From an uncultured Dehalococcoidia bacterium (GTDB taxonomy: Bacteria > Chloroflexota > Dehalococcoidia > Lucifugimonadales > UBA3495), in contig CAZPMU010000004.1 in the NCBI GenBank assembly GCA_964587795.1, forward strand, positions 15,142-79,141: a DNA stretch of 64,000 nucleotides. Reading direction: 5' to 3'. The position numbers and the translations under genes are program-made. Each line of letters begins with the position of its first letter. The stretch's first letter is position 1. Shown here piece by piece: positions 1 through 64,000 of the stretch. Below the pieces are notes generated by a model that was not told where the DNA came from, made no database searches, and saw only the letters and a list, made by a program, of their open reading frames with translations.

Positions 1-1
1 A

Positions 2-823
2 CTGACCGGCTATGGCGACCTGGACGAGTTGCTGGGCGGGATGCAGCGATCCGATATGTTGATCCTTGGCGCGAGGCCGGGGCTGGGGAAGAGCGCCCTG
101 GCCGTGAATGTTTCAATTTACGCAGCGAAGCAGGGCTCGAGGGTGGGCATATTCAGCCTGGAAATGAGCCGGGAACAGCTGGCCCTGCGCATCCTGTCGG
201 GAGACGCGGAGGTGGACGCCCACCGCTTGCGCCTGGGCCTGTACACGGAGGCGGAGGAACAGCGCATTATCGACTCCATTGGCAACCTATCGGACTTACC
301 GGTGTACATTGACGACACGCCTTTCCAGGGCATACCGGAGCTGCGCAGCAAGGCCCGCCGGCTCTCGCTGGGGCCCGGCGGCCTGGACCTGCTTATTGTG
401 GACTACCTGCAGCTCATCCAGGGGCAGGCCCGTATGCGAGGAGGCGAGAATCGAGTACAGGAGATCAGCGAAATATCCCGCAACCTGAAGGGAATTGCAC
501 GGGACCTGCGTGTGCCCATCATCACGTGCTCGCAGTTGAGCCGGGTGGTGGAGGGCCGACCCGGGCACCGGCCCATGCTCTCCGACCTTAGAGACAGCGG
601 CAGCATTGAGCAGGATGCGGACATCGTTATGTTCATTTACCGGGAGGATGTGTACTACACTGAAGACGAGTGGGATCAGCACTTCCCAGACCGGCCCTAT
701 CCCCGCGGTATAGCAGAGATAATCGTTGCCAAGCACCGTCATGGCCCCACCGGAGGCGTCAAGCTGCGCTTCCGCAACAACTGGGTCAGGTTCGATGCGC
801 TGGGCAGGGAAGAAGACTATTAG
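2..823 (+). CDS. dnaB: Replicative DNA helicase DnaB, C-terminal RecA-like domain (5' end outside window)
   Basis: Frame stays open to the window edge (LTGYGDLDELLGG...). Walker A GARPGLGKSALAVN, Walker B LLIVDYLQL, SQLSR and HRHGPTG motifs are present. Confidence 0.9.
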   Translation: MTGYGDLDELLGGMQRSDMLILGARPGLGKSALAVNVSIYAAKQGSRVGIFSLEMSREQLALRILSGDAEVDAHRLRLGLYTEAEEQRIIDSIGNLSDLPVYIDDTPFQGIPELRSKARRLSLGPGGLDLLIVDYLQLIQGQARMRGGENRVQEISEISRNLKGIARDLRVPIITCSQLSRVVEGRPGHRPMLSDLRDSGSIEQDADIVMFIYREDVYYTEDEWDQHFPDRPYPRGIAEIIVAKHRHGPTGGVKLRFRNNWVRFDALGREEDY

Positions 824-825
824 CC

Positions 826-1632
826 ATGCCATTTGACGGGTTCCCCAGGAACGTACGGGCCACGCCAGTGCCCGACCCCCTCTTCAACTCGCTGCTGGAA
901 GAGATAGATGACCTGGCCGAGTTGAAGGTTACGTTGCGGACGGTGTGGCTGCTGGGACAGAAACGGGGCCAGGCCAGGTACCTTTCTGAGGGGGAGTTGC
1001 TGGGCGACGTGACCCTGGCGCGGTCGATGACGAAGACCAGCGCAGACCCGGTGGAGCAGGTGAGGCAAGGGCTGGCCATGGCCGTGGCCCGGGGTACGCT
1101 GCTCAAACATTCTGCCGGCAATGCACAGGAAGAACACTACTACTTGCTCAACTCGGAAGAAAACCGGCGGAAACTGGCAGGCCGAGCGTCATTTACTCAG
1201 CCTGGCAACCTGATCCAGCCCGATGCAGCGGTTGAACCACCCTCGGAAAGGAGCCAGGGAGGGCCAAGGGAAGTCAACATTTATGACCTTTACGAAAACA
1301 ACATCGGGACTTTCGGGCCGCTTATTGCCCAGCAACTGGGGGAGGCCGAAGACCGCTACCCTCCCAACTGGATTGAGGATGCTTTCAAGCTGGCGGTGAA
1401 CGAGAACAAGCGGTCCTGGAACTATATATCGGGCATCCTGAGGCGATGGGGCGCCGAGGGCAGGGGCCAGCGGAAGGAAAAAAGAGACGAATCGCCAAGC
1501 GAAACACCGGGGGTCGGTGTAAAGGCCGGAGCCACCCTCTGGGAAGCGGAAGGGAGGCAGCATGGAGAGCCTGGGCGAAATCCTGAAGAGGATAACCGAG
1601 CGCGACAATATCGCAGCCGTCAACGGCGATAG
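826..1632 (+). CDS. DnaD-domain replication/helicase-loading protein
   Basis: ATG lies 3 nt after the dnaB stop. The C-terminal NIYDLYENNIG...WIEDAFKLAVNENKRSWNYISGILRRW matches the DnaD/DnaB_2 repeat. The basic low-complexity tail overlaps the next gene by 71 nt. The annotated 670 start would overlap dnaB and was rejected. Confidence 0.6.
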   Translation: MPFDGFPRNVRATPVPDPLFNSLLEEIDDLAELKVTLRTVWLLGQKRGQARYLSEGELLGDVTLARSMTKTSADPVEQVRQGLAMAVARGTLLKHSAGNAQEEHYYLLNSEENRRKLAGRASFTQPGNLIQPDAAVEPPSERSQGGPREVNIYDLYENNIGTFGPLIAQQLGEAEDRYPPNWIEDAFKLAVNENKRSWNYISGILRRWGAEGRGQRKEKRDESPSETPGVGVKAGATLWEAEGRQHGEPGRNPEEDNRARQYRSRQRR

Positions 1633-2962
1633 GCCCGGCCTGCGGAACATCCAGATAGAAGAACCCGATGAAGACCGATGCCCCGTCTGTGACGGCGCCG
1701 GTTGGGTCAGCAAACGGGTGCCGGTAGGGCATCCTGACTTTGGCGAGGCTTTTCCCTGCCGCTGCCAGCAACAGAGAGATCCCGGACAGCGTACCGATAC
1801 TCTGAGCCGTTACAGCAACCTGGGAGCGCTGCGCCGGACCACTTTCGACACGACCAACCCCCAGGGCCTGCAGCCCGATGCCAAGGGCAGCCAGTTGTTC
1901 AATGAAGCCATGACGGCCGCCGTGGCCTTTGCGGAGAATCCCGAGGGCTGGCTGGTGTTCACGGGACCCAGCGGCAGCGGGAAGACCCACCTGGCAGTGG
2001 CGGCAGCCAACCGGTGCATCGACCGGGGCCTCCCAACCTACTTTATAGTTGCCGCCGACCTGTTGGACCATTTGCGGGCCACTTACGCGCCGGACAGCGA
2101 CATTTCCTACGATGAGCTTTTTGAGCAGGTCAGGAACGCGCCCATACTGGTGCTGGACGACCTGTCGGCCCAGTTCACGACCCCCTGGGCGCAGGAGAAG
2201 CTGTTCCAGATAATCAGCCACCGGTTCAATGAGTCGCTACCCACCATTATCACGGTGCGGGGGCCATTGGAACGGCTGGATGAAGGGTTGCGGACAAGAA
2301 TGGAGACCCAGGGCGGCTTTTCGAAGATTCACCGCTTGGGGGAACATACTTCGCGTGCCGCCAACCGGATAGGGGCTATTCCGGAGGATATGCTGCGGCG
2401 GATGACGTTCGAAGGGTTCGATGTATTTGGCAGGACGGACACCGACCAGGTGGGACGGGAATCCCTGGTGCGGGCGTGGCAAGCTGCGAAAACCTTTGCG
2501 TCCGAACCGGACGGCTGGCTGCTACTGACCGGCCCCAGGGGGAGCGGCAAAACGCACCTGGCGGTGGCGGTGGCTGGAGAATGCGCACGGCGGGGCCATT
2601 CGGTTTTCCGAGCCTTTGTGCCCGATCTGATGGACCACTTGCGGGGCACATTCAGCCCTGACAGTCCCATCAGCTATGACGAACTGTTCGAAAGAGTGAA
2701 GTCGGCGGACTTGTTGATACTTGATGACCTGGGTACCCAGGTCAGCACGCCATGGGCCGAGGAAAAGCTCTACCAGATTGTGGCTAACAGATACGATCTG
2801 CGTCTCCCCACGGTGATTACTGCAATTGACAGCGTAGACGAACTGGCAAGAGACTGGCCCAACATAGGATCCCGGCTGGTGGACCAGTCGCTCGTAGACT
2901 GGCACCCCATTTCTGCGCCCAACTATCGCGACCAGCGTCGGCGGGGGATGGGACCAGGATAG
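1562..2962 (+). CDS. Tandem-duplicated DnaC/DnaI-like AAA+ helicase loader with N-terminal Zn-ribbon
   Basis: GGAGG lies upstream of the ATG. CPVCDGAG...CRC is a zinc-ribbon-like motif. There are two complete AAA+ modules: GPSGSGKTHLAVA + ILVLDDL, and GPRGSGKTHLAVA + LLILDDL. Confidence 0.8.
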   Translation: MESLGEILKRITERDNIAAVNGDRPGLRNIQIEEPDEDRCPVCDGAGWVSKRVPVGHPDFGEAFPCRCQQQRDPGQRTDTLSRYSNLGALRRTTFDTTNPQGLQPDAKGSQLFNEAMTAAVAFAENPEGWLVFTGPSGSGKTHLAVAAANRCIDRGLPTYFIVAADLLDHLRATYAPDSDISYDELFEQVRNAPILVLDDLSAQFTTPWAQEKLFQIISHRFNESLPTIITVRGPLERLDEGLRTRMETQGGFSKIHRLGEHTSRAANRIGAIPEDMLRRMTFEGFDVFGRTDTDQVGRESLVRAWQAAKTFASEPDGWLLLTGPRGSGKTHLAVAVAGECARRGHSVFRAFVPDLMDHLRGTFSPDSPISYDELFERVKSADLLILDDLGTQVSTPWAEEKLYQIVANRYDLRLPTVITAIDSVDELARDWPNIGSRLVDQSLVDWHPISAPNYRDQRRRGMGPG

Positions 2963-3045
2963 TCCGGCACATTGGCCTAACGCCCTGTCGGCGGCGTTTC
3001 TAACCCAGGTGGTCGAGTTCAGAGCTACCACTTCGGCGCAGGGAA

Positions 3046-3070
3046 GGTCGGGCTCCAAACCCGCCCCTGC
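3046..3070 (+). repeat. GC-rich palindromic intergenic element, family A (imperfect copy)
   Basis: ggtcgggctccaaacccgcccctgc followed by ggtatacaagcc. Shares the core and the 3' extension with the copy at 3751. Confidence 0.6.
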
Positions 3071-3105
3071 GGTATACAAGCCGTCCAGCCCGGGTGTCTA
3101 TTTCC

Positions 3106-3561
3106 CTACCGGCGCTTGCGTTCGTGGGTGGCACACCATTCCTCGTAGGGCGGGACTTCCTCGCCCACGGTCCACAGGAAATGGTAGGTTCCTGAATCTC
3201 CCATGTATTTGAAGTCCTTGCGGATGGCCTGCAGGGCGGCTTCGAAGCTGCCGTGAGATCGGAGGTAGGCCTGGAAGCCACCGTGTTCGGCTTCCAGTTC
3301 CAGCATGCGCCGTGCATTGGCAGAGATGGCGGAGAGCTTGCGGCGGTGCCGGATCATGCGGGAGTCCTGGGCCAGTTCGTCCAGTTCCGGGTCGCTGAGG
3401 CCTGCGATAGCATGAGGGTCGAAACCCTGCATGGACTCCCTGACCCCGGGCCACTTTGATTCCACCACTCGCCAGGAAATGCCGGACTGAAAGACCGACT
3501 TGGTCATGATTTCGAGGTAGTCTGAAAGGCCGCAAGGCTGGATTTGTTCCGGTACGTGCAT
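3106..3561 (-). CDS. tag: DNA-3-methyladenine glycosylase I (Tag)-like protein
   Basis: LEIMTKSVFQSGISWRVVESKW...IRHRRKLSAISANA resembles the Adenine_glyco helix-hairpin-helix core. The N-terminal Zn-snap residues are not obvious. Confidence 0.65.
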   Translation of the reverse strand: MHVPEQIQPCGLSDYLEIMTKSVFQSGISWRVVESKWPGVRESMQGFDPHAIAGLSDPELDELAQDSRMIRHRRKLSAISANARRMLELEAEHGGFQAYLRSHGSFEAALQAIRKDFKYMGDSGTYHFLWTVGEEVPPYEEWCATHERKRR

Positions 3562-3750
3562 TGTCCATGCTCCACAAAGAAACTACCAAAAGGTCCGGCG
3601 CACAGCGCGGGGTTGTACCTGTTTAACACGGTGGCATTTCAGGCCCGTGCAGCCGTCGGATTCCAACCTTCCACATTATTGGGAAAGCGAAGTCTGTTCG
3701 GGTTCTATTTTGGGTAGTAACCCATAGGAAGAGTTGTTGAATGGCGGCGG

Positions 3751-3775
3751 GGGCGGGTCTGAAACCCGCCCCTGC
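3751..3775 (+). repeat. GC-rich palindromic intergenic element, family A
   Basis: gggcgggtctgaaacccgcccctgc. The 8-bp stem is GGGCGGGT/ACCCGCCC, followed by cggtataagcc. Confidence 0.65.
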
Positions 3776-3824
3776 CGGTATAAGCCTGCCAGGTCGAAAC
3801 GCTGCCGGAACTCTCGACACCCTG

Positions 3825-4862
3825 CTACAGGGGCAGGGCAATAGCCTGGCCAGTCTGTGCGCTGCGGGTGACCGCCTCGGTGAACTCCATGTAGTGGAGG
3901 CCGATATCAAAGGGAGTATGGGTGACGGGTTCCATGCCGCGTATGGCGCTGATGAATTCCTCCTCGACGCGCCAGGAATACTGCATCTCGGGAGGATTGG
4001 GGATTTCCGAAAGTTGAGCGTCGCCGCGCTGGCCGCCGAACACGTTGAGCTGGGGGTCGATGTGCAGGGTGCCCTCGCTGCCGTGCAGCCAGGCTTCGGT
4101 ACCGCGGGCAAGGCCGGTAACGGCACTGACTCGCATGTGACCCTGGGCGCCGTTGGAGAACTCCATCAGGATGTCTACGTGGTCGGGAATGGTAACCGCC
4201 TGCATGGTGCCGTCCTCGTCCATGCGAGCCGGAACGTTTACGCGGGACATGGCCATGACGCGGGTGGCGGGGCCGGTCCAGCGGCTGAGACATTCGTACC
4301 AGATACCCATGTTCAGGATGTTGTAACCGCTGAAAGTGCGGTTGTGCCGCCAGTGTAATGGCGCGTTCTGGTCAACAAACCCCGACCCCACTACCTGGGC
4401 TTCCACGGCCAGAAGGTCTCCCAGGTACCCTTCGGAAACCTTTTGCTGGACCAGGTTGTCCACCTTGAACGTGGATGGGCCTGGCACAATCTGGGTGACT
4501 AAATGAGGGTGGTTCCTGGAAGCCTCCAGCATTTCCCGGGCCTCCTGGGCGTTGGCGGCCATGCGGGCCTCTGTGAGGACGTGCTTGCCTTTTTCCAGGG
4601 CCGCGATGGTCAGGTTGCGGTGCATATAAGGCCAGGTACCAATGCAGACGGCATCAATTGAGGGGTCGTCCAGCAGGTCGCGCCAGTTGTCGTAAACGGT
4701 AGGGATATTGAAGGAATCGGCGACGCGCTGCCCGGACTCACGGCTGCGGTTGGCCACGGCGGCCAGTTCGACCCCCTCGACGTCGAGAAAGCCGGGAATG
4801 TGCCGGTCGCGGGTATTGCGGCCGGCGCCAATCAGTCCCAATCGAATAGAATCGTTAGCCAC
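3825..4862 (-). CDS. Gfo/Idh/MocA family NAD(P)-dependent oxidoreductase
   Basis: N-terminal Rossmann motif IRLGLIGAGRN. GTG start at 4862 is preceded by AGGAGG. The longer ATG 4889 start has no RBS. Confidence 0.8.
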   Translation of the reverse strand: MANDSIRLGLIGAGRNTRDRHIPGFLDVEGVELAAVANRSRESGQRVADSFNIPTVYDNWRDLLDDPSIDAVCIGTWPYMHRNLTIAALEKGKHVLTEARMAANAQEAREMLEASRNHPHLVTQIVPGPSTFKVDNLVQQKVSEGYLGDLLAVEAQVVGSGFVDQNAPLHWRHNRTFSGYNILNMGIWYECLSRWTGPATRVMAMSRVNVPARMDEDGTMQAVTIPDHVDILMEFSNGAQGHMRVSAVTGLARGTEAWLHGSEGTLHIDPQLNVFGGQRGDAQLSEIPNPPEMQYSWRVEEEFISAIRGMEPVTHTPFDIGLHYMEFTEAVTRSAQTGQAIALPL

Positions 4863-5261
4863 GAAGAACCTCCTGTATGGAAGAAACATAGCGCCAGTAA
4901 TCGAACCCGATTATAGGGCAGGCTCCCGGCATTGTCATCTTGGGTAACCCGGCGCGCCCGTGGTCAGGAACCGGATACAAAACTCCTTTCAAGGACGGCT
5001 TGAGAGAAAGGCAGCGACAAACCAGGGTCTTTCGATTATCTTTCGTTGTGCGTCTTTCCCCCGTCCTTAGTCGGAAAGGGCCGATGCTAAGGGGCCTCAC
5101 TGCTATAGCTTTAAACTCATCCGGTACGGGCGCACGTCGGCGCGCCCCTGAGTCCGCCAGGGGAATATGACTCCCGGAAAACCCAAGGACCGCGGCGGGA
5201 AGTTCGCAGACTTGCGTTAGTTAAATCTTCCAAGTTACCATTTGATTGAACTGCGGCATTA

Positions 5262-5789
5262 TTGAAACGTGATGCAAGACAGGGCGAGGCTGCGGCCGTT
5301 GGGGCAACTGCTGGGTCAGACACGGGGGACAGACGGGACTCACCATTGTGGCGACATTGGAAGATACTGCGGGTGAAGGGAAACAGTATGTCGCCCACTT
5401 TGCTGAGCGGCCAGACGGTGCAAACGCGTCCTTTAGCCACCTGGAAGGCGAGCCATCCCGGGTTTCGGGGTTCGATAGTCGCGCTGCAGCATCCGATTCG
5501 CGGTGAGTCCATTTACCTGAAGCGAGTGGTGGGACTGCCCAACGAGCATATCGCCATTGTTGACGGCCGGGTGCTGATTAACGGGAGTCCACTGGATGAA
5601 GCCTACCTGTCCGGCCGTGGGGAGACCCGTCCAGGGGGGGCGAGCCAATGGTTTACTGATGGTGGGGAGGTGTTTGTGCTGGGGGACAACCGGGGGGACA
5701 GCGAAGACAGCCGAGTTTTCGGCCCGGTGCCGCTGGACCTTATTTTGGGGGAAGCATGGTTCAGGTACTTCCCGCCCGGACTGCTTTGA
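5262..5789 (+). CDS. S26 family signal peptidase I-like protease (start uncertain, no N-terminal TM seen)
   Basis: Nucleophile box GNSMSPTL, plus GLPNEHI and VLGDNRGDSEDSR boxes. Alternative GTG start at 5373. Confidence 0.7.
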   Translation: MKRDARQGEAAAVGATAGSDTGDRRDSPLWRHWKILRVKGNSMSPTLLSGQTVQTRPLATWKASHPGFRGSIVALQHPIRGESIYLKRVVGLPNEHIAIVDGRVLINGSPLDEAYLSGRGETRPGGASQWFTDGGEVFVLGDNRGDSEDSRVFGPVPLDLILGEAWFRYFPPGLL

Positions 5790-5883
5790 AAAGTGCAAGA
5801 AACTGCCAGGCTACTCAGGCGATCGGGGACGGCAAGAGATTTCCTTCAAGAGGAAGTGTACCGTCCAGGGTAACGCTTAGCTG

Positions 5884-6855
5884 ATGGCAAGTCCTGTAGT
5901 CATTCTGAAAAACACGAGGGCCAGATTCAAGCGGTGGTGGTGGAATCACCCCTTGATGCAGTACCGCCCGGTCAAGATTGTGGTCCACGTTGCCAACGAA
6001 ATGGTCACCCGAGACGCCAACCACCTGGCGGCGGGTGTAGCATACTACGGCATTTTCGGCATTTTCCCCTTCCTGCTGGGAATGATGGTGATTTCCAGCC
6101 TCTTTCTTGAGGCGGAAGTCGTTCAGGCAAAGCTGCTGGAGTTCGTGATGGGCAATCTACCCGGATCGGATCGTTTGATTGCCAGCAACATCATCTTTAT
6201 TGATTCCCACCAGACGGAGCTAATCCTGATTGCCATAGTGGGAGTCCTGTGGTCGTCCAGTTCGGTATTTGGTGCGGTCAGCAGGCTGGTGAACCGGGCA
6301 TGGGGCATATACCAGGGGCAGCCCTTCCACGTACACCGGGTAGGACACATCCTGTTTCTGATGAGCTTTGGCCTCTACTTCCTGTTCTGGCTGGCGGTTA
6401 CTTCCGGCACCCAAATTCTGCTCAACATAGAACTGGGAGCAGCGTTCCAGGAAGTGATAAACGAATCGGGCTTCCTGAACCTTCTGATCAGGCTGAGTTC
6501 GTGGTTTGTTACGGCCGTGGGTTTTTTGCTGGTCTACCGCTACCTGCCCAACTGCGAGGTGAAGTGGCACAACGTATGGGTTGGCACGTTGGTAGCTTCC
6601 ATACTGTTCGAGGTGGGCAAGGAGATCTTCACCGAGTACCTTCATCACTACGGGCAGTACGACATTCTCTATGGGTCAATAGCCTCAACTATAATCTTCC
6701 TGCTGTGGGTGTTCCTGTCGGCGCTGATTCTGACCCTGGGGGCGGAGATATGCTCGAACTACCAGCAGGCGTATCATCCGGATGAACGGGTTGACCGGAT
6801 GCGAGGGTGGGGCTGGGCCGCCGACATTGACCATCCCACGGACCTGGGGGATTAA
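5884..6855 (+). CDS. YihY/BrkB family integral membrane protein
   Basis: HLAAGVAYYGIFGIFPFLL signature and multiple hydrophobic segments. Confidence 0.75.
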   Translation: MASPVVILKNTRARFKRWWWNHPLMQYRPVKIVVHVANEMVTRDANHLAAGVAYYGIFGIFPFLLGMMVISSLFLEAEVVQAKLLEFVMGNLPGSDRLIASNIIFIDSHQTELILIAIVGVLWSSSSVFGAVSRLVNRAWGIYQGQPFHVHRVGHILFLMSFGLYFLFWLAVTSGTQILLNIELGAAFQEVINESGFLNLLIRLSSWFVTAVGFLLVYRYLPNCEVKWHNVWVGTLVASILFEVGKEIFTEYLHHYGQYDILYGSIASTIIFLLWVFLSALILTLGAEICSNYQQAYHPDERVDRMRGWGWAADIDHPTDLGD

Positions 6856-7116
6856 CCTGAATGCCGCGGGGTTGCTGACGAACAGGGATAATAACAAGGG
6901 CGGGAACTGCTTCCCGCCCTTTCGCTTATTGCCGTTCACTTGGCGCTATGTCATTTGCGGATGGAACCTACGGGCGGGCCCGCAGCGCGTGTCGGCTGAA
7001 CTGACTGGCAAGTCACCCGGTACGCTGATCCAATGGCGGGGCCATCCGTTTATGGTTCTACAAACTCAACATGATCGGACTTCCGAAGTGCCCATCGCTT
7101 ATGCGGCCATGGCCCA

Positions 7117-7386
7117 CTAGAGTTTCCAGAAGTTGCCCACCTGGCAGACCATATCGACCCGGTGGATTGATTCCGCCGGCCAACCGACCAAGTTAATCCA
7201 GTCCTCAAAGTGGGCCTGCTCCACGGCCTCGCACTCCGAGACCAGCCTGCCACTTTCCAGATCGCCATAGACCTTGAGTATGGTCGTACGACGATCGGGA
7301 CGCCACTTGCGGACGGCGTTGAGCTTGTCCCGGAAATCAGCCTCGGTAATTCCAGGGACGTTGTGGATAGCGATGAATCTGGCCAT
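7117..7386 (-). CDS. DUF4242-like small protein
   Basis: MARFIAIHNVPGITEADF...GRLVSECEA pattern. ATG at 7386 has GAGG upstream. Confidence 0.5.
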   Translation of the reverse strand: MARFIAIHNVPGITEADFRDKLNAVRKWRPDRRTTILKVYGDLESGRLVSECEAVEQAHFEDWINLVGWPAESIHRVDMVCQVGNFWKL

Positions 7387-7597
7387 TGATTGCAAACCTC
7401 TCTGATTTTCTTTGGCAGGGGCCCGGTAGTCACCCCCATTTCCTCAGGCAGTCTCCGGTTATGCCCCGACCTTGCCCTATCCGCGGAGAAGGGGCCTGCC
7501 CAAAGCCTCTTCGGCCAAGGGGAGACGGAACTTGTCCTAACCTCTCTGGATTCCGGATTTCACCCGGCTGGCAAACCGGCAGTGATGCCGTTCATCG

Positions 7598-8167
7598 CTA
7601 GTCCGCAGGCGGCACGAACGGGTAGGGGATGTCCGGGCCGTCGCGCAGGGGGAGTACCACAGTGGCCGTGCCGGGCATGCTTTCGATGCCGTCATGGGTC
7701 ATCATTCCGATTTCCAGTTCAATGAAACCCATTTGACCCTTTTCATATTTGCTGGTGACCTTGCCCCACATAATGAGAATGTCGCCCGGCACCAGCATGG
7801 CACGGTGTTCAAACTGCGCCTTCCACGGCCAGCCTTTGGGCAGGGTCCAGTCTTTGAGGTACTGGGGAACCACGCTCTGCTTCCAGGAACCGTGCACCAG
7901 GATGCTGGGGTTCCTGTCGTGGTTCAGGCCAAAGTCCAGATCGTAATGAATCCGGTGGAAGTTCTCAATGGCCGCGCTCCAGCGGAAAAGATGGGTTGGA
8001 GTGGGGCTGTAAATGTACTTGGGCAGTTCCATGCCCTCTTCCACGTCTTCGTAGTAGATCTGCCCCTTGTTGCGCAGGTCGTCGGACTTGGGGCGTTCAT
8101 TGTGGGCCAGAATCTCTTCAGGCTCCAGCTTAAGCAGGTCTTCCAATGGCAGGCTCATATCAGCCAC
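7598..8167 (-). CDS. MaoC-like (R)-specific enoyl-CoA hydratase hot-dog subunit
   Basis: NFHRIHYDLDFG...ILVHGSW hydratase motif region. Confidence 0.7.
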   Translation of the reverse strand: MADMSLPLEDLLKLEPEEILAHNERPKSDDLRNKGQIYYEDVEEGMELPKYIYSPTPTHLFRWSAAIENFHRIHYDLDFGLNHDRNPSILVHGSWKQSVVPQYLKDWTLPKGWPWKAQFEHRAMLVPGDILIMWGKVTSKYEKGQMGFIELEIGMMTHDGIESMPGTATVVLPLRDGPDIPYPFVPPAD

Positions 8168-8204
8168 CTCGCCGATAAATCAATTGACCAGGGCACATTC
8201 ACCG

Positions 8205-8756
8205 CTAGCGGCGAATTGTTGAAGCCCGGGTTATGCAAAGCAACTCGTCGTTCTGGTTCTTGTAGGTGGTCTCCCGGGTGATGATCAGGAAGGAGCGGCC
8301 ATCCCGGCCCACACGTTCCCGAATGTCGGAATAACGATTCTGGAAAAGCACCCGGTCGCCGATGCTGGGGTATTTGTAGATCTCCAGTTCGTTGCCGGCG
8401 TTGAGCACCCGCATCAGGTTGGTAGGTACGGGCGGCAGTTCGCCGGGGCGCTCCACGGAACCGATGCCGTCGGACTCGGGATTCTCCTCGAAGGCGCGGG
8501 TAACCGGGTCATCCTGGTCGGGCCGGATGCGGGAGGCCAGGTAGCTGACCATGATTGGTGGGGTGATGATTTCACCATAGTGGGTGGATTCGGCAAATTC
8601 CTGGTCCCAGTACCGGGGGTCGGGGTCCATGACGGCCTGAGTGAAGCGGCGCAGGTATTCGGCATCCACCACGCCCCAGGCCTCGACCACGTCGCCCGAG
8701 ACCCCGATCATGGCGCGGACCTCCGGGGTGAGGGCCGACTGGGTTTCCTGTGTCAT
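8205..8756 (-). CDS. MaoC N-terminal-type (FAS1-like) hot-dog subunit
   Basis: YLRRFTQAVMDPDPRYWD pattern. Lies 37 nt upstream of the MaoC subunit on the same strand, giving a split hydratase pair like HadAB/ChsH1-ChsH2. Confidence 0.65.
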   Translation of the reverse strand: MTQETQSALTPEVRAMIGVSGDVVEAWGVVDAEYLRRFTQAVMDPDPRYWDQEFAESTHYGEIITPPIMVSYLASRIRPDQDDPVTRAFEENPESDGIGSVERPGELPPVPTNLMRVLNAGNELEIYKYPSIGDRVLFQNRYSDIRERVGRDGRSFLIITRETTYKNQNDELLCITRASTIRR

Positions 8757-8952
8757 AATCAGTTTCCTCGCAAAGCTACCCCAGATGCAGGGGGACTTGA
8801 CGGGATTAGGCTAACGCAGGGATTGGGGTTTGGTCAATGGGAAGTGGGTTGACTCGACTATCCTGAGATACCATCCACACTGCCTGATGTTTCCAACCAG
8901 GGTTTGAGTTACAATGCTGCCGAATGCAAGCAGAGGATACGAGGGTTCCTAA

Positions 8953-9717
8953 ATGGAAATTACAGGAGCGGTATTCATCGTGACCGGTTCAGCTACGGGC
9001 CTGGGGGCTTCGGTGGCGCGCCGGCTGGCTGGAAAGGGCGGGCGAGTGGTAATCAACTACACCCGCAGTGTGGCGGAAGCGGAGGAGACTGCGGAGGCAT
9101 GCACGTTGCTAGGCGGCGAGGCTATCCTCTCACAAGCCGACGTATCGGTGGATGAAGACTGCCGGCGGATGGCAGGGGATGCCCTCGCCCAGTGGGGCAG
9201 AATAGACGGGTTGGTCAACAACGCCGCCCGGTCGAAGATTGTGGCCCACGCCGACCTGGAGGGTCTGAGCGGCGAGGACTTTAACCAGATCTTCGCCGTC
9301 AATGTAACCGGAGCCTACCAGATGGCGCGGGCAGTGGCGCCGGCGATGAAGGAGCAGGGCCTGGGCGCCATCGTCAACATATCATCGGGTTCGGGGTTTA
9401 CCGGGTCGGGCAGCTCAATAGCTTACGCGGCTTCCAAGGGCGCGTTAAACACCATGACCCTGTCGCTGGCACGGGCGCTGGCCCCGGAGATAAGGGTGAA
9501 TGCGGTTTGCCCGGGGGTGATGCAGACCCGGTGGTGGCGCGAGGGCCTGGGTGAAGAGAACTACGCCGGCTTCATAGAGCGGTACGCGGAGAGGACGCCG
9601 TTGAAGGCCGCGGGCCACCCGGACATCGTGGCGGAGACGGTGGTTTGGCTGATGGAAGGAGCGGAACACGTTACCGGCGAAACTATAATGGTGGACGCAG
9701 GTTCCCACCTGGTTTAG
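8953..9717 (+). CDS. SDR family oxidoreductase
   Basis: TGSATGLG cofactor motif, NNAA, and YAASKGAL catalytic YxxxK. Confidence 0.85.
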   Translation: MEITGAVFIVTGSATGLGASVARRLAGKGGRVVINYTRSVAEAEETAEACTLLGGEAILSQADVSVDEDCRRMAGDALAQWGRIDGLVNNAARSKIVAHADLEGLSGEDFNQIFAVNVTGAYQMARAVAPAMKEQGLGAIVNISSGSGFTGSGSSIAYAASKGALNTMTLSLARALAPEIRVNAVCPGVMQTRWWREGLGEENYAGFIERYAERTPLKAAGHPDIVAETVVWLMEGAEHVTGETIMVDAGSHLV

Positions 9718-9788
9718 GCGCGGGAGTGGAACTTGCTGCCAGAACCTGCGAAACCAGGGCGGGCAAGGAAAATAGATGGAGGTGGAAG

Positions 9789-10103
9789 ATGCCCAAGTAT
9801 CTGGCCAAGGCTTCGTATTCCCAGGAAGGGTTGAATGTGCTCATCAAGGAAGGAGGCAGCGCGCGAAGTAACGCGATTGCCACCGCAATCAATTCGGTCG
9901 GGGGAACCGTGGAGGCGCTCTATTTCGCATTCGGAGAGGATGACCTTTACGTTGTTTTTGACGTACCGGAACGGACGCTGGCGACCGGTCTGGGTATGAA
10001 GATTGCGGCGGCGGGAGTCATCAGCTGGAATACTACGGCCCTGCTGACGCCCGAGGAAATCGACGACGCTTCCAGGGTGGCGGTGGACTACAGGGTCTCC
10101 TGA
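9789..10103 (+). CDS. GYD domain protein
   Basis: MPKYLAKASYSQEG...FGEDDLYVVFDVP. ATG 9789 follows GGAGGTGGA. Confidence 0.6.
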   Translation: MPKYLAKASYSQEGLNVLIKEGGSARSNAIATAINSVGGTVEALYFAFGEDDLYVVFDVPERTLATGLGMKIAAAGVISWNTTALLTPEEIDDASRVAVDYRVS

Positions 10104-10278
10104 GCCTGACTAACCGTAAAGCCGTACGGAAAATCGGGCCACATCGAAGCAGCCAGTCCGCCAACACCCCACCTCCTTTCCAGGCGGACCAGGCCAGCGG
10201 GTGTATAATTGCCGGACTGCGGATTGCTCACCGGAAGGCGAGGGTCGCAGTCCGGCAACTGTTTGGGAGGCAGCAACT

Positions 10279-11385
10279 ATGCGACTGGAACCCTTGAACC
10301 TGTTTGAACTGGAAGAACATGCTTCCAGGTTTATCAGTCCCCACGCCTGGGCCTTCATCGAAGGCGGGGCGCAGGACGAAGTTACGGTCAGGCGCAACCG
10401 GGCGGCGCTGGAAGCCATTACCCTGAGGCCGCGGTTCATGCAGGACGTTTCCAACCGGGACCTGTCCACCACGGTGCTGGGGGAGAAGATCAGCTTTCCG
10501 GTGATGGTGGCGCCGGCCGGGGGGCACCAGATGGCCCACCCGGAAGGGGAACTGGCCACTGCCCGGGGAGCAGGCGCGGCCGGGACGTTGATGACCCTGG
10601 CCACGGGCTCCCACTTCAGCATGGAACAGGTGGCGGAGGCTTCCGGCGGACCCTTGTGGTTCCAGCTTTACCACCAGGACCAAGAGACCAGCGCCATGCT
10701 GGTGAAGCGGGCGGAACGGGCAGGGTACAAGGCCATTGCCCTGACCATTGATACGCCGATAAACAGTCCCATTGAGCGGAGTATCCGTCACGGTTCGGAG
10801 CGGCCGCGGGGCTTTAACCCCGGCAACTTTGTTGGAGAAGAGGCGGGACTGGGGCTGGTGCCTGACACGCTGGAGGCGCTGTATTACCAGAGGCCGTGGA
10901 ATGTGCCGCTGACCTGGGCGGAACTGGGCTGGCTGCGGCAACAAACGTCGCTGCCCATTGTGCTGAAAGGAGTTCGTACAGCGGAGGATGCTTACCAGGC
11001 GGTGGAGAACGGCGTGGAGGGCATCTGGGTATCCAATCACGGAGCACGGCAGTTGGACGGCACCCTGTCTACCATCGAGATGCTGCCGGAAATTGTAGAA
11101 GCAGTCAAGGGTCGTGCGGAGATTTACATGGACTCGGGCATCCGGCGGGGGAGCGATGTTATCAAGGCCCTGTCGCTGGGCGCGCGGGCGGTGCTGGTAG
11201 GGCGGCCCCTGTTTTGGGGTCTGGCGTGGAACGGGGCAGACGGAGTGCGGCTGATGCTGGAGATTTTACGCCACGAGGTGGACCTGGTGCTGGGGCATTG
11301 CGGGCATACCTCGGTGGACACGTTGAACCCTGAGGTAGTGAACAACCCGCACACGGTTAATCCCCCGGCGGTCCAGGCCCCGTAG
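10279..11385 (+). CDS. FMN-dependent alpha-hydroxy acid dehydrogenase/oxidase (lactate/glycolate oxidase family)
   Basis: FQLY, LTIDTP, SNHGARQLD and DSGIRRGSDV motifs. ATG 10279 follows GGGAGG. Confidence 0.85.
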   Translation: MRLEPLNLFELEEHASRFISPHAWAFIEGGAQDEVTVRRNRAALEAITLRPRFMQDVSNRDLSTTVLGEKISFPVMVAPAGGHQMAHPEGELATARGAGAAGTLMTLATGSHFSMEQVAEASGGPLWFQLYHQDQETSAMLVKRAERAGYKAIALTIDTPINSPIERSIRHGSERPRGFNPGNFVGEEAGLGLVPDTLEALYYQRPWNVPLTWAELGWLRQQTSLPIVLKGVRTAEDAYQAVENGVEGIWVSNHGARQLDGTLSTIEMLPEIVEAVKGRAEIYMDSGIRRGSDVIKALSLGARAVLVGRPLFWGLAWNGADGVRLMLEILRHEVDLVLGHCGHTSVDTLNPEVVNNPHTVNPPAVQAP

Positions 11386-11552
11386 CTTCTGCCATTGTCT
11401 TCGTGACGGGTAGCCCGGCAGTCCCATAAAGCGCATGTGACGACGGGGAGCGTCACCCCCCAACCCAACCTTCCCCCTTTACGGGGGAAGGGGACAGGTC
11501 CACCTTCGCCAATACCAGACTTCACCGCGAACGTGCCTTTCAGTCCATTTTC

Positions 11553-12482
11553 TTAGTCGCCGAAATGCTCCACCAGCTTGGATTGGAATTCATCGGGTGT
11601 GAAGGAATACTCCTGTGTGCCCAGTTTCCGGATGGCGTAGTGGGAGCACACCGTACCCATCATCACCGCCCTTTCCAGGGAAATCCCCTCAACGAGGCCC
11701 TTGATCAGGCCGCCCCGGAAGGCGTCCCCCGCCCCAGTGGGATCCACGAGATCGGGGGTTGGCACTACGGGCACCGGTATGGCGCCCAGGCGGGTGAGAA
11801 TTTCCGTGCCATTTTCACCTTTGGTGGTAACGACGGTGCCAGCCATTTCCACCAGTTCTTCGGTGGACTTACCCGTCTTGTCCTTGATCAAGGCCAGTTC
11901 GTAGTCGTTGGAAACAAGGATATTTGACTGGGCTATACAGGTAGCCAGGTCGTCGCCGGCCCAGGCGGGAAGAGACTGGCCGGGGTCGAAAATGGTGTAG
12001 ATGCCAAGCCTGTGATGGGTCTCGGTGAACTCGGCCATGTCCTGGAGGTTACCGGGGGCCACGATAGCCATACACTCGCGGGGATTGACGGCGCCGAAGT
12101 CGAAACCGGCCTGCTGCTTCATGGCGCCGGGGTTGAAGCCGGTAATCTGGTTGTCGGCAAGATCGGTGGTGATGTAGGCGGAGGCAGTGGCCTCCTCGTT
12201 AACCACGCGGATGTTGCCGGTGTCCAGACCGCAATCCTCCAGCCACTGGAAGTAGCGGTGGTAATCATGGCCGATAGTAGCAACGATACGGGGCTTTTCG
12301 CCCAGCAGGGTCAGGCTGTAGGCGATATTGCCAGCGGTGCCGCCGAAGTTTTCCTTCAGGCCGTTCACCATAAAGCTGACATTTATCATGTGGATTTTGT
12401 CGGGCATGATGTGGTCGGAAAAGCGCCCGGGAAAATCCATAATGCGGTCGTAAGCCAGGGAACCGGATACCAGAATTTCCAT
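11553..12482 (-). CDS. PfkB family carbohydrate/nucleoside kinase
   Basis: GGTAGN and DPTGAGDAFRGG signature motifs. Confidence 0.8.
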   Translation of the reverse strand: MEILVSGSLAYDRIMDFPGRFSDHIMPDKIHMINVSFMVNGLKENFGGTAGNIAYSLTLLGEKPRIVATIGHDYHRYFQWLEDCGLDTGNIRVVNEEATASAYITTDLADNQITGFNPGAMKQQAGFDFGAVNPRECMAIVAPGNLQDMAEFTETHHRLGIYTIFDPGQSLPAWAGDDLATCIAQSNILVSNDYELALIKDKTGKSTEELVEMAGTVVTTKGENGTEILTRLGAIPVPVVPTPDLVDPTGAGDAFRGGLIKGLVEGISLERAVMMGTVCSHYAIRKLGTQEYSFTPDEFQSKLVEHFGD

Positions 12483-12714
12483 GCTGTTACATTCCTCTTG
12501 ATGCGATTGGGACGAATTTCAGAATAGCCTGAAGGCCGGTTCACTCTAACCGAATAAGCAGGCTGGCGCAACGGCGGTCAAGGGCATTCGCTACAGGAGA
12601 CCTACCCTCTTGAATCGTTTGCCGCAGGCCCGAGTTTCCGCCGCGCGGAAACGACGGACCGCCCCTGTATTTGAATGAGAGACTTTACCGGCGGTCCCGG
12701 GTGAGGATGGCGTG

Positions 12715-13461
12715 TCAGCACCCGTACTGACCCCTCAATGCACCACCAAATGCCGCCGTTTCACCGGCCTCCAGTCCTGCCTTTTCAAATTCCCCGGCAT
12801 TAATTTCGAGAACAAACCTGGCGGGTGATCCCGGGGAAAAGCGGGGCAGATCGGCCAGCCCCTGACCGGGTTCAGGAATCGGGGCATTGAGCGTGGCATC
12901 GACTACCTGGCAACCGGAGTCAATCCAGACCATGTCCAGGGGGAAGTTCATGTCGGGCATCCAGAAGGTGAGGCGCTGGTCCTGCTCGAAAATGAACAGC
13001 ATACCCGTGCCCTGGGGCAGGTCTTCCCTTCCGGAGAGCCCTTGGCTTCGCTGGGCAGGGGTGACGGCAAGGTCCACAGGCCAGGTGGTATCTCCGATGG
13101 TGACGCTGGGCTGAATGGAGTCCGGCGTTGCCTCAACCGTGGGCAGGACCGGCGCCGTTGGGGCTGGCACGGCCGTTGGCAGCTGGGTGGCAGCCGGGGG
13201 CTCCACCACAGCCGTCAAGGGAGCAGGTGTTGGCAGTTCCGTTGCCGCTGGCAGGGGACTGCTGGTGGGAAGAGTGGTTGCCGCGGCCGCCGGGGTTGCA
13301 GTGGGCAGCAGAGTGGAGGGGGGCAACGGGCTGGCCTCGGGAAGTGGCGTGAGTGTGGGCAACTGGGGTGGCAAGGCTACAGGTTCGGCAAGGCCGCTTT
13401 CGGTGCAGGCGGCAATAAGTGCGAACAAGACGAACAGTATCGGGATAACTAAGAGACGCAT
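12715..13461 (-). CDS. Lipoprotein with Pro/Thr/Ala-rich linker and C-terminal DUF192 domain
   Basis: Lipobox LIAAC. The DUF192-like core is GLSGREDLPQGTGMLFIF...FWMPDMNFPLDMVWID. Confidence 0.6.
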   Translation of the reverse strand: MRLLVIPILFVLFALIAACTESGLAEPVALPPQLPTLTPLPEASPLPPSTLLPTATPAAAATTLPTSSPLPAATELPTPAPLTAVVEPPAATQLPTAVPAPTAPVLPTVEATPDSIQPSVTIGDTTWPVDLAVTPAQRSQGLSGREDLPQGTGMLFIFEQDQRLTFWMPDMNFPLDMVWIDSGCQVVDATLNAPIPEPGQGLADLPRFSPGSPARFVLEINAGEFEKAGLEAGETAAFGGALRGQYGC

Positions 13462-13691
13462 AGTTCAAGACATGGGAATGGAGTGTCCTGGTCCCATCAG
13501 CTCAACTCTCGGGGAACCTCTGAGTAATTCATCGCCACTCCGGCGGAAGCTGTAATCCACAACTGGCAGGCGTCACAGCCGGATATGAATGGAATGCTGT
13601 CATTCCCTTCCCAACTTTCCCCCGTAGAGGGTGCAGGGCCTTGTTTAGAGGAATCCTGGACGACCCTGACACTCCACTGAAGCCGCCGGTC

Positions 13692-14477
13692 CTACCCAAT
13701 CTCCTCTCTGATGGTCTGCATCCGCTCTCTCAATGACCGCAGCAGTACCGATGGCGGCGGCGGGGCTACGTGGGTGTAGCCGACGCCCAGTTCCAGCAAT
13801 TCCCTGGGGCCCAGGGGCATGGCGGCGTGGTTCATGGGGAACTGCATTTTGGCCTTGCCGATGCCCTTTATTCGGCCAGCCAATTCCTCCAGCTTGGCCC
13901 GAAGTTCAGGGCTCTGTGGGTCGCGGATTCCCATGAACTCGGAGAAGTCGGTGGGGCCAATGGAGACCAGGTCAATGCCATCCAAGGCGGCGATGGCCTC
14001 GATATCGTTTACGCCCCGTTCGTCCTCGGTCATCACCGAGAGCAGAATCTGCTCGTTGGACTGGCGGCAGTGGTCGTCCCAGGAGATGGTGCCGTAGCCG
14101 GCAGCCCGGGTGCTGCCTGCCCCGCCCCGACGGCCCATGGGCGGATAGCGCACTGCTTCCACCGCGCGCCTGGCGCCCTCCAGTCCATCCACGTGGGGGA
14201 TGATTATCCCCTCGGCTCCGGCGTCGAGGATTCGGAGGATCAGTTTTTCGTCGTTGTCGGGCACCCGAATAATCGAGGTTACTCCGGCCAGGTCTGCGGC
14301 GCGAATCATCTCGCCCACCAGGCGCAGGTCGAAGTCGGTGTGCTCCATGTCGATAAAGGCGGCGTCATAGCCTGCCAGGCCTATAATCTCAACAATCTGG
14401 GGGTCAGCGAAGGTCACATAGGTACCCAGGGCCAGTTTGCCCTCGCGCATCACCCTTTTCACCCGGTTTTCACGCAT
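13692..14477 (-). CDS. HpcH/HpaI family aldolase
   Basis: FIDMEHT...IIRVP...RYPPMGRRG pattern of class II 2-keto-3-deoxy-acid aldolases. Confidence 0.8.
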   Translation of the reverse strand: MRENRVKRVMREGKLALGTYVTFADPQIVEIIGLAGYDAAFIDMEHTDFDLRLVGEMIRAADLAGVTSIIRVPDNDEKLILRILDAGAEGIIIPHVDGLEGARRAVEAVRYPPMGRRGGAGSTRAAGYGTISWDDHCRQSNEQILLSVMTEDERGVNDIEAIAALDGIDLVSIGPTDFSEFMGIRDPQSPELRAKLEELAGRIKGIGKAKMQFPMNHAAMPLGPRELLELGVGYTHVAPPPPSVLLRSLRERMQTIREEIG

Positions 14478-14594
14478 GAAAGACTCCTTCCCGAAATTAG
14501 TACCGGCCCATTATTCACCACGACCGCCTCGGGTGCAACATTGACACCTGTGGGGGCCAGGGTTCAAGGTCGGGCGGTTTCCAGTAAGAAACCA

Positions 14595-14617
14595 GGGCAG
14601 ACCCACAGAAGTCTGCC
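14595..14617 (+). repeat. GC-rich palindromic intergenic element, family B
   Basis: gggcagacccacagaagtctgcc, with stem GGCAGAC/GTCTGCC. Lies in the divergent intergenic region. Confidence 0.55.
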
Positions 14618-14728
14618 ACCAGGAAGGCAGGGCTCTTACGGGCTAAACCGGAGGTTCGTTTGATTAACCCCGGTGGTTGGGCTAAAATCCGATTCATTCC
14701 AATTTACGATCTGGAGGCTTGAACGAGA

Positions 14729-15922
14729 ATGTTGCCCGGCGCGCTGGATGGAGTAAAAGTGCTGGACCTGAGCGAGGATATCGCCGGTTCGTTTTGCGCG
14801 CGCCTGCTGGCGGACTATGGCGCCGACGTGCTGAAGGTGGAACCACCCGGGGGCGCGGCCCTGCGGCGAATGGGGCCCTTTTTTCACGATGACCCGCATC
14901 CGGAGAAGAGCCTGTTCTTCCTGGCGCTCAACCTGAACAAGAAGGGAACGACCCTGAACCTGGAAACGGTTACGGGGCAGGCCATTCTGAAGCACCTGAT
15001 TCCGCAGGTGGACGTTGTCGTCGAGAGCTTCCGGCCAGGGCATTTGGCGTCACTAGGCCTGGGGTACGAAGAGCTGGAGGCGTTGAATCCTGCGCTGACG
15101 ATGACTTCCATCACCCCCTTTGGGCAGGATGGTCCCTACAGCCAGTACCGGGGCGAGGAGATCGTCAACTACGCCATGGGCATGATAATGAGCATCAGCG
15201 GGGTACAGGGACGGGAGCCGCTGAAGCACGGGGGCTTCCAGGCCCAGTACGAGGGGGGCCTGTTTGCCGCCGCCACCACGTCCATGGCCCTGTTTGGAAG
15301 CGAGTTTACCGGCATCGGCGAGCACATCGACGTTTCCATCACCGAGTGCATCGCCTCCACAATGATGGCCACCCAGACCATGTACCCCTTCATGGGTGGC
15401 ACCCAGGTGCGGCGGCGGGCCAGCGGCAGTATGTTCGGCCATCCCATGCCGTGCCAGGACGGGTGGATCATCGTTCAGACGGGCGGTGGGGCGTCGTGGG
15501 AAGACCTGGCCGAGTTCTTCCAGTGTCCTGAAATGCTGGAGGAGCGTTTTGCCGACCGGGCGCAGCGGGCAGTGAACGGCGAGGAACTGGACCGCATTGT
15601 CATCGAGTCCATTAAGGAAAGGAGCAAGTGGGAGCTGTTTCCCAAGGCGGCGGAATACCGCATGCTGTTCGGACTGGTTCAGACACCTTCGGAACTGGTG
15701 GACTGCCCTCAGCTGGAGTCGAGAAACTTCTTCCGCGAAATTGAGCATCCGGTGCTGGGCAAGGTGAAGGTGCCTGCCGAGTTGTTCAAACTGAGCGAGA
15801 CTCCCTACAGACCGGAGCGATCAGCGCCAACCCTGGGCCAGCACAACCGGGAGATTTACGTGGACGGCCTGGAGTATGACGACCAACAGTTTGCGAGGCT
15901 CAGGCAGTTGAACGTGATTTAG
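14729..15922 (+). CDS. Family III (CaiB/BaiF) CoA-transferase
   Basis: GVKVLDLSEDIAGSFCARLLADYGADVLKVEPPGG N-terminal signature. LGQHN near the C-terminus. Confidence 0.85.
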   Translation: MLPGALDGVKVLDLSEDIAGSFCARLLADYGADVLKVEPPGGAALRRMGPFFHDDPHPEKSLFFLALNLNKKGTTLNLETVTGQAILKHLIPQVDVVVESFRPGHLASLGLGYEELEALNPALTMTSITPFGQDGPYSQYRGEEIVNYAMGMIMSISGVQGREPLKHGGFQAQYEGGLFAAATTSMALFGSEFTGIGEHIDVSITECIASTMMATQTMYPFMGGTQVRRRASGSMFGHPMPCQDGWIIVQTGGGASWEDLAEFFQCPEMLEERFADRAQRAVNGEELDRIVIESIKERSKWELFPKAAEYRMLFGLVQTPSELVDCPQLESRNFFREIEHPVLGKVKVPAELFKLSETPYRPERSAPTLGQHNREIYVDGLEYDDQQFARLRQLNVI

Positions 15923-16006
15923 GCGGAGGACGGGACGAGTCTCTATCCGCATAACGCTGGGCCGGCTCAGCAGCCCTGAAAAAACAAGCAAGAGGTAACC
16001 ACCACA

Positions 16007-17362
16007 ATGCCCAGACTTCCCCTGGAAGGCATCCGAATCCTGGACTCGACCTACGTTTTCGCCTTGCCCTATGCCGGCGGTCACCTGGCTGACCTGGGAG
16101 CGGAGGTGATCAAGATTGAGGGACCCGGGCGGCCGGATGTTACCCGTACCGGAGGTTATGCCGGCTCCTTTCCTGAAAACCAGGCGGGCGAGGAATGGTG
16201 GAACAAACCGTCCACCTACAACCTGCTGAACCGGGGGAAGAAGTCGCTGGTCCTGGACATGGGCGACGAACGGGGTAGGGACCTGTTCCGGGAACTGGTG
16301 GCGGTCAGCGACGTGGTGATGGAGAACTTCACGCCCCGGGTGATGCGCCGCTGGGGGCTGGACTATCCCAACTTGCGGAAAATCAAGCCGGACATCATCC
16401 TGGTCTCCAACACGGGCTACGGGCACGGTGACGGGCCTTATTCCGGATACCCGGCCCAGGCAACCACCCAGGAAGGTACCCACGGGCACTGCTGGGTTAC
16501 GGGCTACCTGAACGGCGAACCGGCCAAGGCGGGGGCCTCTTTCGTGGACTTCTTATCCACCTGGAGCGCGATTTTTGCCCTGGGCGCGGCCCTACGCTAC
16601 CGCAACCGGACGGGCAAGGGGCAATGGATTGATATTGCCATGTACCAGGCGGGGGTGATGTTCCTCTCCGAGTACCTGATGGACGCCGCCATTAACGGCA
16701 GGGAGGGTGGCCGCATGGGCAACCGGCATCCCTACCGGGCTCCCCAGGGCTGTTATCCGGCGCTGGGCAAGGACCAGTGGGTAACCCTGTCGGTGGGCAG
16801 CGACGAGGAATGGCAGTCGCTGTGCCGGCTGATGGGCAAAGATGAACTGGCGACTGACGTCCGATTTGCCGATATATTGTCACGGCGCCGCAACCACGAC
16901 GAGGCGGACGAGATCATCGCTGAGTGGACCGCCGCCACGGACAAGTATGAACTGATGCACCTGATACAGGGAGCGGGCATTCCGTCGGGACCAGTCCTGA
17001 CGGGACGGGACATTCACTACGACCCGCACTACAGGCACCGGGGCTTCCTGGAACGGGTGGACTTCCCGGAAGAGCGGGAAGTGGGCAGCAGGTTCCTGAT
17101 GGGACGGCCCTACAAGTACAGTAACACACCAATGTCTATCAAAGGGCCAGGCCCCAAGTTCGGGCAGGACAATGAGAACTTGCTTAAGGAACTGCTGGCC
17201 CTGGACGAAGGCGCTTACCAGTCCCTGCTGGATGACGCCATCACCACGACCACGCCTACAAGTGGTGAACCGTCCCCCCAGATGGAACCCACTCGGGCCG
17301 TGGAGCTGGGTCTGCTGGCGGAGTACGACCCGGAATACCTGGAGAAGCTGGGGCTGGTCTAG
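16007..17362 (+). CDS. Family III (CaiB/BaiF) CoA-transferase
   Basis: GIRILDSTYVFALPYAGGHLADLGAEVIKIEGPG signature. Adjacent paralog of 14729..15922. Confidence 0.85.
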   Translation: MPRLPLEGIRILDSTYVFALPYAGGHLADLGAEVIKIEGPGRPDVTRTGGYAGSFPENQAGEEWWNKPSTYNLLNRGKKSLVLDMGDERGRDLFRELVAVSDVVMENFTPRVMRRWGLDYPNLRKIKPDIILVSNTGYGHGDGPYSGYPAQATTQEGTHGHCWVTGYLNGEPAKAGASFVDFLSTWSAIFALGAALRYRNRTGKGQWIDIAMYQAGVMFLSEYLMDAAINGREGGRMGNRHPYRAPQGCYPALGKDQWVTLSVGSDEEWQSLCRLMGKDELATDVRFADILSRRRNHDEADEIIAEWTAATDKYELMHLIQGAGIPSGPVLTGRDIHYDPHYRHRGFLERVDFPEEREVGSRFLMGRPYKYSNTPMSIKGPGPKFGQDNENLLKELLALDEGAYQSLLDDAITTTTPTSGEPSPQMEPTRAVELGLLAEYDPEYLEKLGLV

Positions 17363-17450
17363 ATTCGCTCCAGTCCCAGGACTGGGCGGCAAAGGGCCCC
17401 GGCCCCATCCTTGACACGGTAACCAGCCCTCTTTAAGCTGGATGAATGGA

Positions 17451-17522
17451 GGGCCTGTAGCTCAGTGGAAGAGCAACCGGCTCATAACCGGTAGGTCGCT
17501 GGTTCGAACCCAGCCGGGCCCA
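17451..17522 (+). tRNA. tRNA-Met (anticodon CAT, elongator type; lysidine-modified Ile2 not excluded); CCA not encoded
   Basis: Hand-folded cloverleaf: acceptor GGGCCTG/CGGGCCC, D stem GCTC/GAGC, anticodon stem ACCGG/CCGGT with loop CTCATAA, T arm GCTGG-TTCGAAC-CCAGC. Confidence 0.85.
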
Positions 17523-17532
17523 CTTTTGTCAT

Positions 17533-18076
17533 CCCCTCCCCTTGGGTTCCTCCCGCTTATCCTCTGTACGAGAGCTTGCGCTCCACTTAGATACCCCTGA
17601 CCTTTGGTTTATCTGGACCAACTGGTGGTCCACAGAGAACCGGCGCGTTAGCCAGCATCAGCAAACCGCCCCGAAGTTGTTCCCTTGGAACAAGCCTTCG
17701 GCCCGCTGGGTCTGGCGGATATAGCAGATGATTCTCTCCACGTCCTTCTCCTCCACACTGGGTACGGGCGCCACGTCTCCAAAGGGCCAGTGGAGCCTGG
17801 AACGCCCTGGGCAACGGCGTTGCGGATGCTGAAGTCGGAGTGGTGGCCGGGGTGATAAGCGCGATGGATCAAGGGCGGGCCAATGCTGGTGCCGACGGCC
17901 TCCAACCCGTGGCAGGCACAACAGTTGGTGTTGAGCAGGTCTTCTCCCTGTCGGGCCGTTACAGCTACATCCAGGACTCCCACAGGTTGTTGTTGTTCCA
18001 CGGCCACCGCTAATGGAGCCCTCACCGGGGCGACAGATTTACGTCCGCAGTCGGAAACGAACACCAAGGCAACCAT
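17533..18076. repeat. Direct repeat R1 (about 540 bp, roughly 85% identical to R2 at 29401..29941)
   Basis: Manual alignment to 29401..29941. Both copies contain the hairpin TGGACCA-N5-TGGTCCA and the cytochrome c coding sequence. Similarity ends at ggcaaccat. Confidence 0.85.
17658..18076 (-). pseudogene. Cytochrome c remnant (5'-truncated, 1-nt frameshift)
   Basis: The N-part (MVALVFVSDCG...NCCACHG...AQGVPG) and C-part (HWPFGDVAPVPSVEEKDVERIICYIRQTQRAEGLF) are in different frames. Relative to the intact copy, one G is missing near 17797-17801. The signal peptide N-region is missing. Confidence 0.75.
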
Positions 18077-18373
18077 GCCTCAAAGCCCGCTCCTGACCAA
18101 CTATCCCAATCCCCACGCAGCCGATTAATCCCCACAGCCAGGGGGCACCTTCGCCCAACCCCCGCGGAACGCCTTCCAGAATCCAGATATTCTTGCAAAA
18201 GAGAACCGAAAGTGAAGAATTCTGAGTTTTGCTCGTTCACCTTTGTTATCCAGGAAGAATTGCTTTTACACTGGTTTGTAAAACTCTCGGGGCCCGCCGG
18301 GCGAAAGTGACGCCAACCTGGCAGGCGGAAGTTGTTGATGCTCGAGTAGCAGCCCCTTAGCAGGAAAGATGGA

Positions 18374-21300
18374 ATGATGGAAAGTGACACCAACCTGGAA
18401 GCATCCGGCCCGACTCCCGAAAGACTGCCCTCTAAAGTGGCCGGTGGGTGTCGGAATATGAGAGGGCCCGGGGAACCGATCGCCGTAGTGGGAATGGCAT
18501 GTAAGTTCCCCGGCGCGCCGGATATTGCGGCCCTGTGGCGGCTTTTGGCGGCGGGAGGGAACGCCGTCATCGAAGGCGAACCCGGTTCAGGAGTTGGGCG
18601 TATTGGCCAGTTCTATCCCAAGTCCGCTGCCCAGTACACAGCTTGCAGGTTTGCCGCACTGGTAGATGACATTGACCTTTTCGATGCAGAGTTCTTCCGC
18701 ATTTCCCCGGTGGAGGCCCAGTTGCTGGACCCCCAGCAGAGGATGACCCTTGAGATCTGCTGGCAGGCCCTTGAGGATGCGGGTATAGACCCGGAGAGTC
18801 TGCGGAACACCCGCAGCGGCGTATATATCGGCGTCACCAACAACGACTATCGGGGGATGAACCTTGCCTCCGCCAGCCAGATAAGTGAGCCCGCCGCCAG
18901 CCTCTATGCCGTCAGCGGCACATCCTTCAACACCGTTGCCGGCCGGGTGGCGTACGTGCTTGGCCTGGAAGGTCCCACCATTGCCCTGGATACCGCCTGC
19001 TCCTCTTCGCTGGTTGCCGTGCACCAGGCCGTTTCGGCTCTGCGGGAGGGCGAGGCGGATCTGATGCTTGTAGGGGGGACCCAGGCTATTTTCAACGGCC
19101 GCCTGACCCAACTGCGGGCCCAGGCGGGCATGCTTTCCCCGCAGGGCCAGTGCAAGGCCTTCGACTCCTCGGCCAACGGCTTCGTCCGGGGCGAGGGCTG
19201 CGGCATCGTCGTGCTGAAACGGTTGAGCGACGCCGAAGCGGACGGCGACCCCATCTGGGGCGTTATCCTTGGCTCCGCCATCAACCAGGACGGCGCCAGC
19301 GCCGGGCTTACCGTACCGAGCGCTCCGGCCCAAGTAAAGGTTATCCAGGACGCCCTGCTCCAGGCTGGGGTTGCGCCGGCGGAAGTGGATTACCTGGAGG
19401 CCCACGGCACGGGAACAGAGGTGGGCGACCCTATTGAGCTGAGCTCCGCCGCCGAGGCCTACGGCAACGGACGAAAACCGGACCGACCCCTGCTGGTGGG
19501 TTCGATCAAGACCAACATGGGCCACCTGGAGCCGACGGCGGGTATAGCCGGATTTATGAAGGCGGTACTGTCGCTGCGCCAGCGCGTAATACCCAAGCAC
19601 CTGCACTTTGACAACCCAAACCCGAGGGTGGACTGGGCGAACTTGCCGGTGGTGATTACCGGCGAAAAGACCGATTGGCCTTCCACCGGCAATCGACCGC
19701 CCAGGGCCGGTGTCAGTTCCTATGGCTGGTCTGGCACCAACGCTCACGTCATTGTCGAGGGCTACGGTCAACCCGACAATCCGTTATCGGGAAGCGACGA
19801 AGTTTCGTTGCCTACCGGCAGCGTGGTAACCATTGGCTGGAGCGTTAATGAGGACGAAGAGCCCCCATCTGAGAGCGAGAGGACTTTCGAAGGGCGGCCG
19901 GCCCGCTTTTTGCCCGTCTCGGGCAAGTCGGCCGACGCCCTGCGGGACACGGCCAATGCCTACTTGACCTGGCTCGACGAGCATGAGGCTGACGCGGAGC
20001 TTGCCGACCTGGTCTGGTCAGCCAGCGTTGCTCGAAGCCATTTCGACTTTAGGGACGGCGTTGTATTTCGCGACGGCGTCACTCTTCGAAAGGGGCTGGA
20101 AGCAATGGCGGGGAACTTGGACCCTGCTTTCCTCCCCAGGGCAGCCCGAGTTGCCTTTGTCTATACCGGCCAGGGAAACCAGTGGGTGGGCATGGGCGAG
20201 GCGCTTTACCGGCAGGAACCCGTTTTTCGAGAAATAATGGACCGCTGCGACAGTTTCATTCGACAAGAGCGGGGAGTATCGCTGCTTGACGTGATGTTCG
20301 GACGTACAGGCGCTACCGGCGACCTGGACGAGCCCCGGTGGACGCAGCCTTCCATTTATGCCCTGGAGTGCGCCCTGACAGCGTTGTGGCGCAGTTTGGG
20401 CATTGAGCCCGTCGCGGTGCTGGGCCACAGCCTGGGGGAGATTGCCGCGGCCCAAGCCGCCGGCGTGTTCACCCTGGAAGATGGAATGAAGTTTGCCTCT
20501 GCCCGCGGCCGACTGATGGGAGACCTGCCCGGAGCCGGGGCCATGGCTGCCGTCTTTGCTCCGGTGGCCCGGGTGACCGAGGCGGTAGAAAACTGGAAGA
20601 AGGAACACCCCGGATCTGACCTTTGCATCGGCGTGGACAACGGCGCGCACCAGGTTATCAGCGGGCCGCAGGAAGAGGTGCATGCCCTGGCCGACCGGCT
20701 GGAGTACGAGGGCGTCAACCTGAGACGGTTACGGCCCAGTCCTGCCTACCACAGCCCGTTAGTGGAACCGGCGCTGGACGACTTGCAGGCCGTACTCGAA
20801 GACATGGGAGTCTCCACTCCTTCCGTTACGCTGGTCAGCAACGTGACGGGTAAGCCGGTAGGAACCGACTTTGCGATGGACGGCGCTTACTGGCGCCGGC
20901 ACGCCCGCCAACCGGTGCAATTCCGGCAATGCGTGGAGACTTTGGCCACCGACCTGGGTGTTGATGCAGTCATTGAACTGGGCCCCCACGCCATCCTCGG
21001 TCCCCTGGTGTCTTTGAATTGGCCCACCGGCGCCGGTGTTGCCGATACCCCGCTGATACTGCAGAGTCTGCTGCGGCCCTCTTTCGACGGCTCAGAGCCC
21101 GAAAGGGCGGACGCCTTCGTCGGTGCCGTGGCCGGAGCGTACCGGGCGGCTCTGCCCGTGGACTTCAGGGGCCTGTTCGCCGGGGAAGTCCGGCGGCGGA
21201 TTAAAATTCCCGGCTACCCATTCCAGCGGCGGCGTTTCTGGACTCCGACTCCGCAGCGTCGGGCCTCGGAAGACTCGCACCCCTTGCTGGGCGTGAAGCA

Positions 21301-24300
21301 CGAGTCACCCCGGGGCGAGGTGATGTTCGAGACCGAGATGCTTCCCTCCGACCCAGTCTGGCTGGCCGACCACCGGGTTTACGGCCGGGTGGTAATGCCC
21401 GGCGCCCTGTTCGGCGCCATGGCCGCCGCAGCATCGGAGATTGATGGGTCCGGTGGTCTGGTAATTGAGGAGTTTCAACTACTTAACCCCTTGGTGTACC
21501 CCGAGTACGATGAGACGGACGACTCGCGAGAACCGGGGAAACGGGTCCAGTTGATCGTTGACGACGCCAGTGGTAATCAGATACGCCATTTTGAAATTTT
21601 CAGCAAAGGCGAAGGGGAAGAAGACTGGGTCCAGCATGCCGAGGGTCAGTTTTCCCGACGCGACACGCGGGCTGCATCCATTGAATGGGTTGACATCGAT
21701 GCCTTGAAGGATGGACTTTCCCCCCAGGACCTGCCTTCCTATTACCGCAGCAAGGCGGCCGCGGGCATAGACCTGGGCCCGGCCTTCCGCACCCTGGAAG
21801 CCCTGTGGGGCGGAGATGGCGAGGCCGTGGCTGAATTGGCGCTGCAGTTCCGCGGCGACGGGAACGATTCCGCCCTCCATCCCCTCTTGTTGGACGGGTG
21901 TCTCCAGGTCTTCTCCGCAGCCCGTTACCAGACCGTTGTGGGGGGCGACGCTACCTACCTTCCCTTCGCCTGGGAACGGCTCTGGCTAAACGGCCCCCTG
22001 CCTGGCAACTTTGTCTGCCACGCCCGCCTGCGGGATTCCGTGAACGACCAGGACGCTGAAGGGCAAATTTCACAGATTCCGGAAACCCTGAAAGGTGACC
22101 TTTGTTTTTACTCTCCTGACGGCCTGGCGCTAGGCGGCTTGACCGGCTTCGCCGTGAAGCGATCCTCCCGTTCCTCCCTGCTGTCTGCCACGGAAGAACT
22201 GGAGGACCTGCTCTACGAGGTGGTCTGGCGTGAGAGGCCGTTGCTCGACCGGTTGCAGCCCGCCGACGCTCTGGCATCGCCGTCCACGGTGGCGGCATCC
22301 ACCGGCACTTTCGGTGAATACCTGGCCCGCGAGGGAGTGAACCTGGAGGAGAGGTCTGCCCTGCTGGACGACCTGAAGCTTTTGTCCCGCGCTTATGCGT
22401 ATGCATCCCTGGACCAGCTGGGTTGGGAACGACGATCGGGTACGGTAGTCGACCCGGAGTTGTTGCAGGAACATCTGGGCATACTCCCCGAGCATACAGT
22501 CCTTTTCGACAGAATGCTGCGTCTGCTGGTTGACGCCGGAGTGCTGGAGCGGGATGGCGGAAGATACAGGGTCAGAATCGGGACTGGAGAACCCTTGCCC
22601 GACGAAGATTTGGCCTACCCTGATGACCTTAACGACCGACTGACTGCCCTCCACCCCCATGGCGCCGTCGAACTGGGTCTGCTGCGGAGAAGCGGAGGAG
22701 CGCTGGCCCAGGTGCTGCAAGGAGACGTGAACCCCCTCTCCATTCTGTTCCCCAGAGAGGGGCCAGGGATAGCCGATTATTACTTCACCGCTCCGGCATC
22801 CCGCGCAACGAACCAGTTGTTGGGAGAAGCCGTAGCGGCTGCCGTGGCCAACTGGCCGGAAGAGCGTCCTCTGCGGATTCTGGAGGTGGGCGCGGGAACC
22901 GGCTCCGGCACTTCGGTGGTTTTGCCCCAACTGCGGCCTGGGAATTTCACGTATATGTTCACCGACATTTCGGCGGGGTTCTTTGCCGAGGCCGAGAACA
23001 GATTCGCCGATTCGGGCGCCCCGCTGGAATACCGCTCCCTGGACATAGAGCGGAATCCTGGCGACCAGGGCTTCGACCTGCATGCTTATGACCTGGTCAT
23101 TGCCGTGAACGTGTTGCATGCCACCCGCGACCTGGGCGAGACGCTGACCAATTGCCGAGAGTTGCTGGCGCCTTCCGGGAAGCTGATAGCGGTGGAAAAC
23201 CTGCGAGGCCGCGGCTGGCAGGACATGGTATTTGGGCAACTGGACGGCTGGTGGAGGTTCTCTGACCAGTATCGTCCCGACCACGCACTCGCCTCACCTG
23301 AAGTATGGCGGCGGGCCCTGGCCGATGCCGGATACGTGGAATCCGCCGTCTTGGGCGGAGAACCGGGGACTGATGAGCGGCCCCTGGGTTCGGGCGTCGT
23401 ACTGGCCGAAGGGCCCCGTGAAGTTGGGTGGGAGGCCGGGGTCTGGGTAGTGGCCGGCGGCGAGCGCGCATTCTCGCAAGATCTGGCGTCAGCCCTGGCG
23501 CAGCAAAACCAGACCGTGGTTCTGGCTTCTCCCTTGTCGGAAATTGCAAATTCCGAAGCGTCGAAGGGCATTCGGCGTGAAACGGTGGAACCGGACGACA
23601 GGAACTCCTGGCTCTGCTTGCTGAACCAGTTGCCGACGGCGCTGCCCTTGAGGGGCGTGGTGCATTGCTTCGCCACTGAAGGGCACGGGCTTCAAGCCTC
23701 CACCGAAGAAATGGCGGATGACGTGCGCCGGATCGGACAGTCCGCTTTGACTCTTGCCCAGGCTCTGCAGGATGCGGATATCTCGCTGGATAGGGGACTA
23801 TGGTTCGTAACGCGCGGGGCGCAGGCTCTGGAGCGGGACTACATGCGCGAGTGGGCTGGGCAACTGGCAGGGTCCTCCTTGTGGGGTTTCGGCAAGGTTG
23901 TGGCGCGGGAAGCGGCACATCTCCGCCCGCGAATGCTGGATTTGGACCCAGCAGGGCCGGACAATTTGGAAAGTCTCGTCAACGAAATGATGTTTCCCGA
24001 CCCGGAAACCCAGGTGGCGTTCCGGGACGGAAGGCGTCTGGCGGCGCGCCTGGTCAGGGCAGGGTCGGGTCGAGCACGGATAGATTTGCCGGACGACTCG
24101 GGCTGGCGCCTGATGCCCGGCGCCGGAGGAGGCCTGGAAAGCCTGCACGCCGAACCCGCTCCCAGCCGTCCCCTGGAACCGGGGCAGGTCCGGGTGGCAG
24201 TGGAAGCAGTGGGCGTGAACTTCCTTGACGTGCTCCTCAGCATGGGAGTCGTGACGTCCGCCGAACCGCTGCTGGGCGAGGAATTTTGCGGACGAATTAC

Positions 24301-27300
24301 GGAAACTGCGCCGGATGTGACGAAGGTAGCAGTGGGCGATAGAGTGGTGGGGCTGGGCTTCGGCACCTTTGGACCCGAGATTGTAACTACGGCGGAACTG
24401 GTCGCGCCCGCACCCGAAGGAATGCATGCGGCGGCGCTAACAACCATACCATCAGCCTTCGTCAGCGCCGGGCTGAGCTTCGAGATGGCCGGGTTAAAGG
24501 CTGGCGACCGGGTACTTATCCACACCGCATCGGGCGGCGTGGGACTGGCGGCCGTGCAGTTGGCACAAAGCGTGGGAGCCGAAGTTTTCGCCACCGCTAG
24601 CCAGCCCAAGCAAGCCTACCTCCGGGCCCTGGGCGTAGAGCATGTTTTCGACAGCCGGACAATCGACTTTGGCCAGCAGGTCCGGGAAGCAATAGGCGGC
24701 GCCGGCATAAACATGGTATTGAACAGCCTAACGGGCCCCGGGTTCATCGAGGCCAGCCTTTCCTGCCTGGCGGACGGCGGCAGTTTTGTTGAGATGGGAC
24801 GCCGGGACATCTGGAGCAGCGAAGAAATGGCAGCATCGCGGCCCGATGTCGCCTATTCCATTCTCGAGTTGGACTACCTGAAGAAGAACGAACCGTCCCG
24901 TCCGGGCCGAATGCTCCGCTCCGTCATGGAAGGAATTTCGGGGGGCACTCTGGAGCCGCTGGCCCACACCCGCTGGCCCATCGCCGAGGCCGGGGCCGCC
25001 ATGGAGTTCATGCGGTCGGCCCGTCACATAGGCAAGAATGTCATGGTAATGCCGCGGATGGCTGGTGGTCAGTTACGCCACGACCGCTCCTACCTGGTAA
25101 CCGGCGGTCTCGGCGGCATAGGCACGGTGGTTGCCCGCTGGCTGGCCGAGCGAGGCGCCGGGGTAATTGTCTTGAACGGACGTCGGCCCCCGGACCCGGA
25201 AGCGCAGGAAGTGATTGATTCCCTTCGGGCGCAGGGGACAGATGTCCGGGTGGAACTGGCCGACATGACCGACTTGGCGGCCATAGATAGCATGCTTGCC
25301 AGGATCGACGCCAACATGCCGCCCCTGGCCGGAGTCATTCACAGCGTGGGGGTGCTGTCCGACGGCTCCCTGGGAAACCAGACCTGGGAGCGTTTCGAGC
25401 GGGTCCTGTGGCCCAAGGTACTGGGAGCGTGGCATCTGCACCGGGCCACGTTAGACCGCGACCTGGACTTGTTTGTCCTGTTCTCCAGCATTACCGGCGT
25501 GGTGGGCAATTCGGGACAGGGCAACCACGCGGCGGCCAATACTTTCCTGGACCAGTTGGCCGCTTACCGCCGCTCCCTGGGCCTGCCGGGCCAGAGCATC
25601 GCCTGGGGAGCCTGGTCCGGGCTGGGCGAGGCCGAAGAACAGCGGCAGCGAATCGAACGTCAGCTCGAGGCGGCGGGCACCGGATGGCTCAGCCCGCAAC
25701 AGGGGCTGAAGGCCCTCGAGGAACTGGTACACCAGGACATGACCTTCGGGATGGTGGCGTCGGTGGACTGGCCGACCCTGGCGGAAAACTTTGAGGAGCC
25801 TCCCACTTTCCTGGTCGAGTTGCTGCCCGGCGAGGAAAATGGCGACCAAACCCTTGCCGGCGACACGGCAGACTTCTTGTCCCAGCTAAAGTCCGCGCCG
25901 CAGGAAGCCTGGGAGCAGGTACTGGTTCCCTTCCTGCAAAGAGAATTGCAGGCAGTGCTTCGGATGCCGACGGCCCCAGCGCCCAATGTGGGCTTTTTCG
26001 AATTGGGTATGGACTCTTTGATGTCGGTGGAACTCCGCAACCGGCTGAACCGTACCCTGGCGGGCGAGTACACGGTCTCCAACACCGCCGTGTTCGACTA
26101 TCCCAACATCTCTGCCCTGGCCGGTCACCTGGGCGCTGAACTCGGGCCGGTCCTGGGGTCTGCCAACGTCGTGGCGGACATTCCGAGTCTGCGTAGGCCG
26201 GTAACCCACGTCTCTACCGATGAAGATGCCATAGCCATAGTGGGGATGGCTTGCCGATTCCCCGGTGCGTCGAACCTGGAGTCTTTCTGGGACCTGCTTG
26301 AAAGAGGAAAAGACGCCATTACTGACGGCCGCCCCGCCGGGGGACCCTGGGAGGGTGTGGCCGGCGACCCGGCAGCACAGGAAGACATTTTCCGGCGGGG
26401 TGGGTTCATTGAAGACCTGGACCGGTTCGACAACCGATTTTTCCGCGTTTCTCCTATAGAGGCGCGGCTGATGGACCCCCAGCAGCGGCTGCTACTGGAA
26501 ACAACCTGGCACGCGCTGGAAGACGCCGGACTTGACCCCGAAAGGCTCAGGGGAAGCCGCACTGGCGTCTATGCCGGCATTGGCACCAGCGAGTACCGGG
26601 AAGTAATCTCCGCGAGCGGGCAGGAGGACCTGTATTTCGGGACCAGCGCCAGCCTGACCGCGGGAAAAATTGCCTTTGTGCTGGGGCTTGAAGGACCGGC
26701 CATGCCGGTGGACATGGCCTGCGCCTCCTCCCTGGCGGCGGTTCACCAGGCGGTTGCCGCCCTACGAGGGGGAGAGGTGGATTTGGCTCTGACCGGAGCG
26801 GTCAACACCACCCTGTCGTTGCCCATTGCCCGCTTCCACCGCGAAATGGGATTGCTGTCCGCCTCGGGGCGCTGCAATGCCTTCGACGCCACTGCCGACG
26901 GGTTCGTTCGCAGCGAGGGCTGCGGGGTGCTGGTCCTGAAGCGGCTGAGCCAGGCGGAAGCCGACGGCGACCGAATCTGGGGCCTGGTGAAGGGCACGGC
27001 AATCAATCAAAGCGGGACCAGCGCAGCCATGCCGGTGCCCAACGGGCCAGCCCAGGAGCGAGCAATGGAAGAAGCCCTCGCCAAGGCCGGTGTGGCTCCC
27101 GCTGAAGTGGACTACGTAGAGGCCCACGGCACCGGTACTGAACTGGGTGACTCCATTGAACTTCGGGCCCTGGCTTCGGTTTACGGCAAGGGGAGAGAAG
27201 CGGAACGTCCCCTGCTGCTGGGTTCGGTCAAGACCAACATCGGTCATACCGAGTGGTCATCGGGAATGGCCAGCATCATCAAGGCCGTAATGGCAATGCA

Positions 27301-28744
27301 AAAGGGTGTGATCCCCGCACACCTGCACTTCAACGCACCCAACCCCAACTTCGATTGGCGACAATTGCCGGTCCAGATTACTTCGGAGCAGATTGCCTGG
27401 CCTTTGGCAGCCGAACGGCCTCCCCGTTCGGCGGTTAACTCATTCGGCATGTCTGGGACAAATGCGCATATAGTAATGGAGGGATACCGGCATCCCGGTG
27501 ATGGCCCCGCTTCCGACCGCGACACGTCGTGGCCGTCGGGCGGGCCGCAGGCTATGCAGATTGCCTTGCACCAAAATAGTGACGACGTGCAGCAATTGGA
27601 CGAGACTCAGCAGGCTCGGACCGCCAGGGTTTTGCCCCTGTCCGGCAAGTCTCCCGAGGCGCTGCGATATCTGGCAGAGGCATACCTGTCCTGGCTGACC
27701 AAGGAAGACGTTCAATACGCGCTGGAAAACGACGCAGGGAACTTCCTTGCCGATATGGCGTGGACGGCAGGTTCGGGGCGCAGCCATTTCTCGTGTCGAG
27801 CGGGCGTAGTATTCACCGATGCCGCTGACCTGCAGGCCTCGCTGGAAAATGTGGCGCAGTCGGCTATGGCATCTGGTGAACGGGCATTTGGAACTACACC
27901 AGGAATCGCCGTTGTGTACGCCTCCTCGGGCGGCCTTTGGGAAGGGGTGGGAGAGGAACTTTACCGTACCGAGCCGGTTTTCCGGGCTGTCCTGGAACGT
28001 TGCGACGAGTGGGTAAGGGCAGAGAGGGGGCAGTCCCTGCTGGAGGTCATGTTCGGCAAGGCGAGAACTTCGGAGAGTCTGTCGCATCCGACGTGGGCAA
28101 ATGCCGCAGGCTACGCGCTGGAAACCGCACTTACTAGCCTGTGGGAGAGCGCGGGCATCCGCCCGATGGCGGTCCTGGGCCAAGGAATTGGAGAGGTCGC
28201 TGCGGCCCATACCGCCGGTATCGTAAGCCTGGAAGACGGGTTGCGGCTGGCAATGGCATTGTCTGGTCCGGAAGCGGCGCTCCCTATAGTGGAGACCAGG
28301 TCTCCCTCGCTAACCATGGTCAGCAGCGTCATGGGTCGCGCCGTGCAGCCCTCGGACACTCTGGACAACGGTTACTGGCGGCGCTTGACGGGAGACCAGC
28401 CGGACCTTCAGACCTGCCTGCAAACACTGGCGGCGAGCTCAGTCAACGTGCTGCTGACACTGGGATCGAGAGGTAGGAAGACTGCGCCGTCGGTAAGTGC
28501 ATTCAACGAATGCGCGGCCACGGATGCGAACCTGTCAATCATATACGGGTTGCTCCGTCCCGAAGGGGATTCTAAAGGAGATGCCAAAGGATTCCTGGAG
28601 GCGGTTGCAGCGGCCTACGAGTCGGGTTCTACGGTCGCCTTCCAGGGGATCTTTGCAGGGGAAGAGAGGCGCCGCATTTCGATTCCCAATTATCCTTTTC
28701 AACGCCGGTCGTTCTGGGTGCGGCGACGGAATTGCCGGGCGTGA
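18374..28744 (+). CDS. Type I polyketide synthase, 3456 aa: KS-AT-DH-cMT-ER-KR-ACP-KS-vestigial AT
   Basis: Single uninterrupted ORF with AGGAAAG upstream of the ATG. Domain motifs are listed in the sub-features. Confidence 0.95.
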   Translation: MMESDTNLEASGPTPERLPSKVAGGCRNMRGPGEPIAVVGMACKFPGAPDIAALWRLLAAGGNAVIEGEPGSGVGRIGQFYPKSAAQYTACRFAALVDDIDLFDAEFFRISPVEAQLLDPQQRMTLEICWQALEDAGIDPESLRNTRSGVYIGVTNNDYRGMNLASASQISEPAASLYAVSGTSFNTVAGRVAYVLGLEGPTIALDTACSSSLVAVHQAVSALREGEADLMLVGGTQAIFNGRLTQLRAQAGMLSPQGQCKAFDSSANGFVRGEGCGIVVLKRLSDAEADGDPIWGVILGSAINQDGASAGLTVPSAPAQVKVIQDALLQAGVAPAEVDYLEAHGTGTEVGDPIELSSAAEAYGNGRKPDRPLLVGSIKTNMGHLEPTAGIAGFMKAVLSLRQRVIPKHLHFDNPNPRVDWANLPVVITGEKTDWPSTGNRPPRAGVSSYGWSGTNAHVIVEGYGQPDNPLSGSDEVSLPTGSVVTIGWSVNEDEEPPSESERTFEGRPARFLPVSGKSADALRDTANAYLTWLDEHEADAELADLVWSASVARSHFDFRDGVVFRDGVTLRKGLEAMAGNLDPAFLPRAARVAFVYTGQGNQWVGMGEALYRQEPVFREIMDRCDSFIRQERGVSLLDVMFGRTGATGDLDEPRWTQPSIYALECALTALWRSLGIEPVAVLGHSLGEIAAAQAAGVFTLEDGMKFASARGRLMGDLPGAGAMAAVFAPVARVTEAVENWKKEHPGSDLCIGVDNGAHQVISGPQEEVHALADRLEYEGVNLRRLRPSPAYHSPLVEPALDDLQAVLEDMGVSTPSVTLVSNVTGKPVGTDFAMDGAYWRRHARQPVQFRQCVETLATDLGVDAVIELGPHAILGPLVSLNWPTGAGVADTPLILQSLLRPSFDGSEPERADAFVGAVAGAYRAALPVDFRGLFAGEVRRRIKIPGYPFQRRRFWTPTPQRRASEDSHPLLGVKHESPRGEVMFETEMLPSDPVWLADHRVYGRVVMPGALFGAMAAAASEIDGSGGLVIEEFQLLNPLVYPEYDETDDSREPGKRVQLIVDDASGNQIRHFEIFSKGEGEEDWVQHAEGQFSRRDTRAASIEWVDIDALKDGLSPQDLPSYYRSKAAAGIDLGPAFRTLEALWGGDGEAVAELALQFRGDGNDSALHPLLLDGCLQVFSAARYQTVVGGDATYLPFAWERLWLNGPLPGNFVCHARLRDSVNDQDAEGQISQIPETLKGDLCFYSPDGLALGGLTGFAVKRSSRSSLLSATEELEDLLYEVVWRERPLLDRLQPADALASPSTVAASTGTFGEYLAREGVNLEERSALLDDLKLLSRAYAYASLDQLGWERRSGTVVDPELLQEHLGILPEHTVLFDRMLRLLVDAGVLERDGGRYRVRIGTGEPLPDEDLAYPDDLNDRLTALHPHGAVELGLLRRSGGALAQVLQGDVNPLSILFPREGPGIADYYFTAPASRATNQLLGEAVAAAVANWPEERPLRILEVGAGTGSGTSVVLPQLRPGNFTYMFTDISAGFFAEAENRFADSGAPLEYRSLDIERNPGDQGFDLHAYDLVIAVNVLHATRDLGETLTNCRELLAPSGKLIAVENLRGRGWQDMVFGQLDGWWRFSDQYRPDHALASPEVWRRALADAGYVESAVLGGEPGTDERPLGSGVVLAEGPREVGWEAGVWVVAGGERAFSQDLASALAQQNQTVVLASPLSEIANSEASKGIRRETVEPDDRNSWLCLLNQLPTALPLRGVVHCFATEGHGLQASTEEMADDVRRIGQSALTLAQALQDADISLDRGLWFVTRGAQALERDYMREWAGQLAGSSLWGFGKVVAREAAHLRPRMLDLDPAGPDNLESLVNEMMFPDPETQVAFRDGRRLAARLVRAGSGRARIDLPDDSGWRLMPGAGGGLESLHAEPAPSRPLEPGQVRVAVEAVGVNFLDVLLSMGVVTSAEPLLGEEFCGRITETAPDVTKVAVGDRVVGLGFGTFGPEIVTTAELVAPAPEGMHAAALTTIPSAFVSAGLSFEMAGLKAGDRVLIHTASGGVGLAAVQLAQSVGAEVFATASQPKQAYLRALGVEHVFDSRTIDFGQQVREAIGGAGINMVLNSLTGPGFIEASLSCLADGGSFVEMGRRDIWSSEEMAASRPDVAYSILELDYLKKNEPSRPGRMLRSVMEGISGGTLEPLAHTRWPIAEAGAAMEFMRSARHIGKNVMVMPRMAGGQLRHDRSYLVTGGLGGIGTVVARWLAERGAGVIVLNGRRPPDPEAQEVIDSLRAQGTDVRVELADMTDLAAIDSMLARIDANMPPLAGVIHSVGVLSDGSLGNQTWERFERVLWPKVLGAWHLHRATLDRDLDLFVLFSSITGVVGNSGQGNHAAANTFLDQLAAYRRSLGLPGQSIAWGAWSGLGEAEEQRQRIERQLEAAGTGWLSPQQGLKALEELVHQDMTFGMVASVDWPTLAENFEEPPTFLVELLPGEENGDQTLAGDTADFLSQLKSAPQEAWEQVLVPFLQRELQAVLRMPTAPAPNVGFFELGMDSLMSVELRNRLNRTLAGEYTVSNTAVFDYPNISALAGHLGAELGPVLGSANVVADIPSLRRPVTHVSTDEDAIAIVGMACRFPGASNLESFWDLLERGKDAITDGRPAGGPWEGVAGDPAAQEDIFRRGGFIEDLDRFDNRFFRVSPIEARLMDPQQRLLLETTWHALEDAGLDPERLRGSRTGVYAGIGTSEYREVISASGQEDLYFGTSASLTAGKIAFVLGLEGPAMPVDMACASSLAAVHQAVAALRGGEVDLALTGAVNTTLSLPIARFHREMGLLSASGRCNAFDATADGFVRSEGCGVLVLKRLSQAEADGDRIWGLVKGTAINQSGTSAAMPVPNGPAQERAMEEALAKAGVAPAEVDYVEAHGTGTELGDSIELRALASVYGKGREAERPLLLGSVKTNIGHTEWSSGMASIIKAVMAMQKGVIPAHLHFNAPNPNFDWRQLPVQITSEQIAWPLAAERPPRSAVNSFGMSGTNAHIVMEGYRHPGDGPASDRDTSWPSGGPQAMQIALHQNSDDVQQLDETQQARTARVLPLSGKSPEALRYLAEAYLSWLTKEDVQYALENDAGNFLADMAWTAGSGRSHFSCRAGVVFTDAADLQASLENVAQSAMASGERAFGTTPGIAVVYASSGGLWEGVGEELYRTEPVFRAVLERCDEWVRAERGQSLLEVMFGKARTSESLSHPTWANAAGYALETALTSLWESAGIRPMAVLGQGIGEVAAAHTAGIVSLEDGLRLAMALSGPEAALPIVETRSPSLTMVSSVMGRAVQPSDTLDNGYWRRLTGDQPDLQTCLQTLAASSVNVLLTLGSRGRKTAPSVSAFNECAATDANLSIIYGLLRPEGDSKGDAKGFLEAVAAAYESGSTVAFQGIFAGEERRRISIPNYPFQRRSFWVRRRNCRA
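18473..19765 (+). other. PKS domain KS1 (approximate bounds)
   Basis: VGMACKFPG, DTACSSSLVAVHQA (Cys209), EAHGTGTEVGDPIE, NMGHLEPTAG. Confidence 0.9.
20147..21010 (+). other. PKS domain AT1 (approximate bounds)
   Basis: FVYTGQGNQWVGMG and GHSLGE (Ser686). PAYHS occupies the HAFH/YASH position. The post-AT linker PGYPFQRRRFW ends near 21243. Confidence 0.85.
21277..22165 (+). other. PKS domain DH (approximate bounds)
   Basis: HPLLG start. HxxxGxxxxP appears as HRVYGRVVMP (His1000). DxxxQ appears as LLDGCLQ. Confidence 0.8.
22660..23355 (+). other. PKS domain C-methyltransferase (approximate bounds)
   Basis: SAM motif I ILEVGAGTGSGT (about aa 1500). Downstream VIAVNVLHAT and LLAPSGKL motifs. 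Confidence 0.8.
24098..25055 (+). other. PKS domain ER (approximate bounds)
   Basis: VRVAVEAVGVNFLDV and the NADPH motif LIHTASGGVGLAAVQLAQ. Confidence 0.8.
25085..25640 (+). other. PKS domain KR (catalytic Tyr replaced by His)
   Basis: YLVTGGLGGIG, WPKVLGAWHLH (Lys), FSSITGV (Ser). GQGNHAAAN stands where GQxNYAAAN is expected; the His2385 codon cac is at 25526..25528. Confidence 0.8.
25921..26131 (+). other. PKS domain ACP
   Basis: FELGMDSLMSVELRNRL. Phosphopantetheine Ser2548 codon is at 26015..26017. Confidence 0.85.
26224..27488 (+). other. PKS domain KS2 (approximate bounds)
   Basis: VGMACRFPG, DMACASSLAAVHQA (Cys2783), EAHGTGTELGDSIE, NIGHTEWSSG. The Cys-His-His triad is intact. Confidence 0.9.
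27900..28744 (+). other. PKS vestigial AT-like region (AT0) plus post-AT linker; the ORF ends here
   Basis: GQGIG replaces GHSxG (Gly3271 at the Ser position). About 90 aa, including the HAFH/YASH region, are missing relative to AT1. The ORF ends ...PNYPFQRRSFWVRRRNCRA. Confidence 0.75.
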
Positions 28745-29400
28745 TTGCGTAAGGTTCGTTAGCACGTTCTGCCAAGCGAGTATTGGGCAATGGTCCCTCG
28801 GGCCCAAGGACCTGGGCGGGCCCCTGTGTCACCTGTCGAGAAGAGCGCAAGGGCTTCCCAGTCCCCGAGTATTTCTTTGGCTCGCGGCTGAGGCTCTTTT
28901 CCTTGAGGGAATTTCCCAACGGAAGGGTCGGCACATGGGATCAGGATACTTGGCAAAAGGTAAGAGATGAAACCTGGAAGAAGCTGAACCAGCAGCCCAG
29001 CGTTGCCCTTAGGGACTAGCAACAGAAGCGGCGGCGGCCCCCAAGGTAAAGGAACTTCTTGAGCCGATGGATTTTCTGATTCCCTGGCAAGGGTCGGAAG
29101 ACCGGACTTGGTCTCAAGATTACCGTGCCGAGCGGGGCATCCGTCCTTTTTCCCTGTCGGCGATGTTCAGGGTTCACATTGTCCTACTGTGCTTCAACCT
29201 GAGCGTCCCAGCCATGGGGGATCCCCGCCTTAGCGGGGCAGGCTCTCTTATATGAAGCGGAGTCGGCACGGCGCTTTGCCGGGTTGCGGTTGACGGAACC
29301 CCTTCCCGATGGGAGCGCCATATTGCACATTCGCCACCCGCTGGAACGACATGAAACGGGCCCGGGCCTGTCTTGGGAAATCAGGTCCCACCGCTGCCAT

Positions 29401-29941
29401 GCCCTTCCTTTGGGCTTCTCCCGCTACTCCCCGGTGCGCGAGCCGGAGCTTTTTTGACAAACCCGTACCTTTGGTCCATCTGGACCCACTGGTGGTCCAC
29501 AGAGAGCCGGCGCATTAACCGGCATCAGCAAACTGTCCCGAAGTCGTCCCCTTCGAACAAGCCTTCGGCGCGCTGGGTCTGGCGGATATAGCAGATGATT
29601 TTCTCCACCTCCTGCTCCTCCACGCTGGGTACGGGCGCCATGTCTCCAAAGGGCCAGTGGTGCTGGGGAACGCCCTGGGCTACGGCGCTGCGGAAGCTGA
29701 AGTCGGGGTGGTGCCCGGGGTGATAAACGCGATGTATCAAGGGCGGGCCAAGGCTGGTGCCAACGGCGCCGGCGCCATGGCACGCGGAACAGTTGTCGTT
29801 GAACAGGTCTTCGCCCTGTCGAGCCGTTTCAGCTACATCCAGGACTGCCGCGGGTGGTTGTTCCACGCCCGCCGCTGAGGGAGCCCTCACCGGGGCGGCA
29901 GATTCGCTTCCGCAGCCGGCAAAGAACAACAGGGCAACCAT
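29401..29941. repeat. Direct repeat R2 (partner of R1)
   Basis: Aligns with 17533..18076. Carries the 3' flank and most of the intact cytochrome c gene. Confidence 0.85.
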
Positions 29942-30022
29942 CAGGACCAAGCCCAAGGCCAAAAGCGTAACCGCCGATACCGGACTCCCCCCTTTCAGGC
30001 CATCCTCCAGCGCGTCCCTCAT
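29525..30022 (-). CDS. Class I c-type cytochrome, lipoprotein
   Basis: ATG at 30022 overlaps the BVMO stop (ATGA). Lipobox LFFAGC, heme motif CSACHG, distal Met in FGDMAPVP. The 226-aa ORF-track version overlaps the BVMO gene and was rejected. Confidence 0.8.
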   Translation of the reverse strand: MRDALEDGLKGGSPVSAVTLLALGLVLMVALLFFAGCGSESAAPVRAPSAAGVEQPPAAVLDVAETARQGEDLFNDNCSACHGAGAVGTSLGPPLIHRVYHPGHHPDFSFRSAVAQGVPQHHWPFGDMAPVPSVEEQEVEKIICYIRQTQRAEGLFEGDDFGTVC

Positions 30023-31668
30023 TCCAGCAGGAAACCCTCGTAGCCGTTGGCGGCGACATCGGCGCGCTTGGCCCGCATTACAGGGGCCGTGTCGGGGCTG
30101 GTGAGCAGGGCGCGGGCCTTGCCGGGGATGTTGGCCCCCACGTACCAGGAGTTGGCCTGGGAGCGGAGAATCCTGGAGCCTTCCTCGTTGACGTGGTTGA
30201 CCCATTCGTCCTCGGCCTCAAGGGTTGGCGAGATGCGGACGAATTCGTTCTCACGGACGTAACGGATACACTCGGTTACCCATTCAACCAGGGGTTCGGC
30301 GGCCCGAACAAAGTTTCCCACGGAAGCAGAGTTAATGGTGAACAGATTGGGGAAACCGTTGCTCTGGATACCAAGATAAGTGCGGGGGCCGTTGGCATGC
30401 TTTTCAGTCAACAGTTGTCCGCCGATTCCCCGGACGTTGATGCGGTTCAGGGAGCCGGTTACGGCGTCGTAGCCTGTGGCGAAGATGATTACGTCCAGGT
30501 CGTAATGCCCGCCTGCGGTTTGAAGGCCGGTGGGGGTGATACGCTGGATGGGCGCTTTTCGCACGTCCACCAGCAGAACATTGTCCCGGTTGTAAACTTC
30601 GTAGTAGCCACTCTCGCAGGGAAGGCGCTTTGAGCCGAACATGTGGTCCCTGGGCACCAGCATTTCGGCCACTTCGGGGTCGTGGACACGCTCCCTGATC
30701 TTGTTGCGGACGAATTCGGCGTAGTCCTCATTGGCCTCTCCCGGAAGCATCACGTCGTAGAAATTTGACAGCCACTTGGCAAATCCCGGCTCCTGCCAGA
30801 GACGCTCGTACTGTTCCTGGCGTTCTTCGTCCGAAACGTCCATGGCGGAACGGGGGTCAAAGAGGTGCATGAAAGACCCGGCAGTCTCGTTGCAGCGGCG
30901 GAAAATTTCGGGATAATTGTCCCTGATTTCCTGCATCATCTCGTCGGTAATGGGACGGTTGCGCAGGGGAGCGCAGAAGTTGGGCGTGCGCTGAAAGACG
31001 GTAAGATGGCCTACCTCTTTGGCTATCTCGGTAATCAGCTGGACCGCAGTGGCGCCGGTTCCAATGACACCCACTCGCTTGCCGGCCAGGTCCATACCTT
31101 CCTTCGGCCAGCGCCCGGTGTGGCACCACCGGCCCTGGTAAGTTTCCAGGCCCTCGAAGTCGGGGATGTAGTGGGCGGACAAGAGACCTACGGCAGTGAC
31201 CAGGAAAGGAGCGCGGGCCTGGTGGCCGTCGGCAATGGTAACCAGCCAGGAATTGCAGTCTTCCTCAAAGGTGCAGTCCACAACCCGGGAGTTGAAACGG
31301 ATGTGGCGCTTCAGGTCGAATTTGTCCGCCACGTAATTCAGATATCGTTCATTCTCGGGCTGGCCGGAGTAAAGCTCCTTCCAGTCCCACTCCTGCAGCA
31401 GTTCCTGGGAAAAGGAGTAGCCGTAGGTGTAGCTTTCGGAGTCGAAGCGGGCGCCAGGGTAGCGGTTCCAGTACCAGGTGCCCCCCACACCGTCGCCATC
31501 TTCAAACACACGTACGGACAGTCCGATATTGCGGAGGCAATAGGTCTGGTAAAGACCCGTAACGCCGGCGCCGATGACTATGGCGTCGAACTGCTCTACG
31601 TCGTCACCCAAACCGTAACTGCCGATGGCGGTCTGTTCTTTAGCTTCTACCATCTTTTTCTCTCTCAA
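30019..31668 (-). CDS. Baeyer-Villiger (type I flavin) monooxygenase
   Basis: FAD motif VIGAGVTGL, BVMO fingerprint YQGRWCHTGRWP (FxGxxxHxxxWP), NADPH motif VIGTGATAVQ. Confidence 0.9.
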   Translation of the reverse strand: MREKKMVEAKEQTAIGSYGLGDDVEQFDAIVIGAGVTGLYQTYCLRNIGLSVRVFEDGDGVGGTWYWNRYPGARFDSESYTYGYSFSQELLQEWDWKELYSGQPENERYLNYVADKFDLKRHIRFNSRVVDCTFEEDCNSWLVTIADGHQARAPFLVTAVGLLSAHYIPDFEGLETYQGRWCHTGRWPKEGMDLAGKRVGVIGTGATAVQLITEIAKEVGHLTVFQRTPNFCAPLRNRPITDEMMQEIRDNYPEIFRRCNETAGSFMHLFDPRSAMDVSDEERQEQYERLWQEPGFAKWLSNFYDVMLPGEANEDYAEFVRNKIRERVHDPEVAEMLVPRDHMFGSKRLPCESGYYEVYNRDNVLLVDVRKAPIQRITPTGLQTAGGHYDLDVIIFATGYDAVTGSLNRINVRGIGGQLLTEKHANGPRTYLGIQSNGFPNLFTINSASVGNFVRAAEPLVEWVTECIRYVRENEFVRISPTLEAEDEWVNHVNEEGSRILRSQANSWYVGANIPGKARALLTSPDTAPVMRAKRADVAANGYEGFLLE

Positions 31669-31916
31669 GTGAAGTTAGGGGCAATATACCAAAAATCCGG
31701 TCCTAAAGCAGTTAAAGACGATTTTCACCACAGACCGCAGAGGACGCAGAGTTGCCCGGCGTTGCCACGTAGCCGGTATGTCGATATGAAGGGACAGCCT
31801 GTTCCCGCTGATCGAGAGCAGTTACCCCTGGAAATACTGGGAGACCTGGACATTGTTATTCGTTATAATGCTTCAATGAGGGCGTTCTCATCCGGGTAGT
31901 CTTGCCATGGAATGAT

Positions 31917-31939
31917 GGCAGACACACAAGTCTGCCCCT
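31917..31939 (+). repeat. GC-rich palindromic intergenic element, family B
   Basis: ggcagacacacaagtctgcccct, with stem GGCAGAC/GTCTGCC. Confidence 0.55.
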
Positions 31940-32037
31940 ACCACTCTCGCGCTCAAACTACTTCAACCTAAACGCTACCTGCTTCAATTTCGGGCTTTTA
32001 CACCCCTCCTTCCCAAAGGCCCCCCAGGAGTCAGCTG

Positions 32038-33777
32038 TTGTCTCAGACTAACATTAACGAACACGTCCGCTACGAGCCAGACGACAAACCGCCGCCGCTT
32101 ATCGCAGCCGGCGCCGGGGCACAGGCCGCCATTCTGATCATCACTCCCGTGGTGTTGACGGTGGTAATCGTGATGCGCATCGCGGACCAGTCCGAAGGGC
32201 TCATTGTGTGGGGCGCTTTCGCCGCCCTGCTGGTGAGTGGTTTGACCACCATTTTGCAGGCCGCGAAGTGGGGACGCATTGGTTCGGGACACGTACTGCT
32301 GATGGGGACTTCCGGTGCCTTCATCGCCATCTGCGTTGCCGCGTTGACTACCGGCGGACCGGCCACCATGGCCAGTTTAATAGTCGTGTCATCCCTGTTC
32401 CAGTTCCTGATGGCGGCGCGCCTTTCCCTGCTGAGGCGAATATTCACTCCAGTAGTCACGGGGACTGTGATTATGTTAATCGCGGCCACCGTGTTTCCCT
32501 TCGTGTTTGGCTCTCTCACCGATGTGCCGGAAGGCACTCACGCCGCAGCGGCGCCGCTGGCAGCGGGAATTACGCTGGCGGTGGTAGCGGGACTGGTGTT
32601 GCGGGGGCCGCCCCGGCTGCGGCTGTGGGCGCCGATTGTGGGCATAGCGCTGGGCTGCGTGGTTTCTGCGCCCTTCGGCATATATGATGTGGAGCCCATA
32701 ATCGAAGCGCCGTGGATTGGTGTACCCTTCAGTTCCTGGCCGGGCCTGGACTTAACGCCGGATAAGCACTTCTGGGGGCTGTTGCCGGCATTCATCATAG
32801 TTACGTTGGTTGGGGCCATTGAGACCATCGGGGACGGTGTGGCCATCCAGCGGGTGTCGCGGCGAACGCCTCGGGCCACGGACTTCCGGGTGGTTCAGGG
32901 AGCGCTGAACACCGACGGAGTGGGCAACCTGCTTTCGGGCCTGACCGCGACCCTGCCCAACACTACCTACTCCACCAGCATATCGCTGGCCGAAGTTACC
33001 GGCATCGGGGCCCGCCGGGTGGGCATTGTCATCGGCGTCATCCTGACCGCGGTGGCCTTCTTCCCGAAGATTGCCGCGGTGGTCATCGCCATTCCCACGC
33101 CCATCGCCGCCGCCTACATCACCGTGCTGCTGGGGCTGCTGTTCATCCAGGGGATGAAGATTGTGATCCAGGACGGGGTGGACCACCGGAAGGCAACAGT
33201 GGCGGGCGTGGCTTTTTGGGTGGGAACCGGATTTCAGAACCAGTGGATTTTCCCGGAACTGCTGGGCGACGGGTTCCTTTCCGTCCTGCTGGGCAACGGG
33301 ATGACCTCGGGCGCGATAGCGGCGGTAATTATGATGGTCTTCCTGGAACTGACCGCTCCACGCCGTAGAAAGTTGGATATGGCGATGGACGACGAAGCAC
33401 TGCCCAGGCTGACGGAATTCCTGACCCAGTTCGCGGGTCGCATTGGCTGGGACCGTCCCGCAACCGACCGGCTGGTGCTGGTGGGAGAAGAGACGTTTAA
33501 CAGCCTGGCGTCGGAGGAAACGGAGGAGGGCAATGGCAGACCGCGGCGACTGATGGTGAAAGCGCGGGCCGCCGGTTCCGGGGTGGAGCTGGAGTTCGTT
33601 TCGGCCGTGGAAGGCGAAAATCTGGAGGACGAACTTTCTTACCTGGGCGAGACTCCAGACATAGCCGACGACCGGGAAATATCGTTCCGGCTGCTGCGGC
33701 ACTACGCGTCGTCGGTGCGCCACCAGAAGTACCACGGGGTGGACGTGGTGTCGGTGGAAGTGGCGCGGTCGGGGTAG
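32038..33777 (+). CDS. NCS2 (xanthine/uracil/vitamin C) family permease with C-terminal soluble extension
   Basis: TTG start 8 nt after CAGGAG. Multi-TM core contains the GAIETIGD and NTTYSTSISLAEVTG motif regions. About 130 non-hydrophobic C-terminal residues. Confidence 0.75.
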   Translation: MSQTNINEHVRYEPDDKPPPLIAAGAGAQAAILIITPVVLTVVIVMRIADQSEGLIVWGAFAALLVSGLTTILQAAKWGRIGSGHVLLMGTSGAFIAICVAALTTGGPATMASLIVVSSLFQFLMAARLSLLRRIFTPVVTGTVIMLIAATVFPFVFGSLTDVPEGTHAAAAPLAAGITLAVVAGLVLRGPPRLRLWAPIVGIALGCVVSAPFGIYDVEPIIEAPWIGVPFSSWPGLDLTPDKHFWGLLPAFIIVTLVGAIETIGDGVAIQRVSRRTPRATDFRVVQGALNTDGVGNLLSGLTATLPNTTYSTSISLAEVTGIGARRVGIVIGVILTAVAFFPKIAAVVIAIPTPIAAAYITVLLGLLFIQGMKIVIQDGVDHRKATVAGVAFWVGTGFQNQWIFPELLGDGFLSVLLGNGMTSGAIAAVIMMVFLELTAPRRRKLDMAMDDEALPRLTEFLTQFAGRIGWDRPATDRLVLVGEETFNSLASEETEEGNGRPRRLMVKARAAGSGVELEFVSAVEGENLEDELSYLGETPDIADDREISFRLLRHYASSVRHQKYHGVDVVSVEVARSG

Positions 33778-34001
33778 GAGAACAACCCGCCCGATGGGTT
33801 CCCGATGGGTTGAGGAGGTGAACCTGGGTCGTCATTCCAACCTTGAGCCGGAATCCATGGGTTCACCGACTATAGATTGACCAACGGTAGGGTGTGCCGG
33901 ATTCCGGCGTTCTGGGGAGTGACGATTAAGCGCAGCCAATCAACTCGATGGCGCGGGCCGGGCGGCTTGGAAGGCAATTCAGGGGTTGTGGTGGCAGGAG
34001 A

Positions 34002-34024
34002 GGGCAGCCACAAGGGCTGCCCCT
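34002..34024 (+). repeat. GC-rich palindromic intergenic element, family B
   Basis: gggcagccacaagggctgcccct. Nearly identical to the copy at 45662. Confidence 0.6.
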
Positions 34025-34034
34025 GCGCAATTAT

Positions 34035-34946
34035 CTAATCGCCTCCCAGGCGGTGGCCGTCGAGGTACCTGCGAGCCGATGCCAGGACCAGGTCGGGGTC
34101 TTCCATGGCCACGAAGTGGGAGCCCCTGGGAAGGGTTTCCATGCGCGCGCCCTTGACCTCGTTCAGGAAATACTTGACCTCATCGCTGCTGCGGGCGGCC
34201 TCGTCCGGGTAGTTGCCGGTGTTGCCCAGGAGGAGCAGGTAATCGCCGGACAGTTCCTCCAGGTAGGGCGTGGGATTCAGGGCGTGGCGGGCCTCGTAGT
34301 AGAAGGCCTCCACGTCGGTGGGGCACTTCAGTTCTGCCCGCCCGTCGTCCAGCAACCGGGTGCCGCCGTAGATATAGTCCCTGACCGCGTCATCGGTCCA
34401 GGTGCTGAACACCCGCCGGTTGCGGTAGGCATCGTACATTATCTTCCTGGACTCCCAGATGGCCCGCTTGTTGCGTGTGCGGTTCATCCGCTCCTCCCGT
34501 TCCTCCGGGGCATAGACTTCCAGGGCGGGGCCTACCCGGGTGTCCACGAGTACGGTGGGTCCGACGGTCCCGGGGGCCTTGGAATTGGCGATCATGATGG
34601 TCATACCGCCGGCGGAGTGGCCGATGCCGTATGGGGGCCGGGGTGGATTGAGGGCCTGCACCAGGCCAATGACGTCCTCGGCCATGTTGTCGAAGGTGTA
34701 GCCGCCCGGTTTGTCGGTGTCGCCGTGGCCGCGCAGGTCAAGGGAAAAAACGTAATAGTCCCGGGCCAGGTCTTCGGCCAGGGGACGCCATACCATGGCG
34801 CACAGGCCGATACCGTGGGTCATTATCAGGAGCGGGTTTTCCGGGCTGCCCCAGGTCAAGCCGTGAAGGGTAATGCCGTTGGCCTGGACGTACTTGCTGG
34901 TTGGTTCCAAGGTTTCCTCCGTTTTCATTAATCCACTAATGGGCAC
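34035..34946 (-). CDS. Alpha/beta hydrolase
   Basis: HGIGLCAMVW, LRGHGDTDKP, nucleophile elbow GHSAGG. Start uncertain (alternative ATG 34928). Confidence 0.8.
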   Translation of the reverse strand: MPISGLMKTEETLEPTSKYVQANGITLHGLTWGSPENPLLIMTHGIGLCAMVWRPLAEDLARDYYVFSLDLRGHGDTDKPGGYTFDNMAEDVIGLVQALNPPRPPYGIGHSAGGMTIMIANSKAPGTVGPTVLVDTRVGPALEVYAPEEREERMNRTRNKRAIWESRKIMYDAYRNRRVFSTWTDDAVRDYIYGGTRLLDDGRAELKCPTDVEAFYYEARHALNPTPYLEELSGDYLLLLGNTGNYPDEAARSSDEVKYFLNEVKGARMETLPRGSHFVAMEDPDLVLASARRYLDGHRLGGD

Positions 34947-35016
34947 TGACTGTCACGGATATGCTGATGAACCAGTGGGTGATTATACCTGGCCCTTCAT
35001 GGATTCAAGCGATTCT

Positions 35017-36312
35017 CTAAAGCAGATTCCAGCGAGGCTGTTCGGCGGCAGCGGCTTTCAGGTAGTCCACGACCCAGTCCTTGACCTGGGGGTCCAGGTA
35101 GAAGGTCGGCTTGATAAGTTCGCCTTCGCTGGCGACCAGCCCTTCTTCGACGGCCAATTGGGCCTCGCGGGTACCGGGCATGATGCTGACGCCGACGCGC
35201 AGGTTGGCCATGGACGGCCTGATGCTGCGCAGGAATTCCAGCTTTTCGTCCACCGACTCGGGAGTTTCCCCCGGGTCGCCGAAGCGCTGGGCGATGGTGT
35301 AGTTCAGGCCACCATCTTCGCAAATGCGGCAGGTCTCCACCATTGGTTCCATGCGTTCGCCCAGGGTTGTGCCGTCGTGGCTGTCGCCGCGCATATTGCC
35401 CATCATCACCAGTACGCAGCCGGCGCGTCTCATCAGGTCAACCAGTTCCGCGTCGCAACTGTAGGGGGCCAGGCCGGTGGTCCAGTGAACGCCTATCTGC
35501 GCTTCGATCAGGGCCCGGCACAGGTCCTTGGCGTGGGGCAGCGGGATGTTGAAGCCGTTGTCGATGAAGTGGACCTTGCGCAGGTTGAACCTGGCCTCCA
35601 TATCCTTCACTTCCGCCACGACCTCTTCGATGGGACGTATGACCCGCCAGGCGCTGCGCTGCGCCGGTTCGGAATCGGGTGACGTGGGGTAGTTGAAGTC
35701 GCCCAGCTTGGTGACAATGCCAACGCCGAAGCCGGCCAGTCGGTACTTCTCCATGTCCAGTTCGTCGAACCTGGGCGGCATCGAGAATTCCGAGCGGCAG
35801 CGCATGCCGTTAAACCGGATGCCGGAGTCATCGCGGTATACCAGGCCGGGCAGGTCCAGGTAAGAAGGCTCTCCGATTTCGATGCGGCCGGCCAGTTCTG
35901 CGAAGGTCTCGCCGGCGTCGCCGGCAAGGCCCAGGTCAGGTTCCAGGTAGGCAAAGCACTCTTCGGGCAGCAGGCTGAAGGCAGGGCCGCCGCAGACGAT
36001 GGGGGCTGGGGAAAACTCGCGAATCTTGTCTATTACGTTCTTCGTGATGGGCAGCGCCCACTGGGGGTCCAGGTAGCTGTGGTTGCTGAGGTTGCGCAGA
36101 GAAAGGCCCACCAGTTCGGGCTGAAACTCATGCACCGCCTCCTCCACGTCGGCCAGGTAGTCGTCAGAGAACATTATGTCCAGCACTTTAAGCTGGTGCC
36201 GGTCGGGATCCAGGTGGCCGGCCACGTAGGCCATGCCGATGGGCAGGGGCTGGGCGTTCATCCGGCTTACCAGGCGGTTATGCCGGTTGGTGGCAATCAT
36301 CAGAATACGCAT
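35017..36312 (-). CDS. B12-binding-domain / radical SAM-like protein lacking the CxxxCxxC cluster motif
   Basis: AGGAGG RBS. N-terminal Rossmann-like B12-binding-type domain (MRILMIATN...PLPIGMAYVAGHL...IVCGGPA). In the core, GIVTKLGDFNYPTSPDSE stands where the GIVTSRGCxxxCxFC-type sequence is expected. FIDNGFN follows. Confidence 0.6.
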   Translation of the reverse strand: MRILMIATNRHNRLVSRMNAQPLPIGMAYVAGHLDPDRHQLKVLDIMFSDDYLADVEEAVHEFQPELVGLSLRNLSNHSYLDPQWALPITKNVIDKIREFSPAPIVCGGPAFSLLPEECFAYLEPDLGLAGDAGETFAELAGRIEIGEPSYLDLPGLVYRDDSGIRFNGMRCRSEFSMPPRFDELDMEKYRLAGFGVGIVTKLGDFNYPTSPDSEPAQRSAWRVIRPIEEVVAEVKDMEARFNLRKVHFIDNGFNIPLPHAKDLCRALIEAQIGVHWTTGLAPYSCDAELVDLMRRAGCVLVMMGNMRGDSHDGTTLGERMEPMVETCRICEDGGLNYTIAQRFGDPGETPESVDEKLEFLRSIRPSMANLRVGVSIMPGTREAQLAVEEGLVASEGELIKPTFYLDPQVKDWVVDYLKAAAAEQPRWNLL

Positions 36313-36535
36313 CCCGGGTCCTCCTTGCCTGGGTGGCTCCAGGGTAAATATACGTTAAAGCGGTGGATAGGGCAATTAGAGCTCAATCATGGAGGTACAG
36401 GATAAGGCGGCTTAATCGGGCCGCAGATTGGCAACCCGTGAGGCCACCAAAGAAACGCCGTCGCCCCATCCTGACCTGCCTCCGTCAATGGAGAAGGGAC
36501 CTATAGAGAGGTTCAGCCATGTATGAGCAGCCAAA

Positions 36536-36564
36536 TTGACAGGCCCTTACCCTTGTGCTACGTT
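36536..36564 (+). promoter_or_regulatory. Candidate sigma70-type promoter for the amidohydrolase operon
   Basis: TTGACA - 17 nt - TACGTT, about 90 nt upstream of ATG 36651. Pattern match only. Confidence 0.25.
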
Positions 36565-36650
36565 TGGCCCGTTCACGACCAAGGGGAGGAGAGGCATTTT
36601 GGCCCCCGTTTCCCACCACCGCAATCCGCACTTTGTGGGAGGAGCGAACT

Positions 36651-37646
36651 ATGCGAAGCATCGATATTCACGCCCACCTGACACCCCAGCGGTTTTGGCA
36701 TGCTACGGAAAATGGCGGCGACTGGCACAGTCTGCGCCGCGAACAGGATGCCAGGGGCCGGCAAATAGCAATCGTCGGCGACCGGCGGGGCGGGCTGCCC
36801 CCCAAGGCGCGATGGACTCCGGAAGAACGCCTGGCGGACATGGACTCGCTGGGCGTTGATATTCACGTCCTATCACCCTATTCGGGCTTCTATAACTATG
36901 ACCTGGAACCCTCGCTGGCCATTGCCAGTTCCAGGGATTCCAACGACGAAATTGCCGAAATGACGAAAGCCTGGCCCGACCGGTTTGCCGGCCTGGGCAC
37001 CCTGCCCATGCAGGACGTGGGTGCCGCCGTTGCCGAACTGGAGCGCATTATGACCACCATGAGCTTCAAAGGGGCAATGATTGACGACAAGGTGAACGGC
37101 AAGCTGCTGGACGAGCCGGAGTTCCTGCCCTTCTGGAAGGCCGCGGAGCAGATGGGGGCGCTGATCCTGTTCCACCAGGGGGACGGAACGCTGGTGGACT
37201 TTCGTACCGACAAGTTTCACCTGCCCAACTCCATCGGCAACCTGGCCGACCGTACCATCACCTTCTGCTCCCTGGTTATGGGCGGGGTGATGGACGCCTG
37301 TCCCGACCTGAAAGTGTGCCTTTCCCACGGCGGCGGGTACACCTGTTACAACATTGGGCGCATTGACCGGGGCTGGCAGGGCGCGCCGGACTCTCCCACC
37401 AAGCCGTCCGCGCCACCCAGCGATTACCTGCGCCGCTTCCACTACGACTGCATTGTGTACACGGAAGATTCGTTGAGATTCCTGATTGACACGGTGGGCG
37501 CGGACCGGGTTTTGTTCGGAACGGACTGGCCCTACGACATGGAGTTTGACTGGCCGGTATCCTGGATTCTGAGCCTGGAGAACATTACCCAGGAAGAGAA
37601 GGAACTGATCCTGTGGAAGAACCTGGAGAACCTGCTGGGGCTGTGA
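36651..37646 (+). CDS. Amidohydrolase-2 family protein (ACMSD/LigW-type decarboxylase-like)
   Basis: MRSIDIHAHL metal-binding HxH, FHQG, SHGGG. ATG 36651 follows GGGAGGAG. Confidence 0.8.
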   Translation: MRSIDIHAHLTPQRFWHATENGGDWHSLRREQDARGRQIAIVGDRRGGLPPKARWTPEERLADMDSLGVDIHVLSPYSGFYNYDLEPSLAIASSRDSNDEIAEMTKAWPDRFAGLGTLPMQDVGAAVAELERIMTTMSFKGAMIDDKVNGKLLDEPEFLPFWKAAEQMGALILFHQGDGTLVDFRTDKFHLPNSIGNLADRTITFCSLVMGGVMDACPDLKVCLSHGGGYTCYNIGRIDRGWQGAPDSPTKPSAPPSDYLRRFHYDCIVYTEDSLRFLIDTVGADRVLFGTDWPYDMEFDWPVSWILSLENITQEEKELILWKNLENLLGL

Positions 37647-37724
37647 GGGGGCGATGCACGCCGTCCCAAACGGGCTAATTTCCCACCAACTATTGGCCAA
37701 CAAGAGGCCGCTGGAGGTTACCGG

Positions 37725-38732
37725 ATGCGCAGCATAGACATCCACGCCCACACCTTTACGCCAACGATGCTGAAGACCATGGCTGCCGGCCAGGAATGGT
37801 ACGGCATGAAATACACCGACGCTGACCAGCGCAACATCTTCGTTCGGGAAGGAAAGATCGTAAACGTGCACCCCAAGTGCAGGTTCACTCCCGAGGAACG
37901 GGTTGCCGACATGGACCAGTTGGGCACCGAAGTCCAGGTCATAGCCATTCATACGCCCGTCTTCGGGTACCACCTTTCCCCGGCCGATGGCGTCGCCCAG
38001 GCCAGGGAGGTGAACGACGACATTGCCTCCTTCGCAAAGGAAGCGCCGACGCGGTTCGCCGGGATGGCTACCCTGCCCATGCAGGACGTGGACGCCGCCA
38101 TCGCGGAATTGGACCGGGCGGTCAACACCCTGGGTCTAAAGGGCGCGGAGCTGGACACGGTGGTCAACGGGAAGACCTGGGACGAGCCGGAGTTTTTGCC
38201 CTTCTTCAAGGCCGCCGAGTCCATGGGGGCGACGCTGTTCTACCATCCGCAGCCCCAGCACAACCTGATGCTGGAGCGCACCAACAAGTACGGCCTGAAC
38301 AACTCGGTAGGAGTGCCGGTGGAGGACACGCTACTGGTGGCGGCCCTGATCTACGGCGGGGTGATGGAGAACTGCCCCGACCTGAAGGTCTGCGTGGCCC
38401 ACGGCGGCGGCCCCGCCTGCTTCGGCATGGGACGTATGGACCGGGGCTGGCAGGTCCGGTCAGAGGCCCGTGTCAACATCACCCGCCCGCCCAGCTACTA
38501 CCAGAGCCGCCTTTACTACGACATCGTGGTGATGAGCGAGCGGTCCCTGCGGTTTCTGATTGACCAGGTGGGCATCGAGCGGGTTGTGCTGGGCAGCGAC
38601 TACCCCTTCGTGGCCTGGGATCCGTCGCCCACAGGGTGGCTGCAAAGCCTGGAGAGCATCACCCAGGAAGAAAAGGACATGATCCTGTGGAAGAACCTGG
38701 AGAAGCTGCTGGGGATTGAAACGACGGAATAG
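37725..38732 (+). CDS. Amidohydrolase-2 family protein (paralog of 36651..37646)
   Basis: MRSIDIHAHT, YHPQ, AHGGG. The two share C-terminal ITQEEK..ILWKNLE..LLG. Confidence 0.8.
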   Translation: MRSIDIHAHTFTPTMLKTMAAGQEWYGMKYTDADQRNIFVREGKIVNVHPKCRFTPEERVADMDQLGTEVQVIAIHTPVFGYHLSPADGVAQAREVNDDIASFAKEAPTRFAGMATLPMQDVDAAIAELDRAVNTLGLKGAELDTVVNGKTWDEPEFLPFFKAAESMGATLFYHPQPQHNLMLERTNKYGLNNSVGVPVEDTLLVAALIYGGVMENCPDLKVCVAHGGGPACFGMGRMDRGWQVRSEARVNITRPPSYYQSRLYYDIVVMSERSLRFLIDQVGIERVVLGSDYPFVAWDPSPTGWLQSLESITQEEKDMILWKNLEKLLGIETTE

Positions 38733-38833
38733 ACTCACATGGATGGACAGGATGTTCGGACTTGCTCCAATGCACAGGTAACGCTGCACATCCTGTCCAT
38801 CCCCGTTTTTAAAAAAATCTCAGGATAGAAGCT

Positions 38834-40888
38834 ATGAAAAACCTTTGGTCGGAAAGCGAAGCCCACTCCCTGGACGAACTGGACACGCTGGTGTACATGA
38901 GCCGCCTGATCGGCGCGGACCCTTCCCTGGTGGTATGGGGCGGCGGCAATACCTCCATAAAGATTACGGAGCAGGACTTCCTGGGGCGGGACGTGCAGGT
39001 CATGCGCATCAAGGGTTCCGGGTCGGACCTGAAGTCCATGGAAAGGTGGCAGTTTCCCCGGCTGGAACTGGAGAAGGTGCTGCCGGTATTTGAGCGGGAG
39101 CAGATGTCCGACGAGGACATGGTGGACTATCTGGATCGGTGCGTTCTGGACCCCGGCTCGCCGCGACCATCCATTGAAACCCTGTTGCATGCCTTCCTGC
39201 CCTTCCACAGCGTGGCCCATTCCCATGCGGACGCGGTGGTAGGCCTGACCAACAACCGGGACGCGTCCGACATCCTGAAAAAGGTTTACGGCGACAACAT
39301 CGGCATCGTTGAATACCTGCGCCCCGGGTTCCAGCTGTCCAAGCTGGTGGGGCTGGCGGTTAAGGAAGCGCCCAACCTGGACGGGGTGGTGCTGGTCAAT
39401 CACGGCCTGTTCACCTGGGGGAACGACGCCAAAGAGGCCTACGACCGTCATATAGACCTGGTTACCAGGGCGGAGGAGTTCGCGGCCTCGGGCGACGGAA
39501 AGGTCTTCGGCGGCTGGCAGCGCAATCCCCTGGCCCCGGACCGGCGGCGGGAGATTGCCTCGGCGGTGGCTCCCACCATCAGGGGGCTGATCAGCCAGCA
39601 ACGCCGGTCGGTACTGCGGTTTGACGACGCGGAGGACGTGCTGGAGTTCACCGGTTCCGAAGCGGGACAGGGCTTGAGCGCCATTGGCCCGGCCACGCCC
39701 GACCACCTGATTCACACCAAGCGCAAACCCCTGTGGCTGGACGTGGCAGACCCTGAGGACGTGGAAACGGTCAAGGAAGAACTGCGCCGGGGCATGGCAG
39801 CCTACGCCGACGAGTACGCCGCATGGTACCAGCAGCACACCACGGGCGACGATTCCATGCTGGACCCCTATCCCCGGGTCATCCTGCTGCCCGGCGTGGG
39901 AATGTGGACCACCGGCAGGGACGCGAGGGCATCGCTGATAACCAACGACATCTACCATCACACAATCAAAGTGCTGCGGACCGCCCAGTCGGTCAGCGAC
40001 TACACGTCCCTGACACCCAGGGATGCCTACGACGCCGAGTACTGGCCGCTGGAGCTGTACAAGCTCACACTTGCCCCGCCTGAAAAGGAACTGGCGCGGC
40101 AGGTGGCCCTGGTTACCGGCGCGGCCAGCGGCATCGGCAAGGTTATTGCGGAACGCCTGGCCAACGAGGGCGCCCACGTAATTGTTACGGACCTGGATGC
40201 CGAGGGGGCGCAGGACGTGGCCGCCGGCATCAACCGCAGCGCCGGTCCGGAACGGGCAGCCGCCTTCCCCATGAACGTGGCAGACCCGGCGCAGGTTACT
40301 GACGCTTTCCAGTCCCTGCGCCGGACTTACGGCGGGCTGGACATCCTGGTTTCCAACGCAGGCATTGCCCCGGTGGGTGCCATTGACGACCTTTCGCTGG
40401 CGGACTGGCAGCGTTCCCTGGACATCAACGCCACGGGCCATTTCCTGGTTTCCGCCGAGGCGGTCAAGCTGATGAAGGAGCAGGGAATGGGAGGCAGCCT
40501 GGTTTTTATCGGCACCAAGAACGTGCCGGCGCCGGGGGCGGAGTTTGGGGCATACAGCGTAGCCAAGGCTGCGGAGGTCCAGCTGGCCCGGGTGCTGGCG
40601 CTGGAGAACGGCCAGCACGGCATACGGGTGAACGTGGTAAACCCGGACGCTATCTTCCAGGGTTCCCAGCTTTGGTCGCAGGAGTTGCGGGAGGAGCGGG
40701 CCTCGGCTCACGGAGTTACGGTGGAGGGCCTGGAGGACTTCTACCGCCAGCGCAACCTGCTAAAGGCGCGAGTGTTCGCGGAAGACGTGGCGGAAACGGT
40801 GCTGTTCCTGACCTCCAGCCGGTCGGCCAAGACCACCGGGGCCATGATTCCGGTGGACGGCGGGGTGAGGGAGGCGTTTCCCAGGTAG
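38834..40888 (+). CDS. Bifunctional class II aldolase/adducin-domain + SDR protein (rhamnulose-1-phosphate aldolase/alcohol dehydrogenase-like)
   Basis: N-terminal VWGGGNTSIK and HSHADAV aldolase motifs. C-terminal VTGAASGIG and YSVAKAA SDR motifs. Confidence 0.8.
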   Translation: MKNLWSESEAHSLDELDTLVYMSRLIGADPSLVVWGGGNTSIKITEQDFLGRDVQVMRIKGSGSDLKSMERWQFPRLELEKVLPVFEREQMSDEDMVDYLDRCVLDPGSPRPSIETLLHAFLPFHSVAHSHADAVVGLTNNRDASDILKKVYGDNIGIVEYLRPGFQLSKLVGLAVKEAPNLDGVVLVNHGLFTWGNDAKEAYDRHIDLVTRAEEFAASGDGKVFGGWQRNPLAPDRRREIASAVAPTIRGLISQQRRSVLRFDDAEDVLEFTGSEAGQGLSAIGPATPDHLIHTKRKPLWLDVADPEDVETVKEELRRGMAAYADEYAAWYQQHTTGDDSMLDPYPRVILLPGVGMWTTGRDARASLITNDIYHHTIKVLRTAQSVSDYTSLTPRDAYDAEYWPLELYKLTLAPPEKELARQVALVTGAASGIGKVIAERLANEGAHVIVTDLDAEGAQDVAAGINRSAGPERAAAFPMNVADPAQVTDAFQSLRRTYGGLDILVSNAGIAPVGAIDDLSLADWQRSLDINATGHFLVSAEAVKLMKEQGMGGSLVFIGTKNVPAPGAEFGAYSVAKAAEVQLARVLALENGQHGIRVNVVNPDAIFQGSQLWSQELREERASAHGVTVEGLEDFYRQRNLLKARVFAEDVAETVLFLTSSRSAKTTGAMIPVDGGVREAFPR

Positions 40889-41009
40889 GGAGTTTCGCCG
40901 GATTCGTAAAGGCAGCTCATTTGGTTGCCCTTCCCAATAGACTAACATTGTGCTAACAAGAGGGCGCCCCTTATCGGGCGCCCTCACGACTTTGCGGATG
41001 CTACCTTCC

Positions 41010-41885
41010 CTACCGCTTGATGTACTTGTCCACGCTCATGGCGCCGGTGAGGGCCAGATAGACGTTGTCCTGGCTGTCCACCCAGAGGCCGTGGGCGGAG
41101 CGGGAGTCCCACCTGGCCTGGGTGCGGCCGTCCTTGTCGCGGATGCTGATTCCAGGGGTGGAGCCTTCCAGGGACGATTCGGCAATGCAGAAACTCCCGT
41201 CGGTGGTCTGGGAGATGTCGTTGGGGCGGGTCATGTCCGTCCACATCTGCAGGAACTCTCCCTCGCCGGTGAATACCTGCACCCGGCTGTTTTCGCGGTC
41301 GCACACGTAAATCAGCCCTTCCTCGTCGATCAGCAGGCTGTGGGGCAGGTGGAACTCGCCGGGGCCGCCCTTGCCCGGCTGACCCCAGGAAGCGATAAGG
41401 CGACCATCGCCGCTGAACCGGTGAACCCGGCTGTTGCGATAGCCGTCGGAAACATATATGTCTCCGGAAGGGGCAGGGAACATTTCGGAGGGGAAGTTGA
41501 AGGGACCCGCCGCCCGGGGGACAAGAGCCCCGGCCTCCTCGCAGCCGGTGTCGGAGTGGACGCCCCGCTCGCCGATGACCATCAGGGGCTTGCCGTCCAG
41601 CGTGTACTTAAGGCAGACGGAGTCTTCCCGGTCTGTAAGGTAGATAACGTCGTCCACGATGCAGAAGCCGTGGGGCAGGTTGAAGGCGCCGATGCCCCAC
41701 GAATCCACGTAGTTGCCCTCGCTGTCGAAGACAACAATGGGCGGGTCCTTGCGCTGGTAAACGTAAACTCGGTCCCGGGAATCGGTGGCCACGGAGCTTA
41801 CCACGCCGAAGGTCCAGCCTTCGGGCAGGCGCGCCCAGTCCTGTACCAGGTCGTAGTCGTGCTTGTCGGTCTGAACCAGGGTCAT
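41010..41885 (-). CDS. NHL-repeat six-bladed beta-propeller, peptidyl-alpha-hydroxyglycine lyase (PAL)-like
   Basis: Repeated YVxD blades and SDGYRNSRVHRF. ATG 41885 follows GGAGG. No signal peptide. Confidence 0.7.
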   Translation of the reverse strand: MTLVQTDKHDYDLVQDWARLPEGWTFGVVSSVATDSRDRVYVYQRKDPPIVVFDSEGNYVDSWGIGAFNLPHGFCIVDDVIYLTDREDSVCLKYTLDGKPLMVIGERGVHSDTGCEEAGALVPRAAGPFNFPSEMFPAPSGDIYVSDGYRNSRVHRFSGDGRLIASWGQPGKGGPGEFHLPHSLLIDEEGLIYVCDRENSRVQVFTGEGEFLQMWTDMTRPNDISQTTDGSFCIAESSLEGSTPGISIRDKDGRTQARWDSRSAHGLWVDSQDNVYLALTGAMSVDKYIKR

Positions 41886-41915
41886 TGCGCTGCCTCCTTG
41901 AATGTGAATGACGAA

Positions 41916-41940
41916 GGGCGGGTTTGAAACCCGCCCCTGC
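41916..41940 (+). repeat. GC-rich palindromic intergenic element, family A
   Basis: gggcgggtttgaaacccgcccctgc, between the two NHL paralogs. Confidence 0.65.
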
Positions 41941-41956
41941 GTTTGCCAGGGTTGAT

Positions 41957-42835
41957 TTAGCGCTGGCGGACCCACTTGTCTACGCTGTGGTCCAGGGTCA
42001 GGCCGAGGTAAATGTCGCCCTGGGAGTCCACCCACATGCCGTGGGCGTGGCGGATGGCCCAGCGGGTGATCATAGTGCCGTCGGGCTCCCAGATGCTCAC
42101 ATGGGGAACGCCATCAACTTCCTGCTCAACAATGTAGATAATGCCGTCGCTGTCCCTGGAAATGTCGTCGGGGCCGCCCATGCCATTGGTCCACTCGGTG
42201 ATGTATTCGCCGTCGGGGGTGAAGATCTGCACGCGGCGGTTGGCGCGGTCGCAGACATAGACCTTGCCGTCGGGGTCCACCAGGCAGCTATGGGGCAGGT
42301 GGAAGTGGCCCGGTTCAGTCTTGCCAGGCTGGCCCCATGAGGCAATCAACTGGCCGTCGGCGGTGAAGCGGTGCATACGGGCATTACGGTAGCCGTCGGA
42401 TATGTAAATGTCGCCGGAGGGGCTGGGCACCATTTCCGTGGGGTAGTTGAAGGGCCCGGCAGCCCGTGGCACAAAGTCGCCCGGCCGCTCGCAGCCCGTG
42501 TCGGAGTGGACGCCCCGCTGGCCGATGACCTGCAGGGGCTTGCCGTCCAGGGTGAACTTGACCGCCACCTGGTCGGAGCGGTCGGTTATGTAAACAATGT
42601 CGTCAACTATGGTGATGCCGTGGGGGTCGGCAATGGCGCCGATGCCCCAGCAGTTCAGGTAATTGCCTTCGGAATCGAAGACCATGACCGGCGGGTCCTG
42701 CCGTTGGAAAACGTAGACCCGGTCCTGGGAGTCGGTAGCCACGGCGCTGACGATGCCCAGGGATTCGCCCTCGGGCAGTTTGGGCCAGTCCTGGATGAGT
42801 TCGTAGGTATATTTGCCGGTGCCGGCAGTAGTCAT
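41957..42835 (-). CDS. NHL-repeat beta-propeller, PAL-like (paralog)
   Basis: SDGYRNARMHRF. Collinear similarity to 41010..41885. AGGAGG RBS. Confidence 0.7.
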   Translation of the reverse strand: MTTAGTGKYTYELIQDWPKLPEGESLGIVSAVATDSQDRVYVFQRQDPPVMVFDSEGNYLNCWGIGAIADPHGITIVDDIVYITDRSDQVAVKFTLDGKPLQVIGQRGVHSDTGCERPGDFVPRAAGPFNYPTEMVPSPSGDIYISDGYRNARMHRFTADGQLIASWGQPGKTEPGHFHLPHSCLVDPDGKVYVCDRANRRVQIFTPDGEYITEWTNGMGGPDDISRDSDGIIYIVEQEVDGVPHVSIWEPDGTMITRWAIRHAHGMWVDSQGDIYLGLTLDHSVDKWVRQR

Positions 42836-42912
42836 ACTAAGCCTCCTTGTGGGTTTGGGGACACTGCAATTAAGTGAGAGTGAGTGTTACTCCACGTTAA
42901 AGCTATCGCCTT

Positions 42913-43161
42913 TCACAAAAGTCCCAAGGGTGTCAAGTCCGCCACGGTCCAACGGGCTTGATCCTGAATCATGCGGCGAAGGATGTCTTGGCGAAATACC
43001 TGTCCCTGGCTACGAAAAGATACCGTTACCCGGCGCCCGTCAGGGTGTTGGTAACGTCTACGGCTTCCGCTCTGCCTACGGACCGCAAAACCATCACTCA
43101 ACAATGCGCTGATGATCTAGCGGGCAGTAATGGTGCGAAGTCGACTCCAGCCGATAGACAC
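42913..43161 (-). pseudogene. hicA: HicA-like toxin gene interrupted by an in-frame TAG
   Basis: GTG at 43161 gives VSIGWSRLRTITAR, then TAG (43117..43119), then IISALLSDGFAVRRQSGSRRRYQHPDGRRVTV... GSRRRY stands where HicA has GSH. Confidence 0.55.
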
Positions 43162-43162
43162 A

Positions 43163-43411
43163 CTAAACTGGGACAGCAACACGATGCTGGGTAGGATATA
43201 TAACAACCTCATCTTCGGGCCCATCCGGAATGGGTAAGTCGTCCTCCACCATTTCGGCGACGATCATCTCGACCACCTCACGGATGTTCTTTAAGGCCTC
43301 TTCTTCAGTGTAGCCCCAGATAGCTGCTCCAAATTGCTCCAGCGCCGGACAATAGGACACCCAGCGGTCTTCATCCGGTTCTACCATCACCCGAAACACG
43401 TAAGTCTTCAT
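43163..43411 (-). CDS. hicB: HicB-like antitoxin (N-terminal RNase H-like fold only)
   Basis: MKTYVFRVMVEPDEDRWVSYCPAL..GAAIWGYTEEEALKNIREV is a typical UPF0150/HicB N-domain. No C-terminal DNA-binding domain. Confidence 0.65.
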   Translation of the reverse strand: MKTYVFRVMVEPDEDRWVSYCPALEQFGAAIWGYTEEEALKNIREVVEMIVAEMVEDDLPIPDGPEDEVVIYPTQHRVAVPV

Positions 43412-43673
43412 CCCATCATTTATTCAGAGCTTCTTTTTCCCTTGCGGCAACTCTAACATAGGGTACCAACCGGTTGCCACTATGGAACTGTTTGGAGTCA
43501 GTGGAAACATGCTGCCGCCAAGCGCCTTCTTGCCTGCGGAAGACCGAATCCTAGAAGGTTACTGAACCTGAGGCATATTGAAACTCAAGAATTCTGGATA
43601 CCTGCCTTCGCAGGTTTGAAGGACCAGTACTTGAAACGTTCCTTAATTTTTGAAAAGTTATGAAGACAGGACC

Positions 43674-44549
43674 TCAGCCAAAGAACCCCGAATTTATGCC
43701 CTCCCTGATGGTCTTTGCCACCAGTTCAGGACGCTGTACCGGAACGTCGTGGATGCTGTCTTCCAGCCAGACCACCCTGACCCGGGGCAGCAAATCCTGG
43801 GCCTTGGCCACCGATTCCTCCCTGCGAAAGGTACGCTCGGTCACGGAGTCGTCGTTGGCCATGCGTGCCGGCATCATCAGCACTGGGCAGGGGACCTGGG
43901 GATAGAGTTGAGTCGGGTAATGTTCCCACAGGGTGTCGATTATGCGAAGGTGGTTTTCGCGGCTGAGGCGGGTGCGGACAGTGCCATTCTCCAGCATTTC
44001 GAAGTTGGCCATGAGAATCTGGTCAAATTCTGGGGGAAGGGGGAAGGGACGGACCCGATTTCGGAACCGCTCCCTCAGGGCCTGGGAAGTCATCCCCGCG
44101 AACAGGGGCGGGGCCATGTCCTCCCTGGCCTTTTCCCGGGTCATACCCGGCCGGGCGGAGGGTTCAATCATCCCGCCGTCCACGAAACAGATCCCGGCGG
44201 GAACATCGGGATAGGCCACCGCGAATTCCAGGGCCACGTCGGCGCCCCAGGAGTGACCCACTATAACGGGACGCTCCAGGCCCCGGGCCTGGATTATCCC
44301 CAGCAGGTCGCGGCCCACGGAGGCAAAATCGTACCCGTACTCGGGTTTGTCGCTAAGGCCGTGCCCACGCTGGTCCACCGCGATTACGGAAAACTCTCCG
44401 GCCAGGTCCGGGGCCACCAGGTCCCAGATGTGGCATGAGGAGGCCAGGCCGTGGAGCAGCACCACAGGCCTGCCGGTTCCGCCCCAGTCCCGGTAGTGCA
44501 GGTTGATTCCGTTGGTGGCAAAGTATCCGTCTATCGCAGCCTGGACCAT
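43674..44549 (-). CDS. Alpha/beta hydrolase
   Basis: LLHGLASS, QRGHGLSDKP, GHSWGA. ATG 44549 is preceded by AGGAGG. Confidence 0.8.
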   Translation of the reverse strand: MVQAAIDGYFATNGINLHYRDWGGTGRPVVLLHGLASSCHIWDLVAPDLAGEFSVIAVDQRGHGLSDKPEYGYDFASVGRDLLGIIQARGLERPVIVGHSWGADVALEFAVAYPDVPAGICFVDGGMIEPSARPGMTREKAREDMAPPLFAGMTSQALRERFRNRVRPFPLPPEFDQILMANFEMLENGTVRTRLSRENHLRIIDTLWEHYPTQLYPQVPCPVLMMPARMANDDSVTERTFRREESVAKAQDLLPRVRVVWLEDSIHDVPVQRPELVAKTIREGINSGFFG

Positions 44550-44732
44550 GCTGCCTCCTGAGTTGTAATTGCCGGGCAAGGAAACTTGAACCGGAAAATT
44601 CCGAAAGACAATGGGATGTTACCCCGGCGTTATTGGAATGACAACCGCCGCGCCGCAATTCCAGGCATTCTATGGACACGCCCGCCGGGCTACACTAGGA
44701 TTAGGGAACTCAACGGCGCCAGGGGGTGCAGG

Positions 44733-45446
44733 ATGGCAGAAAACCGGACACCGGGTCAACCGGAACGTCCCGACACCTACTTGAGGATAAGAGTGGATGA
44801 AGTGCGTTCCATTCCCCTGCCGGACGGAGACGTGGGCGAGGGACTGTCGCTGACCACCGAGCGAGGCGACATTCCGGCCATCCTGCACCGGTCGCCGGGT
44901 TCCACCAAGGGCGTGATCTGGGTCTGCGGCGCCCGGGGCGGGTTCGGCGGGCCGGGGCCGGGCCTCTACAGCCAACTGGCCCAGGAGTTTAATTCCCAGG
45001 GCATAACCTCCCTGCGGCTCGACTACCGCCTGCCTAACGTGCTTCCCGAGTGCGCCATGGACCTGCTGGCCGGTGTTACCTGCCTGGAAGAACTGGGGCA
45101 CGAGCCGGTGGTAGTGGTAGGCCACTCCTTCGGTGGCGCCGTAGTAGTTGCCGCAGGGGCGGTGAGCCGGCACGTGGCCGGCGTGGTGTCCCTGTCGCCC
45201 CAGACATACGGGGCCAACATGGCCGGGCTAGTATCGCCTCGCCCGATGCTGATTGTCCACGGGAAGGCGGATACACGCCTGCCTTATTCTTGCGGTATGC
45301 AGGTTTACGAGTGGGCCAACGAACCCAAGCAATTGGTTCTTTATGACGGGGCGGAACATCGCCTGGAGGAGTGCAGAGAAGAACTGGCGGACCTGCTGCG
45401 GGAATGGATTCCCGCCACGCTGTCAGCAGGGCCGGTCAATTTGTAG
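44733..45446 (+). CDS. Alpha/beta hydrolase (dienelactone hydrolase-like)
   Basis: GHSFGG nucleophile elbow, HGKADTRLP, GAEHRL. Confidence 0.7.
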   Translation: MAENRTPGQPERPDTYLRIRVDEVRSIPLPDGDVGEGLSLTTERGDIPAILHRSPGSTKGVIWVCGARGGFGGPGPGLYSQLAQEFNSQGITSLRLDYRLPNVLPECAMDLLAGVTCLEELGHEPVVVVGHSFGGAVVVAAGAVSRHVAGVVSLSPQTYGANMAGLVSPRPMLIVHGKADTRLPYSCGMQVYEWANEPKQLVLYDGAEHRLEECREELADLLREWIPATLSAGPVNL

Positions 45447-45661
45447 ACGGGACGCAACTGCCAGAGACCGGAGAGGACCAAGAGAGTACACCCGGTCCCC
45501 GACGAGAGCAATACAGTCTCTCCTGCGGCATTCACCCGCCTGGAGTCCTCGGGCTGTACCGGGTTTTATGCAATGGCATTCGGCAGCATGGAAGGCAAGC
45601 TGGCAGCGCGGGAGTATTTTGCCACCTTTGCGTGAAAACCCGACTGGCACATCGGTGGACA

Positions 45662-45684
45662 GGGTAGCCACGAGGGCTGCCCCT
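45662..45684 (+). repeat. GC-rich palindromic intergenic element, family B
   Basis: gggtagccacgagggctgcccct. Confidence 0.6.
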
Positions 45685-45736
45685 GTGGCGACAGCGGCAC
45701 TCTGCTGCTATCCACTAAAATTCCGTACACAGGCGG

Positions 45737-46243
45737 CTATGCGGCTTCGCTCCAGTCCCTGACGTAGCGGCGCTGCGCCTCCGTCTCGGGAGAACGGATC
45801 CAGTCAGACTTGGGGCAATGGGCCCAGAGTTCCGCCAGGCGATCCAGCGCCGCGTGTCCCTGGTGCCCCTGGCGGGACAACCAGCAGCCAATGATGGTGC
45901 CGGTGCGGCCAATGCCGCCCATGCAGTGCACGTAGACGATCCTTCCCTCGGCCATTTGCTCATCGATGGTGTCCAGTATGGCGGTCGTCAACTCCGGGGA
46001 CGACGGAGTCGTCACATCTCTGATGGGGAATCGCCGGTAGGTTTGTGAATCCGGGTCCAGCCATTGGGAATAAGGGAGCATGTGGCCCTCCTCGGTCAGG
46101 TCGATAAAGACTTCGACGCCGCCTTCCTTAAAGGAGGCCAGTTTCTCGATGGACGAAGGCTCGTCCGTGTTCCGGGGATATTCTCCCGCCAGCAATTTAC
46201 CGGGCACCACCCAGTAGCAATTTTCAATCGGCTTTTCGTTCAA
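45737..46243 (-). CDS. Dual-specificity/tyrosine protein phosphatase
   Basis: P-loop VHCMGGIGRTGT (HCxxGxxR[ST]). TTG start follows GAGGAA. Confidence 0.8.
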   Translation of the reverse strand: MNEKPIENCYWVVPGKLLAGEYPRNTDEPSSIEKLASFKEGGVEVFIDLTEEGHMLPYSQWLDPDSQTYRRFPIRDVTTPSSPELTTAILDTIDEQMAEGRIVYVHCMGGIGRTGTIIGCWLSRQGHQGHAALDRLAELWAHCPKSDWIRSPETEAQRRYVRDWSEAA

Positions 46244-46252
46244 GGTATTCCT

Positions 46253-48235
46253 CTACTCTCCGGTCAGGCTTACCGGAATTATGTAAACCCCTTTGGCCCG
46301 GGGCATCAGGGAGCTTTCGTAGTTGTAGTGGGTTTCCACCAGCATCCGGTATTGGGTTTCGGACAGTTTCTGCCAGCCGAAGGGTACCGGATTCCAGCCC
46401 ACCATCTGCAGGAGCCGCTCCGACTTTTCAACGGTGGAGTTCAGGCCATCCTCCCGGACGCGCAGTACGTTAGCCGTCATGGCAAAGTCGTCGGCGACTT
46501 CCTTGCCGGTCATAAACAGGTGCAGCGCCGTAGGATCATCCTCCAAGCGGCCCAGCGGCATCCAGCTAAGGGTGTGGTCCCAGGACACCAGGCGGGCGTA
46601 GCCGCTGTCGCTGGAAAGAAACCCTTCGTCCCGCACATCCACCACCCAGATACCGCCGCCCTCGTCCTTGAAACCGTACAGGGTATTGAAGAGATGGTGG
46701 CCCTCATCACTCATGCGGGCTGAAGCGCCGTACAGGCCTGCGTCGGGCGCCCTGGGAAACTCGTCAATGGGGTAGCGGACTTTTGCATACTCGTCGGGAC
46801 GGTCGAGGTTGACCATGTAGACGGCTTGCCAACGAGGGTCGGCGGGCCGGTCTGCTTCCGCCGGCGTCCAGCCCTCGGTGCTGAACAGCCAGGAACGGGC
46901 ATCGTAGGGCAGGGGCAGGGCCATCAGGATGATACCGGGGGCAGTGTAGAGCTCCGTGGCCTCGCCGGCCCCGTTGACCTCAAGGACCTTGTAACGCTGC
47001 TTCCTGTCGGGTTCCAGCGACCGGCGCACTATCAAGTAGTGCCGGGACTCGCTATCCTCTCCGCCAGGGTAAGCGCGAAACCCGCCGGCTGTGTCGCAGT
47101 CACCCAGCCACGGCACCTGTTCCCCTTTGAGAATGGCGGCAATCCACCATCCCTCAAAGCCGAAGTACTGGACGCCTGCGCCTGAACCGTTATACAGGAG
47201 GGCCTGAGTCCGGTCCGGCAGCCCGGCGCTATCTGCCGCCGCCCTGGTGATGTGCTCTGGAGTGTAGCGAAAGCCGACCGACTCCAAAACACCCAGGTAA
47301 TCGGAAGCGGCCAGGCTTTCCTCGTACACCCGGCACTGCTTCAGGGCCAGGGGCGCCGGGGGATAGCGCTGGTCCTCGAAGGGCAGGGACAGGATTTCAA
47401 GCTCGTATTCGCGGGCCAGGTCGGTAGAACCGCCGCTGAGGGACCGTGCGTTCAGGTGCAGGTGGGTAGGGGAGGCGATCCGGTCGTCGTTGCTCTGCCA
47501 CTCCGGGGGAACTTCATCGGGTATCACGAGGAAGGTGCCATCCACGAAAATTTCGGCAATCACACCCGTGGAGAACCGGCGCCGCTGGTATTCGAACTCT
47601 ACGGTGGTGAATAACCCGCCGCCTTCCCCGCTTTCCAGCGTCGTCAGCAGGTCGTCATCAACGGGCACGCCCATTTCCATCAGCCGGTAAATCTTGTGGA
47701 CCGGGTGTTCGCCCACCAGTTCCGACTCCAGGGCCAGCGGGTCAAGGAAACTGTGGGTACCGCTATCGTCCAGGAGATGAACCTTGACCTTGCCATCCAC
47801 CTCAACCACCAGGTCGGGTTCGCCCCGCACTTCGGTCAGTTCCCCTTCCGCAGTGGCAGCATAGAAGTGTGGCCGCACCAGTTCCGAAAAGGGCTTGGTG
47901 GCGTCATAAACGGAGCGAGGTTTTTCAATCGCCGGCGGCGTGGCGGCGTTTTCTTTCTTGACATCAGCCATCACTGCAGCCTCCGGCGGGGAAACAGGTT
48001 CATTCTCAACCGCCGGCGGTTCCGGCGTCAGCAGGATTTCCCGCGTCAAAGTTGGGGTGGAAGTGGAAGCCGGCATTGCCAATGGGGTGGGAATTGCGGC
48101 GACAGTTGACCGCGCCGTTTGGGTGGCATCCGGCGGCAAAGGCGTCGCCTCGGCAGCGCAACCTGCCAGGACGACCAGCAGCAGGGTGAGCGGAGCAAAC
48201 CTTGCCAGACGCCAGCAGTTGGAGACTAACACCAT
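46253..48235 (-). CDS. Hypothetical 660-aa lipoprotein, no recognisable domain
   Basis: Signal peptide with lipobox LVVLAGC, then a Pro/Thr-rich linker. The gene is tightly packed between the neighbouring genes. Confidence 0.6.
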   Translation of the reverse strand: MVLVSNCWRLARFAPLTLLLVVLAGCAAEATPLPPDATQTARSTVAAIPTPLAMPASTSTPTLTREILLTPEPPAVENEPVSPPEAAVMADVKKENAATPPAIEKPRSVYDATKPFSELVRPHFYAATAEGELTEVRGEPDLVVEVDGKVKVHLLDDSGTHSFLDPLALESELVGEHPVHKIYRLMEMGVPVDDDLLTTLESGEGGGLFTTVEFEYQRRRFSTGVIAEIFVDGTFLVIPDEVPPEWQSNDDRIASPTHLHLNARSLSGGSTDLAREYELEILSLPFEDQRYPPAPLALKQCRVYEESLAASDYLGVLESVGFRYTPEHITRAAADSAGLPDRTQALLYNGSGAGVQYFGFEGWWIAAILKGEQVPWLGDCDTAGGFRAYPGGEDSESRHYLIVRRSLEPDRKQRYKVLEVNGAGEATELYTAPGIILMALPLPYDARSWLFSTEGWTPAEADRPADPRWQAVYMVNLDRPDEYAKVRYPIDEFPRAPDAGLYGASARMSDEGHHLFNTLYGFKDEGGGIWVVDVRDEGFLSSDSGYARLVSWDHTLSWMPLGRLEDDPTALHLFMTGKEVADDFAMTANVLRVREDGLNSTVEKSERLLQMVGWNPVPFGWQKLSETQYRMLVETHYNYESSLMPRAKGVYIIPVSLTGE

Positions 48236-48237
48236 GG

Positions 48238-49164
48238 TCAGCTTCCCGCAGCAAGGGGTTTGAGGGCCGCGTATATTACATCGTTTATGGGGGTTGGAAT
48301 GCCGGCGGCCAGGCCGGCACGGACTACAGCCCCGGTCAGGGCCTCCAGTTCCAGGGGGCGGCCGGCCATAATGTCGGCGTGCATTGAGGCGTGCATTTCG
48401 TCCAGGTCGCCCTCGATGTAAGCAACGGTAGTGTCCACTATGTCAGGGGCAAGAGCTACCTGGCTGGCGCGAGCCACCGCCTCGATCTCCTTCATGCAAT
48501 TGAGGATAACCCGACGCCACTCGGCGCGGGGCATTATTTCGGCCATGGTTTCCCGGGACAGGCTGGTAACACCGGCCATTGTGGCTATGAAGAGAAACTT
48601 GGTCCAGAGGACCTGGCGTATATCCTGGCTGAACTGGGCATTGATGCCCGCTTCCGAAAAGGCTTGCTGAATGGAGCGCCCACGCTGGCTGTCGCTGCCG
48701 TCCTGTTCTCCGAAGGCGATACGGACCACGCTGCCACTCTGCCTGACCATGCCCGGTCCCAGGCGCGCTGCCTCGATGTAGGCCGCGCCAGGAAGAACCC
48801 GCTCCCCACCGAGAGACTCGGCCGCGGACTGGTAGCTGTCGATACCGTTCTGAAGGCACAGCACTGTCGTTTCCCGACCTACCAGGGGCAGCATGGCCGG
48901 CACCGCAGCGGCGTTCTGGTAAGTCTTGACCGTCAGGAGAGCCAGGTCTACCGGGCCCACGGTGGCGGTGTCATCGGTAGCCGACAACTCGTCGCCGCAG
49001 GGAATGGTCAGCAAGGCATCGTCGGTCTGAATCCGGAGGCCCTGGTTCTGAATAGCCGCCAGGTTTTCGCCCCGCGCAATCAGGGATACCTGGTGTCCGG
49101 AATGGGCCAACATTCCGCCGAAATAGCTGCCAATACTGCCAGTTCCCATTACCGCAATGCGCAT
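48238..49164 (-). CDS. 2-dehydropantoate 2-reductase (PanE/ApbA) family oxidoreductase
   Basis: MRIAVMGTGSIGSYFGG Rossmann motif and the ApbA C-terminal pattern. Confidence 0.75.
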   Translation of the reverse strand: MRIAVMGTGSIGSYFGGMLAHSGHQVSLIARGENLAAIQNQGLRIQTDDALLTIPCGDELSATDDTATVGPVDLALLTVKTYQNAAAVPAMLPLVGRETTVLCLQNGIDSYQSAAESLGGERVLPGAAYIEAARLGPGMVRQSGSVVRIAFGEQDGSDSQRGRSIQQAFSEAGINAQFSQDIRQVLWTKFLFIATMAGVTSLSRETMAEIMPRAEWRRVILNCMKEIEAVARASQVALAPDIVDTTVAYIEGDLDEMHASMHADIMAGRPLELEALTGAVVRAGLAAGIPTPINDVIYAALKPLAAGS

Positions 49165-49447
49165 TGCTCACTCCAGAAATGCAAGTGATTTACCGCCGAC
49201 TTCCAATGAACGATAAACCGGGTTGTCGCAGATTACAACCGCCCTGTAGTGAATGTGCCGGTAGAGAGTCCGGGTAACAGATTACTCAAAAGCCGGCATC
49301 CCCGCGAAAGCGGAGATATTCGTGCTTCGAGTTCGATGTTCTCTACATCACGAAATTCATGGGCCCGGGGCCGTTCCTTCCCTCCCGTCTTGAACAGTCG
49401 CGAAGAGCTAACCTGGGAGTGTACCCCCGAGACCCTTGCGAATTGCC

Positions 49448-49476
49448 TTGACTACCCACTTTTTTCTACTTATGCT
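49448..49476 (+). promoter_or_regulatory. Candidate sigma70-type promoter
   Basis: TTGACT - 17 nt - TATGCT, about 90 nt upstream of ATG 49566. Pattern match only. Confidence 0.3.
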
Positions 49477-49565
49477 GGGTTTGCTTTCGGCAATTGCACG
49501 GAAAGCCAATCTGGAAGAGCATTCGGGGGCCAATGCCGTAAGCCGGCCCCGGAAAGGAGCAGCGG

Positions 49566-49994
49566 ATGACTCAGCAGCAGCCAGCCCCGCCCATAACACC
49601 GCCCGTCCCGCAGCCGGAATCGGACTTTTACTGGGAAAAGTGCAAGGAACGCGAGCTATGGCTTCGCCGCTGTGTTGCCTGCGGCAACATTTACTTCTAT
49701 CCCCGGGACATTTGCCCGGCGTGTTTTTCACGGAACACTGACTGGATCAAGAGCAGCGGGCGGGGCACCGTTCACACTTTCTGCATTGTGCACCGGGCGC
49801 CCACGCCGGCCTTCCGGGACATGGTGCCCTACGTTCCCGTTATTGTTGAACTGGAGGGCGGGGCGCGGATCATATCGCACCTGGTGGATATTGAACCGGA
49901 CCCGGATGTAATCAAGTGCGGCATGGAGGTGGAGGTTATCTTCGATGACCTGACCGACACCATAAGCCTGCCCAAGTTCCGTCCCGCCAGTTGA
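49566..49994 (+). CDS. DUF35 Zn-ribbon/OB-fold protein
   Basis: CVACGNIYFYPRDICPACFS rubredoxin-like knuckle followed by an OB-fold region. Confidence 0.75.
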   Translation: MTQQQPAPPITPPVPQPESDFYWEKCKERELWLRRCVACGNIYFYPRDICPACFSRNTDWIKSSGRGTVHTFCIVHRAPTPAFRDMVPYVPVIVELEGGARIISHLVDIEPDPDVIKCGMEVEVIFDDLTDTISLPKFRPAS

Positions 49995-50005
49995 CGAGCA
50001 GGGAT

Positions 50006-50791
50006 ATGGATTTAACAGGAAAGGTAGCCATTGTAACCGGGGGAAGCCGGGGCATTGGCCGGGCCGTAAGCCGCGGGCTGGCATTTGCCGGCGCCAAAGT
50101 GGTGGTAGCCTCGCGCACCGAGGAAGAAGTTGGACATGGCGCCGAGTTTGAACGGTACGCTGCCGGCAACATCCACGATACGGTGCAGAGCATTATTGGA
50201 GATGGTGGGGAAGCCGTGGCCGTAAGGTGCGACGTTACCAATCCCTCGGACCTGCAGAACCTGGTGCGGACGACCGTTTCCCACTATGGGGGCATTGACA
50301 TCCTGTTCTCCAACGCGGGTATTGACTGCGAGTCTCCCGTGGTTGACCTGGACCCGGATTTGCTGGACCGGGCGCTGGCGGTGAACGTGCGAGCGCCCCT
50401 GCTGCTGTGCAAGTTCGCGCTTCCCACGATGCTGGCGCGGAGTTCCGGGTCCATAATCGGAGTAACCTCCGGTTCGGCCAGGGGTTACCGGGAAGGCCGC
50501 GTGGCCTATTCCATGAGCAAGGCAGCCCTGGAGCGTATGTTCCTGAGCATGGCGGAAGAGCTAAGGCCCCACAACATCGCCGTCAACCTGTTCAGTCCCG
50601 GACGGGTGGATACCTGGATGAACCGGCGTGGCGACTGGCCCGGAACCGGCCACATACCCATGGTCCAGCCCGACGAGGTAATCGACGCCGCGGTTTGGCT
50701 GGCCGGACAAACAGCAGGGACTTTCACGGGGCAGGTGGTGGAACGGGCCGACTTCGGAGTAACGTGGGGCGCGGGAGCGGTGGCTGGATAA
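50006..50791 (+). CDS. SDR family oxidoreductase
   Basis: VTGGSRGIG, NAGI, YSMSKAAL. An alternative TTG start at 49991 overlaps the DUF35 stop. Confidence 0.8.
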   Translation: MDLTGKVAIVTGGSRGIGRAVSRGLAFAGAKVVVASRTEEEVGHGAEFERYAAGNIHDTVQSIIGDGGEAVAVRCDVTNPSDLQNLVRTTVSHYGGIDILFSNAGIDCESPVVDLDPDLLDRALAVNVRAPLLLCKFALPTMLARSSGSIIGVTSGSARGYREGRVAYSMSKAALERMFLSMAEELRPHNIAVNLFSPGRVDTWMNRRGDWPGTGHIPMVQPDEVIDAAVWLAGQTAGTFTGQVVERADFGVTWGAGAVAG

Positions 50792-50874
50792 AGCAGGAAG
50801 TCCAAAGCCGCCGCTTGTTAGCGGCTTTAGGCGCCGAATGACATGGCAAAAATACGACACGAGGAGGCGACCCG

Positions 50875-51183
50875 ATGACCACGCCCAACCCGGCCAGTGA
50901 AGTAGCGCCCAAGATGGCGGAACTCAGCGCCAACGTACTGTTTGGCGACGTTTGGGAACGGCCCGAGCTTTCAAAGCGGGACCGCAGCATGATTACCGTG
51001 GCAACCCTGGTGGCCCTTTACCGCACCCACCAACTGCGCGGCCACATTAACCGGGCCCTGGACAACGGAGTGACCCGGGAAGAAATTGGAGAGATTATCA
51101 CTCACATGGCGTTCTACGCCGGGTGGCCCACCGCAGCCAACGCCGTGCGGGTGGCCAAGGAAGTGTTCGACTCACGCCAATAA
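50875..51183 (+). CDS. Carboxymuconolactone decarboxylase (CMD/AhpD-like) family protein
   Basis: LSKRDRSMITVATLVAL....GVTREEIGEIITHMAFYAGWP. Confidence 0.75.
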   Translation: MTTPNPASEVAPKMAELSANVLFGDVWERPELSKRDRSMITVATLVALYRTHQLRGHINRALDNGVTREEIGEIITHMAFYAGWPTAANAVRVAKEVFDSRQ

Positions 51184-51273
51184 GGCGCTGAGATCCGGAG
51201 AACTCGGCGTGAAGGGGCAGGCTCCCGGGCCTGCCCCTGGTTCTTTTAGGTTTGCTTGCCACGAGCAACAGGT

Positions 51274-52143
51274 TCAGGACATGGCCCGCGCCGCCGACAA
51301 AAACTCCTGGGCTTCCATGTAGCCCCTTTCGCCGCCGGGGCGGATTGAGGGAAGGAGGTAGACGTTGCGCATTGAGGACTCCAGAAACTGGGAGTAAACC
51401 TCGAGCGCCAGGTCAACTCCCGACCGTCCTGCGGCCAGTCCCTGCTGAAGCCAGGCAGGGACCGCCCCAAAAGCTACGCTGTCTCCCTCCAGCATTTGCA
51501 GTCCCCAATAGACGGGCGACGGACAAGGGACGCCCGAAAGCTCCTCATACGCGGCCAGGAAGCGGGCGGCATCTTCCGGGTCGTACACTGGCTGGGTAAT
51601 CAGGAATCCCGCTCCGGCATTAACCTTGCTGATTGCCAGCGCAGCCTGGGCGCAGACGTCCCGCCCCAAATCCACGGTAGCCCCGATACAGAATTCCGTG
51701 GGCGAGAGCAGCCTGCGGCCTCGAAAATCAATTCCCACGTTCATCCGGGAGATGTGCGAGATCAGCTCCGTAGGGCGGTAGTCGGCCACGGCGGCAACTC
51801 GGGCTGCGTCGGATGCGGAGAAGGGATCGCCCTGGGCCACTGCCACATTTTCCAGCCCCTGCATTTGGGCTCCCAGCAGGTAGGACTGCAGCGCCAGCCG
51901 GTTCATGTCTCGGGTAAGCAGGGCGAAGACAACCTCCCTGCCGGTACGCTGCCGCAGCATCGCCGCCAGCATGGCTGAATCGGCGCGAACGGCCCGCCCG
52001 GGGTTGCGGTTCACCAGGAGAAAGTCGGCTTCGGGAATAGGGCAGGGAATATCCTCGGGGTTACCGGAGCGAGGAGGAGAGAAATCGCAGATGAAGGTGG
52101 TCTTTCCAGTGACCTCGAATCCGGCGTCGGTTACCCTGGTCAT
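51274..52143 (-). CDS. Methylenetetrahydrofolate reductase (MetF)-like TIM-barrel protein
   Basis: Family-level resemblance (LITQPVYD and GDP...motif regions). Function not assignable. Confidence 0.5.
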   Translation of the reverse strand: MTRVTDAGFEVTGKTTFICDFSPPRSGNPEDIPCPIPEADFLLVNRNPGRAVRADSAMLAAMLRQRTGREVVFALLTRDMNRLALQSYLLGAQMQGLENVAVAQGDPFSASDAARVAAVADYRPTELISHISRMNVGIDFRGRRLLSPTEFCIGATVDLGRDVCAQAALAISKVNAGAGFLITQPVYDPEDAARFLAAYEELSGVPCPSPVYWGLQMLEGDSVAFGAVPAWLQQGLAAGRSGVDLALEVYSQFLESSMRNVYLLPSIRPGGERGYMEAQEFLSAARAMS

Positions 52144-52215
52144 TGGCTGCCGCCTTTTTTGCCCACGCGGAAGTGCCTGGCTGATGAGTAAGGGCGCCGA
52201 CCCGGATAGCGGCAG

Positions 52216-52965
52216 TTAAGAGTCCAGTTGTTCGACATACTCCCGGAATATGCGCATGGACTTCTGCTCAGTCATCCCCAGGTAGAAGCGGATGCCCTGG
52301 ACGTATTCGACCACGTCCCGGGGGAGCATGAGCAGGTTTTCCCTGGGTTCAGCAATGTGGTAGAGGTTGTCCACGCCGTCTTCCAGCCCCACGTACAGGG
52401 TGTCTTCCAGCACCGCCAACTGCTGGGAATCTATGCCGTGCCTGGCCATCCAGCGGGCATAAACGAAGGGAAGGCGAGTCCAGGCAAACCACTCTTCGCC
52501 CAAGTCGTAACGGTGGGGAAAGCCACGAGCCCCGCGGCGCTGGCGCAAGCCCCGGTCGCCCATTACCATGAAAGCGTCGTGCTCATCGCGCAAGCCCACG
52601 TATTCGGCCGGCTTTACCTGGTATTTCTGCTCAAGCAGGACCTGGAGCAGCTTGACCGAGGTCTTCGAGTCATCAATCAGGGCAACGCGGGCGCCACCCA
52701 GTTCCTCCACGGGCGTCTTGGAGTAAAGAAATACACTGCCGGACCGGTCGGTGCTGGCAATGCAAAAGCCACCGACGGGCTGCAGCAGGTCCTCTTTTTC
52801 GTAGGTGTCCACCACGGGCACCAGCGAAGCGTCGATTACGCCCTGTTCAATGTCTTCAACAGCGCGGTTGGGCATAGTATCCACCAGTTGCATACCCCTC
52901 CGCTCAGTATCGAAGTAGAAGGGTTCGCAGATCATGTAGGGAATTCTGCCCACTTTCAATGACAT
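52216..52965 (-). CDS. MqnA/MqnD/SBP-fold family protein (chorismate dehydratase-like)
   Basis: KVGRIPYMICEPFYF...GVIDASLVPVV pattern of PF02621-type proteins. Confidence 0.5.
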   Translation of the reverse strand: MSLKVGRIPYMICEPFYFDTERRGMQLVDTMPNRAVEDIEQGVIDASLVPVVDTYEKEDLLQPVGGFCIASTDRSGSVFLYSKTPVEELGGARVALIDDSKTSVKLLQVLLEQKYQVKPAEYVGLRDEHDAFMVMGDRGLRQRRGARGFPHRYDLGEEWFAWTRLPFVYARWMARHGIDSQQLAVLEDTLYVGLEDGVDNLYHIAEPRENLLMLPRDVVEYVQGIRFYLGMTEQKSMRIFREYVEQLDS

Positions 52966-53176
52966 ATCGGTAAGCCGCTCCTAGTCACCTGTTATCAGTT
53001 GCTTGTGTAAACCGGACCCACGTTCCGAATTTGCTCCAGGCCATACCGATTTTAGGTTGGCCGGTTATGACAGTCAAGGCAACCTGGGTCGGCCGGCAGT
53101 TTGATTGACGGTGGACGTAAAGGTAAACTGGGGCCACCTGGCACCAACTTCGCTGAGATGAATCAAGGAGAGCGTA

Positions 53177-53731
53177 ATGTCGCGAATACCCCTGCCTACA
53201 TCGGATAGCATACCGGAAAACCTGCGAGACGTTTTTGAAGAGATTAACGGCGGGCCCGACGGCGTGGGCACCGGCCCCATGTCCATTCTGAAGCACAGCC
53301 CGGAGATGGCACGGCGCGCCATACCCTTCTGGGAATACGTGCGCAACGAATCCACCGTGCCCCATCAAATGCGAGAACTGGCCATGCTGGTCACGGCGCG
53401 GGCCAAGGACTGTGTGTACATCTGGGACCGCCACGTGCCCATTGCCCGGCAGTCTGGGCTGAGCAACGAGCTTATCGACGCCCTGCGGGACAGGAAACCA
53501 CTGCCGGCACTGTCCCCGTCCGAAGCCGCCATAATAAACCTTGCCAATGAGTTCTTTACTGGCAGCAAGGTGAGTGAGGGAACTTTCCGGGCGGTGCATC
53601 AGCAGTTTGGGACCCAGGCAATGGTGGAACTGGTGACGTTGATGGGGTATTACGCCATGCTGGCCTTCAATGCTAACACCATTGACCTGCAACTGTCCCA
53701 CGAATCGGACGAGCCTCCTCTTCCGGTCTAG
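53177..53731 (+). CDS. Carboxymuconolactone decarboxylase (CMD/AhpD-like) family protein
   Basis: RELAMLVTARAKDCVYIWDRHVPIA core. AGGAG RBS. Confidence 0.7.
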   Translation: MSRIPLPTSDSIPENLRDVFEEINGGPDGVGTGPMSILKHSPEMARRAIPFWEYVRNESTVPHQMRELAMLVTARAKDCVYIWDRHVPIARQSGLSNELIDALRDRKPLPALSPSEAAIINLANEFFTGSKVSEGTFRAVHQQFGTQAMVELVTLMGYYAMLAFNANTIDLQLSHESDEPPLPV

Positions 53732-54045
53732 GTCGGGTCATCAAGTGACGGGGTACCTGCTGCCTTGGCAAGAATCCTGCGCTGGACTGGCGGTGTTCTT
53801 GTAGTCTCAGCAGGCGCGAAACAGTACGCTGGAAGTTACTGAGCGGCAATTTGTCAGCAGGCCCGGGCGGCGCGCCGCACTTGAAGTGATGGGTTGGAAA
53901 TTAACCGCCCTTCCGGCAAAAGCCCGAATCTGCAGCAGATGGCGAACCTGGGAAACTCAAGGGGGCAAGATTTTGGGCCCGCCCGGGGCGGATAATGGAT
54001 TGGAACAGAAGGGAGTCGGAGCGCCTGAAGTGGTTACGGGCGCAC

Positions 54046-54075
54046 TTGACATGCCCAAGGCGGGAGTTTTAACAT
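54046..54075 (+). promoter_or_regulatory. Candidate promoter of the tRNA cluster
   Basis: TTGACA - 18 nt - TAACAT, about 87 nt upstream of tRNA-Ala. Pattern match only. Confidence 0.3.
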
Positions 54076-54161
54076 TCATACAGGTACCGGGGAGTGTTTC
54101 CCTTACCGGTGGCGGCTCGGTCGCGGAGGCTTTTGAAGTTTCCGGCTGAGGGCAAAAGCCC

Positions 54162-54237
54162 GGGGATATAGCTCAACTGGGAGAGCGCGGCGTTCGCAAT
54201 GCCGAGGTTGGGGGTTCGAGCCCCCCTATCTCCACCA
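54162..54237 (+). tRNA. tRNA-Ala (anticodon CGC), CCA encoded
   Basis: Hand-folded. Acceptor GGGGATA/TATCTCC with the G3:U70 alanine identity pair, loop TTCGCAA, T loop TTCGAGC. Confidence 0.85.
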
Positions 54238-54241
54238 ACCT

Positions 54242-54317
54242 GCCCCTGTAGCTCAGAGGATAGAGCGGCGGCGTCCTAAGTCGCGCGTCGGGGGTTCGAG
54301 TCCCTCCAGGGGTACCA
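54242..54317 (+). tRNA. tRNA-Arg (anticodon CCT), CCA encoded
   Basis: Hand-folded. Acceptor GCCCCTG/CAGGGGT, anticodon stem GCGGC/GTCGC, loop GTCCTAA. Confidence 0.8.
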
Positions 54318-54337
54318 TTTTCAACAACTTTAACCGC

Positions 54338-54415
54338 AGGAGCGTAGCTCAGTCTGGTCAGAGCGCTGGTCTCCAAAACCAGTGGTCGGGGGTTCGAATC
54401 CTCCCGCTCCTGCCA
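54338..54415 (+). tRNA. tRNA-Trp (anticodon CCA), CCA encoded
   Basis: Hand-folded. Acceptor AGGAGCG/CGCTCCT, loop CTCCAAA, discriminator G. Confidence 0.85.
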
Positions 54416-54522
54416 ACTTCTTCCAACTCACATACCGAGCTTGATATCCCAAAAGAGGGTCCAAGGACCCTCTCTTCTTTTATGCGGCATTGGCCCCCCA
54501 ACTGGACAACGAGGGCAAGAGT

Positions 54523-56502
54523 ATGAGCAGCGCGTTAGCTTCGGACATGGTGCGTTACCTGATTTCCGTGGCCGACCCAGCGCTGGCGCCCGACGGGTCC
54601 CGGGTCGTCTTCACTTACGGCTGGGTTGACCAGGAGTCCATGGAGAGCCGGTCGCGTCTGCGCTTGCTACACCTTGACGAGGGTGGAGCTGGACGGACTG
54701 TAGAGTTCACCCAGGGGTTGCGAGACAGTTCCCCCAAATTTGCTCCCGACGGTCGCACCATTGCTTTCCTCAGGCCTGACGAGGCCGGCAGGCGCCAGAT
54801 CTGGTTGATTGCGGCGGATGGCGGGGAAGCAAGGCAGTTGACCCATGCTACCGGGAACATCATCGAAATGGCGTGGTCGCCGGATTCCCGCCGGCTGGTT
54901 TACTCGGGAGACGTGGTCCCTGGGGAAGATGGCTTGCAGGATGGCGACAGCCCTCTGCCCCGGGTAAGCGTGGCCCGGCGCATCAAGTACCGTTATGACG
55001 GGCTGGGCTGGCGCGGCGACGCCCACTTTCACCTCTTTGTCGTCGAAGCGGAAAACAGCGGGGTGAGCCAGTTGACCGAAGGCGATTGGGATGACCATCT
55101 TCCCGCTTGGTCGCCGGACGGTAGCCGCATTGCCTTCGTTTCAAGCCGGCGGGAGAATCGGGACATTACCAGCAGCGCCGAGGCCTACGTCGTATCGGTA
55201 AATGGGGACGCCGGCGAGCTGGAACGCTGGTCCGACGGACTGGAGACGGTGGGTTCCCTGGCGTGGTCGCCCGACGGCCAGCGGCTGGTTGCAGCCGGTT
55301 CTCCGGCCAGCCATGGCCTGGGCCTCTGGCAAAGCTGGCTGTACCTGCTGGAGCGGGGAGAGATGCCCCGGAGGTTGACCGACGACAGCATCCGGCCCTG
55401 CCTGGGAATTCCCGGCATAAGCCCCACCCCGGAAATGGTCTGGCTCCCTGATCACCGCATAGTTTTCCTTGGGGAGACCCGGGGGCAGTCTTACTTGATG
55501 GGGGCATCAATCGAAGGCAATGGGGTTCAGAGGCTGGCCGGCGGTGGAATGCAGTCTCCGATGGTCTCTTTTGATGGCATGGGCCGAAACGCGGTTTTGG
55601 TCTCCAACTCTCCCACATCGCCGGCTGACCTTCAATGGGTGGACCTGCGGGATGGCCTGGGCACCCGTCTCACCGACTACAATGACTCCTACCTGGCCGC
55701 CCACCCGCCGGCCCGGCAGGAAAAGTTCAGCATTCACCGGGACGACGTGGAGATCGAGTGCCGGCTCTACTTCCCCCCCGACTTCGACGATTCACGGCGT
55801 TACCCACTGGCCCTGGAAATACACGGCGGACCCAACGGCGCCTTTTACGACTCCTTTGTGCCCCTGCAGCAACTGCTGGCGACCAACGGTTACATTACCC
55901 TGGCGGTGAACCCGCGGGGTTCTTCCACCTACGGCGACGACTTTATGACGGCGGTGCTGGACGACTGGGGTGGAGAGGACTACCTGGACCTGATGGCAGC
56001 GGTGGACGAGGCGGCCTCCCGGCCATACGTGGATGAGACTCGAATGGGCGTACACGGCTACAGTTACGGCGGCTTTATGTCCAGCTGGATCGTGGGGCAC
56101 AATCGCAGATTTCGCGCCGCGGTGGTGGGAGCGCCCTGTACCGATTTGGTGAGTATGTACGGCACCTCGGATATCGGGGTCAGCTTCGGCGAGGTTCAGT
56201 GGGGAGGCACCTTTGAAGAAGCCTGCCAGAAGCTGGTGGACCATTCGCCCATTACCTACGTTTCTAACGTGGCAGCCCCCGTCCTGCTCCTGCACGGAGA
56301 GGCGGACGTTCGTTGCCCGATTTCCCAGAGCGAGGCCTATTTTGTGCGGCTGAAGCGGCTGGGAAAGGTGGTGGAAATGGTCCGCTTTCCCGGCTGCTCC
56401 CACTCCTTCCCCCGCCAGGGCCACCCTAAACTGAGAGAAGAGTATCTCGCCCGGACTCTGGAGTGGTTTAACAGATATGTGGGACAGCAAGGGGCAGGTT
56501 AA
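54523..56502 (+). CDS. S9 family serine peptidase (acylaminoacyl-peptidase/prolyl oligopeptidase-like) with N-terminal beta-propeller
   Basis: Repeated SPDG propeller motifs. Catalytic GYSYGG, HGEADVRCP and CSHSF. Confidence 0.85.
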   Translation: MSSALASDMVRYLISVADPALAPDGSRVVFTYGWVDQESMESRSRLRLLHLDEGGAGRTVEFTQGLRDSSPKFAPDGRTIAFLRPDEAGRRQIWLIAADGGEARQLTHATGNIIEMAWSPDSRRLVYSGDVVPGEDGLQDGDSPLPRVSVARRIKYRYDGLGWRGDAHFHLFVVEAENSGVSQLTEGDWDDHLPAWSPDGSRIAFVSSRRENRDITSSAEAYVVSVNGDAGELERWSDGLETVGSLAWSPDGQRLVAAGSPASHGLGLWQSWLYLLERGEMPRRLTDDSIRPCLGIPGISPTPEMVWLPDHRIVFLGETRGQSYLMGASIEGNGVQRLAGGGMQSPMVSFDGMGRNAVLVSNSPTSPADLQWVDLRDGLGTRLTDYNDSYLAAHPPARQEKFSIHRDDVEIECRLYFPPDFDDSRRYPLALEIHGGPNGAFYDSFVPLQQLLATNGYITLAVNPRGSSTYGDDFMTAVLDDWGGEDYLDLMAAVDEAASRPYVDETRMGVHGYSYGGFMSSWIVGHNRRFRAAVVGAPCTDLVSMYGTSDIGVSFGEVQWGGTFEEACQKLVDHSPITYVSNVAAPVLLLHGEADVRCPISQSEAYFVRLKRLGKVVEMVRFPGCSHSFPRQGHPKLREEYLARTLEWFNRYVGQQGAG

Positions 56503-56583
56503 TGGCCCCAGCATCAATTTGCCGATTGCGCGGTCCTAAATATCATAAGCGTTGAAAAGTTTGTTGAAGTGGTGGAGGTTGAT

Positions 56584-57342
56584 ATGGCTTCGACAGGTTC
56601 TCAGTTGATGCCCGGCACCCGGGTCGCTGGCATATCCCTGATGGCGGGCGTGGTCGTGGCCTTCTTTCCGTCTCTGTTAACACCCGGTGGCTGGCTGATC
56701 AGCCCCGTGGACCAGACCAATTACGCGGAAACCCTGGAAGTGCTGTCCAGGCACCCCAGTCTCGCCCACGTGGCCGCCATGGCGGCAGCCATATCCATGC
56801 TGCTGTACGGCTACGGGCTATTGGGACTTTGGGGCCTGCGTACCGTACCGGGCAGCAAACTCTCTTCCCTGCTGCACTATGGCATCATCACCAGCCTGTT
56901 TGGTTGGGGCATTTTTCTCATTGCCATGGGAAAGCGCCACATGACGGTACACCTGATTCAACGCAGCACGGAAGCTGCCGGAAATCCCGAACTGCAAGAC
57001 GTGCTCTTCAATGCGGCTCTGAACGGTTATGCCGACATGGCAGGCCTTATACTCGCTTTTCTTTCCATCTACCCCTTTGCTTCCATGATGGTGGGAGTGG
57101 GGCTGGCTCCCCGGTTCAACTCGATGAACATATACAAGATTGCTTCCATCGGCCTGTTCGTGGTCGGGGCCGCAGGATTCATCAACTTCGTGGTTGCCCA
57201 GCATTATCCTGCCATCGCTCTCGACCTGCTGCTGGGCGTCAACAATTCACTGCTGTCGATTGGCGCGCTCTGCCTGTTCATTGTGGGCGTGGGTATGTAC
57301 CGGCAGAGACGGGAGTTGCTGCCGGACGATGCGGCGAACTAA
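56584..57342 (+). CDS. Hypothetical integral membrane protein
   Basis: About six hydrophobic segments. ATG 56584 lies 5 nt after GGAGG. Confidence 0.55.
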   Translation: MASTGSQLMPGTRVAGISLMAGVVVAFFPSLLTPGGWLISPVDQTNYAETLEVLSRHPSLAHVAAMAAAISMLLYGYGLLGLWGLRTVPGSKLSSLLHYGIITSLFGWGIFLIAMGKRHMTVHLIQRSTEAAGNPELQDVLFNAALNGYADMAGLILAFLSIYPFASMMVGVGLAPRFNSMNIYKIASIGLFVVGAAGFINFVVAQHYPAIALDLLLGVNNSLLSIGALCLFIVGVGMYRQRRELLPDDAAN

Positions 57343-57359
57343 CGGCGAGAGGTCGGAAC

Positions 57360-58616
57360 TTGGCATCGAAGGCTACTCAGCCGACTGACCTTCACCCTGA
57401 AAAAGGGACGGGCCCCCTGGCCGGAGTGCGCGTAATCGAATGGGGCAGCCTGGTGTCCGCGCCCTTCTGCGGCAAGGTTCTGGGCGAGCTGGGCGCCGAT
57501 GTAATCAAGATTGAGCCTCCGGGGATTGGAGACGAAGGTCGCAGGCGCGGACCCTTTCCCGGAGGCGTTCCCCATCCCGAGCGGAGCGGGCTGTTTCTCT
57601 TTGCCAACCTGAACAAACGGGGCATCACCCTGGACGTCGAATCCCCTGGGGGACGGCGCATCCTGGCAGACCTGCTGGCAACAGCCGACATTTTCGTCGA
57701 AAACCAGGCCTTGTCCCGAATTGAGGATGTGGGACTGGGCTTTGAATCATTAAAGGCCACTCATCCTGGGCTGATAGTCACTTCCGTATCCCCCTATGGC
57801 CGCAGTGGGCCATACAAGAACTACAAGGGCAGCGACCTGACGGCCAACGCCATGAGCGGCCTGAGCTTCGGTACCGGCCACACCCATCGGGAACCCTTGA
57901 CCACTCCCCTGCACCAGGCCAGCTACCTGGCGGGGGTGGGGGCAGCCTTTGCCAGCATCGTCGCGTTGCTGGGACGGGACCTTAACGGCCAGGGGCAATC
58001 GGTGGACGTGGCGGAGGCGCAGGTGATTGGGACACTTTTGACCGGTTATCACCTCCCCACCTATATTTACCGGGGCGTGGCCGGCTTCCGATCGGGCAAC
58101 CGGATGCGCCTGGGCCTGTTCCCCAACTGCGTCCTGCCCTGTAAAGATGGCTACGTCTGCATTGACGCGCCGCAGATGGAGCAATACCGGCGCTTCCTTG
58201 ACCTGCTTGGAGAGCAGGACTGGATGGAAAATCCCCGCTACCGGGACCGGCGGGCAATGAGCGACCAGTATCCGGAAGAAGCAGAGGCGCTGATCGCACC
58301 CTGGTTCATGGAACGCACCCAGCAGGAAATCCTGGAGGCCTGCCTGGCCCACCGCATACCCTGCGTGCCGGTGCAGACCTTCGACGCAGCCTTGGAAGAT
58401 CCGCAGTTGACTTACCGGAAGTTCTTTGACGCCGTGGAACACCCGGCGGCAGGGCATTTCCGGTATCCTGGCCCGCCCTACCGGTTTTCGGCGACGACGC
58501 CCCGCCTGGTGAGGCCGGCCCCGCAATTGGGTCAACACAACGAGGAAGTGCTGGCGGGTGAACTGGGAATAAGCCTGGCGGACCTGGAAAGACTGTCCAG
58601 AGAAGGAATTATCTGA
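57360..58616 (+). CDS. Family III (CaiB/BaiF) CoA-transferase
   Basis: GVRVIEWGSLVSAPFCGKVLGELGADVIKIEPPG and LGQHN. TTG 57360 is the only start codon between the upstream stop and the conserved N-terminus. The 595-aa ORF-track version was rejected. Confidence 0.8.
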   Translation: MASKATQPTDLHPEKGTGPLAGVRVIEWGSLVSAPFCGKVLGELGADVIKIEPPGIGDEGRRRGPFPGGVPHPERSGLFLFANLNKRGITLDVESPGGRRILADLLATADIFVENQALSRIEDVGLGFESLKATHPGLIVTSVSPYGRSGPYKNYKGSDLTANAMSGLSFGTGHTHREPLTTPLHQASYLAGVGAAFASIVALLGRDLNGQGQSVDVAEAQVIGTLLTGYHLPTYIYRGVAGFRSGNRMRLGLFPNCVLPCKDGYVCIDAPQMEQYRRFLDLLGEQDWMENPRYRDRRAMSDQYPEEAEALIAPWFMERTQQEILEACLAHRIPCVPVQTFDAALEDPQLTYRKFFDAVEHPAAGHFRYPGPPYRFSATTPRLVRPAPQLGQHNEEVLAGELGISLADLERLSREGII

Positions 58617-58661
58617 CGCCAGTCCCGCCTACATCACAATCAAGAGATTGAGCTTGAAGCC

Positions 58662-59936
58662 ATGAACGCAAGCAATTTTCCGGGTGGAACGGACCAGGCA
58701 ATGCTGCCGCTGTCCCGCTACCGGGTGGTGGACTTTGGAACCGCGTGGGCCGGACCCATGGCTGCCCAGCTTCTGGCAGACCTGGGAGCCGAGGTGATCA
58801 AGGTGGAGAGCCGCGAGAGAATGGATGGGCTGCGCCTGGGCCGGCCCATAGTGGGCGATGATTTAGCCGGTGGCGACCGGGGCCTCTGGCCGGAATTGCA
58901 GCCCGTCTTCCACGGGATAAACCGCAACAAAATGAGTGTTACCCTGAACCTGAAGACCGACGAGGGCCTGGCGCTGGTGCGGGAATTGCTGGCCCGCAGC
59001 GACGTGGCCGTCAACAACTATTCGCCCGGGGTGCTGGAAAGGCTGGGCCTGGGCTATGGCGATGTGCAGCAACTGCGCCCGGACATCATCCTGGTGTCCA
59101 TGCCTGCCATGGGGGAAGTGGGCCCGCTGCGCGGCGTGCTGGCCTACGCGCCCATCATTCAGGCCCTGTCAGGGCTGATGAGCGTGGTGGGCTACTCGGA
59201 GGATGAACCGCTGGTGGGCGAGTTGCAGGCGCCCTGGAGCGACGTGATGGCCGCCATTCACGCCGCGCTGGCTACGGTGGCCGCACTGCGACACCGCAAT
59301 CTGACAGGCCGGGGCCAGTTCATCGAGATTGCCCAGCTGGAAGCCACCACGTCCATGCTGGGAGAGGCGTTCCTGGATTACCAGATGGCCGGAACCACTC
59401 CCAGGCCCAGGGGCAATTTTGACCCGGCTTACGCCCCGCACAACAACTACCCCTGCGCCGAACCAAACCGGTGGGTGGCCATAGCAGTGGGCGACGACGC
59501 GGAATGGCGGGCTTTCCGGGAAGCCCTGGGCAATCCTTCCTGGGCAACAGAGGGCAGGTTTGCCACCCTGGACGCCCGGCTGGAAAGGGTGGAGGAACTG
59601 GACGCCCTGGTATCGGACTGGACCCGGCAGCACTCCGCCAGCGACATTACGGAACTGCTGCAGGCCCATGGCGTTGCAGCCATGCCGGTAATGAACATCG
59701 AGGACCAGTTTCTGGACCCCCACCTTCAGGAACGGCAGGCCTACCTGGAGGTGGAGCACCCCCACGTGGGGATTGAGTGGCTTTACGGTATGCCCTGGCT
59801 GCTGGGCTCAACCCCCGGAGGCATCAGAAGACCCGCGCCCCTGCTGGGACAGCATAACGACTTTATTCTGGGTGAACTGCTGGGGCTGCCTGCCAAAGAG
59901 ATTGAGCGGTTGCAGGCTGAACAGGTAATTTACTAA
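58662..59936 (+). CDS. Family III (CaiB/BaiF) CoA-transferase
   Basis: YRVVDFGTAWAGPMAAQLLADLGAEVIKVES and LGQHN. Confidence 0.85.
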   Translation: MNASNFPGGTDQAMLPLSRYRVVDFGTAWAGPMAAQLLADLGAEVIKVESRERMDGLRLGRPIVGDDLAGGDRGLWPELQPVFHGINRNKMSVTLNLKTDEGLALVRELLARSDVAVNNYSPGVLERLGLGYGDVQQLRPDIILVSMPAMGEVGPLRGVLAYAPIIQALSGLMSVVGYSEDEPLVGELQAPWSDVMAAIHAALATVAALRHRNLTGRGQFIEIAQLEATTSMLGEAFLDYQMAGTTPRPRGNFDPAYAPHNNYPCAEPNRWVAIAVGDDAEWRAFREALGNPSWATEGRFATLDARLERVEELDALVSDWTRQHSASDITELLQAHGVAAMPVMNIEDQFLDPHLQERQAYLEVEHPHVGIEWLYGMPWLLGSTPGGIRRPAPLLGQHNDFILGELLGLPAKEIERLQAEQVIY

Positions 59937-60154
59937 ACCAATAACCGGGCAGAATTTGCAATGCGAGCCCGGTTGCTGTGGCCGGACCGAGAGCGCCAAA
60001 CTCCCAAGTTGCTATGCTGAGTGAAGCGAAGAATCCAAAATCCTTGCTTAAAGTAACCTTCCAGGCCTTCAGGATTTCGAACTCTCCATTCCGTTCAGGG
60101 TGACAGTCTTGCTGATGCAGGTCTTTCTTTAGGGCTTCCTATATTGGACCTGGC

Positions 60155-60850
60155 CTAGTCCCGAAGGGGCGGCAGCACTGCAGTGATCCACGGAATGAGG
60201 TCGCGCAACACCTCAAAGGGAATTTCGTGCCCCATGTTGTATTCCCGGTAGTCGGGCTGATAGCCCTCAGCCTCCAGAAAGGCGCGGGTTGATCGGGCGG
60301 CTTCGACGTCAATCTGCATATCCCGGGTGCCGTGGGCCACGAAAATGGGCTGGGTCCTGGCCTCGGGGAGCTTGGGCCGCAGAACTTCCGGATCGAAAAC
60401 CGCCGCGCTGAGGGGTACCAGCCCGGCAAAGAGTTCAGGCTGTCCCAGTCCGCATCGGTAGGTCATGGTGCCGCCCTGGGAGAAGCCGAGTAGAACAACC
60501 CGACCCCGAGTTGCGTTCAGTTTCTCGAAAATCTCCTCGAAGCAATCTTCCAGCAGGGACTCAGAACTTTCCCGCGCGGCCTGGACCTCTTCGGGTGTCG
60601 CCACGTTCTGGCGGGGCATCCAGCCGTAGCCGGTGTAGCCGCCGCCAAAATCGAAAGACAGGGGAGCGTTGGGGCAGGCATATACGTAACCCTTGTCCTC
60701 AATGGCGGGAGCAAGGCCGGCCAAGTCTCCCATGTGGGCGCCGAAACCGTGGAGCATTATCACCAGGGGATAACTCACGGCAGGATCGTAGTCGTCCGGG
60801 AGCACCGTCAGGAATGGCAGGCTCCGGCCATCGTGTCTTTCCGTCTTCAT
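60155..60850 (-). CDS. Phospholipase/carboxylesterase family alpha/beta hydrolase
   Basis: LHGFGAH, GFSQGG nucleophile elbow, HGTRD, GHEI. Confidence 0.8.
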   Translation of the reverse strand: MKTERHDGRSLPFLTVLPDDYDPAVSYPLVIMLHGFGAHMGDLAGLAPAIEDKGYVYACPNAPLSFDFGGGYTGYGWMPRQNVATPEEVQAARESSESLLEDCFEEIFEKLNATRGRVVLLGFSQGGTMTYRCGLGQPELFAGLVPLSAAVFDPEVLRPKLPEARTQPIFVAHGTRDMQIDVEAARSTRAFLEAEGYQPDYREYNMGHEIPFEVLRDLIPWITAVLPPLRD

Positions 60851-60917
60851 GCCAATATCTCCTCAAGCAGGTGGAAACCTGCAACATCCTAACACCCGGT
60901 TGCAGCAATACCAACCC

Positions 60918-61901
60918 TTACCGGACGTATCCCTGGGCAAAACCCTGCCGGAACGAGTCAATGGCTCCCGCACCCAGCTTGCCGGCAGCCTGCTGCAGTC
61001 CCTCTTCCGTAAAGCGCAGGTCGCGAGCCACAATATTCTCCGTGGAACCTCCCGCCAGACACTGTCGATACATGGCCAGGAAGCGGCCTAACTCACTTCC
61101 CCGAAGACCCATGCGGGCAACCAACCGGTATTCGGGCGTGGTTCGCGCCAGATTGAAAACTTCTTCCATTTCCAGGTCGGGAAACCTGTCCAACAGCACG
61201 GACACACCAAAGTCAATTAGCCTGCAGTTAGGCGACAGACCAGGCTGGGTCGAATCCGGCAACTGCACCAGCAAATGGGAACGCCCCTCGGGGTCGGAAA
61301 GGGTCGCATCGTTATAGCAGATGCCCGCGCGGTGCAGGGCCGCCAACATGGACCCCAAATTACGGCCTATGCGCCAGACCAAATCATCATCGACCTCGCC
61401 GGGAGCAAAGTCCGTGAAAAACCGGCCATCCACCAGCTCTTCAACCAGGAATCCATCTACCGATGCCAATTGCCTGGGGCCTACCCCAGCTTCCGCTGCC
61501 AGTTGGGCAATCTCCGCCTCTCGCCGGTTCTGCAGCGGTTTGACCGCCAGGCCTTCGCCATCAGAAAACCGGAACAGGGCCACGCGGCCTCGGGTTCGGC
61601 CATCAAACCAGACCAGGGGCAGTTCACCCTGCTGGTACAGGCGGGAGTAAATTGGAGGGAAGAAGGAATACCAAGAGTAATCCAATACTATGGGATCGGC
61701 CTCTAGTTTGCCGAACAGGTGGGCATCAAAGTCGTTGCCGTCGCCCGATGACACCAGAGTCCAGAAAGGAGCCAGGCTCTCAGGACATTGACCAGATTCA
61801 ACGGCCCGGGCCGTCTCCCGCATTACGTCTTCGGGCAGGGACCGGAGTCCTTCGATTATGGACCGAAGGCGGGTCAGCTCATTGTGATTATAGTCCGGCA
61901 T
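60918..61901 (-). CDS. Atypical protein kinase-like fold protein (RIO/Bud32/Kdo-like)
   Basis: LAVKPL (Lys), EAEIAQLA (Glu), HRAGICYNDATLSD (catalytic-loop-like), RLIDFGVS (DFG). Confidence 0.5.
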   Translation of the reverse strand: MPDYNHNELTRLRSIIEGLRSLPEDVMRETARAVESGQCPESLAPFWTLVSSGDGNDFDAHLFGKLEADPIVLDYSWYSFFPPIYSRLYQQGELPLVWFDGRTRGRVALFRFSDGEGLAVKPLQNRREAEIAQLAAEAGVGPRQLASVDGFLVEELVDGRFFTDFAPGEVDDDLVWRIGRNLGSMLAALHRAGICYNDATLSDPEGRSHLLVQLPDSTQPGLSPNCRLIDFGVSVLLDRFPDLEMEEVFNLARTTPEYRLVARMGLRGSELGRFLAMYRQCLAGGSTENIVARDLRFTEEGLQQAAGKLGAGAIDSFRQGFAQGYVR

Positions 61902-61986
61902 TGCAGCCTTGCTTCAATATCCCATAGAGGCGGGGAGCGGAAAGGGGTCGAGACCGATCCAGCCATCCGAACGGCTGTCAACAGCA

Positions 61987-62325
61987 TCAGTGATCGGAGA
62001 GACCGTAGCCACCCTTGCCGTCAGGACTGACACGCCACACCATCACAACGGCGCTCATATTAAGCGGTCCGTAAATGTGGGGATAAATTTCGCCCGACCG
62101 GCTGGGATCGGGAACGACCGGATAGTCCAACTTCTCTGTGTCCACTTCCAGGGCGAGCATATCAGTGCGATCCGAGTAAAGACGCGCCACCACCCTCAAC
62201 GCCTGCTCCTCATCCCTGGAACAGTGGATAAACCCCTCCTCGTCGAGGCTGTCCGGGCGCCAGTGAAGGGCGCCGCGCGTCTTCTCCCAGTCTCGCTCAG
62301 CCATCAGGTGAAATATCCGTGACAT
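61987..62325 (-). CDS. DUF952 family protein
   Basis: FIHCS...LALEVD...GEIYPHIYGPLN pattern. Confidence 0.65.
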   Translation of the reverse strand: MSRIFHLMAERDWEKTRGALHWRPDSLDEEGFIHCSRDEEQALRVVARLYSDRTDMLALEVDTEKLDYPVVPDPSRSGEIYPHIYGPLNMSAVVMVWRVSPDGKGGYGLSDH

Positions 62326-62404
62326 AATGCGCCCCCTGCAAGAAAGCGATCCGGTGGGTATTGTTTCCGAGTAGGAAAATAGATTAGCACAGGACGGGCC
62401 ACAG

Positions 62405-62430
62405 AAAAACCGCCCGACAAAATCGGGCGG
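62405..62430 (-). terminator. Intrinsic terminator downstream of the cytochrome oxidase genes
   Basis: On the minus strand: CCGCCCGA-TTTTG-TCGGGCGG followed by TTTTT. Confidence 0.7.
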
Positions 62431-62486
62431 TCAAGGATCCGTACTTGGCATGGGCCAGCGTCCCAAGAAGGGACAGGGTAATATTA

Positions 62487-63296
62487 CTATTTTTGCTCCA
62501 AGAGGAAGGCAACCAGCGCGTCCACGTCTCCGTCGGTCAGCCCCGAAGTCAAAGCGGTCAACATCAAACCCGGCACCGCCCTTTCGACACCCTCCGCCAC
62601 AAAGCCCTCCGGCTCAGTAATTGAGAGTCTCAAATATTCCTCAGCGGACACTCCTGGCTGCCGATTGGCCGCATCGGCGCCAATGTTAGACAGGTCGGGA
62701 CCCAGCAAACCAGTGGCGCCTTCCAAGCCGGCTATAGTGTGGCAAGTGTAGCATCCAGTTGCGGTACCTTCACCCTGTCCGGTGAGGAAAATCTGTTGTC
62801 CAATATCCACCAGCGCGCCAGCCGCTACCGCAGGGGCCGCATCCGTAGCCGGTGCGGGGGTCGGAGGGGCTCCGCCTTCCGGCGTTGGCGTCGGGAGGGG
62901 TGTCGGTGTTGGCTTGTACTCCAAACACACATAGTCGTGGTCGAACGTGCAGGGTATGGCATTCTCAGCGGCATAAGATCTAGGCGACGGGGTCCAGGAG
63001 AGGAACAGCGCCACCAGTGCAAACACTACAGCGAAGCCGAGAGCCAATCCGCCAAGGAACACCCAGGTCAGCAGCCGGTTATCAAACTTCAGGTGCATGT
63101 AGAAGAAAATAACGGCGGCAAACTTGATCGCCGACAGAATAGCCAGCGGAGCAATCGTCCAGCCCGCTCCGCGGAAGTCCACAGGCAGGATTATCACGAA
63201 CTCAACAATAGTTACGACAAACAGGAATATGGCAATCCACACATACTGTTTGAGCGTAGGGTGGCGGGATTCGTGAACCCCGGGGTCGCTGCTCAT
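62487..63296 (-). CDS. Cytochrome c oxidase subunit IV (prokaryotic CtaF/CoxD type) fused to a C-terminal class I cytochrome c domain
   Basis: N-terminal HPTLKQYVWIAIFLFVVTIVEF...FFYMHLKF three-TM COX4_pro pattern. Pro/Thr linker. C-terminal CYTCHT heme motif. Confidence 0.7.
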   Translation of the reverse strand: MSSDPGVHESRHPTLKQYVWIAIFLFVVTIVEFVIILPVDFRGAGWTIAPLAILSAIKFAAVIFFYMHLKFDNRLLTWVFLGGLALGFAVVFALVALFLSWTPSPRSYAAENAIPCTFDHDYVCLEYKPTPTPLPTPTPEGGAPPTPAPATDAAPAVAAGALVDIGQQIFLTGQGEGTATGCYTCHTIAGLEGATGLLGPDLSNIGADAANRQPGVSAEEYLRLSITEPEGFVAEGVERAVPGLMLTALTSGLTDGDVDALVAFLLEQK

Positions 63297-63309
63297 GCGC
63301 CGTATCTCC

Positions 63310-63990
63310 TTAGTTCAGTCCCAGAAAACCAGTGATCGAATGAGGAACCAGGGACGGGTCACCGGCCGGACCGGTATCGAACCCACCAATCAGGTACAGC
63401 AAGGTGAAAATCACGATCCACACGATATCGACAAAGTGCCAATACAGGCCGGCCAGCTCAACGTCGAGCGCAGTCTTCGGACCCAACCTGCCTTTTTTGG
63501 CAATCCAGGCCAGACCCAACAGCCAAACAATGCCCAGAGTCACGTGGGCGCCGTGGAATCCGGTCAGGGTGAAGAAAGTCGTACCAAACAGGTTGGTGTC
63601 TATGCGCAGACCTTCACTCTTGAACAGGTTGAACTCGTAAACCTGGAAGCCGATGAAAATGGCGCCAAGGATGGCCGTAGCAAGAAGCCAGAAGATTATG
63701 GCCCCCTGCCGGTCCTCGTTGGTAGCCGCCAGGGCCCGCACCATGGCGAAACTGCTGCACAGCAGCACGAAGGTGCTGATAGTAGTAATAGGAACGTCAA
63801 TTATGTCAACCGGGTAGGGTCCAACAAGGCTCTGGCCCCGGTACACCATGTACGTCGCGATAAGAGAGCCGAAAAACAGGCAGTCCGACGACAGGAACAC
63901 CCACATCAACAACTTGCGGTTGTTGATACCCGTAGTAGTCGGGTGTTCCTCCTCGGGAGCGTGATGGCTCATTTCCGTGTGCTGGGCCAA
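63310..63990 (-). CDS. ctaE: Cytochrome c oxidase subunit III
   Basis: FGSLIATYMVYR, TGFHGAHVTLGIVWL, LYWHFVDIVWIVIF. Start uncertain (TTG 63990 or ATG 63972). Confidence 0.85.
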   Translation of the reverse strand: MAQHTEMSHHAPEEEHPTTTGINNRKLLMWVFLSSDCLFFGSLIATYMVYRGQSLVGPYPVDIIDVPITTISTFVLLCSSFAMVRALAATNEDRQGAIIFWLLATAILGAIFIGFQVYEFNLFKSEGLRIDTNLFGTTFFTLTGFHGAHVTLGIVWLLGLAWIAKKGRLGPKTALDVELAGLYWHFVDIVWIVIFTLLYLIGGFDTGPAGDPSLVPHSITGFLGLN

Positions 63991-64000
63991 CTCTACCCCT

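Follow-up and report, generated by a model that had tools for sequence, protein, structure and literature searches.

A Sup-like polyketide synthase gene between direct repeats beside tRNA-Met in a sponge-associated SAR202 bacterium, a likely old insertion-duplication scar

The window, a stretch of 64,000 nucleotides from an uncultured sponge-associated SAR202 bacterium, contains an 11.3-kb insert whose only gene encodes a type I polyketide synthase (PKS), and this insert lies between two direct copies of a host segment. On balance, and with somewhat better than even confidence, the arrangement is read as an old insertion-duplication scar, in which one homologous and one illegitimate joint would have put the PKS segment directly after a tRNA gene. 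The rearrangement is of a known kind, here in clean form, and represents no new type of mobile element or biochemical system. The features of the locus are as follows (window positions).

16007–17362, + strand: CoAT2, a CoA-transferase of family III (Pfam); native left-hand context
17451–17523, + strand: tRNA-Met (CAT) (ARAGORN; Rfam tRNA, 72.7 bits)
17514–18076, − strand: left repeat copy, comprising the tRNA 3' end, a 134-nt non-coding flank (17524–17657) and a cytochrome c pseudogene (17658–18076)
18077–18373, + strand: insert sequence before the PKS (5' part, 297 nt), with a lower GC content (0.54), no coding periodicity and no Pfam match
18374–28744, + strand: type I PKS of 3456 aa with an intact reading frame (Pfam and motif search)
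28745–29381, + strand: 3' part of the insert, about 640 nt, with no detectable gene or RNA family
29382–29941, − strand: right repeat copy, comprising a decamer, a 133-nt flank and cytochrome c from its stop codon to codon 28
29525–30022, − strand: intact lipoprotein cytochrome c of 165 aa (Pfam PF00034/PF13442)
30019–31668, − strand: BVMO, a flavin monooxygenase of the Baeyer-Villiger/FMO type (Pfam); native right-hand context

The direct repeat (556–563 nt) is genuine and well beyond what chance would give. A sequence-only reading of the window had aligned the copies end to end at roughly 85% identity by eye; the measured value is 83.8% (466/556 positions in a global alignment with three gap events), and blastn gives 83.1–83.9% over 552–562 nt with E values of about 1e-168 to 3e-168. 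The ungapped blocks are 90%, 85% and 84% identical, and identity is 76.9% in the 130-nt non-coding flank versus 86.5% in the coding part, while the 100 nt outside each repeat end show background-level similarity. The refined ends are 17514/17516–18076 for the left copy and 29382/29384–29941 for the right copy, so that the repeat begins within the last 8–10 nt or so of tRNA-Met, not about 10 nt past it as first read, and stops at codon 28 of the lipoprotein cytochrome c. The 1-nt deletion previously noticed in the left copy near 17797–17801 is placed at about 17797–17798, where the block offset shifts from 11867 to 11868, and a second indel of 3 nt, in frame, lies near 17985–17990. The last ~10 nt of tRNA-Met (17514–17523, CCGGGCCCAC) belong to the repeat, and the right copy opens with a decamer resembling the tRNA 3' end (CAGGTCCCAC, 29382–29391), which is identical to 17514–17523 at 8/10 positions. 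To the left of the right copy, nothing significant was found for tRNA similarity beyond these last ~10 nt. A decayed tRNA-Met at this place was considered and rejected, as global and local alignments of 29271–29394 with the tRNA region scored no higher than those of shuffled sequences.

Comparison with related loci, of which 80 were recovered with CoAT2 as the synteny anchor, gives the original order. In the closest relatives, L001 and L005, whose CoAT2 proteins are 92% identical to that of the window, the empty site expected from the earlier reading (tRNA-Met, cytochrome c, BVMO) is present: CoAT2 is followed by tRNA-Met, about 140 nt, a single cytochrome c gene and BVMO, and these empty sites show the ancestral order of the locus. 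BVMO is 93% identical at the amino acid level in L001, L002, L005 and L097 and adjoins cytochrome c in relatives. The flanks of both repeat copies can be aligned to the tRNA-proximal flank of L001/L005; the left copy follows tRNA-Met as it does there, and the right copy runs on into cytochrome c codons 1–27 and BVMO. Thus, the outer side of each copy is native host DNA, and the inner sides (from 18077 onwards and up to 29381) match nothing in relatives. tRNA-Met stands after CoAT2 in nearly all relatives scanned, and the blastn matches of relatives end at 17523–17529. The DNA that follows is hypervariable, with 151 ORFs from 58 loci falling into 122 clusters, of which 106 representatives match 101 Pfam families, including IS transposases, restriction-modification proteins, DndB and Schlafen; in L011 and L015 this hotspot holds a different PKS, oppositely oriented. 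tRNA-Met is a conserved gene that marks the left border of this hypervariable region. As a separate observation, absent from the earlier reading, the left repeat end, the tRNA 3' end and the border of the hotspot coincide.

The two cytochrome c copies allow the event to be dated. The right copy is intact, as had been read, with the lipobox LFFAGC and a start codon that overlaps the BVMO stop as ATGA, and the same 4-nt overlap is present in gene calls on independent contigs. The left copy is a pseudogene, truncated (codons 1–27 are missing) and frameshifted in agreement with that reading, and its lipobox is spoiled (FVSDC). Substitutions derived on the left are distributed over the three codon positions as 12/11/5, with no bias, which indicates that the left copy has drifted neutrally since the event, while those derived on the right (1/4/11) are dominated by third positions, which indicates purifying selection. 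The copies are 86.5% identical to each other in nucleotides versus 75–80% to the nearest outgroups, L097 and L098; at 36 sites the left and right copies agree and differ from a state shared by L097 and L098; and omega is 0.45–0.59 between the copies versus 0.10–0.14 between orthologues. By these comparisons the copies are each other's closest relatives. Since they are sisters and the left one drifts neutrally, the divergence of about 15% would reflect age rather than a foreign copy, and of the two explanations offered earlier, an old event or an incoming copy from a relative, the data favour the former. The raw divergence of the non-coding flank is 23%, compared with about 15–20% expected from the coding part, so some initial difference is possible and the copies may have been somewhat different already at the event. 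By the pseudogene, the age of the event is about one third of the distance to the split from the nearest sister lineage that has been sequenced, and the scar doubles as an internal clock for the insertion. Descent of the left copy from another lineage, considered for the motifs GLEAVG and LFQG that it has in common with P0122/P0124, was rejected, as the copies are sisters at the nucleotide level and the motifs are ancestral states.

Sup (sponge symbiont ubiquitous) type I PKS are known from sponge microbiomes (PMC4245539, PMC3908369), and SAR202 sponge symbionts carry Sup-type PKS clusters (PMC6306507). The PKS of the window has the domain order KS-AT-DH-cMT-ER-KR-ACP-KS-AT° (Pfam), and a motif search finds DPQQ in both KS domains (aa 119 and aa 2701), a motif that is absent from the KS of SwfA (PMC4245539). 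The gene appears Sup-like, an assignment made from its domains and this motif: it shares with Sup PKS the mono-modular, FAS-like build with a C-methyltransferase, the KS motif and the hosts, namely sponge-associated Chloroflexota and other sponge symbionts. It differs in an additional C-terminal KS-AT° didomain, in which the AT-like domain has GQGIG instead of GHSLG, and in having no stand-alone ACP, PPTase and hydrolase genes, which follow the homologue in L090. Homologues in L090 and L091 are 82–89% identical in amino acids, and a protein-database search with the C-terminal 857 aa as query finds others spread over many sponge-symbiont phyla. The closest relative, P0001, is 90% identical in amino acids, but its contig stops at the PKS stop codon and therefore gives no information on the flanks; a metagenome scan returned only three distant loci, without tRNA or cytochrome c context.

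The PKS is, by its sequence features, native to the clade and as old in it as the core genome. GC3 (0.72, against 0.68–0.82 for host genes), codon-usage distance and tetranucleotide correlation (0.964) are all within the host range, so that the comparison of composition proposed in the earlier reading gives no sign of foreign DNA. The dS to the PKS of the sister MAG is 0.64 versus 0.46–0.73 for flanking core genes; as these values match, the gene would have been relocated or exchanged within the lineage and not imported from afar. Of the acquired single-gene cargo that had been proposed, the single gene stands, and acquisition is to be read as a move within the lineage. With an omega of 0.17 against L091, the PKS is under purifying selection and has been kept intact by it for a long time, its reading frame being unbroken over 10.4 kb, while the cytochrome c pseudogene of 0.42 kb is already frameshifted. 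The scar thus shows long selective upkeep of the PKS despite the missing ACP/PPTase neighbours, and it is a caution for genome mining in sponge symbionts, since a repeat-flanked gene beside a tRNA need not be foreign.

The PKS flanks within the insert have no similarity to the flanks of the PKS homologues in L090, L091 and L094 or to any of the 80 related loci; tblastn, Pfam (E ≤ 1), codon-position GC and Rfam reveal no remnants of ACP, PPTase, hydrolase, EEP or integrase genes in 18077–18373 or 28745–29394; and no small ORF of the insert has a Pfam match. The insert contains no integrase or transposase by Pfam and recombinase motif search, in keeping with what had been read from the sequence. 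IS and transposon insertions involve a transposase, terminal inverted repeats and a short (2–15 bp) target-site duplication. In contrast, Pfam detects no transposase at the present locus, the insert ends have no terminal inverted or direct repeats (the best inverted match is below the shuffle mean), and the duplication is about 560 bp long. There is one clearly illegitimate joint, 18076|18077.

According to the favoured reading, an insertion-duplication, an 11.3-kb segment with the Sup-like PKS as its sole gene would have landed directly after the tRNA, through homologous exchange within or to the left of the 0.55-kb tRNA-flank/cytochrome c segment and illegitimate joining at 18076|18077. The product would be a chimera of two versions of the locus, in which the "empty" version supplied the tRNA, the flank and cytochrome c up to codon 28, and the "occupied" version supplied the PKS, the 640 nt, the tRNA-end decamer, the flank, the complete cytochrome c and BVMO. 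Judging from the substitution patterns, the copies would have been nearly identical at the event, so donor and recipient would belong to the same lineage. The simplest route would be a Campbell-type single crossover with a circular molecule that carried the PKS and 0.55 kb of hitch-hiked host DNA. Campbell-type integration duplicates the homologous segment, as in lambda-dgal/dbio lysogeny and suicide-plasmid insertion-duplication, and the present locus is similar in that the insert lies between direct copies of one host segment, the left copy is joined to the left flank and truncated inward, the right copy is joined to the right flank and complete, relatives have the empty site, and no transposase is needed. 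It differs in that no circular form and no phage or plasmid genes are seen, the event is ancient (84% identity) with an intermediate that is only inferred, and the outer end of the homologous segment is the tRNA 3' end.

An alternative route to the same product would be homology-facilitated illegitimate recombination (HFIR) with linear DNA from an empty-site strain. HFIR has been described in Acinetobacter and Streptococcus pneumoniae; like the present case, it requires one homologous anchor and one illegitimate joint without enzymes of mobile elements, and it fits an exchange between strains with different hotspot contents. However, the usual outcome of HFIR is replacement or deletion of recipient DNA, with no duplication such as the 0.55 kb seen here, and natural competence is not known in SAR202. 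A Campbell circle, HFIR with linear DNA and a replicative template switch give an identical end product, and the related contigs compared include neither a circular form nor a donor configuration, nor an occupied allele that lacks the left copy, so the route is deduced from the end product. The Campbell-type integration suggested earlier is thus upheld in its topology (truncation and contiguity of the copies, empty site), while its circular intermediate is not separable from HFIR or template switching. The end of a randomly broken fragment would seldom fall exactly at the tRNA 3' end, and therefore the insertion-duplication needs the extra assumption that the donor PKS segment was already at the hotspot border. 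Afterwards, the left copy would have drifted as a pseudogene, with the right copy and the PKS kept by selection. With the repeats down to 84% identity and the longest identical tract between them at 30 nt, loss of the PKS by recombination between the repeats is now unlikely; no recombinase is involved at present, and the element is not mobile.

A second case is found in L023, where a 211-bp repeat of 99% identity, corresponding to the 5' end of CoAT2, brackets a single ORF of 291 aa, and the empty site is verified in L017–L019 and L024. L023 is an independent, younger analogue of the PKS scar; its cargo family is found in defence-island-like neighbourhoods, which is uninformative on mechanism. 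A recurrent, recombinase-free movement of single genes between SAR202 sponge symbiont strains, suggested by the two loci together, is a speculative and rather improbable generalisation: a gene and a few hundred bp of the core DNA beside it would either loop out or enter by uptake, and would re-insert by homology at hotspots, with long target duplications re-created each time. If true, this could let Sup-type PKS genes pass through symbiont populations with no need of mobile-element machinery. The present locus is a natural, well-documented case in which recombination alone fixed a 10.4-kb biosynthetic gene at a hotspot beside a tRNA.

The strongest rival, though unlikely, is replicative template switching (MMBIR/FoSTeS-like), a one-step duplicative insertion without a second allele. 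A stalled or broken end at cytochrome c codon 28 would have switched to a PKS locus in the same chromosome, copied 11.3 kb, and resumed on its first template at the tRNA end, copying 0.55 kb again. This would make the copies near-identical at the event and agrees with the absence of a recombinase and terminal repeats, with a PKS whose divergence from that of the sister MAG equals that of the core genome, in line with a source in the same genome, and with the tight single-ORF cargo of L023, whose stop codon abuts the repeat. Nevertheless, no source copy of the PKS is seen within the 64-kb window, the PKS of the sister MAG lies in a different context (PKS, EEP, FUR, ZnuA), and template switching is poorly documented in bacteria at such a scale.

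Less probable again is an integrative island that targeted the tRNA-Met 3' end, with the decamer at 29382–29391 as attR, from which aberrant excision (lambda-dgal-like) or a later deletion would have removed the integrase end and made the 0.55-kb duplication. As in tRNA-adjacent islands, the site is immediately 3' of a tRNA in a hotspot of accessory and defence genes with extreme content turnover among relatives, and at the far side of the insert, where the right copy opens with its 8/10 match and homology then stops, there is a short tRNA-end repeat. Such a match is short, however, and unlike these islands the locus has neither an integrase nor its remnant, its composition is native, its cargo is a single gene, and its 0.55-kb repeat reaches into the neighbouring gene, compared with an att core of 15–60 nt. 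In addition, a box-II regular expression, which is heuristic only, finds no tyrosine-recombinase motif in the window or in about 100 related loci, and Pfam counts show no recurrent integrase family among the 106 hotspot ORFs.

A two-step history, with a 0.55-kb tandem duplication first and later insertion of the PKS exactly at the duplication junction, is very improbable: related genomes do contain tandem segmental duplications (e.g., L021 and L025), but two independent events must share one junction, and no relative has the tandem duplicate without the insert. In L097, L098 and L012 a second cytochrome c lies beside cytochrome c, and it is a paralogue of 25% identity, not a duplicate; the paired genes of L097/L098, considered as the same duplication without the PKS, were rejected on this ground and for their lack of DNA similarity.

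Finally, an assembly or binning artefact, in which the repeat linked contigs that do not adjoin in the cell, can be dismissed: several short-read contigs (L083, L086–L088) do break off within a repeat or at its edge, but the copies, at 84% identity, are too unlike to be collapsed, and contigs from different runs cross each repeat at 99.99–100% identity. The chimerism against which the earlier reading had advised a check is thereby excluded, as both junctions are found in independent assemblies. The left junction is reproduced in an independent Logan/ENA assembly by L085, which equals window positions 8946–25532 at 99.99%, and the right junction is reproduced in other runs by L081 and L082 at 99.99–100% and, in another sample, by the 98.3% strain variant L099; each of these four contigs runs through a whole repeat into unique sequence at either end.

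Self-comparison of window positions 16000-32000 resolved three co-linear blocks (17595-17796/29462-29663, 90%; 17799-17994/29667-29862, 85%; 17989-18076/29854-29941, 84%), which blastn unites in a single match of 552-562 nt with 83-84% identity. In global alignment, the left copy (17514-18076) and the right copy (29382-29941) are identical at 466 of 556 positions with three gap events, the coding part reaching 86.5% identity and the non-coding part 76.9%; the 100 nt outside either end show background-level identity. The sequence-only reading had described direct repeats of a cytochrome c segment around the PKS gene, and this observation is borne out in all details except the onset, which had been placed about 10 nt after the tRNA and lies inside the tRNA 3′ end. 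The repeat starts within the last ~10 nt of tRNA-Met: CCGGGCCCAC (17514-17523) and CAGGTCCCAC (29382-29391) match at eight of ten positions, and leftward of this decamer similarity to the tRNA is no higher than in shuffled controls. The features concerned are as follows.

17451-17523: tRNA-Met (CAT)
18374-28744: type I PKS ORF of 3456 aa, KS-AT-DH-cMT-ER-KR-ACP-KS-AT; with 297 nt before it and ~640 nt after it, it makes up the insert between the copies
29525-30022, minus strand: intact lipoprotein cytochrome c of 165 aa (PF00034), the gene of the right copy
30019-31668: BVMO/FMO-type monooxygenase

The cytochrome c ATG and the BVMO stop codon overlap as ATGA. The left copy is a pseudogene: it ends at the equivalent of cytochrome c codon 28, has lost 1 nt near 17797, differs by a 3-nt indel near 17988, and its lipobox is spoiled. 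No identical tract between the repeats exceeds 30 nt, and deletion of the PKS through recombination between them is therefore now unlikely. In many SAR202 relatives, too, the genes for this lipoprotein cytochrome c and the BVMO-type flavin monooxygenase (29525-31668) are a conserved pair, an unusual combination of a cytoplasmic flavoenzyme beside an exported haem protein.

An assembly artefact was ruled out by independent contigs from other sequencing runs, whose identity to the window is 99.99-100% and which run through each repeat into unique DNA at either side. Contig L085 (window 8946-25532) holds the CoA-transferase gene CoAT2, the tRNA, the left copy and the 5′ two thirds of the PKS; L081 (25510-33140) and L082 (25510-31449) hold the 3′ third, the right copy, cytochrome c and BVMO. 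The right junction also occurs in a 98.3%-identical strain from another sample (L099). The 23-nt overlap at 25510-25532 inside the PKS is a break shared by all independent short-read PKS contigs (L081, L082 and L085 end there), possibly caused by a repeated k-mer or a coverage dip.

With CoAT2 as the query, 80 loci were obtained from SAR202/Dehalococcoidia MAGs, many of them sponge-derived, the best being 92% identical in amino acids. In two of these loci, L001 and L005, the order is CoAT1, CoAT2, tRNA-Met, cytochrome c (minus), BVMO (minus), permease and, further on, radical SAM, with only ~140 nt between the tRNA and the cytochrome c stop codon; the empty site predicted from the sequence is thus present in relatives by synteny. 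The flanks of both window copies align with the tRNA-proximal flank of these two loci. Elsewhere, the genes following tRNA-Met differ from locus to locus.

L002, L008: luciferase-like monooxygenase
L012: Schlafen/AlbA_2 protein
L013: DndB and an IS
L004: LRR protein
L016: Eco57I-type methylase
L011, L015: TPP enzyme and a different PKS, 57-59% identical in amino acids to that of the window, in opposite orientation

The 151 ORFs found downstream of tRNA-Met in 58 loci fall into 122 clusters, and 106 representatives match 101 Pfam families, which makes the tRNA 3′ end the fixed edge of a hotspot with hypervariable content. RM, Mrr, AbiEii-like ATPases and IS transposases also occur among the hotspot genes (window 17524 onward; L001-L080). 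The PKSs of L011 (7668-13187) and L015 (13647-20711) are Sup-like, with the TPP-dependent enzyme ahead. Directly downstream of cytochrome c, some relatives carry a second, unrelated c-type cytochrome of 128 aa with 25% identity (L097:10686-11072, L098:1087-1242, L012:14583-14951), which is absent from the window.

To examine the age of the duplication, the two copies were projected, together with five orthologues, onto the reading frame of the right copy. Over codons 28-166, left and right share 86.5% of nucleotides, compared with only 75-80% for the nearest outgroups, L097 and L098, and at 36 sites the two copies agree with each other and differ from both outgroups; the copies are each other's closest relatives. 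Polarised with L097/L098, the 28 left-derived changes are distributed 12/11/5 over the codon positions and the 16 right-derived changes 1/4/11, a pattern that distant outgroups reproduce. Comparison of left with right gives a dS of 0.22-0.24 and an omega of 0.45-0.59, against an omega of 0.10-0.14 for orthologue pairs. Such values are expected of copies that were near-identical when the insertion occurred and of which the left has since evolved neutrally. The non-coding flank is slightly more diverged than the coding part predicts, and there may have been a small initial difference. The divergence of about 15% had been taken as a sign of either an old event or a copy from a relative; the age stands and the foreign copy does not, because the copies are sisters with such unequal codon-position patterns, and the divergence is a measure of time rather than of source. 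On this measure, the insertion is roughly one third as old as the split from the sister MAG that contains L091, L003 and L097. The insertion of the PKS into a formerly empty site, now known to be hypervariable, as an old event is supported.

The comparison of insert and host composition proposed earlier was run, and its outcome is host-like: GC3 is 0.72, the codon-usage distance is that of the host, and the tetranucleotide profile gives r = 0.964 compared with 0.968-0.984 for other 11-kb chunks. PKS homologues with 82-89% amino acid identity occur in other contexts, namely permease, PKS, ACP, PPTase and hydrolase in L090, and PKS, EEP, FUR and ZnuA in L091; the stand-alone ACP, PPTase and hydrolase genes that follow the PKS in L090 are absent from the window. 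Between the window PKS and that of L091, dN is 0.107, dS 0.64 and omega 0.17, and flanking core genes give dS of 0.46-0.73 against the same MAG. Within the clade, the PKS dates back as far as the core genome does. The description of it as acquired cargo holds only in the sense of a relocation or exchange inside the lineage; the gene is no foreigner to the clade and did not come from a distant donor. The 10.4-kb ORF is still intact beside a 0.42-kb pseudogene that is already frameshifted, which, together with the omega of 0.17, shows that the PKS is maintained by selection. In domain content and DPQQ motifs it is closer to the Sup PKSs of sponge symbionts than to Swf, which is KS-AT-DH-ER-KR-ACP without DPQQ (PMC3908369, PMC4245539); Sup-like clusters are already known from SAR202 sponge symbionts (PMC6306507). 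The C-terminal AT-like domain has GQGIG for GHSxG and lacks the catalytic serine (window 28175-28190, PKS aa ~3269), as do all close homologues, and the terminal KS-AT° didomain is therefore a conserved family trait. Inside the second KS domain (27158-27232, minus strand), Rfam matches the ASpks antisense sRNA below threshold, at 30 bits where the gathering score is 52; the most likely cause is conservation of the KS coding sequence, not an RNA gene.

A second instance was found in L023, a complete Dehalococcoidia chromosome, where a 211-bp direct repeat with 99% identity (8848-10193) surrounds a 924-nt insert with a single 291-aa ORF, 1.4 kb from the tRNA. The RBS and first 64 codons of CoAT2 make up this repeat; its left copy is truncated, its right copy forms the start of the intact gene, and the matching empty site is seen in L017, L018, L019 and L024. 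A relative has therefore gained this architecture in an independent and recent event, which suggests that insertion with target duplication recurs in these genomes. The 291-aa ORF has a weak DUF5655 match and, by eye, a PD-(D/E)xK-like motif; its family is very large and uncharacterised, with at least 8000 database matches, often in defence-island-like contexts.

Each copy retains the ancestral tRNA-flank-cytochrome c contiguity on its outer side, the insert is missing from close relatives, and the copies have been shown to be alike at the event. We lean, with some reserve, towards the joining of two alleles: an illegitimate joint at 18076|18077 would link the empty allele (tRNA, flank and cytochrome c to codon 28) with an occupied allele consisting of PKS segment, tRNA-end decamer, flank, cytochrome c and BVMO, and nothing more than this one joint and a homologous exchange would be required. 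In a Campbell-type crossover, as in lambda-dgal lysogeny, the PKS would have arrived on a circle together with 0.55 kb of hitch-hiked host DNA; homology-facilitated illegitimate recombination of linear DNA would give the same end product. The Campbell-type integration proposed from the sequence is plausible and cannot be told from its alternatives. A replicative template switch, with the PKS copied from another locus of this genome, is unlikely. A classical integrase-borne island at the tRNA, its integrase later lost, has only the 8/10 tRNA-end match in its favour and appears quite improbable; no recombinase is present, Pfam counts over the 106 representatives reveal no recurrent integrase family at the hotspot, and a tyrosine-recombinase motif search gave no match. 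In the 297-nt and 640-nt insert ends there is no coding periodicity, Pfam match or Rfam family, nor any remnant of the genes flanking PKS homologues; they resemble none of the fetched loci and lack terminal repeats, inverted or direct. Duplication first, with PKS insertion at the junction afterwards, deserves very little credence. The PKS scar is a new example of an already known kind of rearrangement.

Elsewhere in the window, the plus-strand 327-aa ORF at 33948-34931 has no Pfam match, and the real gene at 33948-34946 is probably the minus-strand alpha/beta-hydrolase ORF 34035-34946, which is favoured because, in relatives, permease and radical SAM genes have an Abhydrolase gene between them; tblastn support for it is weak. 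Two pairs of adjacent paralogous segments, at 36931-38714 (67% over 735 nt) and 41024-42806 (70% over 839 nt), look like tandem gene duplicates. A tightly packed plus-strand cluster of three tRNAs, Ala-CGC, Arg-CCT and Trp-CCA, lies at 54162-54415.

Follow-up and report, generated by a model that had tools for sequence, protein, structure and literature searches.

The 10.4-kb open reading frame (ORF) described here is likely a supA-type gene in intact form. In sponge symbionts, supA is the core gene of the sup ("sponge symbiont ubiquitous PKS") cluster, and the product of the ORF would work by the SupA mechanism proposed below. Most likely, it sits in a Chloroflexota/Dehalococcoidia-like symbiont. 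The ending of the protein in a second ketosynthase (KS2) is the normal design of the SupA family, and not a new architecture. The assignment to SupA was made from published descriptions of the cluster, and because the partner genes supB, supC, and supD are absent from the window (the whole 64-kb stretch of DNA that was analyzed), the link to the family rests on relatives of the gene.

Domain architecture of the synthase

A preliminary description of this DNA had read the ORF as KS-AT-DH-cMT-ER-KR-ACP followed by a second KS and a vestigial AT. Pfam domain calling bears this out for every domain listed, giving the order KS-AT-DH-cMT-ER-KR-ACP-KS-AT°, with the features as follows.

18374..28744, + strand: PKS gene, likely supA-type; 3456 aa, ATG start, uninterrupted ORF of 10.4 kb
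18473..19756, + strand: KS1, aa 34-461; PF00109/PF02801; Cys209/His344/His384
20156..21043, + strand: AT1, aa 595-890; PF00698 at aa 595-875, 2.9e-59; GHSLGE
21278..22171, + strand: DH, aa 969-1266; PF21089 and PF14765; His1000, Asp1174
22850..23335, + strand: C-methyltransferase (cMT), aa ~1493-1654; PF08242, PF13649, PF08241; EVGAGTGSG SAM motif
24179..25042, + strand: ER, aa 1936-2223; PF08240, PF00107, PF13602
25088..25618, + strand: KR, aa 2239-2415; PF08659, 1.6e-63
25934..26131, + strand: integrated ACP, aa 2521-2586; PF00550; GMDSL
26225..27481, + strand: KS2, aa 2618-3036; Pfam; Cys2783/His2918/His2958
27482..27913, + strand: KS-AT linker, aa 3037-3180; PF16197, PF22621, PF22336
27914..28573, + strand: vestigial AT (AT° or AT2), aa 3181-3400; partial match to the AT profile
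28574..28744, + strand: post-AT linker FAGEERRRISIPNYPFQRRSFW, a 7-aa basic tail, and the stop codon; from the translation

The first seven domains follow the order known from fully reducing modules in which a cMT is embedded. AT1 would be malonyl-type, judging from its GHSLGE motif, which we take to mark malonyl-type ATs, and its active-site Ser686, Arg711, and His793 are kept in the loci that hold AT1. NCBIfam gives the ORF only the generic name "type I polyketide synthase", and an exact database look-up of the full-length ORF found no record. Among relatives, the gene is 83.5% identical in nucleotides over 10 kb to locus L001 and 81% identical to the Dehalococcoidia MAG L006.

KS2 is 53% identical to KS1, and its triad is intact, as had been claimed: the Cys is kept in 83, the first His in 82, and the second His in 83 of the 83 loci examined. 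The AT that follows is vestigial, again in agreement with the earlier reading. GQGIGE replaces GHSxG, with Gly3271 at the position of the serine, and the domain is ~95 aa shorter than AT1, its small subdomain and catalytic His both gone. Only positions 3-117 of the 319 in the AT profile align (aa 3181-3297). Across the 83 loci (alignment A1), the serine position holds Gly in 66 and Asp in 10. After the motif YPFQRRSFW of the post-AT linker, 7 residues remain before the protein stops. When compared with relatives, every domain proves to be under purifying selection: dN/dS of KS2 is 0.09-0.13, a constraint equal to that on KS1 (about 0.1), and values are 0.22-0.37 for AT° and the KS-AT linker (0.25-0.37 for the linker alone).

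A shared ending across about a dozen phyla

The C-terminal 856 aa of the ORF served as query in the homologue search, and at least 530 tblastn-confirmed loci with this region are present in GTDB species-representative genomes, mostly sponge MAGs. The relatives belong to MAGs of about 12 phylum-level lineages, several of them explicitly sponge-derived, and sponge MAGs by name include "TsSOB lac_sponge", the SB06xx bins, and Caldilineaceae. The nine domains are collinear in every complete locus among the 83 examined, and loci truncated by a contig end show the part that they hold. The KS2 triad and all catalytic residues of module 1 are kept in at least 97% of loci, while the AT2 serine is not. 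For example, the DH residues His1000 and Asp1174 are found in 72 of 73 and 74 of 74 loci, the glycines of the cMT SAM motif in 75 of 75, and GGVG of the ER in 78 of 78.

This conservation bears on the suggestion, made in the preliminary description, that the gene is a recently truncated bimodular cis-AT synthase that lost a 3' part with DH, KR, ACP, and TE. The protein does end exactly at the boundary between KS-AT and post-AT linker, where modules normally continue, the next ~780 bp after the stop codon are non-coding, and the gene is located at a synteny breakpoint. However, of the 120 protein relatives that score best, 105 end no more than 13 residues from a common point, and every complete locus among the 83, from about a dozen phyla, ends a few residues after a YPFQRRxxW linker (the stop is ~6-28 residues from the motif in most loci examined). 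AT2 is dead family-wide, and no PKS remnant lies downstream. Orthologs continuing into DH-KR-ACP-TE, which would have spoken for truncation, were not found: no locus examined continues past the second AT, a few loci not being scorable, and six of the protein relatives that continue into a DH are N-terminal fragments. Of seven KS-AT-DH "outgroup" candidates, these six are KS1-AT1-DH fragments from the N-terminus of the same family, and only P0061 is a true outgroup. Since both the nine-domain order and the end point are family-wide, the ending in a second KS is not peculiar to this copy and did not arise by recent truncation, and we consider a lost 3' part extremely unlikely. In addition, the KS2 sequences form a clade separate from that of KS1 with similar internal branching in both, which indicates an old fusion whose halves would have evolved as one gene.

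Partner genes and the sup cluster

In relatives, the PKS gene has regular company. Among the 65 fully flanked loci, an ACP is found in 57, a hydrolase in 48, a permease (within 10 kb) in 39, and a PPTase in 35. The usual order after the PKS stop codon is ACP-PPTase-hydrolase, and the discrete ACP beside the PKS gene is 80 aa and the permease ~580 aa long. This set matches the sup cluster. Sup is described as a small PKS of one module that is ubiquitous in sponges of high microbial abundance, with mid-chain-branched fatty acids as its proposed product (PMC4245539, PMC3908369), and its genes dominate PKS surveys of these sponges (PMC4245539). The cluster is credited to Fieseler et al. 2007 and Hochmuth et al. 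2010 (cited in PMC3908369, PMC4245539), SUP clusters have been found in MAGs of several phyla (PMC9426513), in line with the range of the relatives found here, and SupE (ABE03914), from clone pAPKS18, is a permease (PMC3908369). We assign supB, supC, and supD here as the ACP, the PPTase, and the hydrolase, the literature confirming only SupE as permease; SupE would belong to the Xan_ur_permease family. The likeness to the sup cluster lies in one complete reducing module with a cMT, which Pfam finds in the ORF, in the ACP, PPTase, hydrolase, and SupE permease near the relatives, in the abundance of these relatives among sponge-associated bacteria of many phyla, and in the proposed methyl-branched fatty acid product. 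The present copy differs in having no adjacent supB-D and in lying between duplicated cytochrome c genes. Published SupA presumably includes a C-terminal KS-AT.

The architecture had been taken for an undescribed family. In favor of this view, no text stating the KS-AT° tail or the domain order of SupA was found among the later papers covered, and the NCBIfam name is generic. Speaking against the SupA assignment, no match named SupA or SupE came from the homologue search, the permease search, or the cluster look-ups. Nevertheless, the five-gene cluster, the spread through sponge MAGs of multiple phyla, and the SupE permease are all as published for sup, and it is very unlikely that the architecture is previously undescribed. 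For genome scanning, a PKS that ends in KS-AT without a carrier should first be compared with SupA.

In the window itself, the surroundings of the PKS gene are the following.

17648-18076, - strand: cytochrome c, upstream neighbor of the PKS gene
29525-30205, - strand: cytochrome c, downstream neighbor
30019-31668, - strand: flavin monooxygenase, downstream neighbor
32038-33777, + strand: supE-like permease, 579 aa; Xan_ur_permease, Pfam 1.7e-42
34035-34946, - strand: alpha/beta hydrolase with a sub-threshold Thioesterase match

The cytochrome c and monooxygenase neighbors on the opposite strand are thus as first described, with the duplicated cytochrome c genes flanking the PKS gene on both sides. 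The permease at 32038-33777 fits the SupE trait (E = 2e-259 against an HMM of permeases linked to the PKS family) and is the sole usual partner gene within the window. Neither this permease nor the hydrolase at 34035-34946 figured in the preliminary description. Pfam searches of 58 predicted window ORFs gave, the PKS ORF aside, no match to PP-binding, ACPS, AMP-binding, condensation, or ketosynthase domains. In a six-frame HMM scan of the window, a broad ACP model matched only the integrated ACP (25916-26140), the family ACP and PPTase models had no match, and relics of an ACP or PPTase were found neither in the six frames nor in the gap after the stop codon. These scans agree with the earlier claim of no second ACP, loading ligase, PPTase, condensation domain, or further PKS gene. 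As to the claimed lack of a thioesterase, the only Thioesterase match outside the PKS ORF is the sub-threshold one in the hydrolase at 34035-34946. This hydrolase was considered as SupD and rejected, as its score with a clean SupD profile is only 40 bits, at 22-28% identity; a SupD-type hydrolase is therefore absent from the 64 kb, like supB and supC. A B12 radical SAM gene also lies near the PKS gene. It was rejected as a cluster member together with the monooxygenase and cytochrome c, because all three are also kept with the permease in a PKS-less relative; homologues of them occur in none of the 83 sup loci.

Given these surroundings, the gene could be an orphaned copy, a supA moved or left without supB-D and non-functional, yet undegraded. 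The missing ACP, PPTase, and SupD-type hydrolase in 64 kb would suit this, as would the bracketing by duplicated cytochrome c genes and the close relative L084, which shares the right flank with the window and has no PKS. Against it, the 10.4-kb ORF is uninterrupted with every catalytic residue intact, all domains are under purifying selection, and six complete-flank loci of other genomes also have no partner nearby. A non-functional orphan is therefore improbable. A working orphan is another matter: like the roughly 10% of loci without a nearby dedicated ACP, this supA may use housekeeping malonyl-AcpP directly. If so, KS2-AT° would be a built-in adaptor through which the type II fatty acid synthase receives an intermediate of a type I PKS.

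Proposed mechanism and comparison with other synthases

To our knowledge, there is no biochemical proof of the Sup product or mechanism. For the chemistry, the pairing of KS2 with SupB, the loader of SupB, and the product, we infer the following. SupA would be a fixed one-and-a-half-module enzyme, in which module 1 (KS1-AT1-DH-cMT-ER-KR-ACP) extends an acyl primer once with malonate, methylates the beta-keto intermediate at carbon with SAM, and reduces it fully, so that the integrated ACP is left with a 2-methylacyl chain. KS2, as a decarboxylating condensing enzyme carried on a dead AT scaffold, would then take this chain and condense it with malonate on SupB, a small ACP that is a protein of its own; the PPTase SupC would prime SupB, and AT1 or FabD would load it. 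On the free-standing carrier, further elongation could follow, now without methylation, before the hydrolase SupD would release the chain, with SupE as associated permease, so that the methyl ends up mid-chain in a mid-chain methyl-branched fatty acid. In the present genome, the ACP, PPTase, and hydrolase partners would be encoded elsewhere, or may be missing. From the earlier prediction that a product is handed to KS2, one part persists in this mechanism, that a methyl-branched reduced chain would pass to an intact KS2 for further condensation; this is consistent with a KS2 as constrained as KS1 and a triad kept in 82-83 of 83 loci. The family offers three handles: the nine-domain architecture fixed across about a dozen phyla, a KS2 constrained like KS1 beside an AT that is a dead scaffold, and a small dedicated ACP encoded behind the PKS gene, likely the partner of KS2.

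The off-loading role also predicted for KS2 belongs to a different reading, in which SupA is an iterative FAS/HR-PKS-like synthase whose module 1 makes the entire chain and methylates it in a programmed way. KS2 would then only off-load or gate, via the integrated ACP or housekeeping AcpP, with no dedicated second carrier. Iteration by one full reducing loop is established for MAS and fungal HR-PKSs, which gives this reading precedent, and the window and 8 of the 65 fully flanked loci have no ACP within 10 kb. On the other hand, a dedicated ACP follows the stop codon directly in 57 of the 65 loci, often with its own PPTase, KS2 retains both His for decarboxylative condensation, and KS1-AT1 is closest to non-iterative modular cis-AT PKSs (CurL, DEBS). 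We regard iteration by module 1 as rather unlikely, and we place the same low credence in KS2 as a mere off-loader or gate.

The KR carries an oddity able to alter the predicted product. At the position of the catalytic Tyr, it has His2385 (nt 25526-25528), opposite the Tyr of the MAS and AmphB KRs in the alignment, while the Lys, Ser, Asn, and NADPH motif are retained. His is found here in 78 of 79 loci. This family-wide His may make a competent non-Tyr SDR, or else the KR may be inactive, in which case the assumption of a fully reduced product would be wrong, and Sup would make something other than the reduced, branched fatty acid that has been assumed since 2007. We hold these less conventional readings, of an orphan supA working with housekeeping malonyl-AcpP and of a KR His that is either competent or inactive, to be rather unlikely.

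The preliminary framing by FAS and fungal HR-PKSs proved misleading, because the nearest relatives of both KS-AT pairs are bacterial PKSs of the modular cis-AT kind. KS1-AT1 scores 691 bits with CurL, 557 with DEBS, 385 with LovB, and 308 with animal FAS, and KS2 ranks them alike. The CurL KS-AT (PDB 4mz0) is the best match among solved KS-AT didomains for both pairs (691 and 517 bits); KS2-AT° scores higher with 7zma, a putative PKS, at 583 bits over two KS-only stretches. The protein has KS-AT linker families in common with cis-AT modular PKSs of cyanobacteria and myxobacteria, but stands outside an assembly line, has no loading or release domain, and has as second module a KS and a dead AT with the carrier on a separate protein. 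MAS resembles it in having one fully reducing module and methyl-branched fatty acyl chains, and the MAS KR is the best PDB match for the KR (166.6 bits). In contrast, the branch made by MAS comes from methylmalonyl-CoA, and MAS lacks a cMT and a second KS, iterates, and has a normal KR Tyr; with a cMT, a KS2, and GHSLGE in AT1, the ORF is not a MAS-like PKS. Pks13 is also a type I KS enzyme that links an acyl chain made beforehand to a carboxyacyl carrier, and its NCBIfam model matches in part. However, Pks13 is ACP-KS-AT-ACP-TE with an active AT, whereas the ORF has neither a TE nor flanking ACPs, and it scores 1266 against the NF040607 (Pks13-type) cutoff of 2100, which places it outside the Pks13 type.

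SwfA of the swf cluster, the sponge widespread FAS-like PKS, is KS-AT-DH-ER-KR-ACP with DPQ[IV]R and HATGT motifs, and its surroundings include a SupE-like permease and a B12 radical SAM gene (PMC3908369). Like the present protein, it is a monomodular reducing PKS of sponge symbionts, and a permease and a B12 radical SAM gene lie near both. SwfA has neither a cMT nor a second KS, and in place of its motifs both KS domains of the present protein carry DPQQR and HGTGT.

Domain anatomy of the PKS and its relatives

The polyketide synthase (PKS), the supA-type copy of the window, is one uninterrupted reading frame of 3456 aa at 18374-28744 on the forward strand. Pfam supports the domain set read in the preliminary description, KS-AT-DH-cMT-ER-KR-ACP-KS plus a partial AT.

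Domains of the PKS (18374-28744, forward strand) called by Pfam
aa 34-461, first ketosynthase (KS1)
aa 595-875, first acyltransferase (AT1)
aa 969-1266, DH
~aa 1493-1654, SAM C-methyltransferase (cMT)
aa 1936-2223, ER
aa 2239-2415, KR
aa 2521-2586, integrated ACP
~aa 2618-3036, second ketosynthase (KS2)
aa 3037-3180, KS-AT linker
aa 3181-3297, partial AT (AT°; first 115 of 319 AT profile positions only)

The translation of KS2 contains DMACASS, EAHGTGT, and KTNIGH, and its Cys-His-His triad is therefore intact, as originally read. The second AT is indeed vestigial: it has GQGIGE at the expected GHSxG site, and in alignment with AT1 it is ~95 residues shorter, a deletion that takes in the catalytic His and the small subdomain. 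The protein ends in FAGEERRRISIPNYPFQRRSFW plus seven residues, and this terminal motif is the same post-AT linker that precedes the DH in module 1. We saw no decay in this copy (intact frame, catalytic residues kept, purifying dN/dS). The comparison with FAS and fungal HR-PKSs made earlier is misleading, as KS1-AT1 scores 691 bits with CurL and 505 with MAS, but 385 with LovB and 308 with FAS; judged by sequence, both KS-AT pairs belong with bacterial cis-AT modular PKSs rather than with FAS or fungal HR-PKSs.

One explanation put forward for the carrier-less second KS was a recently truncated bimodular synthase, and a search for relatives with the same C-terminus had been suggested. Using the C-terminal 856 aa as query, we found that 105 of the 120 best matches inspected share the end point within 13 residues, after YPFQRRxxW, and that six of the matches continuing into a DH are N-terminal KS1-AT1-DH fragments of the same PKS family. 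GTDB (one genome per species) was then scanned with the AT° alignment A1, which confirmed at least 530 loci, and the best 80 were fetched. The order KS1-AT1-DH-MT-ER-KR-ACP-KS2-AT° is collinear in all complete loci, with domain spacing equal within tens of bases; no further PKS domain lies 3' of AT° in any locus examined (a few were not scorable), and the stop falls 6-28 residues past the linker motif in most of them. Given the shared terminus and this collinearity, truncation is refuted, and the window PKS is no isolated case. Hosts include Dehalococcoidia and other Chloroflexota, Latescibacterota, Alpha- and Gammaproteobacteria, Acidobacteriota, Nitrospirota, Nitrospinota, Gemmatimonadota, Rhodothermales, Desulfobacterota-like lineages, Binatia, and Acidimicrobiia, and the named sources of relatives are sponges (e.g., 'Candidatus Porisulfidus sp. 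TsSOB lac_sponge', SB06xx bins, Caldilineaceae SB0666). The closest PKS relatives are at locus L001 (83.5% nucleotide identity over 10 kb) and in a Dehalococcoidia MAG, L006 (81%). In another related locus, L003, a DDE transposase insertion (8676-9878) splits supA between the MT and ER regions.

Partner genes and probable Sup identity

The preliminary observation of a PKS without partners was borne out in full by Pfam scans of 58 predicted window ORFs, which outside the PKS itself gave no PP-binding, ACPS, AMP-binding, or condensation domain and no second PKS gene, and by six-frame profile searches of the window, in which a broad ACP profile matched only the integrated ACP (25916-26140) and the discrete ACP and PPTase of the family had zero matches. 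The sole Thioesterase-domain match among these ORFs is sub-threshold, in a hydrolase at 34035-34946. At two close relatives, L001 and L003, genes for a 78-81-aa ACP, an Sfp-type PPTase, and an Abhydrolase_6 protein come after the PKS stop, and a ~590-aa Xan_ur_permease lies 3' of the hydrolase in L003 and upstream of the PKS in L001. Profiles built from these genes were run on all loci, and counts were limited to the 65 with 10 kb on both sides. Within that distance the ACP was found at 57 loci, the hydrolase at 48, the permease at 39, and the PPTase at 35; all four occur at 27/65, none at six, and the permease alone at one. SupD-type hydrolases at L001-L083 are without a canonical GxSxG, and where the nucleophile elbow is expected, most copies have FHS[VI]SAL.

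The sponge symbiont ubiquitous PKS (sup) is unusually small and monomodular, and dominates KS amplicons of high-microbial-abundance sponges; its suggested products are mid-chain-branched fatty acids (PMC4245539; PMC3908369). SupE, known from clone pAPKS18, is a permease (PMC3908369). SUP clusters occur in Chloroflexota, Spirochaetota, Proteobacteria, and Acidobacteriota MAGs regardless of taxonomy (PMC9426513). The five-gene layout of the relatives matches the published sup cluster, which leaves the earlier view of an undescribed architecture unsupported. Judged by partner layout and published descriptions, the window PKS is most likely a new member of the known Sup family, in a rearranged setting. 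The 2007 description of SupA reportedly already showed the extra C-terminal KS-AT, with supB an ACP, supC a PPTase, and supD a hydrolase.

Conservation and proposed mechanism

Among loci holding the respective domains, at least 97% keep the KS1 and KS2 triads, AT1 Ser/Arg/His, DH His/Asp, MT glycines, ER and KR cofactor motifs, KR Lys/Ser/Asn, and the ACP Ser. At the 'serine' position of the second AT, 66 of 83 loci have Gly, 10 Asp, and only three Ser. Against three good-quality Dehalococcoidia genomes, dN/dS was low in KS2 (0.09-0.13) and KS1 (0.08-0.15) and higher in the AT° core (0.22-0.29) and the KS-AT linker (0.25-0.37), rough values given that dS is near saturation. KS1 and KS2 are 53% identical and form two distinct clades with similar internal branching, which implies an old fusion and a gene that evolves as one. 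We predict that KS2 is active in condensation and that AT° has been kept as a scaffold. The AT° tail diverges far faster than the remainder of the gene: compared with L001 and L006, KS1, MT, and ACP are ~96% identical and the tail (27900-28744) 58-64%, a mosaic compatible with either weaker constraint on the 3' end or recombination there.

The most likely mechanism, as a whole, is the one inferred from domain anatomy. The PKS is without a loading domain, and KS1 would take an acyl primer. AT1 would supply malonate, its GHSLGE being a malonyl-type motif; the cMT would methylate the beta-keto intermediate, and KR, DH, and ER would reduce it, so that the integrated ACP would carry a 2-methylacyl chain. 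KS2 keeps both decarboxylation histidines and so should need a malonyl carrier, for which the discrete ACP encoded just 3' of the stop, often with its own PPTase, is the only conserved candidate; because AT° is dead, AT1 or FabD would have to load this ACP in trans. Condensation by KS2 would give a 3-oxo-4-methylacyl chain on the free-standing carrier, and further elongation without methylation, followed by hydrolase release, would place the methyl group in mid-chain. Starting from a C6 primer, for instance, a single methylated round plus four unmethylated ones would yield 10-methylhexadecanoate. Such a product agrees with the literature proposal (PMC4245539; PMC3908369).

One feature bears directly on this route. 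The KR motif GQGNHAAAN aligns residue by residue with GQGAYAAAN of MAS and GQPGYAAAN of AmphB, so that His replaces the catalytic Tyr (25526-25528, aa 2385). His occupies this position in 78/79 loci, with Lys, Ser, Asn, and the NADPH motif kept. To our knowledge, such a KR is without precedent. That DH and ER are intact speaks for a functional enzyme, as predicted here; if the His-type KR is inactive, the assumed Sup product is wrong.

Genomic surroundings of this copy

The only usual partner in the window is the permease (32038-33777; E = 2e-259 to the family profile), which has ~180 C-terminal aa beyond the Pfam permease domain. SupE-like permeases are unusually conserved (70-91% identity over ~579 aa in the 120 best 90%-identity clusters), more strongly than the accompanying PKS. 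We rejected the hydrolase at 34035-34946 as a SupD (40 bits to the clean SupD profile, 22-28% identity). The monooxygenase, cytochrome c, and B12 radical SAM genes have zero homologues in the 83 related PKS loci.

A close relative on a TARA scaffold, L084, has a 91% identical permease and no PKS within 10 kb. Positions 29522-42839 are syntenic with L084 7617-21620 (83-88% nucleotide identity), and the shared block holds the monooxygenase, permease, hydrolase, B12 radical SAM, two amidohydrolases, an aldolase-SDR fusion, and NHL-repeat proteins. On the other side, 11770-17523 (PfkB kinase, DUF192, HpcH aldolase, two family III CoA-transferases) has a counterpart of ~80% nucleotide identity in the Chloroflexota sponge MAG RHO2_bin_36 (L065, 7794-13186), there inverted and downstream of that locus's own supA. 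Two paralogous cytochrome c genes on the reverse strand (17648-18076 and 29525-30205; 67% aa identity to each other) bracket the PKS, and the nearest match of each is the one cytochrome c adjoining the L084 monooxygenase. This pair, compared with PKS-less L084, suggests an insertion or rearrangement at the PKS site, and together with both syntenies places supA at a rearrangement point, apart from supB-D.

The convergent permease/hydrolase pair and the B12-binding radical SAM gene that follows (32038-36312) are kept without a PKS in L084 and a further related locus, L085; in the literature, a SupE-like permease and a B12 radical SAM gene (SwfC) are likewise found close to the swf cluster (PMC3908369). 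At the window edge lies a C-terminal fragment of a DnaB-like helicase (29-823), and an IstB-like AAA ATPase (1562-2962) may be mobile-element related.
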